DNA of 42,656 nt from Campylobacterales bacterium (lineage in GTDB: Bacteria > Campylobacterota > Campylobacteria > Campylobacterales > QNZT01): positions 1 through 42,656 of the forward strand of contig JALUNR010000051.1 of NCBI GenBank assembly GCA_027055005.1. Reading direction: 5' to 3'. Shown here piece after piece: positions 1 through 42,656 of the stretch (the first letter of the stretch is position 1; each line of letters starts with the position of its first letter). The notes under the pieces were generated by a model. The model was not told where the DNA came from, ran no database searches, and saw only the letters and a program-made list of their open reading frames with translations. A program made the position numbers and the translations under genes.

Positions 1-75
1 ATCTATCAAGTAAAAAAACCATCTGGTATATTTATATATAAAAGTACAGATAAAAAATAACTTTAAGGTTGTCTT

Positions 76-399
76 ATGAAAAAAATTGCAATATTTTTAA
101 CAATTAGTACTTTTGTATTTGCTGATGTTAATGGCAAAGATGTATTTGAAACTTACTGTTGGGGATGTCATCATCAAACCGCAGTAGCTTTTGGACCTCC
201 CTTTGAACAAATAGCATCAAAAAGAGATGCTAATCAAATAAGAGCTATGATAACAGACCCAAAAACTGTCTCAAAAGTTTTTGGATACAAAAGAAATGCT
301 ATGCCAGCTTTTAAACTAAAAGAGGATGAACTTCAAGCTATAACAAGATATATACTAAGTTATAAGCCAAAAGACACCAACCAAACAAAGGTAAAATAA
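76..399 (+). CDS. nirC: Small periplasmic monoheme cytochrome c, NirC/c55X-like
   Basis: Signal peptide, CWGCH heme motif, distal NAMP Met ligand; stop overlaps the nirJ start. Confidence 0.7.
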   Translation: MKKIAIFLTISTFVFADVNGKDVFETYCWGCHHQTAVAFGPPFEQIASKRDANQIRAMITDPKTVSKVFGYKRNAMPAFKLKEDELQAITRYILSYKPKDTNQTKVK

Positions 400-1520
400 T
401 GTTCAGACTCTCAAATCTACTCTCATCAGTAGTAAATGATAAACCAGTAAGAGAGCTAAATGGAAGCATAGCTATCTGGAACTTTACAAACAGATGTAAC
501 CTAAACTGCCTTCACTGCTACTCAAAATCAGGACTCGATGCAACTGATACTTTAAGTTTTGAAAAGATAGTAGAAACTCTACCAAAACTAAAAAAGACTG
601 GAGTAAAGTTTCTAATCTTTAGTGGTGGAGAACCATTAACAAGAAAAGATATATATGATATAGCTGATGAGTGTAAAAAACTTGGAATCATAACCTATCT
701 ATCAACAAATGGACTCTATGTTGGAAAAAACAATGCCCAAAAAATCCTAGATACTTTCAACTATATAGGTATATCTATTGATGGTGATGAAGAGAGTCAT
801 GACTACTTTAGAGGATTAAAGGGAAGTTTTAAAGAATCCCTAAAAGCAGTAGAACTACTAAACAGTTTTCATCAAACAAAAGTAGGAATAAGATTTACTA
901 TCACAAAAGATACTATAAAGGATTTAGAGTTTATTTTTAAACTAGCTGAAGAAAAAATGATACCAAAAGTATATATTTCTCACTTAGTTTATAGTGGTAG
1001 AGGGCTTGATAATCTCAAAATGGATATAACAAAACAAGAGAGAAAAAAGGCTGTTAATTTCATCATTGATAAAGCATTTTACTACTTTGAGAACAATATA
1101 GATATAGAGATAGTAACTGGAAATATGGAGGTCGATGCAATACTATTTTTAGATAGATTTTCTCAAAAATATCCTCACCTAAAAGGTGAAATGACAAAAA
1201 GATTAAAAAAATGGGGTGGGAATAGTGCCGGGAGGAAACTCTTAAATATAAATCCAGAGGGTGATGTAAAACCAGACCCTTTTTTCCCACTTACTATTGG
1301 AAATATTTTAAAAGATAATTTCCTTGATATATGGCAAGACAAACCAAGTGAGCTTTTGCTAAGATTAAGAGAACATCCAAGAAAACTAAAAGGTATATGC
1401 CAAAATTGTGAATATTTGGATATTTGCAACGGTGGAAGTAGAAGCAGAGCAAATGCAATACATGAAGACCTTTGGGAGAGTGATCCTAGTTGTTATATAA
1501 AGGGAGAAAATAATGGGTAA
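399..1520 (+). CDS. nirJ: Radical SAM heme d1 biosynthesis protein NirJ
   Basis: MFRLS N-terminus, CNLNCLHC SAM cluster motif, SGGEP, HLVYSGRG, WGGNSAG, C-terminal CxxC-x5-C...DPSC auxiliary cluster; next to cytochrome c and SUMT genes. Confidence 0.85.
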   Translation: MFRLSNLLSSVVNDKPVRELNGSIAIWNFTNRCNLNCLHCYSKSGLDATDTLSFEKIVETLPKLKKTGVKFLIFSGGEPLTRKDIYDIADECKKLGIITYLSTNGLYVGKNNAQKILDTFNYIGISIDGDEESHDYFRGLKGSFKESLKAVELLNSFHQTKVGIRFTITKDTIKDLEFIFKLAEEKMIPKVYISHLVYSGRGLDNLKMDITKQERKKAVNFIIDKAFYYFENNIDIEIVTGNMEVDAILFLDRFSQKYPHLKGEMTKRLKKWGGNSAGRKLLNINPEGDVKPDPFFPLTIGNILKDNFLDIWQDKPSELLLRLREHPRKLKGICQNCEYLDICNGGSRSRANAIHEDLWESDPSCYIKGENNG

Positions 1521-2247
1521 AGTCTATCTAACAGGAGCAGGACCTGGAGATATAGAACTACTAACAGTAAAAGCTTTAAAAGTAGTACAAAAGGCTGATG
1601 TTATCATTTATGATAGATTAGCAAATCCTGAGATATTAAAAGAAGCAAAAGATGGATGTGAATTTGTTTTTGTAGGTAAAGAGGATTCTCACCATACCTT
1701 GCCTCAAGAAGAAATAAATGAAGTTATATATCAAAATGCCCTAAAATACGAAACAGTAGTAAGACTAAAGGGTGGAGATCCTTTTGTATTTGGGAGAGGT
1801 GGAGAAGAAGGCTTATATTTAAAAGAAAGAAATATAAGATTTGACTTTATTCCTGGTGTTACTTCAGCTATTGCTGTTCCAGAATATGCTGGTATCCCTG
1901 TAACTCATCGAGGCGTAACAGTATCATTTAGAGTAGTAACTGGACATGAAAATCCTAAAAAAGAAAAGTCACAAATCCCATGGGGAAACTATAAAAGTGA
2001 TGATACTATTATATTTTTGATGGGTCTTCATCGTCTAAAATTTATAACAAAAAAACTCATTGAGATTGGAAAACCAAAAGATTATCCAGTAGCTGTTATA
2101 AGTAAAGGCACTACAAAAGATGAAAAAACTGTTATAGGAACTCTAAGTGACATTTATGAAAAAGCAAAAGATTTGCCAACTCCTGCTCTTATAGTAGTGG
2201 GAGAAGTTGTAAAACTTCATGATAAACTAAGTTGGTGGGAAAAATAA
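1513..2247 (+). CDS. cobA: Uroporphyrinogen-III C-methyltransferase (CobA/SUMT; NirE role by context)
   Basis: GAGPGD, YDRL, RLKGGDPFVFGRGGEE, PGVTSA, GIPVTHRG motifs. Confidence 0.93.
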   Translation: MGKVYLTGAGPGDIELLTVKALKVVQKADVIIYDRLANPEILKEAKDGCEFVFVGKEDSHHTLPQEEINEVIYQNALKYETVVRLKGGDPFVFGRGGEEGLYLKERNIRFDFIPGVTSAIAVPEYAGIPVTHRGVTVSFRVVTGHENPKKEKSQIPWGNYKSDDTIIFLMGLHRLKFITKKLIEIGKPKDYPVAVISKGTTKDEKTVIGTLSDIYEKAKDLPTPALIVVGEVVKLHDKLSWWEK

Positions 2248-2287
2248 GCAAATTTAGATATAATTATATAAAAGATAAGGAACAGTT

Positions 2288-2596
2288 ATGTTAAAGTTTG
2301 CCATATTTTTTTCTTTAGTTGTTTTCCTATGTGCTAAAGATACTAATAATACTAAAGTACTCATAAAAGATACTAATGTCACAAAAAAGACAACCTCTAA
2401 TCTTTCTAAAAATAAACTACTACAAAAACACTTAAAAGAACAAATGAAAAGAGAAGCCAAATATGCTAAAGAAAAAATGTTCTACAAGGGAAAAGATTAT
2501 AACTTAACTGAACATCAAGTAGATCCAAACTCACTTAAAAAGATAAAACCCATTGAACCTGAATACGATTTTGATATGGATCATGTTTATGATTGA
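2288..2596 (+). CDS. Hypothetical exported protein
   Basis: AAGGA RBS, hydrophobic signal peptide, Lys-rich middle, acidic/aromatic C-terminus. Confidence 0.7.
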   Translation: MLKFAIFFSLVVFLCAKDTNNTKVLIKDTNVTKKTTSNLSKNKLLQKHLKEQMKREAKYAKEKMFYKGKDYNLTEHQVDPNSLKKIKPIEPEYDFDMDHVYD

Positions 2597-3072
2597 TTTT
2601 TAGATTCCTTAAAAAGTTTTTTGAAATCATTTTTTTCCTCAAAAGTTTTAAAAGCACCTTCTGGTATAAAATAATGATTTGGATACTTAATTATCAAAAT
2701 TCCACTGCCTACATCTACTAAGTTTTCTATTTCATTCCATTTCCAAAACAGATTATCATGAAAGAATTTTATACCCTCACTATCCACAAGTAAAGATATA
2801 TCTTTTTCACCTTCAAGATTTTTTAAAAACCTTCTCTTAGCTATTATTTTTTTACCATAATACCAATAAAACAGCATGACAGTTGCAAAAATTAATACAG
2901 CTACTTTAGCTTTTAAAAGTGCACCAACTATACCATATTGCAAAATAGCAATAAAAAACCAACCTATATACTTTTTTGCACTATGATTAAATTCATATTT
3001 ATAAAGTTCATCAAAACTATTTTTTGCTACTTCTTTATCCCATACAAAATCTAATTTTAACTCTTTAGACAT
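2587..3072 (-). CDS. Two-TM membrane protein, YcxB-like
   Basis: Two TM helices followed by a W.EI...YFIPE.AF...EE...F C-terminal pattern; start moved to ATG 3072, which overlaps the end of the upstream gene (track start 3093). Confidence 0.6.
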   Translation of the reverse strand: MSKELKLDFVWDKEVAKNSFDELYKYEFNHSAKKYIGWFFIAILQYGIVGALLKAKVAVLIFATVMLFYWYYGKKIIAKRRFLKNLEGEKDISLLVDSEGIKFFHDNLFWKWNEIENLVDVGSGILIIKYPNHYFIPEGAFKTFEEKNDFKKLFKESKNQS

Positions 3073-3670
3073 GTTCTTCATTTTCCTCTTCATAAATATC
3101 TTCTCTACATATCACTTTTTCTCTCTCCAAGTCATCTAAAAGAATTTTAGTTTCATCATATAACTTATAGAAAATTTTTGAGTTTTTATTGAAAAGTTTT
3201 TTTTGTTTTTTTGCATATAACCAAGCAAATAAAATAGAACTTGCAAAAACAGCATATATCCATAATTGCCACTCTTTTAAATCCAATAAAACTATAAAAT
3301 ACTGTACAGAAAAAAGTACAAAAAACTCTATTGAAAAGATTATTACTAAAACTGAACTATGTTCAAAATCTAGTGTATATTTTTCTATATCTTTCATCTT
3401 TGCAAGATTGTTATTTATTTTTTCTACTTTTTTATGATAAGCATCATTTATCAAAGATTTATCTATTTTATCTATATGAATATTACTTAAATTATACTCA
3501 ACATTTAACTGCTTATACTCTTCTAAAATCTCTGGATTATCTTTCATAATTTTAAGTATTTCTTCAACACTTAACCTATTTTTACCAGCTAATTTTTCAG
3601 CATCCTGGAGGATTAAATTATAAAGACCCACCTCTTTAATCTCTCTTGCAACTCTTTTTAGATTTGTCAA
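3065..3670 (-). CDS. Hypothetical membrane protein (two TM helices)
   Basis: 201-aa ORF with TTG start and AGGAAG RBS; hydrophobic hairpin at residues ~107-153. Confidence 0.75.
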   Translation of the reverse strand: MTNLKRVAREIKEVGLYNLILQDAEKLAGKNRLSVEEILKIMKDNPEILEEYKQLNVEYNLSNIHIDKIDKSLINDAYHKKVEKINNNLAKMKDIEKYTLDFEHSSVLVIIFSIEFFVLFSVQYFIVLLDLKEWQLWIYAVFASSILFAWLYAKKQKKLFNKNSKIFYKLYDETKILLDDLEREKVICREDIYEEENEEHV

Positions 3671-3695
3671 TATTACTTCCTGATTTTTTATAATA

Positions 3696-3729
3696 CTAAG
3701 ATTACACCTTCAAAGAGATGTAACCTTAG
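3696..3729 (-). terminator. 14-bp stem-loop downstream of the atypical heme-copper oxidase (terminator or stabilising hairpin)
   Basis: Minus strand CTAAGGTTACATCT-CTTTGA-AGGTGTAATCTTAG pairs with two G-U pairs; the following U-tract is weak. Confidence 0.55.
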
Positions 3730-3740
3730 ATTTAGTAGTT

Positions 3741-5414
3741 TTATGCTTTGTGATTTTCAGCTATAGTTTCTGGTTCTATACCATAACTTGCTGTTTTATC
3801 TTCTGCAGGTAAAAATATACCTATAAGACCTTTAATTCCTACTGACATTACTATATTGTATAAAAATATAAACCAAGCTATAAGTACCATACTTCCACAA
3901 ATAGCAGCATATATCATAAGTGGATTAAATTCACCATGAATATATAAGTGTCTTCTAAGCATTCCATCAAGTCCTGCCATACCACCAAATGCACCCATTC
4001 CAATACCACCTATTAGATATAACCAAAAGTGAGCATTTGAAAGTTTTTTAGAATACATCTCAGTATTATTTGTAACAATTGGCCATAGTACATATACAGC
4101 ACTATAAAGTGTCATATAAAGTCCAACTATTAAAGCTATATGAACATGCGCCATAATAATCCATTGAGTATTATGTAAAACTCTATTCATACCCATATCT
4201 GCTTGAATAATAGCAGCTGGAACTGCTAAACCAAACCCAACAAGTCCACCAAGAAGGTATTTTAACTCCATAGTCATTTTAAGTGGTCTAGCTTTCCATA
4301 GAGTAACTAAAGTGATAAATAGTGCAAGTCCTTGAGTTAGAAGCTCAAATGCTGTAACCATCTCTCCACTTATTAGTTTCATCATCTCAGGTTGTCCTTG
4401 ATCAGCTAAAAGGTGATGAGACCAAACCATCCAAGAAACTAAAAGTTCAAGCATTAAGGCAGCTCTTGCAACATTTTCCATAAATAGTTTTTGACCTGTT
4501 ATCAAAGTAGCTAACAAATACCAAGAACCAGCAACATATATAAGAACAAGACCGTCAGCAACTAGATCAAGTCCCCACCAAAAGTAGTTTTTATATAAAA
4601 GAGAATCAATAACTGTTACATCAAGAGCATGTCCACTAGCATCAAAAACTAAATACACAAGTACTAAAACACCTGCACTTAAAATAACTATCGCATCCAA
4701 GAAAGTATCAACTGTACCTCTAAAAATAGCAACAACAGGAAGAGAAAGTGCTGGTTCTTTTGTATAAGGCGGCTTACCTGCAAGTTTATGTAAAAGATTT
4801 AACATACCATCTATACCAAAACCACTTATCAAAAGCTCTTTTGTGGTTTTATTTTTATGAACACCAACTCTTTGAAATATAGTCGCATAAATATTATATA
4901 TAAAGCCAAGTGTTCCAAGCATAATCAAAGCAACACCTATTATAAATACAATACCACCAACAACACTAAACTGTTTAGTATCAGCAGGAAGTGGCCAATA
5001 TAAAGTATATAATGGAGCATATTGCCATACAAAAGCTGCTATCCAAGCCATAGCAGTACCTACTGTTATAAGTATCCAAACTATATTTGCCAACTTTACA
5101 CTATAAAGAGGTTTTTTAGTCAAAAATGGAACTAAAAACATAAAAGCACCAAAAACCAACTGATATGTAGAACCAAAAATACCTACTATTGGGTGAACAG
5201 TCATAATAGAAAAATAATGTTTAGGATGATTAAACATCTCTGGTAGAGGATTAACTGGACCAGTTTGCACCATTTTCATTATCATACCTTCAATAGCAAC
5301 TAATCCAAAAAATAAAAAACTCATTACAACTGCACGCAGTGTTACTTTTTGCAATGCATTTAAGCTTTTATGATCAAAATTTGTACCATTTATTAGATTT
5401 TTTGTAAAACTCAT
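3741..5414 (-). CDS. Heme-copper oxidase superfamily subunit I, gNOR-type putative nitric oxide reductase
   Basis: Multi-TM protein with H74 (helix II), WSHH333-334, HVH423-425 and GMLRR; helix VI reads YFWWGLDLVADG instead of HPEVY or HLWVE. Confidence 0.85.
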   Translation of the reverse strand: MSFTKNLINGTNFDHKSLNALQKVTLRAVVMSFLFFGLVAIEGMIMKMVQTGPVNPLPEMFNHPKHYFSIMTVHPIVGIFGSTYQLVFGAFMFLVPFLTKKPLYSVKLANIVWILITVGTAMAWIAAFVWQYAPLYTLYWPLPADTKQFSVVGGIVFIIGVALIMLGTLGFIYNIYATIFQRVGVHKNKTTKELLISGFGIDGMLNLLHKLAGKPPYTKEPALSLPVVAIFRGTVDTFLDAIVILSAGVLVLVYLVFDASGHALDVTVIDSLLYKNYFWWGLDLVADGLVLIYVAGSWYLLATLITGQKLFMENVARAALMLELLVSWMVWSHHLLADQGQPEMMKLISGEMVTAFELLTQGLALFITLVTLWKARPLKMTMELKYLLGGLVGFGLAVPAAIIQADMGMNRVLHNTQWIIMAHVHIALIVGLYMTLYSAVYVLWPIVTNNTEMYSKKLSNAHFWLYLIGGIGMGAFGGMAGLDGMLRRHLYIHGEFNPLMIYAAICGSMVLIAWFIFLYNIVMSVGIKGLIGIFLPAEDKTASYGIEPETIAENHKA

Positions 5415-6025
5415 TTATTACCTCCATCTTTACATCCAACTACTTCAACGAAATCTTTAACTTGCATTAAATCTTTTCCATCCTCACTATATTGAGCTGG
5501 TCCAGAATACTCAGTAGATGTCATATCAAAAACTCCATTATGATTAAATGTCCATAACATTACATTTTTATCCAAAATACTAGTAACATCAGTACCAGGA
5601 TTTACTTGCATTTGAGTTACAAGCGAACCATCTTTTCTAAATAAACCAAATCCATAAACTAAATCTTCACTTCTAATATCAAACTTGATTGTTTGACCAC
5701 ATTGGATAGTGATTTTTTTAGGAATTCCTACCCATTTATGATCTTTAATCTTAAAGCTATATGAAGCATCAGGTTTAATATGATCTCTTGAAATATCTTG
5801 AGATACCCAAGGTATACTATTATATGTAAATATATGATGTCCTACACCACCTGCAACTAAAAATGCAATATAACCATAAAATGGTATTCGCACAACTGAC
5901 TTAACCTTTTCTTTTCTTGTTAAGTTATAACCAAACCATGCAACAATAGATATAATCATCACTGCATAGATGGTATAAGCAACTTCGTGAAAAGCCAACA
6001 ACTCAATAGAGCTCTTAAATGTCAT
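5411..6025 (-). CDS. Heme-copper oxidase subunit II homolog lacking CuA ligands
   Basis: Two N-terminal TM helices plus a cupredoxin-like domain (SEDLVYGFG, MQVNPG, STEYSGP); ATGA overlap with subunit I; AAGGAG RBS. Confidence 0.85.
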   Translation of the reverse strand: MTFKSSIELLAFHEVAYTIYAVMIISIVAWFGYNLTRKEKVKSVVRIPFYGYIAFLVAGGVGHHIFTYNSIPWVSQDISRDHIKPDASYSFKIKDHKWVGIPKKITIQCGQTIKFDIRSEDLVYGFGLFRKDGSLVTQMQVNPGTDVTSILDKNVMLWTFNHNGVFDMTSTEYSGPAQYSEDGKDLMQVKDFVEVVGCKDGGNK

Positions 6026-6084
6026 CTTTTTCTCCTTATAATTAAAATAACTATGTATTATAAGATAAAAAATAATTTTTTTAC

Positions 6085-6098
6085 TTGATTTATATCAA
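6085..6098 (-). promoter_or_regulatory. Fnr/Dnr/Nss-type box of the atypical NOR promoter (-10 TATAAT at 6062-6057)
   Basis: Perfect TTGAT-ATAA-ATCAA read on the minus strand, 22 nt from TATAAT, matching class II geometry. Confidence 0.85.
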
Positions 6099-6153
6099 CA
6101 AGAAATAGTTTTAGTGTTTATTTTTTAGACATTAAAACATCAAGCATTTTCTA

Positions 6154-6339
6154 TTAAAAAAATTTTAAAAAGATACCTATAAATAAAGACAACAATACTG
6201 TTATAGCTAAAACAATGCTATTATATATTTTTGAAGAAAAATTAAAGTTTTCAAACAATAATTCTGTAATTTTTATAGCAGGAAATATCATAAAAAATAA
6301 CATAACAACAGCAAATACAAGTGTTAAAACTATATTCAT
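6154..6339 (-). CDS. Small two-TM membrane protein
   Basis: 61 aa, almost entirely hydrophobic; ATG overlaps the stop of 6339..6710. Confidence 0.7.
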   Translation of the reverse strand: MNIVLTLVFAVVMLFFMIFPAIKITELLFENFNFSSKIYNSIVLAITVLLSLFIGIFLKFF

Positions 6340-6710
6340 TATTTTATGCCATAATAATTTTTTAAAAAATTCAATTCTTTATCATCTTTTATTTTTATAC
6401 TTTGAAAAACTTTATTACCATCAAATATAATTAATTTTTTATTAGCAATTTTTAAATGAGCTTTGCCCCATTTTTTTTGTAATCTATCCATATCATGAAA
6501 AACTTCCATATTTGATGGTTTTTCTTTAAAATTTTTATCATTTTTACTTTTTATGACAAGTCCACCTAAACTTTTTTCAAAATAATATGGAGAATATTTT
6601 TTTATTTTTAAATATATTTTATTTTTATTCTCACCTTTAGAATTTATAAAAGCGCTATAAGATATGAGAAAAAAAGCAACTATTAAGGCAAAAGGCAAAT
6701 ACTTATTCAT
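6339..6710 (-). CDS. Hypothetical membrane-anchored/periplasmic basic protein
   Basis: AAGGA RBS, N-terminal hydrophobic helix, 123 aa. Confidence 0.75.
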   Translation of the reverse strand: MNKYLPFALIVAFFLISYSAFINSKGENKNKIYLKIKKYSPYYFEKSLGGLVIKSKNDKNFKEKPSNMEVFHDMDRLQKKWGKAHLKIANKKLIIFDGNKVFQSIKIKDDKELNFLKNYYGIK

Positions 6711-6765
6711 TTTAATTCCTTATATTAATCTTTCTTTAGGATATAAAAATTTTATAAAAATAACA

Positions 6766-6779
6766 TTGATAAATATCAA
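6766..6779. promoter_or_regulatory. Fnr/Dnr/Nss-type box between divergent genes
   Basis: Perfect TTGAT-AAAT-ATCAA; 22 nt to TAGCAT (6802-6807, preceded by TGn) on + and 22 nt to TATCCT (6743-6738) on -. Confidence 0.8.
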
Positions 6780-6824
6780 CCAATTAATAAAAAAGATTTG
6801 TTAGCATAACAAAAAGGAGATAGG

Positions 6825-7190
6825 ATGAAAGAATTTTTTATTTTAGAAGGTGCATATTTAATATTGGCTTTTTTGATACTTTTAGTAACACTATTTGTTA
6901 CAACAAGACCTTTTATGAGCAAAAAAGCCCCCAAAAAAGGACTTATATCTGTTGGGTTAGTATTGGCTTTTTTCATCTTTTTACACTTTTACTTGACAAC
7001 AAACAGAATAAATAGCGTAAAAAAAGCTTTTTTAAATGGAGAAAAAATTATTTGTGAAAGCAGAGCTAATACTAAAGCTGCACAATCAATAATAATAAAA
7101 AAAGATTTTGGATGGTCAATAAAAGGTGATTATTTTATATCTCCAAACTATATTAGAGACTTTCATATAGCTAGATGTATAATATATTAA
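6825..7190 (+). CDS. Hypothetical membrane protein (two TM helices plus a small domain with two Cys)
   Basis: AAGGAG RBS; two hydrophobic helices; IICES and IARC cysteines. Confidence 0.78.
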   Translation: MKEFFILEGAYLILAFLILLVTLFVTTRPFMSKKAPKKGLISVGLVLAFFIFLHFYLTTNRINSVKKAFLNGEKIICESRANTKAAQSIIIKKDFGWSIKGDYFISPNYIRDFHIARCIIY

Positions 7191-7192
7191 AA

Positions 7193-7228
7193 TTACTTAT
7201 ACTTATTATCATAATAACTTATAAGTAA
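7193..7228. repeat. Nested inverted repeat next to the nor promoter box
   Basis: TTACTTATA-C-TTATTAT-C-ATAATAA-CT-TATAAGTAA: 9-bp outer arms and 7-1-7 core. Confidence 0.6.
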
Positions 7229-7230
7229 AA

Positions 7231-7244
7231 TTGATATAAATCAA
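7231..7244 (+). promoter_or_regulatory. Fnr/Dnr/Nss-type box of the norCB operon promoter (-10 TATAAT at 7267-7272)
   Basis: Perfect TTGAT-ATAA-ATCAA, 22 nt from TATAAT. Confidence 0.85.
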
Positions 7245-7310
7245 TACTATTTCCCCAATGTTACTATATAATTTTATTGCTAATATAAAATATGTAACTA
7301 AAGGATTAAA

Positions 7311-7649
7311 ATGGAACAAATTGTTGTATGGCATAACATAGCACCATCTGAGTTTTTAAGGATCTTTGTTGTGTCCACTCTTGTTCTAGTTTTTGGAGTA
7401 GGATATGCTGGTACCATAACCCTCTCTAAAATGCAATACTTTTCCAAAAAGTGGCAAATCCTCGGTTATATATTTTGGGCACTACAAACATACTGCTTAT
7501 ATGATATGTCCATTTTAATCCAAAGTAGCCATTTTACCACAAAAGTTTTAATGGTTACTATGATTGTTTATCTCTTTGTACCTCATCTATACTTCTATCT
7601 AATAGATGAAAGTGAAAAGAGATATGAAAAAAATGGCCATCCTCATTAA
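7311..7649 (+). CDS. Small three-TM membrane protein leading the norCB operon
   Basis: AAGGA RBS, three hydrophobic segments, ends 26 nt before norC. Confidence 0.78.
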   Translation: MEQIVVWHNIAPSEFLRIFVVSTLVLVFGVGYAGTITLSKMQYFSKKWQILGYIFWALQTYCLYDMSILIQSSHFTTKVLMVTMIVYLFVPHLYFYLIDESEKRYEKNGHPH

Positions 7650-7675
7650 AAGTAGTAAAATTTTAAGGAGGAAGT

Positions 7676-8341
7676 ATGGAAGAAAATCTTTCAGTGTGGA
7701 CGAGTATATCGTTTTGGCGAAGATCAGCAGCTTGGGTTACTGGTTTTGCAACTATTCTTTTAATTTGGCTAACATTTGACACTATTGGTCAAATTACTAT
7801 GGGTACAGATAAAGATTTGCAAAGTGGAGTAACCAAAAGAGTACCAGCTCCTACTGTAATCAATTATCATATTGATTACAAAATGAGTCAAAAAAGAGGT
7901 CATGAAGTTCCTGTTATTGGTCATAAAGAGCCTTTTTTTGGTAAAGAGTGGTCAATTAAAGATGCTAGAGCATTATTACACTTAGGAAAACTTACAGTTC
8001 AAGCAAAAAACTGTATGGATTGTCATACACTTTTAGGAAATGGGGCTTATTATGCACCAGATCTTACAAAAGCATGGCTTGATCCAAAGTGGAACAATGG
8101 AACTATGGAAGGTATAACTGGTAAAAAAACAAAAGAAGAAGCAATAGCTGAGTTTTTACAACATCCATCAAGATACCCAACTCATGCAAGAAAAATGCCA
8201 AATCTTGGTATAACTGCCAAAGAGGCTCAAGGTATAGTTGCATTTTTAAAACATATGAGTTCAATAGATACAAACGGTTTCCCTAGAAATTTCTCAAAAA
8301 CTGTTGACCAATATAAAGCAGGAGGAACAAATGCTCACTAG
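7676..8341 (+). CDS. norC: Nitric oxide reductase cytochrome c subunit NorC
   Basis: N-terminal TM, NCMDCHTLLGNGAYYAPDLT, RKMPNLG Met ligand; AAGGAGG RBS. Confidence 0.95.
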   Translation: MEENLSVWTSISFWRRSAAWVTGFATILLIWLTFDTIGQITMGTDKDLQSGVTKRVPAPTVINYHIDYKMSQKRGHEVPVIGHKEPFFGKEWSIKDARALLHLGKLTVQAKNCMDCHTLLGNGAYYAPDLTKAWLDPKWNNGTMEGITGKKTKEEAIAEFLQHPSRYPTHARKMPNLGITAKEAQGIVAFLKHMSSIDTNGFPRNFSKTVDQYKAGGTNAH

Positions 8342-9755
8342 TATAAAAACAGATAATATATCGCCAACTAAAAAACTGGGGATGATGTACTTTAGAGTTG
8401 CTATTGTTCTTTTTGGAGCACAACTTCTAATGGGTTTAATCGCTGCCATACAATTTATATATCCAAATTTTTTATTTGAGATATTTGATTTTTCAGTAGC
8501 AAGGATGGTTCATATAAATGCACTTGTAGTATGGATGCTATATGCTATGATTGGTTCAGTTTATTATATGCTTCCTGATGAAACAGGAGAAGAAGCAGTA
8601 GGACTTGGACTTGGAAAACTAGCTTTTTGGGTACTTACTGCTGCAGTTGCAGTTGTTGTTTTAGTATTTATTTTTATCCAAGTTGGACCTGGTAAAGAGA
8701 GTACTATTTGGTTTATAAATGAAGGTAGAGAGTATATAGAAGCTCCAAGATGGGCTGATATAGGTATAGTCGTTGTGGTTTTAATCTTTTATTATAATGT
8801 TTTCTTTACATTCTTAAAAGGTAGAAAAACTGGAATCATGACTGTCATGATAGCCAACCTTTTAGCTCTAGCTGGTCTCTACTTAGCAGGTATGTTCTTC
8901 ACTGACAATATTTCTATGGATCAGTACTGGTGGTGGTGGGTTATCCACTTATGGGTTGAAGCTACTTGGGAAGTTTTTGTTGGTACCCTAGCTGCTTATG
9001 CTCTTATCAAAATAATCTCTGCAAAAAGAGAAATAGTTGAGATGTGGTTATGGATAGAGGTATTAATGCTATTTGGTTCAGGAATTTTAGGTCTTGGACA
9101 TCACTATTTTTGGATAGGTACTCCTGAGTATTGGTGGGAGATTGGTGCACTTTTTTCTTCACTTGAACCAGTTCCACTAGTTGCTATGTTTGTTCATGTA
9201 CTATATGATTGGGGTAAAGAACAAGGTGCAAATGGAAATAAACCAGCTATTATGAATGGTCCTGCTATGGCTTGGATTGTTACAAATGCATTTGGTAACT
9301 TCCTTGGTGCTGGTATATGGGGATTTTTCCATACATTGCCTCAAGTAAATATCTATACTCACGGTACTCAGTTTACTGCAGCTCATGGACACTTAGCTTT
9401 CTTTGGAGCTTATGCAACTATTCTTATAGGTATGATGTATATGGGTGTTCAAGGAGCATATGGTGTAAAACAAATGAAAGCAACTTTCAACTCTAAAATG
9501 GCAATCTTTTTGATAACATTTGGTGTTATGGGTATGACTATTGCTCTAACCATCGCTGGATATGAGCAAGTTTTAGTTGAAAGAGCTGAACTAGGTGGCG
9601 GTTGGGATGCATTCTTTACTGCTCAAAACTTACCTTGGTATGTTCAAGCACAAGTTTGGAGAACAATCATGGGTATAGTAACATTTATAGGTTTTGTATA
9701 TCTTGTGTTGGATCTTCTAACTATAGGAACAAAAGCAAAATCTCAAGAAGTATAA
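8331..9755 (+). CDS. norB: Nitric oxide reductase catalytic subunit NorB (cNOR)
   Basis: RMVHIN, EGREYIE, WWWVIHLWVEATWE, GHHYFWIG, SLEPVP, THGTQFTAAHGHLAFFGAY; ATG 8331 follows GGAGG (track start is TTG 8304). Confidence 0.96.
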   Translation: MLTSIKTDNISPTKKLGMMYFRVAIVLFGAQLLMGLIAAIQFIYPNFLFEIFDFSVARMVHINALVVWMLYAMIGSVYYMLPDETGEEAVGLGLGKLAFWVLTAAVAVVVLVFIFIQVGPGKESTIWFINEGREYIEAPRWADIGIVVVVLIFYYNVFFTFLKGRKTGIMTVMIANLLALAGLYLAGMFFTDNISMDQYWWWWVIHLWVEATWEVFVGTLAAYALIKIISAKREIVEMWLWIEVLMLFGSGILGLGHHYFWIGTPEYWWEIGALFSSLEPVPLVAMFVHVLYDWGKEQGANGNKPAIMNGPAMAWIVTNAFGNFLGAGIWGFFHTLPQVNIYTHGTQFTAAHGHLAFFGAYATILIGMMYMGVQGAYGVKQMKATFNSKMAIFLITFGVMGMTIALTIAGYEQVLVERAELGGGWDAFFTAQNLPWYVQAQVWRTIMGIVTFIGFVYLVLDLLTIGTKAKSQEV

Positions 9756-9764
9756 GGAGAAAAT

Positions 9765-9923
9765 ATGAATTTTCATTTAATAGAACCATTTACAGATGTA
9801 AATCATAGTTTTTTCGGTATGTTAAATCAGGGTCCTTTGACTTTGACTATATTTTTACATACTGTTATAATCCTTCCTATGTTTTGGATTTACTTTAGTG
9901 AAAAGAAAAAACTAGGAAAATAA
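9765..9923 (+). CDS. 52-aa single-TM protein directly after norB (not in ORF track)
   Basis: AAGGAG RBS overlapping the norB stop; MNFHLIEPFTDVNHSFFGMLNQGPLTLTIFLHTVIILPMFWIYFSEKKKLGK; ends at the terminator. Confidence 0.8.
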   Translation: MNFHLIEPFTDVNHSFFGMLNQGPLTLTIFLHTVIILPMFWIYFSEKKKLGK

Positions 9924-9960
9924 AATATTAAAGGGGGATATCCCTCTTTAATATTATTTT
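9924..9960. terminator. Intrinsic terminator of the nor operon, probably bidirectional
   Basis: AATATTAAAGGGGG-ATAT-CCCTCTTTAATATT hairpin followed by a T-tract, between convergent genes. Confidence 0.8.
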
Positions 9961-9967
9961 TAAACTC

Positions 9968-10372
9968 TTATCTCACCCATGTTCCTCTTTTAAAACTACT
10001 TCTACCTCTACTTATAATTCGTACATTTATACTATAATCATATATATCTACTTTTATTATTGGATTACCATATAATATATCTTGTTTCGCACTCCAACTA
10101 ACAGAACCATTTTTTATCATCCTTTCCAACCTAGCCCTATTTCTTTTATTACTAAATATAGAATCCCAAGTATCAGCACTTTGTCTAATTCTTCTAATAT
10201 GATAATTAAATCTATCCTGTCTAATAATAGCAGCTACACTATGCAATCTAACTCCTCTACTATTATAATGATCTACATCAGCAAGTTTTGCATAATAAGT
10301 ACCAATATATCCTGCATTTAAAATAGATACACTAAAACCTAAACTCAACAACAATCTTGTTAAATTTCTCAT
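9968..10372 (-). CDS. Hypothetical secreted basic protein
   Basis: AAGGAGG RBS, signal peptide ending LNA, DHYNSRG...AIIRQDRFNYH block. Confidence 0.8.
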   Translation of the reverse strand: MRNLTRLLLSLGFSVSILNAGYIGTYYAKLADVDHYNSRGVRLHSVAAIIRQDRFNYHIRRIRQSADTWDSIFSNKRNRARLERMIKNGSVSWSAKQDILYGNPIIKVDIYDYSINVRIISRGRSSFKRGTWVR

Positions 10373-10399
10373 TTTTCCCTCCTTATTGTGAAATTTAAT

Positions 10400-11125
10400 T
10401 TAATTTTTTTTTATCAATTCTGGTCTATATTCAAAGTGCATAGTATCAAAATGCTTCCATTTGCCACCCCATATAAATCCTTCACTTTCAAAAACTTTTA
10501 CTATTTCCAAAGGAATTTTATTTTTATAATTTTTACTCCATTTCCAATAATTAGCATATTTTGTATTTAAATCTATAGCTATTCCAAAGGAGTGTGCACT
10601 AAGTCTTTTTGTTCCAGATATATATCTCCAATTAAAGGTACCACCTAATGGAAATAAAAATTTTTCAATATCTGACTTCTTTCTTATTAAATTTTTCAAC
10701 TTCTTTTCGACATTTTTTAACTTAATCACTACATCATTTAACTTATTTATTTTTATCTTTTCACCAAACCAATTTATAGTTACTAAATTTTTATATACAG
10801 TATTTTTATTTTTTCCATATATTTTTTTAAATAATTGTTCATTTCTTATACGACCAGCATCATTTCTATTTAAGTTTTTAAAATTTTTAGGATACTTATA
10901 ATAAAATATATCCTCTATATCAGGATTATTTAATAATTTATCAAAATTTTTCTTCTTACCATCATCATAAATAAGTGTACTACCATCAGTAAAGATAATA
11001 TAATTTTTTCTACACCCTTTTATATCTTTATATTTTTTTATTAAAATATCCACATTCTTATCACATCTTGCATATAAATTTATAGCCAAAAACATCAAAA
11101 TACAATATAAAATATTTTCCTTCAT
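10400..11125 (-). CDS. M15-family zinc metallopeptidase (peptidoglycan D,D-/L,D-peptidase-like)
   Basis: Signal peptide; GGTFNWR, SAHSFGIAID (SxHxxGxAxD), GFIWGGKW.HFDTMHFEYRPE. Confidence 0.88.
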   Translation of the reverse strand: MKENILYCILMFLAINLYARCDKNVDILIKKYKDIKGCRKNYIIFTDGSTLIYDDGKKKNFDKLLNNPDIEDIFYYKYPKNFKNLNRNDAGRIRNEQLFKKIYGKNKNTVYKNLVTINWFGEKIKINKLNDVVIKLKNVEKKLKNLIRKKSDIEKFLFPLGGTFNWRYISGTKRLSAHSFGIAIDLNTKYANYWKWSKNYKNKIPLEIVKVFESEGFIWGGKWKHFDTMHFEYRPELIKKN

Positions 11126-11190
11126 ATTATATTATAACTCTATATAGTAAAAATAATTTTAAGTTTTTAAAATATATTTAATTTTAAGTT

Positions 11191-12042
11191 TTACGTAGTA
11201 ATAAATTTCTTTCTTATTCTATGACTCTCATAAGTTCCTAATATTTTAACTTCAGTAGAGAAAAAATCTAACTCTTCTAAAGCTCTTTTCATACAATCAG
11301 AATCAATATGCCCCTCTATATCAGCATGAAATCCAGTAGCATTTAGTGCGTTTTCAGCCGAGTAACTCTCTAATTTTAAAAGATTTATCCCATTTGTAGC
11401 AAAACCACCTAAGGCTTTATAAAGCGAGGCAGGAATATTTCTTACTTGAAAGATGATAGATGTTGAATAACTCTTACTTTTGTTAAATTTAGGTATTTCT
11501 TTATTTTTTGAAAGTATAAAAAATCTAGTAGTATTCCCTTTTATATCTTCAAAATGCTCTTGTAAAATCTTTAAATCATAAATTTTAGCTGCTAATGATG
11601 AAGCGATAGCTCCAAAAGATTTATCATTTAACTCTTTTATCTCTTTTGCACTTCCAGCAGTGTCTAGTTTTGCTATCGGTGTTAGATTTAGCTTACTTAT
11701 ATTATGAGAGCATTGTGCTAAAGCTTGTGGATGTGAAGCGACATATCTTAAATTTTCTATTTTTGATCCCTTTATTCCAAGCAAACAGTGAACTACTGGT
11801 TGAAAATGTTCCCCTACCACATAAAGATTCATCTTTGGAATAAGTCTATATATCTCCTCTACCCTTCCAGCAGTAGAATTTTCAAGTGGAATCATAGCAT
11901 ATATAGCTCTTTCATCCTCTACCATTCTCATAGCTTCGCTAAAAGTCTCACAAGCAACAGCATTTAAGTTTGGATAGGCACTACGACAAGCTTGCTCACT
12001 ATAAGCTCCACTAACACCTTGATAAGCTATTTTTGTAGTCAT
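11191..12042 (-). CDS. Monofunctional prephenate dehydratase with ACT domain
   Basis: IAYQGVSGAYSE, PLENSTAG, SHPQALAQC, NTTRF, LLKLESY; no chorismate mutase domain; ATG 12042 chosen because track start 12129 lies inside porB. Confidence 0.9.
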   Translation of the reverse strand: MTTKIAYQGVSGAYSEQACRSAYPNLNAVACETFSEAMRMVEDERAIYAMIPLENSTAGRVEEIYRLIPKMNLYVVGEHFQPVVHCLLGIKGSKIENLRYVASHPQALAQCSHNISKLNLTPIAKLDTAGSAKEIKELNDKSFGAIASSLAAKIYDLKILQEHFEDIKGNTTRFFILSKNKEIPKFNKSKSYSTSIIFQVRNIPASLYKALGGFATNGINLLKLESYSAENALNATGFHADIEGHIDSDCMKRALEELDFFSTEVKILGTYESHRIRKKFITT

Positions 12043-12082
12043 GATTTTCTTTTGTTTTGAAGTTATAAGGGAAGAAGAGTTT

Positions 12083-13033
12083 TTAAACTCTTGCTTCCTC
12101 TCTTCTTTGTAGGTACTCCCATCTAGCATCTACTCTTTTTTGCCACTCTTCAAGAACATGAGCATTTTCAGGTTTAAACAAGTGTTTAAATCTTCCTTGA
12201 GATGCTAAGTAATCTTTAACAGGGATTACTTTTTTAGGTCTGTAAAGGATGTTTAACTCTGTACCATCTATTATTTCATATAGAGGAAAAACTAAACTCT
12301 CTGTTGCTAAATCTGATATATCGATAGTTTGATTTGGAGCAAATTTCCACTCAGTTGTACATGCACTCATAGCATTTATATAACAAGGTCCTTCATTAGC
12401 TAATGCTTTTTGAAAAGATTTAACCATAAGTTTCCATTTGTTTGGTGCTACTTGAGCAACATAAGAGGCTCCATTAGCCGCCATAATACCAACCATATCT
12501 TTTTTGTTTTGCTTCTCTCCATAACTTACGCGACCTGCTGGACTTGTTGTAGTTGATGCACCTATGGGAGTAGATGAACTTCTCTGACCTCCAGTATTTG
12601 CATAAACTTCATTGTCAAGACAGATATATGTAAAGTCATGACCTCTCTCAACAGCTCCACTTAACCACTGAAAACCTATATCATAAGTACTTCCATCTCC
12701 ACCAAATGCAACAAATTTTACACTTCTATCTGGATCTTTTAAAGTTCCTTTTCTTTTTCTAGCTTTATACATAGCCTCTGCACAACTAGCAGTAGTAGCA
12801 GCATTTTCAAATCCAACATGTATCCAACTTGTATCCCAAGAAGTATATGGATAAACTGCTGTTGAAACTTCTAAACATCCTGTATTTGTAGAGATAACCA
12901 AGTCATCATCTGTACAGTTCATAAGCTCTCTTACAATGATAGAGTGAGCACACCCTGGACAAAGTAGGTGAGCTCCTTCAAATCTATCATTTGAAGTTGA
13001 AAACTCTTTTAAATTTTTTATTATTTTACTCAT
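12083..13033 (-). CDS. porB: Pyruvate:ferredoxin/flavodoxin oxidoreductase beta subunit
   Basis: HLLCPGC, TGCLEV, GGDG...DNEVYANTGGQ TPP-binding motif. Confidence 0.95.
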   Translation of the reverse strand: MSKIIKNLKEFSTSNDRFEGAHLLCPGCAHSIIVRELMNCTDDDLVISTNTGCLEVSTAVYPYTSWDTSWIHVGFENAATTASCAEAMYKARKRKGTLKDPDRSVKFVAFGGDGSTYDIGFQWLSGAVERGHDFTYICLDNEVYANTGGQRSSSTPIGASTTTSPAGRVSYGEKQNKKDMVGIMAANGASYVAQVAPNKWKLMVKSFQKALANEGPCYINAMSACTTEWKFAPNQTIDISDLATESLVFPLYEIIDGTELNILYRPKKVIPVKDYLASQGRFKHLFKPENAHVLEEWQKRVDARWEYLQRREEARV

Positions 13034-13045
13034 AACACTCTCCCC

Positions 13046-14272
13046 CTACTTTTGCTCAAAAAATTCTAAAGTTGGACCTCTTAGTCCACTAAATTTTTGT
13101 ACTTTACCGATAATCTTACCAGCTTTTGCACACTCAGCCAAATCTTTATATATACCTTTTAAATGCTCTTGAGTCATATCTCTACCACCAAGACCATAGA
13201 TATAGTTTACCATAGGAACAAAGTTTCCACTACTGTACATTGCAGCCGCTACTTCATTATAAAGCATACCCATAGCACCACCTGGTGCACTTCTATCAAG
13301 ACAAGCTACCGCTTTTACATTTGAGAGAGCTTCTCTTATATCATCAAAAGGGAATGGTCTTAGTACTCTTGGAGCAACAACACCAGCTTTTATACCATCT
13401 TTTCTCATCTCTTCTGCAGCCATTACAGCACTCTCAACAGTAGTTCCAAGAGCAACGATAGCTACTTCTGCATCTTCCATCAAGTAACTTTCAACTCTGT
13501 TATATTTTCTACCAGTCTTTTTTTCAAACTCTGCAAAAACTTTCTCGATAACATCTCTACTATCCATCAAAGCTTTATGTTGTTTAGCTTTATGCTCAAA
13601 GTGCCAATCCTCTTCAGTTTGAGCACCATAAGTAACAGCTCTACTAAAATCAAGTAAATCATCTTTTGATTTATATTCACCAATAAAAGCATAAGCATCT
13701 TCATCTTGTAAAGGCTTAACCTTTTGGGCAGTATGAGAACATATAAATCCATCTTGATGAACTGCAACAGGAAGCCTTACACTCATATCCTCGCCTATTT
13801 TAAATGCACAAAGCATCAAATCATAAGATTCTTGTGGGTTAAATGCACAAAGATTAATCCAACCTGCATCTCTTGTTAAGTACATATCTGAGTGATCACC
13901 ATTTACATTTAATGGTGCAGCTAAAGCTCTGTTTACCATTGCTAGTACGATAGGAAGTCTCATACCACTTGCTTGATAGAGTACTTCTACCATCAAAGCT
14001 ATACCTTGAGAACTACTTGCAGTTGCAACTCTACCACCAGCTGCAGCTGCACCAACACAACCACTCATAGCAGCATGCTCACTCTCAACCATAACAAACT
14101 CACCATCGATATAGCCATCAGCTAAAAACTTAGCATAGTTTTGAACTGTTGGAGTTGATGGTGTAATAGGATATGCCGCAACAACATCAATCTGAGCTTG
14201 TCTCATAGCTTGTGAAAAAGCCATGTTACCATCCCAAACTTCTACCTCTTGTAACTCTAATTTCTCTGCCAT
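13046..14272 (-). CDS. porA: Pyruvate:ferredoxin oxidoreductase alpha subunit
   Basis: AAYPITPST, VESEHAAMS, NRALAAP, YGLGGRD. Confidence 0.95.
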   Translation of the reverse strand: MAEKLELQEVEVWDGNMAFSQAMRQAQIDVVAAYPITPSTPTVQNYAKFLADGYIDGEFVMVESEHAAMSGCVGAAAAGGRVATASSSQGIALMVEVLYQASGMRLPIVLAMVNRALAAPLNVNGDHSDMYLTRDAGWINLCAFNPQESYDLMLCAFKIGEDMSVRLPVAVHQDGFICSHTAQKVKPLQDEDAYAFIGEYKSKDDLLDFSRAVTYGAQTEEDWHFEHKAKQHKALMDSRDVIEKVFAEFEKKTGRKYNRVESYLMEDAEVAIVALGTTVESAVMAAEEMRKDGIKAGVVAPRVLRPFPFDDIREALSNVKAVACLDRSAPGGAMGMLYNEVAAAMYSSGNFVPMVNYIYGLGGRDMTQEHLKGIYKDLAECAKAGKIIGKVQKFSGLRGPTLEFFEQK

Positions 14273-14274
14273 TA

Positions 14275-14676
14275 TTAATCCTTACTCTTTTTCTTTTTCT
14301 CAGGCCACTTAGCAAGTGCATCTTCATTTTTTTCATTTTCACCAAACATTAAAAGTGATTTTGGATTTGTAGGACAAACTTCCACACAAACTCCACAACC
14401 TTTACAGTGATCATAATCAACACCAATCATTTTTTTATCTCTACTTATGATAGAAGTATCTGGACAATATACCCAACAATTTTGACAATCTATACATATA
14501 TCTCTATTATAAACTGGCTTTATTACTCTCCAATCTCCAACATAAGCTTTAAAAGAGTTCCACTCGGCATAAGGTCTATCTTCTTGTTTGGTTTCTACCG
14601 CTTTATCAAATTCACCATCAAATGAAAAAAGCAGTGTCCCATCATTTACTTCATCCCAACCTACATATTTACTCAT
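14275..14676 (-). CDS. porD: Pyruvate:ferredoxin oxidoreductase delta subunit (2x[4Fe-4S])
   Basis: GDWR..KP, CIDCQNCWVYCP, CKGCGVCVEVCP. Confidence 0.95.
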   Translation of the reverse strand: MSKYVGWDEVNDGTLLFSFDGEFDKAVETKQEDRPYAEWNSFKAYVGDWRVIKPVYNRDICIDCQNCWVYCPDTSIISRDKKMIGVDYDHCKGCGVCVEVCPTNPKSLLMFGENEKNEDALAKWPEKKKKSKD

Positions 14677-14685
14677 TTTTTACCC

Positions 14686-15243
14686 CTACTTAACTTCATT
14701 GTAAGCTCGCTCAATAGCGGCCATGTTTGCATCTATAATTTTTTGTGGAAACTTAGCTAACACTTTTAACATAGCATTTTGAAAGTAATCTAACTCAAAC
14801 ATACTAGATACTTTCATCAAAGCCCCAAGCATTGGAGTATTTGGTATAGCTCGTCCTATCGTATCAAGTGATATTTGCATACAATCCACTACATATACTT
14901 CTTTCCCTCTTAACTTTGGAACACTATCCAAAAGTTCCTCTTTGCTTAAATGTGAAGTTATAATGTATTTTGTACTTGTCTTTTCATTTGCAGTTATATC
15001 AGCTGTAAAAACTAGTGCTGGATCTATAACCAAAACATAGTCTGGATGCATAAATTTTTCATGATTTAGTATAGGTTCTTCATCTATTCTGTTATATGCA
15101 GTCATCGCTGCACCCCTCTTTGCAGAACCATAAAATGCAAATGCTTGCACTTCTTTTCCTGTATTTGCCACAACATCAGCTAAACCTTTAGCACCTGTTA
15201 CAGCACCTTGTCCAGCTCTGCTATGCCATCTCATCTCTAGCAT
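14686..15243 (-). CDS. porC: Pyruvate:ferredoxin oxidoreductase gamma subunit
   Basis: RWHSRAGQGAVT, FYGSAKRGA, PNTPMLGA. Confidence 0.95.
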   Translation of the reverse strand: MLEMRWHSRAGQGAVTGAKGLADVVANTGKEVQAFAFYGSAKRGAAMTAYNRIDEEPILNHEKFMHPDYVLVIDPALVFTADITANEKTSTKYIITSHLSKEELLDSVPKLRGKEVYVVDCMQISLDTIGRAIPNTPMLGALMKVSSMFELDYFQNAMLKVLAKFPQKIIDANMAAIERAYNEVK

Positions 15244-15444
15244 GAACTCTCCTTATATTTAGATTAAGTTACACTATGTTACATAATTACTCTTAATATT
15301 GGCTTCTTATTTTAAATAAGAAATATAATATTTTTTTATCTTTTAAATGCTTTTTTTACTTTTTAAAGATTACTAAAATAATATTTTCCAAAAGTTGTTT
15401 TTAATATTTTTACAAGTTACTTTTTGTAACAACATCAAATATAA

Positions 15445-16764
15445 TTACTTTCCTACCCCGCCTTTTTCAAGTAAATAATCACACTTTGTAGTATTTAAAG
15501 CTTTTTTAGCATCTAAATTTATATCAAAGATTGTTTGGGTTGACTGAACTATCAAGTCAGCTTCTGGAGTATTGGATAAGTTTTTTAAATTTATAGTGGG
15601 AATGTGTAAAAACTTTTTGAAAGTACTTTGTATGAGTTTTAAACTCTCATCTTCTTTTTCTTTATCTATAAAGCCTTTTTTTATTGCTTTTGCTAACTCC
15701 TCTCTCGCTATATTTTCAGCACGAAGTCTTATCTCTTTTATAAGTGGTTCTATTTTTAGTGAATTTATCCACTTATAAAACTCTTCTACTTGGTTTTCTA
15801 CTATCGCATAAGCTCCTGATGCATTTGTTTGTCTCTCTTTTATATTTTTATCAACTATCTCTTTAAGGTCATCAACAGCATAGATATTTATATTTTCACA
15901 ATCACACTTATCTATATCTCTTGGAACTGCTATATCAAACCAATACCTTTGAAAATTTACTTTATTTACCAACTCTTTTGTTATGATAGGCTCACTGGCT
16001 CCAGTGGCAGAAAAAAGAAGTCTGTAAGAGTTTACTATCTCTTTTAGTTTTGAAAATGGTTCTACTATGACATTTACATTTTCTATCTTTTCTGCTAAAA
16101 GTAAGGCTTTTCCTATATCTCTATTTACAAGAATTAGATTTGCTTCAGCTTTTGCCAAATGTTTTGCTACAAGTTCACCCATTTCTCCTACTCCAACAAC
16201 AACACCTGTGTATCCACCTAGATTTCCATCAAAAACTTCTTTTGCTTTTGCAACTGCAACACTTGCAACTGATACTGGATTTTTAGTAATATTTGTAGAG
16301 TTTCTTACTATTTGAGAACATTTAAAAGTATTTAACATAAGCCTTACTATATTTTGTCCACAAAAGCCATTGTCATAACTAAATCTAAAAGCATTTTTTA
16401 ACTGACCTGTTATCTGTGTTTCACCTATAACCAAACTATCAAGACTACTTCCTACCAAAAATAGATGTTTTACTGCTTCTTTGGCTTTATAAGTTTGTCC
16501 CGTTTTTTGGATTTCTTCTAAAGTAATATTTGTTTTTTGAACAAATAACTTTTCTATTTTAGATGAAATAGAGTCAAATTCACTCACATACATGATAATT
16601 TCCACTCTGTTACAAGTAGAAAGAATCGCAACTTCAAGTACTTCTTCTATCTCTAGAAGTTCCCCTTGAAAAGAAGCTAAAGATTTTTCATCATTGAAAG
16701 CTAATTTTTCACGAGTACAAATATCTGTATTTTTATGTGTATAGCTTTGTATTAAGTATTTCAT
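15445..16764 (-). CDS. hemA: Glutamyl-tRNA reductase
   Basis: STCNRVE, SLDSLVIGETQITGQ, GVGEMG, DIAVPRDI. Confidence 0.96.
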   Translation of the reverse strand: MKYLIQSYTHKNTDICTREKLAFNDEKSLASFQGELLEIEEVLEVAILSTCNRVEIIMYVSEFDSISSKIEKLFVQKTNITLEEIQKTGQTYKAKEAVKHLFLVGSSLDSLVIGETQITGQLKNAFRFSYDNGFCGQNIVRLMLNTFKCSQIVRNSTNITKNPVSVASVAVAKAKEVFDGNLGGYTGVVVGVGEMGELVAKHLAKAEANLILVNRDIGKALLLAEKIENVNVIVEPFSKLKEIVNSYRLLFSATGASEPIITKELVNKVNFQRYWFDIAVPRDIDKCDCENINIYAVDDLKEIVDKNIKERQTNASGAYAIVENQVEEFYKWINSLKIEPLIKEIRLRAENIAREELAKAIKKGFIDKEKEDESLKLIQSTFKKFLHIPTINLKNLSNTPEADLIVQSTQTIFDINLDAKKALNTTKCDYLLEKGGVGK

Positions 16765-17664
16765 TTAAAACTCTCTTTCTATCATATCTCTTACTACTTT
16801 TTGAAGCTCAATTTGATTTTCTTCTCCCTCAACTGCTTCAAGAGCCTCTTTACCTAAAGATTTTGCTAAATCAATAGACTTTTTCAAAGCTCCACTTTGA
16901 AATACCTTTTGAAGTAACCACATCTTCTGACTTTCATCTAACTCTTTTTTAAAAAAGCTCATCACTTTTTGTTTATCTTCATCTGCAAGAGAATTTATAA
17001 GGTCTATATAGATAAGAGTTGTTTTGCCTTCTTTAAAGTCATTTAGAGCTGGTTTTCCTAGTGTTTTTTCATTTTGAATAACATCTAAAACATCATCTAT
17101 CACTTGAAAAGCAAGTCCAAGATTTTTTCCATAAATTGCATACTTTTGTTCATCTTTTCCTGCTAGATTAGCAGAACACTTTGCAGTAGCTTCTATGAGG
17201 ACTGCTGTTTTTTTGTATATCATATCAAAGTACTTATCTTTATCTAAATTTATATTTTTAGAAAGCTCTACATCTAAAAGCTCACCTTGGCTCAAAAGTG
17301 CAACTGCATTTGCAATAGTGCTTGAGATAGTTAAGTTAAAATCAACCAACTTTTCATAAGCTTTTGAGTATAAAATATCTCCTAGCATAATGGCACTTTT
17401 ATTCCCAAATATAGCATTTATACTATCAACTCCTCTACGAGTTGAAGCATCATCTATCACATCATCATGAAGTAAACTTGCAGCATGAATAAGCTCTATG
17501 ATAGAGGCTAGTTTTATACTTTCTTCACTCTCTCCTGCTATCTTTAAGACTAGCTTTGCACGGAGTCTTTTCCCTGCTGGAACTTTTTTATAAAGCTCTA
17601 CTATTTCATCTCCACACTCAAATACAATACTTTGCATCGACCTCTCAATTTTGTCTAAACTCAC
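16765..17664 (-). CDS. ispB: Polyprenyl (octaprenyl) diphosphate synthase
   Basis: GKRLR, SLLHDDVIDDASTRRG, AFQVIDDVLD, DFKEGKTT. Confidence 0.9.
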   Translation of the reverse strand: MSLDKIERSMQSIVFECGDEIVELYKKVPAGKRLRAKLVLKIAGESEESIKLASIIELIHAASLLHDDVIDDASTRRGVDSINAIFGNKSAIMLGDILYSKAYEKLVDFNLTISSTIANAVALLSQGELLDVELSKNINLDKDKYFDMIYKKTAVLIEATAKCSANLAGKDEQKYAIYGKNLGLAFQVIDDVLDVIQNEKTLGKPALNDFKEGKTTLIYIDLINSLADEDKQKVMSFFKKELDESQKMWLLQKVFQSGALKKSIDLAKSLGKEALEAVEGEENQIELQKVVRDMIEREF

Positions 17665-18068
17665 TTAAACCTCACTTCCATACGACTTTTTGGATCTCTT
17701 ATATTTACATCTAAAGTCGCTTTTTTATTTTTAAATTTTTTAAATATTATTAAAGCAAATGCTTGATTTTTTATCCCCTGAAAATCCCCTATCAAGTTTA
17801 TCTTCACTGTATTTCTTTTGTATCTACTTTCCAAAAGATATTGTTTTTTAAATCCTTCATAATCTACCAACAAAACCAATTTTTTACCACTATATAAAGT
17901 CCATCTAAACTTTAGCTTACCATCACTTTTTTTTGTTGGAAGATAATCTTTTTTTATACTTATATTTACTACTTCATCCTTTTTTAAAGTGTAGCTGTAA
18001 GTATAGCTCCAAAATGAACTCTCACTCCACAACAATATAGGAAAAAGCAGTAAAAAAACTCTATTCAT
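17661..18068 (-). CDS. Campylobacterota conserved exported protein
   Basis: Signal peptide, FRWTLY motif; conserved position upstream of ispB-hemA. Confidence 0.75.
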   Translation of the reverse strand: MNRVFLLLFPILLWSESSFWSYTYSYTLKKDEVVNISIKKDYLPTKKSDGKLKFRWTLYSGKKLVLLVDYEGFKKQYLLESRYKRNTVKINLIGDFQGIKNQAFALIIFKKFKNKKATLDVNIRDPKSRMEVRFK

Positions 18069-18345
18069 TTTGTGTTAAAATTTGCCCCATTCCATCTACA
18101 AGCAGATCCATAGTTCTATCATCTATCTTTGCTTGATTTTCAAATGAATAGTTTCTAACAATTTGAACAATATCTTTATCTTCTCCCATCATATCCTCTA
18201 AAAGTAGCTCTAGTGCTGCCATATATCTTATGTTTTGATATAAATGCTCATCTACTAGATTTTGGTTCGCATTAAATACTATATCCATATACTTTTTTCT
18301 TGGACTTCCACCAAAAAGTGGATCATTTTCTAACTCTTCTAACAT
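18061..18345 (-). CDS. DUF2018 (HP0242-like) protein
   Basis: FGGSP..KY.DIVFNAN.NLV start and ILTQNE end; synteny with ispB-hemA. Confidence 0.8.
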   Translation of the reverse strand: MLEELENDPLFGGSPRKKYMDIVFNANQNLVDEHLYQNIRYMAALELLLEDMMGEDKDIVQIVRNYSFENQAKIDDRTMDLLVDGMGQILTQNE

Positions 18346-18405
18346 TTCTTCCCCTTAACGAAATTTGGCTACAATAATAGCTAAAATTAACTTTAAAGGC
18401 TTTTT

Positions 18406-18564
18406 ATGGACAAAAATAAGATAGGATTTTATCTCTTGATAATATTTTTTGTTAGTACAATTCTCTATATATTCGCTGCACCTATATTTATAATAGATAA
18501 TATTAATAAAGATGCAAAAAGACCTAAGAGTGAGAGAGTTTATTCACATCATAAAGTTAAATAA
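18406..18564 (+). CDS. 52-aa single-TM small protein (not in ORF track)
   Basis: AAAGG RBS; MDKNKIGFYLLIIFFVSTILYIFAAPIFIIDNINKDAKRPKSERVYSHHKVK fills an otherwise empty gap. Confidence 0.6.
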   Translation: MDKNKIGFYLLIIFFVSTILYIFAAPIFIIDNINKDAKRPKSERVYSHHKVK

Positions 18565-18574
18565 AAGATTTTAT

Positions 18575-19510
18575 TTAACTAAAAAACTCCTCGATATACC
18601 CTCTCATGATATCTCTATTATTAGTTCTATTTACTCTATCTCTAAAGGAACTGGCAAGTGGAAAGTTTTTTGAGTAGGTATGGAGGTGCTTTCTAAATAT
18701 AGCAACTCCCAAATCCCCATAAACTTCTAGCATAGAGTTGAAGTGTTCTAGTATAATCTCTTTGATTTTATCTTTTTTTACGACCTCTAAATCATTTTTG
18801 ATTTGATAAAATATCCAAGGATTTCCAACTGCTCCTCTTCCTATCATAACTGCATCAGATCCAGTTATCTCTTTTACCTCTTTGTATTTTTGTAAAGAGT
18901 TTATATCTCCATTTGCTACAACGGGGATTGATACTGCTTGTTTTGCATCGGCTATGGAATTGTAGTCGATTCTGTCTGGTTTGTATTTGTCAGATCTTGT
19001 TCTTCCGTGTAGAGTTATCCAGTCTGCCCCACTTTGTTCCACTACTTTTGCTATCTCTTTTGGATATTTACTTTCAAATCCTAATCGACTTTTAACTGAG
19101 AGGTATCTTTTGTTTGAGTATTTCTTTATAGTTTCTATCAGTCTTCCCATTTTTGGCAAATCTTTTAAAAGTGAGCTGCCTGAGCCGTGATTTACCACTT
19201 TTGGGACTGGGCAACCACAATTTAAATCTATGCCATCTATACCATCCATATCATTTAAAAGTAAAACTGCTTGTTTGATTGTTTCTTCACTATTTCCTGC
19301 GATTTGAACTATATATGGGTCTTCATTAGGAGCTTTTTCTAGCATTCTTAAAGTTTTGGTTGAGTGGTGTATAAAAGCATTTGAGCTTATCATTTCACTA
19401 ACAGTTACATCTACACCAAACTTTTTAACCACTTGTCTAAAAGGTAGATCAGTATATCCAGCAAGTGGAGCTAAAAAGAGTAGATCTTTTTTTGAAAAAT
19501 CTATCTTCAT
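18575..19510 (-). CDS. dusB: tRNA-dihydrouridine synthase
   Basis: LAPLAGYTD, SEMIS, DLNCGCP, HGRT, ANGDI, MIGRG; start may be 19510 or 19531. Confidence 0.9.
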   Translation of the reverse strand: MKIDFSKKDLLFLAPLAGYTDLPFRQVVKKFGVDVTVSEMISSNAFIHHSTKTLRMLEKAPNEDPYIVQIAGNSEETIKQAVLLLNDMDGIDGIDLNCGCPVPKVVNHGSGSSLLKDLPKMGRLIETIKKYSNKRYLSVKSRLGFESKYPKEIAKVVEQSGADWITLHGRTRSDKYKPDRIDYNSIADAKQAVSIPVVANGDINSLQKYKEVKEITGSDAVMIGRGAVGNPWIFYQIKNDLEVVKKDKIKEIILEHFNSMLEVYGDLGVAIFRKHLHTYSKNFPLASSFRDRVNRTNNRDIMRGYIEEFFS

Positions 19511-19523
19511 ACTGCTTTGTAAA

Positions 19524-20528
19524 CTATACAAACATATCTATGTCGAAGTTTTTACCGTTATCTTTTAAAAATAGTAAGTGTTTGTATTTTGTGTACTCTT
19601 TTTTTCCTGAGTTATCTAAAAAGTCTCTCACTTTATCTATCATTTGAAGATCAAACATAGTATAAAGATAAGCATCTGCACCATTTTCAGGGAATTTAGC
19701 TATCAATTGTATCGCAAATTTTACTCTCTCATCAGGAGAAAGTTTATCTTTTAGTTTTTTTACAAGTTCTATCAAATCATGAGAATCAAAGTTAAGCTCT
19801 TCAGAATAATCTAGTATTTTATCATTTGAAAGCTCAAAATCCTTTTCACCTATTCTATCTATAAGCTTATATAAAATCTCTTTTGTCATTTTTACATTGT
19901 ATTTTTGAAGTTCACTTATAGGAGAATACTCAGCCATAGCTACTGATGCTTTTTTGAGTAACTCTTCATCCTTACATTTTTTTAAGATAGTAGCAGCATA
20001 ACTTTTATCAACTCTAAGCATATTTTCATAATTTTTAATCATCAAAGCATTATCAGGTTGTAGTCCAAACTTCGATAAGTCAAGTACATTACCTTCATAA
20101 ACTTTTTGTTTAGCTTCTAAAATATCTTCTATACCATCATCATGAATCCTATAACCACTATATCTTTTTGGATCTATATTTAACAGTGGTAAAACTTTTC
20201 CTGGTAACTTAAATATTTCACTCTTATATTCATTGTTACTTATTTTTTTACCAAGTAATGCTCTTTTTTCATTTTCAAGAAATTTTATAGCATCATTTTT
20301 TATTTTTTTCAACCTAAAAAAGCCAAGAGTCCCATAAAACATAAGATGGATTATTGTAAAAATATAAAGAATTGCCATAGGTAGAACGACCCATACAGCT
20401 ATTGGCAATGAAGGTATAGTTATTCCTGCAACTGTTAACGAATATGTAGCATCTGTTAAACTATAAACATATAATCCAGTAGCTATTACTAATACTAAGC
20501 CAAAAAGTAAATATTTTTTAAATCCCAT
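19524..20528 (-). CDS. Conserved Campylobacterota membrane protein (two N-terminal TMs, helical soluble domain)
   Basis: 334-aa ORF between dksA and dus; AAGGA RBS. Confidence 0.8.
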   Translation of the reverse strand: MGFKKYLLFGLVLVIATGLYVYSLTDATYSLTVAGITIPSLPIAVWVVLPMAILYIFTIIHLMFYGTLGFFRLKKIKNDAIKFLENEKRALLGKKISNNEYKSEIFKLPGKVLPLLNIDPKRYSGYRIHDDGIEDILEAKQKVYEGNVLDLSKFGLQPDNALMIKNYENMLRVDKSYAATILKKCKDEELLKKASVAMAEYSPISELQKYNVKMTKEILYKLIDRIGEKDFELSNDKILDYSEELNFDSHDLIELVKKLKDKLSPDERVKFAIQLIAKFPENGADAYLYTMFDLQMIDKVRDFLDNSGKKEYTKYKHLLFLKDNGKNFDIDMFV

Positions 20529-20537
20529 TGTATTCCT

Positions 20538-20891
20538 TTAAATAGTTGTCTTTTCTACTATTTCTCTACATACTATACAATATCTCGCCTGAGGTTTGAC
20601 TTTAAGTCTTTCTATTCCTATTTCTTCTTCACACATTTCACAAATAGCATATGTTCCTTCATCTATTTTACTTAAAGCATACTCTATCTCATCAAGTTCT
20701 TTTGACTGTTTTTTTGTCAAAGTTTCTTCAAGTGCTGTATCTATTGTTATTGTTGCCAAATCAGCATCATCACTTGTTTCACTACTTTTTAACTCCCCTA
20801 TTTCACTTTTATACTCTACAATATTTTTTAAAATCTGCTCTTTTCTATCAAGCAAAATTCTTTTAAACATTTTTAATTCATTTTCATTCAT
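20538..20891 (-). CDS. dksA: RNA polymerase-binding protein DksA
   Basis: DDADLA coiled-coil tip, CEMC...ERL..KP.A.YCIVC zinc finger. Confidence 0.92.
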   Translation of the reverse strand: MNENELKMFKRILLDRKEQILKNIVEYKSEIGELKSSETSDDADLATITIDTALEETLTKKQSKELDEIEYALSKIDEGTYAICEMCEEEIGIERLKVKPQARYCIVCREIVEKTTI

Positions 20892-20993
20892 CTTATACTC
20901 CTCAAAAATTGTTTTAAAGTTATATCAAATATTTTGTTAAACTTAACTTTAAAATTATTATATAAATATAATTTTACTTTAAGATTATATGCT

Positions 20994-21446
20994 TTACTTA
21001 TGATATGGATGAGAATTGATTATAGTATAAGCTCTATATATTTGCTCATAGAGTATAACTTTGGCTATTTTATGGCTAAAAGTTAAGGAACTTAGTGAAA
21101 TAACTCTATCACATTTATTTAAAAACTCTTTTTCAAACCCATATGCCCCACCTATAAAAAAGTTTATATTTGCATTATTTTCAAATATTTTTGCAAACTC
21201 AAAACTATCTAAAGCTTTTGCATCCGGATGCAAAGCAATATTATAACCTTTTAAAAGTGGAGTAAATGTGTCAGTATAACTCTTCTTAGCCAACTCCTTG
21301 GTTTGGTTTTGTGAAAAAGCGATTTTATTGTTAAAGATTGATTTATAAGTTAAAGAAGAGTACTTACTTATCATTTTTTGATAATTTTTTAATATAGGTT
21401 CAAATTCATCTTTTGAGTTTTTTTCAATCGCATAGATACAAATCAC
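20994..21446 (-). CDS. rlmH: 23S rRNA m3-psi1915 methyltransferase
   Basis: FFIGGAYG, SLSSLTFSH, EQIYRA.TI...HPYHK; GTG 21446 after AAGGTGG preferred over track start 21470. Confidence 0.93.
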   Translation of the reverse strand: MICIYAIEKNSKDEFEPILKNYQKMISKYSSLTYKSIFNNKIAFSQNQTKELAKKSYTDTFTPLLKGYNIALHPDAKALDSFEFAKIFENNANINFFIGGAYGFEKEFLNKCDRVISLSSLTFSHKIAKVILYEQIYRAYTIINSHPYHK

Positions 21447-22005
21447 TACCAACCACCTTATACTTAGCAAAATCTATCTCATCACTGACTTTTACCCCAC
21501 CTATAATAGCAACTGGATGAGTACTAAGTAATGCTAACTCTTTTATTTTTTCCCCTAAAACTTCTTTTATATCTTTTTTAGTTGAAGTATCTCTATATGC
21601 TCCAAGTCCTATGTAGTCTATATCAAGGGTGTTTGCTAAAAGTATTTCTTCTTTGTTGTGAGTTGATAGTCCTAAAGTTTTTCTACCTATTTGGTTTCTT
21701 ACTTTTTTAACTGCATTTTCAAAATCTTTATCGACTTCTTTTAAATCCTCTTGTCCCAAATGAACTCCATCACAAAAAAGAGCTAACTCTATATCATCAT
21801 TTACTAAAACTTTTCCGTCAAAGTTAGCTTTTAGCTTCATGATTGAGTCTATTTTACTGTCAATATCATTTACTTTATCTCGGTATTGGATGATTTTTGC
21901 ATTGTGTTTTTTACAGATTTGTAAAAACTCATCTATGGATTTGTTGCCCATTTTTTGATTTAGTTCAAAATCATATAGGGCATATAAGTCAGCTAACACT
22001 CTCAC
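21424..22005 (-). CDS. thiE: Thiamine-phosphate synthase
   Basis: [40 protein letters not shown]. Confidence 0.88.
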
Positions 22006-22855
22006 TCAAATCCATGTTTGCCGAGAAGTATTTTAAAGTTTGAGAAACTCTATATTTTAACTCAGTTCTTTTTACTACCATATCTAAAAAACCGTGTTCT
22101 AGTAAAAACTCAGCTGTTTGAAATCCTTCAGGAAGTTCTGCACCGATAGTTTGTTTGATAACTCTTTGTCCTGCAAATCCTATCAAAGCTCCAGGCTCAG
22201 CAATAATCATATCTCCTAGCATTGCAAAAGAAGCACTTACTCCTCCCATAGTAGGGTCTGTTAGTATTGAGATATATGGTAGGTTGTGTTTTGCAAGTTT
22301 TTTTAGTGCAGCTGAAGTTTTTGCCATTTGCATAAGTGAGTAGGTACTTTCTTGCATCCTAGCTCCTCCACTAGCACTTATGATAACAACACCTTGTTTT
22401 TTTTCTATCGCTCTGTTTACTGCTCTTACTATCTTTTCACCCTCTACTGATCCTAAACTTCCGCCCATAAAGTTAAAGTCAAATACTACTAGTTGAGCTG
22501 GAATTGAGTTTATAGTGCACTCTCCACTTACAACTGAGCTTTTTCTATTTGTCTTTTTTTCATTCTCTTCTATTCTTTTTTTATACGATTTTTTATCTAC
22601 AAATTTTAGAGGATCTGTTGGAATAAGGTTTGCATCCATCTCTACAAAAGTTCCTTCATCAGCTAAGAGTTCTATTCTTCTTTGCTGCCCTATTCGAAAG
22701 TGATATTCACATTTTGGGCAGACATTTTGATTGTTATCAACCTCTTTATAGTACATCAAAGAGTTACATTTTTTACATTTTACCCAGTGAGATGGTGCTT
22801 CATTTTTAGTTGGTTGCTCTTTTCTAAAATTTTTAAAAAGATTACTAAAGTTCAT
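21989..22855 (-). CDS. accD: Acetyl-CoA carboxylase carboxyltransferase beta subunit
   Basis: WVKCKKC...CPKC zinc finger, [32 protein letters not shown]; ATG 22855 after GAGG. Confidence 0.97.
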
Positions 22856-22926
22856 AATAGTCCTCATTTAATATATTTAATTTTGCTAGTATATGCTTTG
22901 TTTACTTAAGAGAAACTCATAAATTT

Positions 22927-22948
22927 GGACTGAGACTAATCTCAATCC
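22927..22948 (-). terminator. Stem-loop immediately after gltD
   Basis: Minus strand GGATTGAGA-TTAG-TCTCAGTCC, 9-bp stem; short U-tract. Confidence 0.55.
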
Positions 22949-22949
22949 T

Positions 22950-24335
22950 CTATTTTTTTAAAAGTTTAGCTAAATTTTCAGCAGCCCTTTTCCCATCTGC
23001 AGCAGCAGTTACAACCAAGTCACTTCCTCTTTGACAGTCCCCTCCACTAAAAACAAATGGAACTGAAGTTTGACCATTTGCATCGACTTCTATTTCGCCC
23101 CATTTGTTGGTAAGGATTCCATTTTCACTTAAAAACTCAGGGTTTACAGTGTCAAAACCAAGTGCAAAGATAACAACATCGGCATCTACTTTATATTCAC
23201 TTCCATCTATAATCTCAACCCTACTTCTTCCACTCTCATCTTTTTGAGAAAGAGTAGTTTTTACTACTTCTACTCCTACCACTTCATCATTTTCATTTAT
23301 AAGCACTTTTTTAGGAGATGCTTGAAATATAAACTCTGCACCCTCTTCTTTCGCATTTTTGAACTCTTTTTTACTTCCTGGCATATTCAGGGCATCTCTT
23401 CTATATAAACATTTTACAGACTTTGCCTTTTCTCTTAGAGATGTTCTTATACAATCCATAGCAGTATCTCCACCACCTATAACGACTACATCTTTTCCTT
23501 TTACATCATAATAAGAGTCATATTTTTCACCAAATAGTTTCTTTTGAATATTTCTCAAAAATTCTATTGCTAAAAAAGTTCCTTTTGCATCTTCATTTTC
23601 AAGTCTTGCTTTTTTACTTTTTTCAGCTCCTATACCAATAAAAACTGCATCAAAATTTTCTATCAAATCTTTTAACTCCACATCTTTTCCAACTTCTGTA
23701 TTTAAGTGAAGTTTCATACCAGCTTCTGTCAAAAAGTCAAATCTTCTAAAAACAATACTTTTTTCTAACTTGAAAGATGGAATACCATAAGTCAAAAGCC
23801 CACCTGGTTTTTCATTTTTTTCAAACATTTCTACTTGGATGCCACTTCTTAAAAGATAAGTTGCAGTTGCAAATCCAGCTGGTCCACTTCCTACAATCGC
23901 TACTTTTTTGCCACTAAACTCACTAGCAAATTCTGGTTTTAAACCTTTTTTAAATCCCTCTTCACTTAGATAAGTTTCAATAGAGCCTATTGTGATAGCA
24001 GAGTAACCATCTTGTTCAAGTGTACAATCCCCCTCGCAAAGTCTATCTTGAGGACAGATTCTGCCTGTTATCTCAGGAAAAGGGTTTGTTTCATTTGATA
24101 ATCTAAACCCAAGCTCTAACTCTTTAGAAGCAGTTGCTCTAAGCCAGTTTGGTATGTAGTTGTGAAGTGGGCATTTGTTGTGGCAGTATGGATCACCGCA
24201 CTGAACACATCTATTTGCTTGAGCTGCCGCTTCACTTCTTTTAAAAATATTATATATTTCATTAAAATCTTTTTTTCTCTCGTTCGACCCTCTTTTAAAA
24301 GGATCTATTCTTTCTAATTCTGTAAAATTTTGCAT
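22950..24335 (-). CDS. gltD: Glutamate synthase (NADPH) small subunit
   Basis: RCVQCGDPYC..CP, GRICPQDRLCEG.C, GSGPAG, GGGDTAMDC, LVVTA. Confidence 0.95.
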   Translation of the reverse strand: MQNFTELERIDPFKRGSNERKKDFNEIYNIFKRSEAAAQANRCVQCGDPYCHNKCPLHNYIPNWLRATASKELELGFRLSNETNPFPEITGRICPQDRLCEGDCTLEQDGYSAITIGSIETYLSEEGFKKGLKPEFASEFSGKKVAIVGSGPAGFATATYLLRSGIQVEMFEKNEKPGGLLTYGIPSFKLEKSIVFRRFDFLTEAGMKLHLNTEVGKDVELKDLIENFDAVFIGIGAEKSKKARLENEDAKGTFLAIEFLRNIQKKLFGEKYDSYYDVKGKDVVVIGGGDTAMDCIRTSLREKAKSVKCLYRRDALNMPGSKKEFKNAKEEGAEFIFQASPKKVLINENDEVVGVEVVKTTLSQKDESGRSRVEIIDGSEYKVDADVVIFALGFDTVNPEFLSENGILTNKWGEIEVDANGQTSVPFVFSGGDCQRGSDLVVTAAADGKRAAENLAKLLKK

Positions 24336-24373
24336 TTTTGTTCCTTCATGATATAACTCTTATTCATATCTAA

Positions 24374-27300
24374 CTAATCTCCCTCCTGAGGGTTTAGTGG
24401 TACTCGTTTCATGTCTTTTGGTTTTATTATCCAAAAATTTCTTATATTATGTCTAAAGTTTTCAAGTATATTTGTAGCTTTTTTACTTCCAGTTTCTGCT
24501 ATATACTCTTTTAAAATCCTTTTGATAAAGTGTCTTTCTTCATCACTTTCATCCATATCTATTCTACTTGCTACTACTAACTCTTGGTTTAGATTATCTA
24601 TAAAGTTATGTTCTTCATCATAGATAAATGCAACTCCTCCAGTCATACCAGCACCAAAGTTTACACCAGTTTTTCCAAGATTTACTACTATCCCCCCAGT
24701 CATATATTCACAAGCATGATCTCCAGCCCCTTCTATAACTGCAATAGCTCCAGAGTTTCTAACACCAAATCTCTCTCCAACACTTCCAGCTACAAAAAGT
24801 TTTCCACCAGTTGCACCGTAAAGACAAGTATTTCCTCCACATGAAAAGTTATCTCCTTGAGTTTTAGGAGTAATGATTATCTTACCACCATTCATACCTT
24901 TTCCAATATAGTCATTTCCTGCACCATTTACATAGATACTAACTCCATTTATCAAAAATGCTCCCAAAGATTGTCCTGTAATACCCGTTAGTTTAAAAGT
25001 GATAGAGTCCTCTTTTAAACCTTGATTTCCATAGTATTTTGCTATCTCACCACTTATCAAGGTACCAAAACTTCTGTTTAGATTAGAGATTTTTTTCTTC
25101 AAAGTCATACTCTCACCAGGATTTTGGATAACTGGATATACCTCTTTTAGTATCTCTTTTTCGTAAGCATTATCATCAAAAGGTTTATTTTCTTCTACTT
25201 GACAAGTATCTACTCCATCAAGCCTTCTGAGTACTGAACTAAAATCAAATTTCTTAGCAAATTCATCATCTATAACTTTCAAAAGATCACTTCTACCTAC
25301 TATCTCTTCAAGGCTTGAATAACCAAGACTTGCTAGTATTTCTCTAACATCTTCAGCAAGTAGTGTAAAGAAATTTTTAACTCTGTTTACATTTCCGACA
25401 AAGTGTTCACGAAGTTGTGGATCTTGAGTTGCAACTCCTACTGTACACTTGTTCATATGACATATTCTAAGGATTCTACAACCTACCATACAAAGAGTAG
25501 CTGTACCAAAAGCATAACTTTCAGCACCTAGCATAGCAGCTTTTATAACATCAAGTCCAGTTTTAAGTCCACCATCTGTTTGAAGATGTACAAATCCTCT
25601 AAGTCCATTTACTTTTAAAGCATTGTGAGCTTCGCTAAGTCCTAACTCCCAAGGATTTCCTGCATTTTTGATACTTGTTAATGGTGCTGCACCTGTTCCA
25701 CCATCTCCACCTGAGATGATGATTTTATCAGCATAAGCTTTTGCAACACCAGCAGCAATAGTTCCTACCCCGCTAGTAGAAACCAGTTTTACTGTTATCT
25801 TTGCATCAGGATTTATCTGTTTCATATCAAAAATAAGTTGAGCCAAATCCTCAATAGAATAAATATCATGATGAGGAGGAGGAGATATAAGAGTAACTCC
25901 TGGAGTTGTATATCTTAAACTTGCTATAAGTGCAGTAACTTTGTGACCTGGAAGTTGCCCACCCTCTCCTGGCTTTGCACCTTGAGCAACTTTTATCTGT
26001 ATCTCCTCTGCACTCCTTAAATACTCTGGAGTAACACCAAATCTTCCTGATGCTATTTGCTTTATTTTAGAGTTTCTAATAGTTTTTAACCTTTCACTAG
26101 CTTCTCCACCCTCTCCCGAGTTACTTTGAGCTCCAAGTTCATTCATAGCTTGAGCTATCGCTTCATGAGCTTCTGGAGAGATTGAACCAAGACTCATAGC
26201 TGCACTTGCAAATCTTTTGAAAATATTCTCTTTAGGCTCTACTTCTTCTAAACTTATGGATTTTTTATCACTTTTAAATTCAAAAAAATCTCTTATCATC
26301 TTAAAGTTACGATTATTAACTACATCTTTATATTTTTCAAAATCCTCTTTTTTACCACTTACACTAGCTTGATGAAGAGTATTTACAACAAGAGGTGCAT
26401 AATCATGATGTTCTTTTCCAAAAACAAACTTATGAAGTCCACCAACTTCCAATGGAAATAGTTTTTTAACTCCCATAATAGAAATAGCATTTTGATAATA
26501 TCTCTCTATCCTTTCCTCTATATCATTATATCCAAGTCCAGGAATAAGAGCATGAGAATCATTAAAACAGTCATCAACTATTTCATTTGATAATCCTAAT
26601 ACATCAAAAAGTGATGAACTTCTATATGATGCTATAGTTGCTATACCCATCTTTGACATGATTTTTAAAAGTCCAGCTCCTAGTGCTTGGTGAGTACTTT
26701 TAAAAGCTTCTTTTTGCTCATATTGACTTAAATCTTGTTTTCTAACAATATCTAGTACAGTTGCATATAAAAGATATGGATATATAGCATTTACTCCATA
26801 TGCAATCATAACTGCCGCTGAATGAGAGTCAAACACTTCGCTGGTTTCTGCAATAGTAGAAGTTAGATGCCTTACTCCCTCTTGTTTTAAAATTTTATTT
26901 AATCTTCCAATAACCATTGCCATAGGGATAAATTTCATATTTTGATTATCACATCTATCTGAAAGAACTATTATTCTTATACCATCCTCTTTTACACTTC
27001 TTACTATTTTATTGACAAGAGAATCTAATGAAGCTTTTAAGTCAGATGTAAAAAGAGTCGAAAAAGTTTTGTTTTTGTAGTGTGAATTATACCTTGGGTT
27101 ACTCTCATTTCCAAATGACAATAAAACTTTCAACTTCTCCTCCATCAAGATTGGAGAGACAGCTTTTATCCTCATAGCATGATCTGGATCTTCATGAAGG
27201 ATATTTCTAAGTTCACCAAATCCAGTGTTTAAACTCATAACAACTTTTTCTCTTATAGGATCTATTGGTGGATTTGTAACTTGTGCAAACTTTTGTTTAA

Positions 27301-28798
27301 AGTAATCAGTAAAGTTTCTCTGTTGGGAGCTAAAAGCTGCCATAGGAGTATCATCTCCCATAGCTCCTGTATTTTCTTTACCATCTTTCATCATAGGCTC
27401 TATAACCATCTCGATAGTTTCTTGTGAAATATTTGAAAGCCTTTGTTTTACTGCTAATTCTTTTATCTCATACTTACTAGTATCTGAAAATGGAAGTTCT
27501 ACAAATTCTTGAAGATAAGTCATATTTTGATTAAGCCACTCAGAGTAAGGATTCGAGTTTTTAAGGTACTCATCTATTTGATCACTTTTTAAAACTTTTC
27601 CAAACTTTAGATCTACTCCTATCATTTCACCACTTTGAAGTCTTCCTTGCTCTACTACAAGATCATTTTCTACCTCTAAGACTCCATACTCACTTGTTAT
27701 GATGATACGATTGTCTTTTGTGATGATGTATTTTGCTGGTCTTAAACCATTTCTATCTAATACACAACCGATAAATCTTCCATCAGTCAAACTTACTGCT
27801 GCTGGTCCATCCCATGCTTCAAAACAAGTACTCATATACTCATAATATGCCCTTAGGTGAGAATCCATATGAGGTGCATTTTGCCACGGTGCAGGAATAA
27901 GAGCACGAGCTGCTTTGAAAAAATCCATACCATTTGATATCAAAAACTCAAAAACATTGTCTAAACTACCACTATCACTTAAATCATTTGAAGTTATAGG
28001 AAATAGTTTTTGAAGCTCTTTTTTAGAGTAAACTTCACTTGTAATATCTTCACATTTTATGTCTATGTTGTATCTGTTTGCACTAACTGAGTTTATCTCT
28101 CCGTTATGTGCTATATGTCTAAAAGGTTGAGCTAATTTCCATTTTGGCAGTGTATTTGTAGAAAATCTTTGGTGAAAAAGTGCAAAACCTACTTTAAAAT
28201 CCTCATCACTTAAATCAGTATAAAACTCTTTGATGTGAGTTGGCATAACTAAACCTTTATAAGATATAGTTGAAGAGCTAAATGAAGGGATATAAAAATC
28301 TTCATAATCTTTAAGTTCAACTTCGATAAGTCTTCTTGTTAGATATAAAAGTGCATCAAACTTTTTTGTAGCTACTATCGAACTTGGTGTAATAAAAACT
28401 TGAGTAATCTTTGGTAAAACTGATAGTGCTTGTTCTCCTAAAGCCTCTGTATTTATAGGTACTTCTCTGTAAAAAAGGACTTTTAAGTCATTTTCTTCAC
28501 ATTTTGCTGAAATAACTTCTTTTTGTTTATCATTTTGTAAAAAAAGCATACCTACTGCAAACTGTCTAGGAAGATTAACCCCATTTTCTTGAGCTTTCTT
28601 TTTCATAAACTCTTTTGGCATACCAAATAAAAGCCCACTACCATCACCACTTTTTCCATCAGCTGCAATAGCACCTCGATGCATCATCCTTTCAAGTGAA
28701 ATAATAGCATCTTCTACATTTTGATGTGTAGGAGTATTGTCAATACTAGCCAACAATCCAAATCCACAGTTATCTTTAAAGCTTTTTAAAATATCCAT
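24374..28798 (-). CDS. gltB: Glutamate synthase large subunit
   Basis: CGFG Ntn cysteine, HQRFSTNT, HNGEIN, FAQVTNPPIDP, QGAKPGEGGQLPG, C-x5-C-x4-C [3Fe-4S], GXGXG repeats. Confidence 0.98.
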   Translation of the reverse strand: MDILKSFKDNCGFGLLASIDNTPTHQNVEDAIISLERMMHRGAIAADGKSGDGSGLLFGMPKEFMKKKAQENGVNLPRQFAVGMLFLQNDKQKEVISAKCEENDLKVLFYREVPINTEALGEQALSVLPKITQVFITPSSIVATKKFDALLYLTRRLIEVELKDYEDFYIPSFSSSTISYKGLVMPTHIKEFYTDLSDEDFKVGFALFHQRFSTNTLPKWKLAQPFRHIAHNGEINSVSANRYNIDIKCEDITSEVYSKKELQKLFPITSNDLSDSGSLDNVFEFLISNGMDFFKAARALIPAPWQNAPHMDSHLRAYYEYMSTCFEAWDGPAAVSLTDGRFIGCVLDRNGLRPAKYIITKDNRIIITSEYGVLEVENDLVVEQGRLQSGEMIGVDLKFGKVLKSDQIDEYLKNSNPYSEWLNQNMTYLQEFVELPFSDTSKYEIKELAVKQRLSNISQETIEMVIEPMMKDGKENTGAMGDDTPMAAFSSQQRNFTDYFKQKFAQVTNPPIDPIREKVVMSLNTGFGELRNILHEDPDHAMRIKAVSPILMEEKLKVLLSFGNESNPRYNSHYKNKTFSTLFTSDLKASLDSLVNKIVRSVKEDGIRIIVLSDRCDNQNMKFIPMAMVIGRLNKILKQEGVRHLTSTIAETSEVFDSHSAAVMIAYGVNAIYPYLLYATVLDIVRKQDLSQYEQKEAFKSTHQALGAGLLKIMSKMGIATIASYRSSSLFDVLGLSNEIVDDCFNDSHALIPGLGYNDIEERIERYYQNAISIMGVKKLFPLEVGGLHKFVFGKEHHDYAPLVVNTLHQASVSGKKEDFEKYKDVVNNRNFKMIRDFFEFKSDKKSISLEEVEPKENIFKRFASAAMSLGSISPEAHEAIAQAMNELGAQSNSGEGGEASERLKTIRNSKIKQIASGRFGVTPEYLRSAEEIQIKVAQGAKPGEGGQLPGHKVTALIASLRYTTPGVTLISPPPHHDIYSIEDLAQLIFDMKQINPDAKITVKLVSTSGVGTIAAGVAKAYADKIIISGGDGGTGAAPLTSIKNAGNPWELGLSEAHNALKVNGLRGFVHLQTDGGLKTGLDVIKAAMLGAESYAFGTATLCMVGCRILRICHMNKCTVGVATQDPQLREHFVGNVNRVKNFFTLLAEDVREILASLGYSSLEEIVGRSDLLKVIDDEFAKKFDFSSVLRRLDGVDTCQVEENKPFDDNAYEKEILKEVYPVIQNPGESMTLKKKISNLNRSFGTLISGEIAKYYGNQGLKEDSITFKLTGITGQSLGAFLINGVSIYVNGAGNDYIGKGMNGGKIIITPKTQGDNFSCGGNTCLYGATGGKLFVAGSVGERFGVRNSGAIAVIEGAGDHACEYMTGGIVVNLGKTGVNFGAGMTGGVAFIYDEEHNFIDNLNQELVVASRIDMDESDEERHFIKRILKEYIAETGSKKATNILENFRHNIRNFWIIKPKDMKRVPLNPQEGD

Positions 28799-28913
28799 TT
28801 ACTGCCTTTGTCCTAAATTTATAAATTACTTTATAAACTTCAGGTTTTTTTAAAAGTCGCTTATTCTACCTAATTTTTGCTAATTTTTTGATTAAATCTG
28901 TTACAATTACCCT

Positions 28914-29531
28914 ATGCAAGGGATAATACTAAATATAGTAAAAGTAAAAGATGAGGATCTAATAGTTACAGTCCTGACAAAGAAAAGATTAAAAACTCTT
29001 TATAGGTTCTATGGCTCTCGTCACTCATCTATAAATTTAGGATATATGATAGACTTTGTACCTATTTACTCTGCTAAATCTTCCATAGCTATGCTAAGAG
29101 AAGTAGTGCAACTAGGTTTTTCTTGGCAACTAATATACAACAAATTTTACGATTGGCAAGAGTTTATTAAACTACTATACAAACACTTAAAAGATGTAAA
29201 TGAAATAGACAGTTTTTATTTTGAACTTTTAAAGGAAGCCAACAAAAAACTAAAAGTTCAAAATTCCAAAAGAGTTTTAATAGAAAGTTTTTTAAAACTC
29301 TTAGAATATGAAGGAAGACTTCATATTGACTTCAAATGCTTTATATGTGGAAAAAATTGTAAACAAAATTCAATAATAAAAAGAAGCTACCTTTTATCAT
29401 GTAGAAATTGTTTAAAAGGCTTTTGCATGGAAAACAAAAAAATAAAAGAGCTATTTAAAAGTAAATCAACTCTTTTTTTAAATGATAATGAAGTAAATAT
29501 GCTTTGGGAAGTTTTACTAGAGGGATTATAA
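28914..29531 (+). CDS. recO: DNA repair protein RecO, Campylobacterota type
   Basis: MQG.I...KDEDLIV, YRFYG.RHS.I, LLEYEGRLH, CFIC. Confidence 0.88.
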   Translation: MQGIILNIVKVKDEDLIVTVLTKKRLKTLYRFYGSRHSSINLGYMIDFVPIYSAKSSIAMLREVVQLGFSWQLIYNKFYDWQEFIKLLYKHLKDVNEIDSFYFELLKEANKKLKVQNSKRVLIESFLKLLEYEGRLHIDFKCFICGKNCKQNSIIKRSYLLSCRNCLKGFCMENKKIKELFKSKSTLFLNDNEVNMLWEVLLEGL

Positions 29532-29611
29532 ATCCAAAAGACTAAAAACTGTAAAATAAACTACATAATTTCATTATTATTTAATAATCTAAATCTTTTC
29601 TTTTTTGAGTT

Positions 29612-30607
29612 TTATTCCTCTAAAGCGAACCTAACTAAAGCACTTCCCCATGTAAGTCCACCGCCAAAAGTATCTAGTAACATCAAATTTCCGCTTTTTA
29701 ATTTTCCTTCTTCATACCACTCATTTATCGCCATAGGGATTGAAGCAGCTGAGGTATTTCCATACTTGTCTACTGTTATGGCTATTTTTTCTTTTGGTAT
29801 TTTGAGTTTCCTCCCTACTGCATCTATGATTCTAAAGTTTGCTTGATGAGGGATGAAGTAATCCAAATCTTCACTTGTGATGTTGTTTTCTTCTAGTATT
29901 TCTTTTACATCATTTGTCAGAGTATTTACTGCTAATTTGAAAGTTTCATTTCCTTTCATTTGGAGATATTGAAGTTTTTCATTTAGTACATTTTGACTAC
30001 AAGGATTTTTACTTCCTCCTCCAGGAGTTACTAAAAAGTCCTGGAACTGCCCATCTGCTGAAGTTTTTACATCTATTATGGCTTTTGATTTATCTTCAGT
30101 TGCACCAATAATAGCAGCTCCTGCTCCATCACCAAATAAAATACAAGTAGTTCTATCTGTATAATCAACTATCGAGCTAAGTTTCTCAGCTCCTATGATA
30201 AGTACATTTTTCTTCATACCAGACTCTACAAAAGATTTTGCAATATTGAGTGCATAAATAAATCCACTACAAGCTGCACTTATATCAAATGCCATAATAT
30301 TTTTGATACCTAGTTTATCTGCCACTACACAAGCCGTTGAAGGCATACAAAAAAAATCAGGTGTAATAGTAGCTAAGATTATTGCATCGACTTCACTTTT
30401 ATCGATATTTGCTCTTTTTATTGCCAATTTCGCTGCCTCAAAAGCTAAATCACTTGTTGACTGTTCAGTTTCTGCTATATATCTGTTTTTAATACCTGTC
30501 CTTTGAGTTATCCACTCATCAGTAGTATCTACCATTTTTTCTAAATCTTTATTTGTTAAAGACTTTGGAGGAGTATAAGATCCGATTGATTTAAATGATG
30601 CATACAT
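29612..30607 (-). CDS. fabH: Beta-ketoacyl-ACP synthase III
   Basis: [38 protein letters not shown]. Confidence 0.97.
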
Positions 30608-30638
30608 ATTTTTTTTACACTCCTCTTTTGTAATATTT

Positions 30639-31637
30639 TTATGATTTGTATTTTAATAAATTTTGTTCTATATCTCTACTAATATCTGTCTTAACATAAG
30701 CTAATGCTTGATATATGGCATTTTTTATAGCTATTTTATTGCTCTTTCCATGACAGATTATAGTACATTTTTTCACTCCTAAAAGTGGAGCTCCACCATA
30801 CTCAGCATAATCAACTTGCTTCTTGAGTACTTTAAAAACTCTTCTCATCAAAAGTGCACCTGTTAGTGCCGTTGGAGATTTTTTTATATTTTGTTTAATT
30901 ATTTTTGAAATCGAACTTGCGACTCCCTCACTTGTTTTAAGAAGGATATTTCCAACAAAACCATCACAAGTAATAACATCAACTTCACCTTTAAAAATAT
31001 CACTTCCTTCTACATTTCCGATAAAGTTTGGATAAGATTGAAGTAATTTAAAAGCTTCTTTTGTAACTTCATTTCCTTTAGAATCTTCTTCACCATTTGA
31101 CAATAAACCAACTCTAGGATTTTCAACTTTTAGCACATCTTTTACATAAGCTCCACCCATTATGGCAAACTCCACTAAATGTTCAGCTTTACAATCAACA
31201 TTTGCTCCCACATCTAAAACTAAACTTCTTCCACCTGTTGTTGATGTTGGCATTAAAGTGGCAATAGCTGGACGAGAAACACCTTTTATTCGACCTATCC
31301 TTAAAGTTGAAAGGCTCATAGTAGCTCCACTATGTCCTGCACTCACAACTCCATCTGCATTACCAGATTTTACTAATTCTATGGCTTTATATATAGATGA
31401 TTCTTTTCTTTTAAGTACATCGGTAGATGATTCATTCATTTCAAATACATCATCACACTCTACAATTTCAATTCTATTTTTAAATTTTTTAGGAATAAAA
31501 GGTTCTATTTCATTTCTTTTACCAACAAAAATAACACCAAATTTTTCTCTTGTTTTCTTTAAGGCAAGAATAGTTCCTTCAACAATAGGTGAAGCACCGA
31601 AATCTCCACCCATTGCATCTATTGCAATTTTATACAT
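30639..31637 (-). CDS. plsX: Phosphate acyltransferase PlsX
   Basis: [43 protein letters not shown]. Confidence 0.97.
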
Positions 31638-31639
31638 TT

Positions 31640-31798
31640 TTAACTGTTTGCTTTATATTCACCAGTAGTTTTGTTTATATGGTGAGGCATTCTGTAAGTT
31701 CCATCAGCATCTTTCACAGGATTTGCTAATTTTAGTTTATAGTGAGTTCTTCTTTTTGCTGCTCTAGTCTTACTCACTCTTCGCTTTGGTACTGCCAT
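31640..31798 (-). CDS. rpmF: 50S ribosomal protein L32 (not in ORF track)
   Basis: [52 protein letters not shown]; AAGGAG RBS; between yceD and plsX. Confidence 0.97.
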
Positions 31799-31801
31799 TT
31801 T

Positions 31802-32158
31802 CTACTCCTTAAAATTATTTTTACATTTATTACAATAGTGGTAATCACTTTTTATAGACTCTATCTCACTTTGAGCAATTTCATCAAAATCGATAAAACC
31901 ATCAAAACTTTCAATAATATCCATATCATTACCACTATAAACTCCATCATTGATCAACAACTTTGAAGTTTCATCTATTTTTAATTTAAAATCTTCCAAA
32001 CAACCATCACAAGTATGTTTTAGCTCTCCAAAAATATTTAAATCAATTTCTACCATTTTAGGAGAAAGTTTTTTAAAAACACCACTATAATTAACACCAT
32101 CTTTATCTAAAGAAAAAGGTGTATTTGTAGTTGGTATTTTTCTAAACTCTACTCTCAT
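31802..32158 (-). CDS. YceD/DUF177-like protein
   Basis: CDGC and C-terminal YCNKC; canonical position upstream of rpmF. Confidence 0.8.
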   Translation of the reverse strand: MRVEFRKIPTTNTPFSLDKDGVNYSGVFKKLSPKMVEIDLNIFGELKHTCDGCLEDFKLKIDETSKLLINDGVYSGNDMDIIESFDGFIDFDEIAQSEIESIKSDYHYCNKCKNNFKE

Positions 32159-32168
32159 AAAATTTCTC

Positions 32169-32582
32169 TTATAATATCTCTTCTTTGCTAAAAAAGAACT
32201 TTATCTCTCTATCAGCATTTTCAAGACTATCACTTCCGTGAACTGCATTTGCATCTATACTTTCAGCAAAATCAGCTCTAATAGTTCCTTTTTCAGCCTC
32301 TTTTGGATCAGTTGCACCCATAAGTTCTCTGTTTTTAAGTACTGCACCTTCACCTTCTAATGCCATAACAACAACTGGTCCACTTGTCATAAACTCTACA
32401 AGTTCACCAAAGAAAGGTCTTTCTTTATGCACTTCATAAAATTCACCAGCTGTTTTTTCATCTAGTTTGATTTTTTTCATAGCTGCAATTCTAAGCCCAT
32501 TTGATTCAAATCTATCTATAATCTTACCAATAACACCTTTTTTAACAGCATCTGGTTTTATGATTGATAGTGTTTTTTCCAT
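32169..32582 (-). CDS. ndk: Nucleoside diphosphate kinase
   Basis: [33 protein letters not shown]. Confidence 0.98.
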
Positions 32583-32668
32583 AATTTTCTCCGTCTATAA
32601 TTTTAGGCTCGGAGTATATCAAAAGAAATATAAAATAGGAATTAAACTTTTAGAATTTTTTAGAAGTT

Positions 32669-32693
32669 AGGCTAACCCATATAGGGCTAACCT
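32669..32693 (-). terminator. Stem-loop after the ferredoxin gene
   Basis: Minus strand AGGTTAGCCC-TATAT-GGGTTAGCCT, 10-bp stem with two G-U pairs. Confidence 0.55.
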
Positions 32694-32708
32694 TGATTTT
32701 AGAAAAGC

Positions 32709-32984
32709 TTAGTCTTCTACAACTGGTTCTCCAGCCTCTCCTCTGCTATCACTTAGAGTTTGACCATCTTTTGGTTCACCCCAAACAATACACCCTTCTG
32801 TAGGACATGCTTCAGCACAAGCTGGTTCGTCATGATGACCTACACACTCAACACATTTATCTTCATAAACATAGTAAGTTTCTTCACCTGTTGGATTATC
32901 CTCGTCATCAACGATAGCCTCAACTGGACACTCGTCTATACAAGCACCACAGTTTATACATATATCAGTAATTACAACTGCCAT
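32709..32984 (-). CDS. fdxA: 2x[4Fe-4S] ferredoxin (FdxA-like)
   Basis: CINCGACIDECP and CVECVGHHDEPACAEACP. Confidence 0.9.
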   Translation of the reverse strand: MAVVITDICINCGACIDECPVEAIVDDEDNPTGEETYYVYEDKCVECVGHHDEPACAEACPTEGCIVWGEPKDGQTLSDSRGEAGEPVVED

Positions 32985-33025
32985 ATTTTCTCCTTCTTTT
33001 AAAATGGAATTAAAATTATATCATC

Positions 33026-34183
33026 CTAAATATTAAAATAGCTTTTAATATCTTCAACTTTATCTAACTTTTCCCAAGTAAATGAATCTTCTTCTCTTCC
33101 AAAATGCCCATATGAAGCTGTTTTAAAATATCTAGGTTTTAAAAGATCTAAACTTTCTATAATCCCCTTTGGAGTAAGCTTAAAAATCTCTCTTACTGCA
33201 CTTTCTAACTTAGTATCATCTACATTTGAAGTACCATGCGTATCGACATATATAGATACTGGTTCAACTACACCTATGGCATAAGCTAGTTGGATTGTTA
33301 CTTTTTCACTCACTCCTGCCCCTACTAAGTTTTTTGCAATGTATCTTGCCATATAAGCTGCACTTCTATCTACTTTACTTGGATCTTTACCACTAAAAGC
33401 TCCACCACCATGAGGACAACTTCCACCATAAGTATCAACAATAATCTTTCTTCCAGTAAGTCCTGCATCACCTTGAGGACCTCCAATAACAAATCTTCCT
33501 GTTGGATTGATATGATATTTTATATTATCTGTTATTATATTTGTTGGTAGGTTTTTCTTTACAACTTCTTCTATAACTGCTTCTTTTAAATCATCTTGGC
33601 TAATATTATCTGAGTGTTGAGTAGAAACAACTATTGTATCTATCTCTGCTGGTTTTCCATCTATATATCTAACTGTTACTTGAGCTTTTCCATCCGGCCT
33701 TAAAAATGGCAAAGTTCCATTTTTTCTACTCTTTGCCAAAGATGAAGTTAATTTATGAGCTAAAGTTATAGGTAGAGGCATCAGAACATCAGTTTCATGA
33801 CAAGCATAACCAAACATCAAACCTTGATCTCCAGCTCCTATTTCACCATCTGCTTGGTCAACTCCTTGGTTTATATCTGAACTTTGTTCTCCTACTCCGT
33901 TTAGTACTCCAGCACTTCTATAATCAAATCCAAATTGAGCATCGGTGTAGCCAATATTTCTAACTACTTCTCTTGCTATATCTTGCATAGGTGCATAAGT
34001 AGTAGTTTTTAACTCTCCTGCTATAACACAAAAACCATTTGAAAGCAAAGTTTCACAAGCAACTCTAGCATTTGGATCTCTTTCAATAATATAATCTAAT
34101 ATTGCATCACTTATTTGGTCAGCCATTTTATCTGGATGTCCCTCAGTAACACTCTCACTAGTAAATAAATATTCATTTATCAT
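33026..34183 (-). CDS. metK: S-adenosylmethionine synthetase
   Basis: [34 protein letters not shown]. Confidence 0.98.
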
Positions 34184-34296
34184 CGTTTTCTTGATCCTTT
34201 ATATTTAAATTTTATAAAATGCAATAGTATCTAATCTTTTTTTAAGAGTTTATTGGATAATATTTTTCTTCAAATAATTTTTAACAAGGAGAAATT

Positions 34297-34893
34297 ATGT
34301 TAGTAACAAAAAAAGCACCAGATTTTACAGCAAGTGCTGTTTTAGCTGATGGTAGTATAGTTGAAGATTTTAATCTTTATAAAAACTTTGGAGAAAAGGG
34401 TACAGTTTTATTTTTCTATCCACTTGATTTTACATTTGTTTGTCCAAGCGAGATTATCGCATTTTCTCACAGAATAGAAGAGTTTTCTAAAAGAGGAATA
34501 AATGTTATCGGTGTTTCAGTTGATAGTCAGTTTTCACACTTTGCATGGAGAGAAACTCCAGAAAAAGAGGGTGGTATAGGAAGAGTTAAATATCCATTAG
34601 TAGCTGATCTTAGTAAACAAATATCAAAAGATTATGATGTACTACTTGATGGTGGTGTTGCACTTAGAGGAAGTTTTTTGATAGATGCTGATGGAACAAT
34701 AAGACATGCAGTTATAAATGACTTACCACTTGGAAGAAATATAGATGAAATGCTAAGAATGGTAGATACTATGCTATTTACAAATGAACATGGAGAAGTA
34801 TGTCCTGCTGGATGGCAACCAGGCGATGAAGGAATGAAACCAAATACTGATGGTGTTGCTGAATACTTAAGTAAACATGCTGAAGAGTTGTAA
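34297..34893 (+). CDS. ahpC: 2-Cys peroxiredoxin (alkyl hydroperoxide reductase C)
   Basis: FYPLDFTFVCPSE, GEVCPAGW. Confidence 0.96.
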   Translation: MLVTKKAPDFTASAVLADGSIVEDFNLYKNFGEKGTVLFFYPLDFTFVCPSEIIAFSHRIEEFSKRGINVIGVSVDSQFSHFAWRETPEKEGGIGRVKYPLVADLSKQISKDYDVLLDGGVALRGSFLIDADGTIRHAVINDLPLGRNIDEMLRMVDTMLFTNEHGEVCPAGWQPGDEGMKPNTDGVAEYLSKHAEEL

Positions 34894-34898
34894 CTAGT

Positions 34899-35204
34899 TT
34901 ATGAGAGGATTTTTTTCCTCTCATAATACCACCAATATACAAAACCAAATCCTATAATAATATTTAAAATACTATTTTCACTTATCATTTGAGCTGTTTC
35001 TTGATACAGTTTTTTCATTATCTGACTACTTTCTTGTGTTGCCAAGTGTTCAAAATAAACTTTTAACTCTGTTCCCCAAAAATATGCTATAATCTCTGGT
35101 ACAAAGAAAAAAAATACTATACCTATCAATGCCCACCAAGTTGATTTTGGTTTTAATTGTTCTTTTGCTTCATGAAGTTTATCTTTATTTATTTTAATTT
35201 TCAA
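34899..35204 (-). CDS. Hypothetical two-TM membrane protein
   Basis: TTG start overlapping the dxs end; FFFVPEIIAYFWG helix and C-terminal helix. Confidence 0.7.
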   Translation of the reverse strand: MKIKINKDKLHEAKEQLKPKSTWWALIGIVFFFFVPEIIAYFWGTELKVYFEHLATQESSQIMKKLYQETAQMISENSILNIIIGFGFVYWWYYERKKILS

Positions 35205-36999
35205 GTACTTTCCTTGCTAGTTGAGTTGGTAAAAGTCCTAAACTTTTTTCTACCAATCTCGTATTTCCATGTTCTATAAATTTATCCTCATATTCAAAAC
35301 TTACTATTTTAACATCTAAAATATTTTCTTCTTGTAAAAATTCTTCCAAAGATGTAGCTACTCCACCTATTTTCGCAGTATCACTAAAAACAAACCATTT
35401 TTTATGTTTTTGAGAAAGTTCTTTTAGCAATTTTTTATCCAATGGTTTTAGAAAAATCAAATCAACTATTGTCACATCTTTTTTTAATTCTTTTGAAGTT
35501 TGATATGCTTTTGAAACTCCTGTTCCATAACCTATAAAGGCTAAATCTGAATCTGAAGTTTGTAAAACTTCACCTTTTGCAAAACTTATTTCTTTTGCAT
35601 CGTGGTCCAATTCAAAAAAACTTCCCCGTGGATACCTAAATGCTATAGGAGAAGGAAAATCTTTAGTAAACTCTATCACATTTTCTAACATTTTTGCATC
35701 TCTTGGAGCTATAAGAGTCATATTTGGAATACATCTTAAAAAACTTACATCAAATACACCCTGATGAGTTTCTCCATCCTCTCCTACTATTCCCGCCCTG
35801 TCTATTGCAAATTTTATAGGAAGATTTAAAATACAACTATCATGTATAATTTGATCATAAGCTCTTTGTAAAAAGGTAGAATAAATAGCTACATAAGGTT
35901 TAAATCCTTCTTTTGCCATAGCTGCCATAGAAGTAACTGCATGCTGTTCTGCTATAGCTACATCCCAAAACCTTTCGGGAAATTCTTCCATAAGTGGTTT
36001 TAATCCAGTTCCACTTGGCATAGCAGCTGTTACTCCAACTACTTTTTTATCTTTTCTTGCTAACTCTAAAAGTTTATCCGAAAATATTTTTGTAGCACTT
36101 GGAGCTTTTGACTTACTTAAAGACTCACCCGTCTCAAGATCAAATTTTCCAACCCCATGCCAATGCTCTTGAGTTCCTTCAGCTTTATTGTAACCTTTTC
36201 CTTTTATAGTTTGAGCATGAATTAAAACTGGTTTTTTCATCTCTTTTGCAATTTTAAAAGTTTCTATTAAAGATGATACATTATGACCATCAACTGGACC
36301 TATATACTCTATGCCTAACTCTTCAAAAAGTACTCCTGGAGTTATCAGCTTTAAACTTTCATCAAACTTTCTTGCCATATATGATGCACTATCTGGGAAA
36401 TGTTCTAGTATAGTTTTAGTAGTTTTTTTAAACTTTTGATAAAATTTTCCACTTACCACATGTGAAAGATAGTTACTTATAGCCCCAATAGGTTTACTAA
36501 TACTCATCTCATTATCATTTAATATAATAACTACTGGGTATTTTCTATCTCCAAGTTCATTTAAAGCTTCATATACCATACCTGCACTCATAGATCCATC
36601 ACCTATAAATGCAACTGGTACTCTATCTTCACCTTTTAATTTTATCGCCTTAGCAGCACCAACTGCAAGTGAAATAGAAGTTGAACTATGTCCTGCTATA
36701 AAGTAATCTTCATCACTTTCACTAGGTTTTGTATATCCACTAAGTCCACCAAATGTTCTTAAAGTATCAAATTTATCCCATCTGCCCGTTAGAAGTTTAT
36801 GTGCATAAGCTTGGTGTGATACATCAAAAATAAATGGATCTGATTTACTATCAAAAACAGAGTGCATCGCAACTATAAGTTCAACAGCACCTAAAGTAGA
36901 GCTTAAATGACCACCATTTTTACTAACAGTTTTAAGTATTTTTTCTCGTATATCTTGACATAGAGTTTCTAACTCTTTTGTAGTTTTTTCTTTTAGCAT
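35194..36999 (-). CDS. dxs: 1-deoxy-D-xylulose-5-phosphate synthase
   Basis: GGHLSSTLG, DVSHQAY.HK, GHSSTSIS, GDGSM...NDNEMSI, IAEQHA, DRAGIVGEDG.THQG. Confidence 0.97.
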   Translation of the reverse strand: MLKEKTTKELETLCQDIREKILKTVSKNGGHLSSTLGAVELIVAMHSVFDSKSDPFIFDVSHQAYAHKLLTGRWDKFDTLRTFGGLSGYTKPSESDEDYFIAGHSSTSISLAVGAAKAIKLKGEDRVPVAFIGDGSMSAGMVYEALNELGDRKYPVVIILNDNEMSISKPIGAISNYLSHVVSGKFYQKFKKTTKTILEHFPDSASYMARKFDESLKLITPGVLFEELGIEYIGPVDGHNVSSLIETFKIAKEMKKPVLIHAQTIKGKGYNKAEGTQEHWHGVGKFDLETGESLSKSKAPSATKIFSDKLLELARKDKKVVGVTAAMPSGTGLKPLMEEFPERFWDVAIAEQHAVTSMAAMAKEGFKPYVAIYSTFLQRAYDQIIHDSCILNLPIKFAIDRAGIVGEDGETHQGVFDVSFLRCIPNMTLIAPRDAKMLENVIEFTKDFPSPIAFRYPRGSFFELDHDAKEISFAKGEVLQTSDSDLAFIGYGTGVSKAYQTSKELKKDVTIVDLIFLKPLDKKLLKELSQKHKKWFVFSDTAKIGGVATSLEEFLQEENILDVKIVSFEYEDKFIEHGNTRLVEKSLGLLPTQLARKVLEN

Positions 37000-37009
37000 A
37001 TGGAATACC

Positions 37010-37750
37010 CTAACTCTCTTTTATAAGTTGAAGAGTTTTTTTGAATCTAGTTGATATAGTTCCATCTATATTTTTTTTAGGGGAGAGTATAACAACTCCC
37101 CCTCTTTGTATAGAGTTATCAGATATAACTTTTATATTTTTATTTAATCCTTGATTTAAAACTTCTTCATAATCAATAGGATTTACCAATACTCTCACAT
37201 CCAACTCATCTTTTATACTAGATACTAAATATTTCACAATGGACTTAGCAACAAGATTAGAATTTTCTTCAATCTCTTTTTTTATTACTTTTTGAGCTAT
37301 TATAATAGAAGTTTCTATAAGTTCTTCTTCAATCTCACTAAGTCTTTGTTTTATTTGTATCTCTAGCTCTTGAAGTTTTGTAGTCGCTGAAAGATATTGT
37401 ATTTTTAATGCCTCTATTTCACTTTCATTTGCTTCTTTTGTATCTTTTACACCTTGAGTATAACTTTCATCTTTTACTTTTATCAATTCTTGTTGATGTA
37501 GTTTTTTGTCTTCTTCTCTTTGCATTTGTAGATTTACAACTTGAGAAGATAACTCCTCTATCCTCTGAAATAACTCTTTGTTGTTATTTTCTTCCTTTGG
37601 ATTCTTAATTTCTTCTGATTCTTTATTATTTTTATTATTAAATATAGATGATAAATCAACCTTTTTTGAATTTTCTTTTTTATATTGCTTAAATACAAAC
37701 TTTTCTATATTATGTTGATTTGATTTGCTATCATGTATTATCTTACTCAC
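37010..37750 (-). CDS. fliH: Flagellar assembly protein FliH
   Basis: Follows fliG; coiled-coil, VNPIDY, I.RGGVVI......IDGTI..R. Confidence 0.88.
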   Translation of the reverse strand: MSKIIHDSKSNQHNIEKFVFKQYKKENSKKVDLSSIFNNKNNKESEEIKNPKEENNNKELFQRIEELSSQVVNLQMQREEDKKLHQQELIKVKDESYTQGVKDTKEANESEIEALKIQYLSATTKLQELEIQIKQRLSEIEEELIETSIIIAQKVIKKEIEENSNLVAKSIVKYLVSSIKDELDVRVLVNPIDYEEVLNQGLNKNIKVISDNSIQRGGVVILSPKKNIDGTISTRFKKTLQLIKES

Positions 37751-38781
37751 TACTCGATTACCTCATCAGCATCGCCTATTTGGATCTTACCTAACTCTAC
37801 CATTTTTTGTATCTCATCAACTATTTTTCTCTGAGATTCTTCCACATCTTTTACTTTTACTGGTCCTAAAAATTGTAACTCTTCTTCAAAAGCTTCTGAT
37901 GCTCTTTGTGACATATTTTCTAAAAATTTTTGTTTTAACTCATCAGTCGCACCTTTAAGGGCAATCATAAGAACATTTTTATCTAACTCTTTTAATATTT
38001 CTCTAATTGAATTTTTATCAAGCTTGATAATATCTTCAAATGTAAACATAAGTTCTTTTATAGTAGTTGCGAGTTCTAAATCCTCTTTTTCTAGTTTTTC
38101 AATAGTGTCTTTAGAAGCCTTTTGACTAAGTTTATTTAAAACTTCTGCAACTGCACGAGGTCCACCAACTTCTACTTTGTAAGATGTCAAAGCCTCTAAC
38201 TTTTTCTCTAAAATAGTTGAAATTCTTTTTATCACTGTTGGAGAAATATCTCCTAAATTTGCCATCCGTAAAGTTATATCAGCTCTTAAATCATCTTCAA
38301 AATAAGAGAGTGTTTCCGCTGCTAAATTTGGTTCCATATGAGCTATGATAAGAGCTACTGTTTGAGGATGTTCTTGTTGAATAAATCCAGCTAATTGATC
38401 AGGCTTTACTTTACTTAAATAAGCAAAACTTTTGCTTTCTCCTAACTCTTTAGCTAATTTATTTAATATAAGTTGGGCTGTATCTGCTGGAAATGTTTTA
38501 AAAAGTATCTCTTTTGCATATTCTATACCACCGCCTACAAGATACTTGTTTGATTGTATTAGTGCACTAAACTCTACTATTATGGCTGTTGCTATTGGTT
38601 TATCTACTCTTCTCGCTCTAGCGATACTTGCACTTATCTCTGTTATCATATCTATATCGAGATTTGAAAAGATTTTTGAAGTTGTATCATCTCCTATCTC
38701 AGTCAAAAATATAGCTAGTTTCTCTTTTATACTAAGTGCTTCATAAATTGCCTTTTGCTCTTCACTTAGTTTAGTTTCCAT
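37750..38781 (-). CDS. fliG: Flagellar motor switch protein FliG
   Basis: GGIEYA, EHPQTVA, MFTFED, ALKGA, NMSQRA. Confidence 0.97.
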   Translation of the reverse strand: METKLSEEQKAIYEALSIKEKLAIFLTEIGDDTTSKIFSNLDIDMITEISASIARARRVDKPIATAIIVEFSALIQSNKYLVGGGIEYAKEILFKTFPADTAQLILNKLAKELGESKSFAYLSKVKPDQLAGFIQQEHPQTVALIIAHMEPNLAAETLSYFEDDLRADITLRMANLGDISPTVIKRISTILEKKLEALTSYKVEVGGPRAVAEVLNKLSQKASKDTIEKLEKEDLELATTIKELMFTFEDIIKLDKNSIREILKELDKNVLMIALKGATDELKQKFLENMSQRASEAFEEELQFLGPVKVKDVEESQRKIVDEIQKMVELGKIQIGDADEVIE

Positions 38782-38790
38782 AATAGTTCC

Positions 38791-40461
38791 TTATACTTCT
38801 TTTTCATCATTTAACATCGCTTTTATAATATTAGCAATCTCTTCAGGAGCAGTTTCAATATCTTCTTTTACTTTTTCTAATAATACTTCGTGCCTAAGTT
38901 CATCTTGGTCAAGTGTTCCACCTATACCAAGCTCTTGTTCAACTTTTTTCTTCATCTTATTATACTCCTCTAAAGAGGATATATCCTCTTCATCTTCTAT
39001 TCCAAATTCACTATCTTTATCATTTTCATTAAGTTCAGGTTCATTATAATTTTCAAGCATCTTTTCACTAAATGGAACAATAAACTTTCTATAAAAAATA
39101 AATAAAATAAGCCCTGCAAAAAGATACTTTAAAAGTGGTGTAAAAGGATTTACATAATTTTGCAATATTTTATTTATTTTGTTTTTATTTTGCTGTTTAA
39201 AAGATGTATTACTAAACTCAAAGTTATTTACACTTACACTATCGCCTCTTTTAGGATCAAACCCTATTGTATTTTTTACAATACTAGTGATATTTGTTAT
39301 TTCATCTTTTGTTAGAGGGATATAAGTTATCTTACCTTTTTCATCTTTATAATTTCCATCTACAACTACTGCTGCACTAATCCTTTTTAAAGTAGCAAAC
39401 TCTCCTTTTATATCAGTAACCTTTTTTGAAACTTCATAGTTAGTTGTAGTTGAACTTTTTGAGTATTTTTCTTGCTCTTTTTTTGCACCATTTGGTTGAA
39501 TAGGACCTATATTACTGATAGCCCCAGGAACTCCTGAACTGTCTTTTTTAGCAGTTCCTGTTCGTTTTTCTTCGATAGTTTTTTCACTTCTTACTACATT
39601 TTCTGGATCATAATATTCACTTTTTTCTCTTTTTTGTTTAAAATCAAAACTTGCATTTACTTTCGCTACTAGTTTATTCTTACCACCAATAATAGGAGTT
39701 AAAACTGCTTCTATCTTTTTTTCTAGTGTTCTTTCATACTCTTTTTTATATCTTATCTGAGCCTTTACCAAATCATTGTCATATCCACCTAAGTCTTCAC
39801 TTTCAAGTGGATTTCCATTTTCATCTATAAGCTTTACATTTTCACTTTTTAACTTTGGAACTGAAGCTGCAACTAAATTTTTTATACCTACTATCTGTTT
39901 AAAAGAAAGTTTCATAGAAGGTTGTAAAACCAATACTACCGAAGCAGTAGGAAGTTCTGATTTTTCAGTAAAAACACTATCTTTTGGAAAAGCTATATGT
40001 ACTTTTGCATCTTTTATAGGAAGTAAAGATTCAACTGTTTTTGATAACTCTCCCTCTAATGCTCTTAAATATTTTATATTTTGAGCAAACTCTGTTTCTC
40101 CAAACTGTGTCTTATCAAATAGTTCAAATCCAACTTTAGAACTTTTTGGTATTCCTTTTGAAGCTATTGTTATTCTTTCTTTATAAACTACATTTTTAGG
40201 AACTTTTATAGTATTATCATTTACTATTTTATAAGGAATATTATCTTTTTCTAACTGGTCAATAACCAAAGCAGAATCACTAGCACTGATATTGTCAAAA
40301 AGTATTGCATAATCATTTTTATTTTTATTAGTTGTATATAAAACCAAAAAAACAATAAAAGCTATCACTGCAAAAGTTGATATACCTATAACCCACTTTT
40401 GCTTTGCACCTAAGTTCTTAACAAGTGCCGTGATTTGCTCCAATATAGTAGTAAAGTTCAT
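38791..40461 (-). CDS. fliF: Flagellar MS-ring protein FliF
   Basis: GFELFD, RALEGEL, ASVVL, GVPGAISN, TTNYEVSK, IGFDPKRGD; two TMs. Confidence 0.96.
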   Translation of the reverse strand: MNFTTILEQITALVKNLGAKQKWVIGISTFAVIAFIVFLVLYTTNKNKNDYAILFDNISASDSALVIDQLEKDNIPYKIVNDNTIKVPKNVVYKERITIASKGIPKSSKVGFELFDKTQFGETEFAQNIKYLRALEGELSKTVESLLPIKDAKVHIAFPKDSVFTEKSELPTASVVLVLQPSMKLSFKQIVGIKNLVAASVPKLKSENVKLIDENGNPLESEDLGGYDNDLVKAQIRYKKEYERTLEKKIEAVLTPIIGGKNKLVAKVNASFDFKQKREKSEYYDPENVVRSEKTIEEKRTGTAKKDSSGVPGAISNIGPIQPNGAKKEQEKYSKSSTTTNYEVSKKVTDIKGEFATLKRISAAVVVDGNYKDEKGKITYIPLTKDEITNITSIVKNTIGFDPKRGDSVSVNNFEFSNTSFKQQNKNKINKILQNYVNPFTPLLKYLFAGLILFIFYRKFIVPFSEKMLENYNEPELNENDKDSEFGIEDEEDISSLEEYNKMKKKVEQELGIGGTLDQDELRHEVLLEKVKEDIETAPEEIANIIKAMLNDEKEV

Positions 40462-40483
40462 CAAATCTACCTAAATTATGATA

Positions 40484-41584
40484 TTATAGGACACTTCTAA
40501 AAACCTCCAAAAATTTATCATTTTGCTCAGGTTTTCCAATAGTAACCCTTATGGCATTTAACCCATAGGATGTTAAATCTCGCACAATTATACCCTTTTT
40601 AAGCAAAATATTTGCTATTTCTTTAGAATTAAATTTTTCTTCAAAGAGTAAAGTAATAAAATTTGTATAACTATTTATAAAATTTATTTTATTTCTTTGT
40701 GCAAAATTTTCATATTTTTTCATCTGAGAAAAGTTTTGCTGGATGGAAAATTTTACAAATTCTTTATCTTTTAAAGCTTCTACTGCTGCTTCTAGGGATA
40801 GGGTTGTGATATTAAAAGGTGGACGAAGTTTATATAAGTTTTCTATTATAAATTTATTTGATATTCCATACCCAACTCTCATTCCTCCAAGTCCATATGC
40901 TTTTGAAAAAGTTCCAAGATATAAAACATTTGAAAAAGTATTTATCAAATCTTTTACATTTATAGCATAATCTTTATCTTTAAAAGATGCATACTCATTA
41001 TATGCTCCATCTATAACAATTAAAGTATTTGCATCGACCTCTCTTATAAATTTATAAACTTCTTTTGTTTGTAAACTTTCTCCTAGAGGATTATTTGGAA
41101 GACATAAAAATATGATAGAAATTTTATCTTTGTTTTTTTGATAAATATCATAAAACTCTTCTAAGTTATGAGTATTTGATGGAGTTTTAAAAACTTTTGC
41201 TCCTATCTGTTTTGCATATATTTCATACATCGCAAATGTTACGCCAGCTGTTAAAATCCCTTTTTGTCTGTTTGCCTTTGCTCTTATAGCAAACTCTATA
41301 ACTTGATCACTTCCAGCACCTATTATGATATTTTTAGTGTCAACTTCAAACCTTTTTGATAACCCATTTTTTAAGCGATACATACTATCATCTGGATATT
41401 GGCTCATTAAGTGAGCAGAGTTTTTTACTACCTCTACTACTTTTGGGCTTACTCCGTTTGGATTTTCATTTGATGCTAATTTTATCACATTTTTAGGTTC
41501 TATTCCAAACTCTCTTACTACTAACTCAATAGGTTTCCCACCCTCATAAGTTACTATATCTTTAAGTTCATCGTTAAAAATCAT
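40484..41584 (-). CDS. hisC: Histidinol-phosphate aminotransferase
   Basis: [41 protein letters not shown]; ATG 41584 in ATGA overlap with pheA. Confidence 0.95.
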
Positions 41585-42645
41585 TTTAATTCTCCATTTA
41601 CATAACTTCCAAGCCATTTTATAGAGTTTTTATCTTGTTTTAATAGTTTTTTAAAACTTTCATCTTCTCTATGTCCTTCAAAATCTATAAAAAACATAGA
41701 CTTAAACTTTTCCTCTTTTAATGGACGAGATTCTATTTTTAAAAGATTTATTCCTACTTCTTTAAATTTTTGTAAAAAATCAACCAAACTTCCAGCCTTG
41801 TCATCTAGTTTTGCAAGTATTGAAGTTTTATCAAAGTTACTTTTTCCATTTTTTATATCACTTAAAATTAGAAATCTTGTGCGATTTGCTTCGTTGTCCT
41901 CTATCTTTTCAAATAAAATTGGTAGATAATGAATTTTTGCTGCTATTTTAGAACAGATTGCTGCTGAGTCAGGATCGTCTTTTGCTCTTCTCGCAGCTGC
42001 TGAGGTTGAACGAGTAGGAACAAACTCAACATCAGTCAAAAAATGCTCATCCAAAAAGTTTATACACTGATTGTATCCTTGCGGATGAGAATAAATCCTT
42101 TTTATTTTTTTTATATCATCTTGTGTTGTAGCAAATGAGTGATGTATATCCATATACTCTTCTGCTACTATGAGAGAGTCATACTTAGCCAAACTATCAA
42201 GTGTAGCTCCTACTGCTCCATCAGTGTTGTTTTCTATCGGAACTACTCCAAATTTTACCTCTTTATTTTGTAAAACTTTAAAAACTCCCTCGATTGAAGA
42301 GATAGGTAGATAGTTACTCATCGCTCCAAACTTTAACTCTGCAGCTTGATGAGAGTAACTTCCCTCTGGCCCAAGATATGCTATTCTCTCAGGAAGTTCC
42401 AAGTTTCTACTAACTGCAAAAATTTCCATAAAAAGAGCTTCTATTGCTTCTTTATTTAAAAGTCCTTTGCTCATTTGTTCCAATCTATCAATGATAGCTT
42501 TTTCCCTCTCTGGCCGATAAATAGCACCTTTTGTTTGCTGTTTAAATTCTCCTACTTTTTTAACTACTTCCATCCGCTTGTTTAGTAGTTTTAAAAGTTC
42601 ATTGTCGAGATTGTCTATCTGGTTTCTTAAATCGTCTAAGTTCAT
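41581..42645 (-). CDS. pheA: Bifunctional chorismate mutase/prephenate dehydratase
   Basis: LR.QID.LD AroQ domain, [27 protein letters not shown]. Confidence 0.96.
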
Positions 42646-42656
42646 ATTCTGCCTTT

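Follow-up and report, generated by a model that had tools for sequence, protein, structure and literature searches.

Architecture of the locus

The window, a DNA stretch of 42,656 nucleotides (nt), comes from a deep-sea vent bacterium of the Campylobacterota with a 1.79-Mb genome. Positions 2587–9955 hold two operons, gNOR on the minus strand and a bona fide cNOR on the plus strand. The features are:

76..399, plus strand: monoheme cytochrome c in a NirC-like position (Pfam Cytochrom_C, E 4e-9; CxxCH at Cys28, Cys31 and His32)
399..1520, plus strand: NirJ-like radical SAM/SPASM protein for heme d1 synthesis (Pfam Radical_SAM and SPASM)
1513..2247, plus strand: uroporphyrinogen-III C-methyltransferase, SUMT (TIGR01469, 300 bits against a cut-off of 185)
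2587..3093, minus strand: orf168, membrane protein, fourth gNOR-operon gene (hydrophobic segments at residues 42–75)
3065..3670, minus strand: orf201, third gNOR-operon gene (N-terminus soluble; membrane helix nearly invariant)
3741..5414, minus strand: gNOR subunit I, catalytic, 557 aa (Pfam COX1, E 6.1e-51)
5411..6025, minus strand: gNOR subunit II, a cupredoxin-like protein lacking CuA (4-nt stop/start overlap with subunit I)
6057..6098, minus strand: gNOR promoter (box 6085–6098, 22-nt spacer, TATAAT 6062–6057)
6128..11229: 5.1-kb segment missing from the nearest relative (orf61, orf123, orf121, the cNOR operon, orf134 and an M15 peptidase)
6154..6710, minus strand, as gNOR: orf61 (6154–6339) and orf123 (6339–6710), small membrane/exported proteins (hydrophobic segments)
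6766..6779: third Crp/Fnr box, TTGATAAATATCAA, between the divergent orf123 and orf121
6825..7190, plus strand: orf121, small membrane protein (hydrophobic segments; homologs at loci L011 and L066, 41–48% identity)
7231..7272, plus strand: cNOR-operon promoter (box 7231–7244, 22-nt spacer, TATAAT 7267–7272)
7311..7649, plus strand: orf112, 112-aa membrane protein, first cNOR-operon gene, directly preceding norC
7676..8341, plus strand: NorC, cytochrome c subunit (PDB 3o0r_C, E 3.4e-10; CxxCH at Cys113, Cys116 and His117)
8304..9755, plus strand: NorB, catalytic subunit, 483 aa (Pfam COX1, E 3.3e-60; PDB 3o0r_B, E 2.6e-92, full length)
9765..9923, plus strand: orf52, small one-helix protein (homolog 78–89% identical after norB at L026, L028, L050 and L066)
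9924..9955, plus strand: terminator-like hairpin closing the cNOR operon (14-pair stem, then a T run)

A previous sequence-only reading described two distantly related heme-copper enzymes pointing away from each other about 1.6 kb apart, next to nirC-nirJ-SUMT, and the present analysis bears this out. Both catalytic subunits are COX1 proteins without significant similarity to each other in BLASTP (E 2.1), and 1.65 kb separate the start of gNOR subunit II (6025) from that of norC (7676). On the left flank, the cytochrome c is followed by the NirJ-like protein, whose top NCBIfam match, TIGR04051 NirJ, reaches 368.6 of the 515 bits set as cut-off, and by SUMT, which scores above its own. The 1.6-kb gap is filled by four small ORFs, and the 1.3-kb region between the diverging operons also houses two small divergent gene units. 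Homologs of orf123 and orf61 (38–52% identity) keep their order at L011 and lie near cNOR at L066. These four ORFs, the third box, and the placing of the plus-strand promoter before the 112-aa gene that precedes norC add to the earlier description.

The gNOR operon

The gNOR operon reads, on the minus strand, subunit II, subunit I, orf201, and orf168. In subunit I, H74, D283, D287, H333, H334, H423, and H425 are invariant across 36 sequences (alignment A5). Aligned with other heme-copper oxidases (alignment A1), D283 occupies the position of an active-site His and D287 that of the cross-link Tyr. A profile search returned the ba3 oxidase subunit I as the closest solved structure (E 3.8e-13). 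Subunit II matches the CuA domain of ba3 subunit II weakly (E 0.065), with a Tyr replacing the His in DV(L/I)HGF; it lacks a C-x3-C motif, having Cys only at 109 and 198. Its Atlas feature neighbours are COX2-family clusters, which serves as a lead only. Judged by its residues, the atypical enzyme matches the published gNOR signature of Asp283, Asp287, and a subunit II without a CuA motif.

The gNOR family was named in 2008 (Hemp & Gennis, 2008; Sievert et al., 2008; both cited in PMC8756737) and defined by Murali et al. (2024; PMC11214002), with a table in PMC8756737. The enzyme family, its sulfidic habitat, its proposed sulfide tolerance, and the occurrence of several NOR families per organism are all in print (PMC11214002). 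The two core subunits described here show no difference from that family: they share the Asp for one active-site His, the Asp at the cross-link Tyr, the cupredoxin-type subunit II without CuA ligands, B-family oxidases as closest solved relatives, and hosts from sulfidic settings (Sulfurimonas, Sulfurovum). Compared with the B-family ba3 oxidase of Thermus thermophilus (PDB 1EHK, 1XME), the best solved relative (E ~1e-12), gNOR keeps the heme ligands and the HH pair in alignment but has Asp and Asp at the positions of the His–Tyr cofactor and no CuA. With these substitutions and no CuA, O2 reduction by the known mechanism is not expected of gNOR.

The two downstream genes belong to the same unit. 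No known family match was found for orf201, which is nearly always 201 aa long with a mean column identity of 66% (alignment A4, 35 sequences); predicting it in complex with subunit I yielded weak support. The C-terminal part of orf168 has a weak, below-cut-off Pfam match to YcxB-like proteins (E 0.004). Its reading frame probably opens with the ATG at 3072, and most loci show an overlap of ~8 nt between the end of orf201 and the beginning of orf168. Among 80 related loci, orf201 lies downstream of subunit I in 74, and orf168 directly follows orf201 in 69 (tblastn). Five of the six loci without orf201 stop within ~350 nt of subunit I, leaving L047 as the only real absence. With two unnamed membrane proteins encoded downstream, the conserved gNOR operon comprises four genes, a point beyond the earlier reading. 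Neither orf201/orf168 nor a conserved Crp/Fnr box was found in the consulted portions of the gNOR literature; the supplementary datasets of PMC11214002 may cover operon context.

The cNOR operon

On the plus strand, the cNOR operon runs orf112, norC, norB, orf52, and the hairpin end. NorB aligns over its full length with Pseudomonas aeruginosa NorB (PDB 3O0R), conserving HLWVE..WE, GHHYFW, LEP, and AAHGH and thus the His/Glu motifs, and NorC carries CxxCH. The system differs from that of P. aeruginosa in the length of NorC (221 aa vs. 146 aa in the chain) and in an operon that opens with the unnamed 112-aa membrane protein and closes with the conserved 52-aa one. Searches of Pfam and NCBIfam gave no match for orf112, whose homologs (37–68% identity) stand immediately 5′ of norC at L011, L026, L028, and L066. 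No norQ, norD, or norE was seen within the window.

A common, probably activator-dependent promoter type

The sequence-only reading noted that the two promoters carry an identical 14-mer with the same 22-nt spacing to TATAAT, and this is exact on both strands: TTGATATAAATCAA stands at 6085–6098 (minus) and 7231–7244 (plus), the latter promoter adjoining orf112 upstream of norC. Within the window, TTGATATAAATCAA with at most two mismatches occurs 10 times against a shuffle mean of 2.5, a count reached in none of 100 shuffles. The genome holds 24 exact boxes, the majority intragenic or before unrelated genes. The 1.79-Mb genome has four exact composites of box, 22 nt, and TATAAT where 0.02 are expected (no more than one in any of 100 shuffles); they lie before napA, nirS, orf112-norCB, and gNOR and nowhere else. 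Near-perfect composites were also seen upstream of the gene that follows nosZ (C13:434) and of a nirF-like gene (C40:1223); no box lies closer than ~100 nt to nosZ itself. At the third box, the hexamers at 22 nt are TATCCT on the minus side and TAGCAT on the plus side.

The promoter architecture extends to other gNOR loci. In 51 of 70 usable loci, the 200 nt preceding gNOR subunit II contain a box with no more than one mismatch, where background density predicts 1.5 loci; the other 19 showed none. Of these 51, 43 have an exact box, and a −10-like hexamer follows at 21–23 nt in 49. In the nearest relative (L001), the gNOR box and −10 are preserved while the flanks have diverged. Boxes also precede the orf112 homologs at L011, L026, L028, and L066, and the place of the third box is taken by an exact box at L011 and by a one-mismatch box at L066. 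Together, the four composites and the retention of the box support, in silico, the proposed membership of the atypical enzyme in the denitrification regulon.

The TTGAT-N4-ATCAA box lies 22 nt before TATAAT, and no usable −35 was seen. Each operon probably has an activator-dependent promoter; should transcription start where this −10 predicts, the centre of the box would fall near −41.5, the class II position. The activator is most likely a Crp/Fnr protein encoded beside nap, to judge from its cNMP_binding and HTH_Crp_2 domains. Its ETLSR recognition helix (E-x2-SR) and the absence of an N-terminal Cys cluster (its sole Cys is at position 119) point to a regulator of the Dnr/Nss type; homologs with 36–45% identity occur near gNOR in five loci.

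TTGAT-N4-ATCAA is a common FNR/Dnr half-site pair. Because the box is this general consensus, it does not distinguish NO from other N-oxides or from anoxia, and the ligand of the regulator is not readable from sequence. It could therefore report general anoxia through an FNR-like O2 switch, and exact boxes right before a Redoxin-family gene (C236:18944) and ymdB (C40:13380) would suit such a role; gNOR would then belong to an anaerobic regulon, and the shared boxes would say little about its substrate. We regard this as quite unlikely, given a regulator with only Cys119, the restriction of the full composite with its perfect −10 to four N-oxide reductase operons, and the reported response of homologous Nss regulators to nitrate, NO, and N2O (PMC11539149).

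Control of this kind has precedents. A 2024 report described Nss/Dnr-type boxes in front of nap, nor, and nos (PMC11539149), and in Nitrosophilus labii exact TTGA-N6-TCAA boxes begin 48–49 nt before the mapped napA, norE, and nosB starts (PMC11539149), a distance equal to the 14 + 22 + 6 + ~6–7 nt of the composite here. As in Wolinella succinogenes (NssA/B/C) and N. labii, boxes stand at equal distance before nap, nor, and nos units, and a Crp/Fnr gene adjoins nap. The present genome differs in that a gNOR operon, a separate nirS unit, and the small genes around the third box also belong to the set, and in that nosZ itself is without a box. No published report placing gNOR in an Nss/Dnr-type regulon was found. 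Both enzyme types and the kind of switch are already known, which makes the locus a clean further example and not a novel system.

In our view, the locus probably makes up the NO-reducing section of a denitrification island, with the gNOR and cNOR operons co-regulated with nap and nirS. From these features we infer the transcription start sites, a regulator, its signal, the electron donors, and that gNOR acts as an NO reductase. In response to an N-oxide, low O2, or both, the activator would turn on the nitrate, nitrite, and both NO reductases together. Cytochrome c would feed electrons to cNOR; for gNOR, which has neither heme c nor a CuA entry point, menaquinol is the most likely donor, as taken from the literature. 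There, NO would be reduced at a heme/non-heme-metal site with Asp283, His333, and His334 as ligands.

Nearest relative, distribution, and role

The window and the nearest relative (L001) are collinear, with ~90% nucleotide identity over 1–6127 and 11230–15371, but the relative carries 350 nt in place of 6128–11229. In this relative (G297, 99% complete), nirS adjoins gNOR and the COX1 matches are only cbb3 and gNOR, making gNOR its sole heme-copper candidate for removing NirS-made NO. The cNOR cluster is thus a dispensable 5.1-kb indel, a position that the earlier reading had not recognized. The portions of the gNOR literature consulted do not describe genomes in which nirS is accompanied by gNOR as the single heme-copper NOR candidate, as it is in some genomes here.

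The indel also bears on what adjacency means. We give even chances to the reading that the two operons became neighbours by accident of a recent insertion or deletion, each module bringing its own box; this is compatible with co-regulation and concerns only the meaning of adjacency. Besides the 350 nt in the relative, it draws on the presence of cNOR within the fetched locus in only 5 of 80 cases and on variable gNOR flanks. Set against it are the recurrence of the order, small genes included, at L011; the tight divergent pair at L026 and L028, where a 283-bp divergent region with one box for each is common to both operons; and strong co-occurrence of the enzymes across genomes. This count, another addition, finds cNOR in 68 of 83 gNOR-bearing Campylobacterales genomes versus 36 of 218, related genomes being non-independent. 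Where the sequence extends 5 kb or more in both directions, 6 of 22 loci have a nir or nor neighbour. Thus, of the interpretation put forward earlier, regulon membership is supported in silico, while the nir linkage and back-to-back layout are not a general pattern.

A distinct role for gNOR beside cNOR, non-redundant as had been suggested, is a conjecture: the two enzymes often occur together, yet the nearest relative does without cNOR. One version, which we hold to be rather improbable, makes cNOR the respiratory NOR and gNOR mainly an NO-detoxifying enzyme or one for another substrate, so that their pairing would provide protection and not a second respiratory branch. The family was labelled uncharacterised in 2024 (PMC11214002), and at most loci its operon has unrelated genes for neighbours. 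Moreover, with the queries used here, neither nirS nor cNOR was found in 10 of 83 gNOR-bearing genomes, among them three complete or near-complete ones of a single genus (G113, G174, and G246), and there gNOR cannot belong to canonical denitrification. What favors a respiratory part in NO reduction is a gNOR promoter identical in kind to those of nap and nirS, the COX1 set of G297, and the presence of gNOR or cNOR in 64 of 65 genomes with nirS, five of which have gNOR and no cNOR detected by the query used.

Two divergent heme-copper operons

The window corresponds to contig C51 in a genome of 1.79 Mb (~30% G+C, 250 contigs) whose closest relatives are MAGs of hydrothermal-vent Campylobacterota. 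Its gene content, taken from an ORF listing and Pfam/NCBIfam scans, includes two operons for heme-copper oxidoreductases (HCOs) that lie back to back: that of gNOR, an atypical, proposed NO reductase family, and that of cNOR (NorCB), which begins with orf112.

Genes and features at the left end of the window
76–399, + strand: monoheme cytochrome c
399–1520, + strand: radical SAM/SPASM protein, NirJ-like (best NCBIfam match TIGR04051 NirJ, 368.6 bits against a cut-off of 515)
1513–2247, + strand: SUMT
2587–3093, − strand: orf168, last gene of the gNOR operon in transcription order
3065–3670, − strand: orf201, third gene of the gNOR operon
3741–5414, − strand: gNOR subunit I, 557 aa, second gene (Pfam COX1, E 6.1e-51)
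5411–6025, − strand: gNOR subunit II, 204 aa, first gene, without a Pfam match
Between the two operons, − strand: small ORFs orf61 and orf123
Between the gNOR operon and norC, + strand: small ORFs orf121 and orf112
7676–8341, + strand: NorC
8304–9755, + strand: NorB
9765–9923, + strand: 52-aa ORF directly 3′ of norB
9924–9955, + side: hairpin of a 14-pair stem and T run, after the 52-aa ORF

The remainder of the window is housekeeping in nature (2-oxoacid:ferredoxin oxidoreductase, hemA, GOGAT, fatty-acid synthesis, fliFGH). Tentative assignment of the 399–1520 protein as NirJ is supported by its SUMT context and by the nirF-like, nirS, and nirDL genes of the nearest related locus, L001. Two prephenate dehydratase genes are also present (11191–12129 and 41581–42645), one encoding a PDT domain only and the other chorismate mutase, PDT, and ACT domains.

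Identity of the two enzymes

A sequence-only reading of this DNA had taken the two enzymes for distantly related HCOs. This holds: both match COX1, and pairwise BLASTP finds no significant similarity between them (E 2.1). Together with a cbb3 oxidase, they make up the three COX1 matches of the whole genome.

NorB matches 3o0r_B over its full length (E 2.6e-92), with HLWVE..WE, GHHYFW, LEP, and AAHGH aligned; these motifs include the His ligands and the conserved Glu residues of the FeB site. NorC matches 3o0r_C (E 3.4e-10) and bears CxxCH at residues 113–117. Judged by these matches, the + strand enzyme is an ordinary cNOR, its NorC a membrane-anchored monoheme cytochrome c. The possibility that it is instead a cNOR-like putative N2O reductase, of the family mentioned in PMC11214002, was rejected on the full-length 3o0r_B match and the intact FeB motifs. 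The one-helix, 52-aa ORF after norB is 78–89% identical in four other loci, exceeding the conservation of NorB, and could represent a small subunit of cNOR that has escaped annotation.

Subunit I of gNOR was aligned with two full-length representatives of 50% clusters, at 59% and 44% identity to it (no others above 30% were found), as well as with HCOs that are more distant. In this alignment (A1), D283 falls on the His of the G-H-P motif of five other HCO representatives, and D287, four residues past that His, occupies the column of the cross-link Tyr. H74, H423, and H425 align with heme ligands of other HCOs, and H333/H334 are also kept; all seven of these residues are invariant among 36 gNOR sequences. 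A single-sequence phmmer search of solved structures with subunit I returned no match at E 0.001. A profile of the 36 sequences found Thermus ba3 oxidase subunit I as its best match (E 3.8e-13), and again paired D283 with a His, that of the ba3 H-P-I motif. As ba3 chains are its nearest solved relatives, subunit I may derive from within the B family or close to it. Subunit II contains only two Cys, 89 residues apart, making a CuA site impossible. Its weak match to the ba3 CuA-domain chain (E 0.065), in which a Tyr replaces a His, and hits in the Atlas are leads toward a cupredoxin fold.

As read from these alignments, the atypical enzyme carries the published marks of gNOR: Asp for the active-site His, Asp for the Tyr, and a subunit II devoid of CuA. 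The family is described as having an Asp in place of one active-site His, a cupredoxin subunit that lacks CuA ligands, and a quinol as its proposed electron donor, and as living in sulfidic habitats; it is reported from 156 GTDB genomes and marked as uncharacterised (PMC11214002). Conserved residues that bind the quinol have also been proposed. A table elsewhere assigns the family an Asp in place of the Tyr and no proton channel, and names Sulfurimonas, Sulfurovum, and Persephonella among its hosts (PMC8756737, citing Sievert et al., 2008).

A predicted promoter common to denitrification genes

The 14-mer TTGATATAAATCAA occurs exactly at 6085–6098 (read on the − strand) and at 7231–7244 (+ strand); at up to two mismatches it has 10 matches in the window, compared to 2.5 in shuffles. 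A 22-nt spacer separates both exact copies from a downstream TATAAT, just as had been noticed from the sequence alone. The hexamers 17 nt ahead of the two TATAAT elements, AGTAAA and ATACTA, are poor −35 elements, consistent with an activator-dependent promoter. A third box, TTGATAAATATCAA, sits at 6766–6779 between the divergent orf123 and orf121; on both of its sides the −10-like hexamer found at 22 nt is weaker.

Genome-wide, the exact box TTGAT-N4-ATCAA occurs 24 times against 9.1 expected (shuffle maximum 15), and the full composite of box, 22 nt, and TATAAT four times against 0.02 expected (shuffle maximum 1), the expectations being analytic first-order values accompanied by 100 shuffles. 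The four composites precede gNOR, orf112-norCB, napA (C40:12627), and nirS (C40:4261), and one-mismatch copies lie upstream of the nirF-like gene and of the gene after nosZ. With a composite common to gNOR, cNOR, napA, and nirS, the earlier placement of gNOR in the denitrification regulon appears sound. Spacing of 22 nt to a perfect −10 would center the box at about −41.5 from the predicted start, as in a class II Crp/Fnr-dependent promoter. In Nitrosophilus labii, a vent campylobacterium, exact TTGA-N6-TCAA boxes are reported to begin 48–49 nt before the mapped napA, norE, and nosB starts (PMC11539149), and the sum of 14, 22, and 6 nt plus the usual 6–7 nt yields the same box-to-start distance here.

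The nosZ gene, preceded by a response-regulator-like gene, lacks a box within ~100 nt upstream. On its contig (C13, L085, 1–4507), nosZ occupies 536–3139 (− strand), the next downstream gene is preceded by a one-mismatch box at 434–447 followed by 22 nt and TATAAT, and the region upstream of nosZ bears TTAAC...GTTAA-like repeats. Two exact boxes, C40:13380–13393 and C236:18944–18957, are both followed by a near-identical GAAAAAATT(T)TAAGG.T.AAAAA and then a start codon, that of ymdB and of a Redoxin-family gene, respectively. These boxes are too near the start for a class II layout, and may thus be repressor sites or part of a shared leader.

A candidate regulator

On contig C40, a Crp/Fnr gene is followed in turn by napAGHBFLD, nirDL, nirS, the gene of a multiheme cytochrome, and the nirF-like gene. 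The helix-turn-helix of the nap-adjacent Crp/Fnr protein, P0271, contains ETLSR; the only Cys of the protein is residue 119, and an N-terminal Cys cluster is absent. An E-x2-SR recognition helix in the absence of the FNR Cys cluster is the signature of a Dnr/Nss-type Crp/Fnr regulator. A box lies 50 nt upstream of the gene's own start. Homologs of P0271 (36–45% identity) are found within a few kilobases of gNOR in five related loci (L003, L008, L011, L062, and L094), in L003 directly upstream of it. A second Crp-like protein, on C250, was set aside as the regulator: its BLASTP match to P0271 reaches only E 0.003 over 36 residues, and no gNOR locus holds a homolog. N. labii is described as having two Nss-like Crp/Fnr genes that adjoin nap and nor (PMC11539149), the one beside nap resembling the position of P0271.

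Conservation of the gNOR operon among relatives

The gNOR operon was compared across 80 related loci (subunit I identity 79–99%). Ten loci, in which the subunit II match was incomplete or less than 160 nt lay upstream, were dropped from the promoter survey. In 51 of the remaining 70, a box with at most one mismatch lies within 200 nt upstream of gNOR, against 1.5 loci expected from how densely such boxes occur in the rest of these loci; the box is exact in 43 of the 51, and a −10-like hexamer lies at 21–23 nt in 49. The gNOR operon bears the activator site of nap, nirS, and cNOR, and this site is kept across dozens of species, a context that independently supports a role of gNOR in N-oxide respiration.

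Two further genes lie downstream of subunit I. orf201 follows subunit I in 74/80 loci, five of the six exceptions being cut by a contig end, and orf168 follows orf201 in 69/80. orf201 almost always encodes 201 aa, with a nearly invariant first membrane helix, and at its stop usually shares an 8-nt overlap with orf168. This synteny shows functional coupling with gNOR. Weaker homologs of orf201 (25–31%) lie 3′ of gNOR in three of four loci fetched from a subgroup at 59–65% identity, and no family in Pfam, NCBIfam, or the Atlas was found for it. Locus L047 (10001–11662 and downstream) is the only one with DNA beyond subunit I that has neither gene.

Complex prediction of subunit I with orf201, from our own alignments, scored 0.37, compared to 0.00 for the best of three controls; at least 89% of contacts are shared between runs, and the pLDDT of the partner is 77 or higher. 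The mark applied is reached by 116/157 solved complexes and 2/215 mismatched pairs; at scores of 0.60 or below only 18/157 solved complexes reach it and both passing mismatches fall there. The prediction thus lends weak support to physical contact between the two proteins.

Gene neighborhoods and the cNOR indel

The sequence-only reading had also drawn on the proximity of gNOR to nir and nor genes. This linkage is not general among the relatives: nir or cNOR genes are nearby in six of the 22 loci that extend 5 kb or more to each side, and across all 80, cNOR is within the locus in five and some nir gene in nine. Locus L011 repeats the order of the window including the small genes, and in L026 and L028 the two operons flank a common 283-bp divergent region with one box each. 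Neighbors elsewhere vary, from nap accessory genes and an MFS transporter (L058) to flagellar or biosynthetic genes (L024, L041, and L073).

The nearest relative, L001, whose subunit I is 99% identical, matches genome G297 by identity and gene order. It is collinear with the window at ~90% nucleotide identity over 1–6127 and 11230–15371, with 350 nt in place of 6128–11229, the segment that carries the cNOR cluster. One breakpoint is ~30 nt past the gNOR box; the other coincides with the stop codon of pheA. COX1 matches in G297 (99% complete, 6% contamination) are confined to cbb3 and gNOR, and nirS is present at 96% identity. A norB match was found in neither of the two same-genus genomes.

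L001 unites nirDL, nirS, the multiheme cytochrome, the nirF-like gene, cytochrome c, nirJ, SUMT, and gNOR in a single cluster. By this gene order, C40 most likely joins onto the window at its left end. This would place the nirS and nirF-like genes of C40 upstream of the window, where the earlier reading had suggested looking for nirS and nirF. Positions 1–14153 of this contig (L081) and the left end of the window would then probably form one island of ~24 kb.

Distribution and significance

The following counts come from 301 genomes belonging to the order, all with a completeness of 80% or more; related genomes among them are not independent, and absence means no match to the query used. For cNOR, norB matches of at least 60% identity were counted, leaving out fourteen weaker ones (31–41%) that are qNOR-like or belong to a separate NorB-like group.

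Co-occurrence of NO reductases and nirS in the order
gNOR: 83 genomes, in 24/85 genera
cNOR (≥60% identity): 104 genomes
nirS: 65 genomes
gNOR with cNOR: 68/83
cNOR in genomes without gNOR: 36/218
gNOR with nirS: 48/83
gNOR without cNOR and nirS: 10/83
nirS with gNOR or cNOR: 64/65
nirS and gNOR, no cNOR: 5 genomes

In one family (f18), cNOR is found in 19/20 genomes and gNOR in 13/20, with nirS in 0/20 by the query used. Either these genomes possess NO reductases but no cd1 nitrite reductase, or they rely on a different enzyme to reduce nitrite.

Published work already covers the gNOR family itself, its occurrence alongside other NORs, and Nss/Dnr-type boxes upstream of denitrification genes. 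In the literature searched, we found no gNOR in a Crp/Fnr regulon, no four-gene gNOR operon, and no cNOR indel between close relatives; the gene names norG, norH, and norGH led, among the papers listed, to unrelated work only. The additions are useful and incremental, and open no new kind of system. They bear on a proposed NO reductase family that is common in N2O-making sulfidic vent bacteria and untested at the bench, for which the locus yields a defined promoter, a candidate regulator, and a natural nirS-plus-gNOR-only genotype, as well as two extra conserved proteins, orf201 and orf168, to seek in purified gNOR. A bolder proposal, which we regard as rather unlikely, is that the gNOR of vent Campylobacterota is a menaquinol:NO oxidoreductase of four subunits, with orf201 and orf168 as integral subunits or obligate assembly partners, and that gNOR rather than cNOR is the core respiratory NO reductase, cNOR being a cassette that close relatives gain and lose and can dispense with. 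If this is true, the standard two-subunit picture of gNOR would be incomplete, and N2O production at sulfidic vents would proceed largely via an enzyme never assayed.

The separate NorB-like group consists of proteins of ~460 aa, 37–41% identical to NorB of the window, and occurs in other Campylobacterales (G143, G206, G084, G099, G135, G265, G248, G261, G255, G192, and G280), not in this genome. It may correspond to the cNOR-related putative N2O reductase family mentioned in PMC11214002.

What the first reader, a model, noticed from the sequence alone, without database searches (positions are those of the whole stretch)
3741..5414. Heme-copper oxidase with a two-aspartate active-site helix (D283-x3-D287)
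Seen: the heme ligands (H74, H423, H425), the helix VII pair (H333/H334) and the RR loop are intact. Helix VI reads WWGLDLVADG (codons 4568-4566 and 4556-4554). The neighbouring NorB has WVIHLWVE here and O2 reductases have H-x3-Y, so both the normally invariant CuB/FeB His and the cross-linked Tyr (or NOR Glu) position are Asp. Extra Glu residues sit in helix VIII (E351, E357). Established: a His-to-Asp change is the signature reported for the B-family-derived gNOR clade, which to my knowledge is defined mainly by bioinformatics. Inference: the site is a carboxylate-rich non-heme Fe centre that reduces NO or does other N-oxide chemistry rather than O2 reduction. No heme o/a synthase gene is in the window, so it may use b hemes.
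Basis: partly seen in the sequence, partly recalled or inferred. Interest (0 to 1): 0.85.

Follow-up and report, generated by a model that had tools for sequence, protein, structure and literature searches.

The report
Known gNOR-type nitric oxide reductase
This gene encodes the catalytic subunit of a "gNOR", a published but never purified relative of respiratory oxidases in which two aspartates replace the usual metal-binding histidine and the tyrosine, and which most likely turns nitric oxide into nitrous oxide in sulfur-oxidising vent bacteria.

Summary
ORF 3741-5414(-) is a 557-aa heme-copper-superfamily subunit I with intact heme ligands, the helix VII His pair and the RR loop, and with WWGLDLVADG in helix VI. 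D283 and D287 are kept in 241 of 241 homologues, so they are not an error or a private mutation.

The gNOR family is defined by Asp for an active-site His, Asp at the Tyr position and a CuA-less cupredoxin subunit II. It is reported from Sulfurimonas/Sulfurovum and sulfidic habitats (PMC11214002, PMC8756737). All four sequence criteria I could test are met. The relatives are Campylobacterota: 80 of 80 named loci, and 84 of 301 Campylobacterales genomes.

New here:
- A four-gene cassette (subunit II, subunit I, a Campylobacterota-only membrane protein, a YcxB-like protein).
- A Crp/Fnr-type box (TTGAT-N4-ATCAA) about 73 nt upstream, also present before nirS, napA, norCB and a Crp/Fnr regulator gene.
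- No heme O or heme A synthase in the 94.8%-complete genome.
- Three near-complete relatives with NirS and no other NOR-type enzyme found.

NO reduction, the metal and the electron donor remain untested. Interest is low to moderate.

The parts
3741..5414 (-). gNOR catalytic subunit I (P0001, 557 aa): 12-TM heme-copper-superfamily fold. Heme ligands H74, H423, H425. Metal-site residues H333, H334, D283, with D287 at the Tyr/Glu position. Invariant E357 in helix VIII.
   Evidence: Pfam COX1 E 6.1e-51. AF2 model pLDDT 86.2, pTM 0.89. Foldseek TM 0.71-0.77 to solved COX1 chains. Conservation in 241 sequences.
4554..4568 (-). Codons for D283-L-V-A-D287, the two-aspartate stretch of helix VI.
   Evidence: Coordinates. 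241/241 conservation. Aligned to H-x3-Y / H-x3-N / H-x3-E of other HCOs.
5411..6025 (-). Subunit II (P0121, 204 aa): two N-terminal TM helices plus a cupredoxin domain without CuA ligands. Its stop overlaps the subunit I start (ATGA), and a GGAGG lies upstream of that start.
   Evidence: Profile A4 hits only T. thermophilus ba3 subunit II and engineered derivatives in the PDB (10 of 10 hits, best E 5.1e-08). AF2 plus Foldseek match COX2/CuA domains. CuA positions are Y124 76/76, S170 74/76, S174 70/76. Overlap seen.
3065..3670 (-). Conserved downstream gene o3065 (P0122, 201 aa): a Campylobacterota-only membrane protein. Its TM segment is nearly invariant and carries E115 and Q123. Function unknown.
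   Evidence: Found co-directional after subunit I in 71 of 80 loci. Alignment A5. No Pfam family; Atlas neighbours are Campylobacterota hypotheticals. Not found next to the distant gNORs.
2587..3093 (-). Fourth cassette gene o2587 (P0392, 168 aa): a YcxB-like membrane protein.
   Evidence: Present in 65 of 80 loci. Pfam YcxB E 0.0042, below cut-off. Atlas neighbours carry PF14317.
6085..6098 (.). Perfect Crp/Fnr-type palindrome TTGATATAAATCAA, 73 nt upstream of the subunit II ATG. A TATAAT at 6057-6062 would put its centre near -41.5 (inference; no mapped transcription start).
   Evidence: The same box type lies within 250 nt upstream of subunit II in 52 of 72 loci, 39 of them at -66 to -81. 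Background is 0.033 per 250 nt.
6766..6779 (.). Second perfect Crp/Fnr-type box, in the divergent intergenic region between ORF 6339-6710(-) and ORF 6825-7190(+).
7231..7244 (.). Third perfect Crp/Fnr-type box, upstream of ORF 7311-7649(+) and norCB.
7676..9755 (+). Neighbouring canonical cNOR: NorC-like cytochrome c (7676-8341) and NorB (8304-9755, helix VI WWWVIHLWVE).
   Evidence: Pfam hits. Alignment.
76..2247 (+). Context genes: cytochrome c, a radical-SAM/SPASM protein and a tetrapyrrole methylase. I read these as the tail of a nir / heme d1 biosynthesis cluster (inference from domain content).
   Evidence: The same three genes lie next to the gNOR cassette in 5 of 80 loci (the cytochrome c in 7).

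Best explanation
The ORF is the catalytic subunit of a gNOR, a B-family-like member of the heme-copper oxidoreductase superfamily.

Proposed mechanism (inferred):
- Electrons pass from a low-spin heme b (ligands H74/H425) to a high-spin heme b (ligand H423).
- The high-spin heme faces a non-heme metal, most likely Fe, held by H333, H334 and D283. D287 sits where cNOR has its Fe-binding Glu and where oxidases have the cross-linked Tyr.
- Invariant E357 in helix VIII, shared with cNOR, would supply protons.
- Two NO are reduced to N2O at this heme/non-heme centre.

The enzyme works with a CuA-less cupredoxin subunit II, so the donor is probably menaquinol rather than cytochrome c. It is expressed from a four-gene operon under a Crp/Fnr-type activator, together with nap, nirS and norCB.

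Shown here: family membership by sequence criteria, conservation, gene cassette, the shared box, and the lack of heme O/A synthases. Inferred: the metal, the substrate, the donor and the regulation.
For: Fold and cofactor ligands. COX1 E 6.1e-51. AF2 model pLDDT 86.2 with TM 0.71-0.77 to solved subunit I chains. Heme and helix VII His residues conserved in 240-241 of 241.

Active site. D283 and D287 are 241/241 and E357 is 241/241. D283 aligns with His in 12 of 12 non-gNOR rows. D287 aligns with Tyr, Asn or Glu. E357 aligns with the NorB Glu, where the other 11 rows have I, L, V or S. A related HCO, P0225, reads WWGLHSYVNQ, which fixes His on position 283.

Subunit II. It is a cupredoxin related to ba3 subunit II with all aligned CuA ligands replaced. 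It sits directly upstream in 79 of 80 Campylobacterota loci and 66 of 80 distant loci. 13 of the 14 distant loci without it have under 210 nt of upstream DNA.

Clade. The D-x3-D sequences are monophyletic, 18 of 18, support 0.992.

Literature. The gNOR description matches (PMC11214002 passages; PMC8756737 Table A4). A 2-His-1-Glu non-heme Fe site in myoglobin has NOR activity (title of Lin 2010 JACS, reference 42 of PMC11214002, seen).

Context.
- Heme d1-type genes and norCB flank the cassette.
- Perfect TTGAT-N4-ATCAA boxes lie before the gNOR operon, norCB, nirS, napA and a Crp/Fnr regulator gene. That is 6 of the 24 perfect boxes in the genome, against 9 for the reversed control pattern.
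- The box is kept upstream of subunit II in 52 of 72 loci.

Hemes and quinone. No CtaA match, and the only UbiA-type match is MqnP at 458.7 bits.

Sole-NOR cases. G070, G061 and G064 (99-100% complete) have NirS and gNOR but no NorB-like match at E <= 1e-40. Besides gNOR, their strong COX1 matches are only a cbb3-range chain (345-367 bits) in G070 and G064 and nothing in G061. G064 also has one weak, unclassified COX1 match of 27 bits in a 432-aa frame (37.5 bits with its neighbours, over the cut-off).
Against: - No activity, metal or heme data exist for any gNOR in the papers I could read.
- 68 of 84 gNOR-positive Campylobacterales genomes also carry a NorB-like gene. gNOR is therefore usually not the only candidate NOR and could do something else.
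- 8 of the 16 gNOR-positive, NorB-negative genomes have no NirS match; NirK was not searched.
- The residue register of helix VI differs between aligners. I could not read model coordinates to measure the geometry.
- The subunit I profile scores higher on A-family quinol oxidases (1.4e-24) than on ba3 (4e-15), so B-family descent is not shown by my data for subunit I.
- A preprint (10.1101/592808, passage) reports a His-to-Glu heme-ligand change in gNOR. I do not see that here.
- The Crp/Fnr box is a consensus match. No binding or transcript data exist.
Confidence: 0.7

Rival explanations
1. It is a gNOR by sequence, but its physiological reaction is not respiratory NO reduction. It could do other N-oxide or small-molecule chemistry at the carboxylate-rich centre, such as NO dismutation, N2O or nitrite chemistry, or NO detoxification only.
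For: - Most carriers also have cNOR (68 of 84).
- 8 of 16 norB-less carriers lack a NirS match.
- No gNOR has been assayed in the papers read.
- The related NOD family shows that HCO relatives can be proposed for other NO chemistry (PMC11214002 passage).
Against: - It shares a Crp/Fnr box with nap, nirS and norCB.
- Three near-complete genomes have NirS with gNOR as the only NOR-type HCO found.
- The cNOR-like carboxylates at 287 and 357 fit NO reduction.
Confidence: 0.2
2. It is an unusual O2 reductase (a micro-aerobic terminal oxidase) that works without the His-Tyr cofactor.
For: Best sequence and fold matches in the PDB are O2 reductases. The genome has only one other oxidase, cbb3.
Against: - No Tyr at the cross-link position, and Y293 is not conserved.
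- One metal-binding His is missing in 241 of 241 sequences.
- PMC11214002 states that O2 reduction in this superfamily needs the Tyr cofactor (passage).
- There is no CuA and no cytochrome c subunit.
Confidence: 0.04
3. The two aspartates are a sequencing error, a private mutation or a decaying gene.
For: None found.
Against: - 120 of 120 close homologues have WWGLDLVADG, and 241 of 241 keep both Asp.
- The frame is open, and the protein is 79-99% identical across 80 genomes of several genera.
- Subunit I is the best-conserved gene of the cassette.
Confidence: 0.01

Closest known systems
gNOR family of the heme-copper oxidoreductase superfamily (Hemp & Gennis 2008 and Sievert et al. 2008, as cited; Murali et al. 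2024, PMC11214002)
   Same: Asp for an active-site His, Asp at the Tyr position, a CuA-less cupredoxin subunit II, occurrence in Sulfurimonas/Sulfurovum and sulfidic or vent settings, and occurrence in both Bacteria and Archaea (one search names Thermoprotei and Methanomethylicia MAGs).
   Different: Nothing that conflicts with membership. Items I did not see in the passages read:
- the two Campylobacterota-specific downstream genes;
- a second N-terminal TM helix with H13 and H63/H64 in subunit II of this lineage;
- the Crp/Fnr box.
The His-to-Glu heme-ligand change reported for gNOR in preprint 10.1101/592808 is not present here.
cNOR (NorCB), encoded 2.3 kb away in the same window
   Same: Same superfamily fold. 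A carboxylate four residues after the helix VI ligand position (Glu in NorB, D287 here). A Glu at the same helix VIII column (E357). The same upstream box type.
   Different: cNOR keeps the helix VI His, uses a cytochrome c subunit (NorC) and groups with the C-family. P0001 is only 17% identical to the window's NorB. No chain named as a NOR is among the 48 PDB sequences hit by the gNOR profile.
B-family ba3 cytochrome c oxidase of Thermus thermophilus
   Same: Subunit II is recognisably related: it is the only family hit by profile A4 in the PDB. Subunit I has the same fold.
   Different: ba3 has CuA, CuB with three His, and the His-Tyr cofactor. All of these are replaced here.
E. coli cytochrome bo3 / B. 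subtilis aa3-600 quinol oxidases
   Same: Cupredoxin subunit II without CuA (stated for bo3 in PMC11214002). They are the best-scoring solved relatives of subunit I (1.4e-24 and 1.8e-20). Two TM helices in subunit II.
   Different: They are O2 reductases with the full CuB/Tyr site and use heme O/A. This genome shows no heme O or A synthase. I did not test the quinol-site residues.
Engineered myoglobin with a 2-His-1-Glu non-heme iron site (Lin et al. 2010, reference 42 of PMC11214002; only the reference line was seen)
   Same: A heme facing a 2-His-1-carboxylate site, reported there to have NOR activity.
   Different: A designed soluble protein, with Glu rather than Asp. It is an analogy, not a relative.

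Membership tests
gNOR | Subunit I of the heme-copper oxidoreductase superfamily with both heme-ligand sets | tested here: met
   COX1 E 6.1e-51. AF2/Foldseek TM 0.71-0.77. H74, H423, H425 conserved in 240-241 of 241.
gNOR | One of the three active-site His replaced by Asp (PMC11214002) | tested here: met
   D283 is 241/241. It is aligned to His in 12 of 12 other HCO rows. No His lies anywhere in residues 263-332. HMMER and hhalign chose registers that put Leu there instead.
gNOR | Cross-linked Tyr absent, Asp at that position (PMC8756737 Table A4) | tested here: met
   D287 is 241/241. It is aligned to Tyr in 8, Asn in 3 and Glu in 1 of the other rows.
gNOR | Cupredoxin subunit II lacking the CuA ligands | tested here: met
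   The CuA motif itself is recalled knowledge.
gNOR | Falls inside the clade defined by the authors' tree and curated HMM (for example with the Sulfurimonas denitrificans or Damo_1118 proteins) | not testable with these tools
   No named reference sequence or HMM was available. Indirect support: the D-x3-D clade is monophyletic with support 0.992, and the taxa match.
gNOR | Conserved quinol-binding residues (Murali, Hemp & Gennis 2022) | not tested
   The paper is not in the library, so the residues are unknown to me.
gNOR | NO reductase activity | not testable with these tools
   Proposed but not measured for gNOR in the passages read.
cNOR/qNOR | FeB bound by three His plus one Glu; cytochrome c subunit or fused quinol domain | tested here: not met
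   The helix VI His is Asp. The partner subunit is a cupredoxin.
A/B-family O2 reductase | CuB with three His and a His-Tyr cofactor; CuA in cytochrome c oxidases | tested here: not met

The most novel reading that the evidence does not exclude
In Campylobacterota the gNOR may be a four-component machine. The lineage-specific o3065 has an invariant intramembrane Glu/Gln pair and, in most orthologues, a Cys/His-rich C-terminal tail. It and the YcxB-like protein could be true subunits or metal-insertion factors. The 2-His-2-Asp centre could bind a metal other than Fe, or carry out a reaction other than 2NO to N2O, giving sulfide-tolerant N-oxide chemistry that cNOR cannot do.
Probability: 0.12. 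Interest if true: 0.75.

Novelty: already known. Interest (0 to 1): 0.3.

Why it matters
gNOR is one of the predicted NO reductase families now counted routinely in metagenomes when N2O sources are budgeted (PMC13498772 and PMC13556223, passages). Yet no member has been purified in anything I could read.

Campylobacterota dominate sulfidic vents, seeps and redoxclines. If their gNOR is a sulfide-tolerant, menaquinol-driven NOR, it affects how N2O production in those zones is modelled. It would also show that the metal site of this superfamily works with a 2-His-carboxylate ligand set.

This window gives practical handles:
- cultured carriers exist (Sulfurimonas indica NW8N, L024);
- there are relatives in which gNOR is the only NOR-type enzyme found next to NirS;
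- there is a clear candidate promoter element.

As a discovery, however, it is a re-finding of a described family.

Tried and rejected
1. Single-sequence phmmer against the PDB gave 0 hits at E <= 0.001. Only the 47-sequence profile reached solved structures.

2. NCBIfam has no model for this family. All four hits of P0001 are far below cut-off. The ten distant HCOs I scanned also stayed below every cut-off, so I could not label them A- or B-family. B-family descent of subunit I therefore rests on the literature and on subunit II only.

3. Pfam does not see COX2 in subunit II (1 of 18 members, at E 0.13).

4. Helix VI register. HMMER and hhalign gave registers different from MAFFT. I prefer the ungapped MAFFT register for three reasons:
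- the upstream P-x-L-[YW]-x-N-x-[FI]-W stretch printed aligns without gaps;
- P0225 reads WWGLH at the same place;
- the alternatives put non-conserved or hydrophobic residues at the metal site.

5. Complex prediction with subunit I, subunit II and o3065 as partner gave no verdict (scores 0.02, 0.41, 0.23; mark 0.32). I make no claim either way.

6. The look-up of sequencing runs for RNA listed no RNA holder.

7. blastp found no homologue of o3065 or o2587 next to the 80 distant gNOR loci at E <= 0.01.

8. Considered and rejected: private mutation or error, and O2 reductase (see rivals).

They may already list this clade, its conserved residues and its neighbours.
Full report
THE OBSERVATION

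ORF 3741-5414(-) is open and encodes 557 aa. It matches Pfam COX1 at E 6.1e-51 over residues 24-508. Helix VI reads WWGLDLVADG from residue 279. The neighbouring NorB (8304-9755) reads WWWVIHLWVE at the aligned place. The window has 31% G+C.

IS IT REAL AND CONSERVED?

The word-indexed protein search found 2853 relatives at E <= 0.001 among 8000 scored candidates. The 120 listed are 87-100% identical, and 120 of 120 carry WWGLDLVADG.

The exhaustive search of 50%-identity representatives found 305 proteins at E <= 0.001. Only two full-length close clusters appear: P0123 (59%) and P0124 (44%). The next full-length hit is 27% identical. Both close clusters keep D-x3-D.

A second search seeded with P0124 reached a wider set. 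Sources name some of these as MAGs of Thermoprotei, Methanomethylicia, Actinobacteria, Anaerolineae, Chloroflexota, Bacteroidetes and Dehalococcoidia.

In a MAFFT alignment of all 241 sequences from these searches:
- D283, D287, E357, H333, H334, H414, H423 and H425 are each 241/241.
- H74, R487 and R488 are each 240/241.
- E351 is E in 122 and Q in 119.
- H262, the only His near helix VI, is kept in 56 of 241.

The aspartates are therefore not an error or a private change.

WHICH RESIDUE SITS WHERE?

In the 15-row alignment A1, position 283 is Asp in the three gNOR-type rows and His in all 12 others. Position 287 is Asp in those three, Tyr in 8, Asn in 3 and Glu in NorB. Position 357 is Glu in the gNOR-type rows and in NorB, and I, L, V or S elsewhere.

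Two other methods chose different registers. HMMER placed L282 on the His by inserting one residue. hhalign placed L289 on the His and Y293 on the Tyr using compensating gaps.

I prefer the ungapped register for three reasons:
- The upstream stretch P-x-L-[YW]-x-N-x-[FI]-W, printed for the B. subtilis and E. coli quinol oxidases, lines up without gaps.
- P0225 reads WWGLHSYVNQ at the same place.
- Y293 is not conserved (F in P0123, W in P0124).

Whatever the register, P0001 has no His between residues 263 and 332, so the helix VI ligand His is missing.

The AF2 model is confident (pLDDT 86.2, pTM 0.89; helix 271-306 holds both Asp). It superposes on solved subunit I chains at TM 0.71-0.77. I could not read its coordinates, so the geometry of the site is inferred.

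THE PARTNER SUBUNIT

ORF 5411-6025(-) ends in ATGA, overlapping the subunit I start, with a GGAGG before that start. It has no Pfam family.

A profile of 18 orthologues hits only Thermus thermophilus ba3 subunit II and engineered CuA domains derived from it (10 of 10 PDB hits; best E 5.1e-08; native ba3 6e-05). The AF2 model (pLDDT 73.6) has two TM helices and a beta-sandwich. It matches COX2/CuA and other cupredoxin structures.

At the positions aligned to the CuA ligands (the motif is recalled knowledge), 76 distinct subunit II sequences have:
- Y124 in 76/76.
- S170 in 74/76.
- S174 in 70/76.
- H, N, Q or others at position 178.
- The E172-Y173 pair in the motif S-T-E-Y-S-G-P in 76/76.

So there is no CuA site.

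This gene lies directly upstream of subunit I in 79 of 80 Campylobacterota loci and in 66 of 80 distant metagenomic loci. 13 of the 14 exceptions have under 210 nt of upstream DNA, and one (L156) has room but no hit.

WHAT IS KNOWN

Murali et al. 2024 (PMC11214002; abstract and passages read) describe gNOR as follows:
- It is the first HCO family that replaced an active-site His, by Asp.
- Its cupredoxin subunit II lacks the CuA residues.
- It is possibly quinol-oxidising.
- It is found mainly in sulfidic environments, in Bacteria and Archaea (156 GTDB genomes).
- It is proposed, not shown, to reduce NO. The argument cites a myoglobin model with a 2-His-1-Glu iron site (reference line seen).

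PMC8756737 (Table A4 passage) lists gNOR with D at the Tyr position and no proton channel, in Sulfurimonas, Sulfurovum and Persephonella, citing Sievert et al. 2008. That paper is not held.

The relatives of P0001 in species-representative genomes are all Campylobacterota by record title (80 of 80 kept loci, out of 140 confirmed). They include Sulfurimonas indica NW8N and an Alviniconcha symbiont. 84 of 301 sampled Campylobacterales genomes, in 24 of 89 genera, have a match at E <= 1e-50.

In a FastTree of 32 sequences (18 of the 47 A2 rows plus 14 others), the D-x3-D sequences form one clade. It holds 18 of 18, with support 0.992 and a stem of 0.82.

All four sequence-level criteria of gNOR that I could test are met. 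Placement with the authors' own HMM and tree could not be done.

One published detail does not fit: a His-to-Glu heme-ligand change reported for gNOR in preprint 10.1101/592808 (passage) is not seen here.

Searches for gNOR with Sulfurimonas, aspartate and related terms turned up no biochemical study of a gNOR. Two 2026 papers use gNOR HMMs for annotation only.

CONTEXT AND WHAT I ADD

(1) A cassette. Subunit II, subunit I, o3065 (3065-3670) and o2587 (2587-3093) are co-directional. By tblastn they are present in 79, 80, 71 and 65 of 80 loci, and the misses are largely at contig ends.
- o3065 has no family. Its Atlas neighbours are Campylobacterota hypotheticals. It has a nearly invariant TM segment with E115 and Q123. 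Most orthologues have Cys at three positions plus H200 near the C-terminus; the window's copy lacks those Cys.
- o2587 is YcxB-like.
- Neither was found beside the distant gNORs.

(2) Regulation. A perfect TTGATATAAATCAA lies at 6085-6098, 73 nt before the subunit II ATG. A TATAAT at 6057-6062 would place its centre near -41.5 (inference).
- The window has four perfect boxes. Three of them (6085, 6766, 7231) lie between the gNOR and norCB operons.
- With one mismatch allowed there are 14 matches, against 5.5 expected.
- The box TTGA[TC]-N4-[AG]TCAA occurs within 250 nt upstream of subunit II in 52 of 72 loci, 39 of them at -66 to -81. The background is 0.033 per 250 nt.
- Genome-wide there are 24 perfect boxes, against 9 for the reversed control pattern.
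- Besides the three above, one box lies 120-133 nt before nirS (C40 ORF 2399-4141). One lies about 80 nt before napA. One lies about 50 nt before a cNMP-binding/HTH_Crp gene.
- I read this as one Crp/Fnr-type denitrification regulon that includes gNOR. This is inference; no binding or transcript data exist.

(3) Cofactors.
- The own genome (1.79 Mb, 94.8% complete) has three HCOs: cbb3 (ccoNOQP), NorB and gNOR.
- It has no CtaA match.
- Its only UbiA-family match to the heme O synthase model is MqnP (458.7 bits, against 81.5 for cyoE/ctaB).
- This supports b-type hemes, and menaquinol as the available quinol.
- None of the 47 window ORFs scanned is a heme O or A synthase.

(4) Co-occurrence.
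- 118 of 301 genomes have a NorB-like match at E <= 1e-40.
- 68 of the 84 gNOR carriers have both, and 16 have gNOR only.
- Among those 16, G070, G061 and G064 (99-100% complete) have NirS. Besides gNOR, their strong COX1 matches are a cbb3-range chain (345-367 bits) in G070 and G064 and nothing further in G061. G064 also has one weak, unclassified COX1 match of 27 bits in a 432-aa frame.
- 8 of the 16 have no NirS match.
- The first group fits gNOR acting as the working NOR. The second shows that it is not tied to NirS.

MECHANISM

Most likely the enzyme is a menaquinol-dependent NO reductase. It would hold two b hemes and a non-heme Fe bound by H333, H334 and D283, with D287 and E357 as second-shell or fourth-ligand carboxylates, as in cNOR (the cNOR residue roles are recalled knowledge). 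Membership in gNOR is close to certain by sequence. The reaction, metal and donor are inferred. I put the whole statement at 0.7.

Rivals:
- Another N-oxide chemistry, or pure NO detoxification: 0.2.
- An O2 reductase: 0.04.
- An artefact: 0.01.

VERDICT

The feature defines a family that has been in print since 2008 for this very group of bacteria. Novelty: already known. Interest is 0.3, kept above the floor for two reasons. The family is still uncharacterised biochemically. The cassette, the shared Crp/Fnr box and the NirS-plus-gNOR-only genomes give concrete experimental entry points.

Noticed in passing
window 2587-3670 (-): Two genes of unknown function follow gNOR subunit I in 71 and 65 of 80 Campylobacterota loci, but not beside distant gNORs. 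o3065 has a nearly invariant TM helix with E115/Q123 and, in most orthologues, conserved Cys at three positions plus H200. The window's own copy lacks those Cys.
   Followed up: partly
window 6085-6098, 6766-6779, 7231-7244; own genome C40:4261-4274, 12627-12640, 13380-13393: Perfect TTGAT-N4-ATCAA boxes lie upstream of the gNOR operon, norCB, nirS, napA and a Crp/Fnr-family regulator gene (C40:12689-13330). This looks like one denitrification regulon.
   Followed up: partly
window 6339-6710 (-), 6825-7190 (+), 7311-7649 (+): Three small ORFs without a Pfam family lie between the two NOR operons. The 7311 ORF precedes NorC in 4 of 80 loci, and the other two recur in 2 loci each.
   Followed up: no
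protein P0225 (alignment): A distant HCO relative (472 aa) reads WWGLHSYVNQ in helix VI (His kept, Asn at the Tyr position). It has Tyr instead of His at the column of H423, the high-spin heme ligand.
   Followed up: no
window 5411-6025 (-) and alignment: Subunit II of the Campylobacterota clade has an extra N-terminal TM helix and lineage-specific invariant H13 and H63/H64. The wider family has N at position 63. The motif S-T-E-Y-S-G-P and Y124 are invariant in 76 of 76 sequences and might mark a donor or interface site.
   Followed up: partly
window 8304-8341: The NorB frame called from TTG 8304 overlaps NorC by 38 nt. Several relatives show an in-frame TAG or TAA inside matches that begin at query residues 1-3. 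The true NorB start may therefore lie further downstream.
   Followed up: no
genomes G114, G177, G253, G064, G107, G072, G168: Weak COX1 matches (18-27 bits) occur in open frames of 413-526 aa. These are possibly very remote HCO-like membrane proteins.
   Followed up: no
window 11191-12129 (-) and 41581-42645 (-): There are two prephenate dehydratase genes in one window. The second is fused to chorismate mutase and an ACT domain.
   Followed up: no
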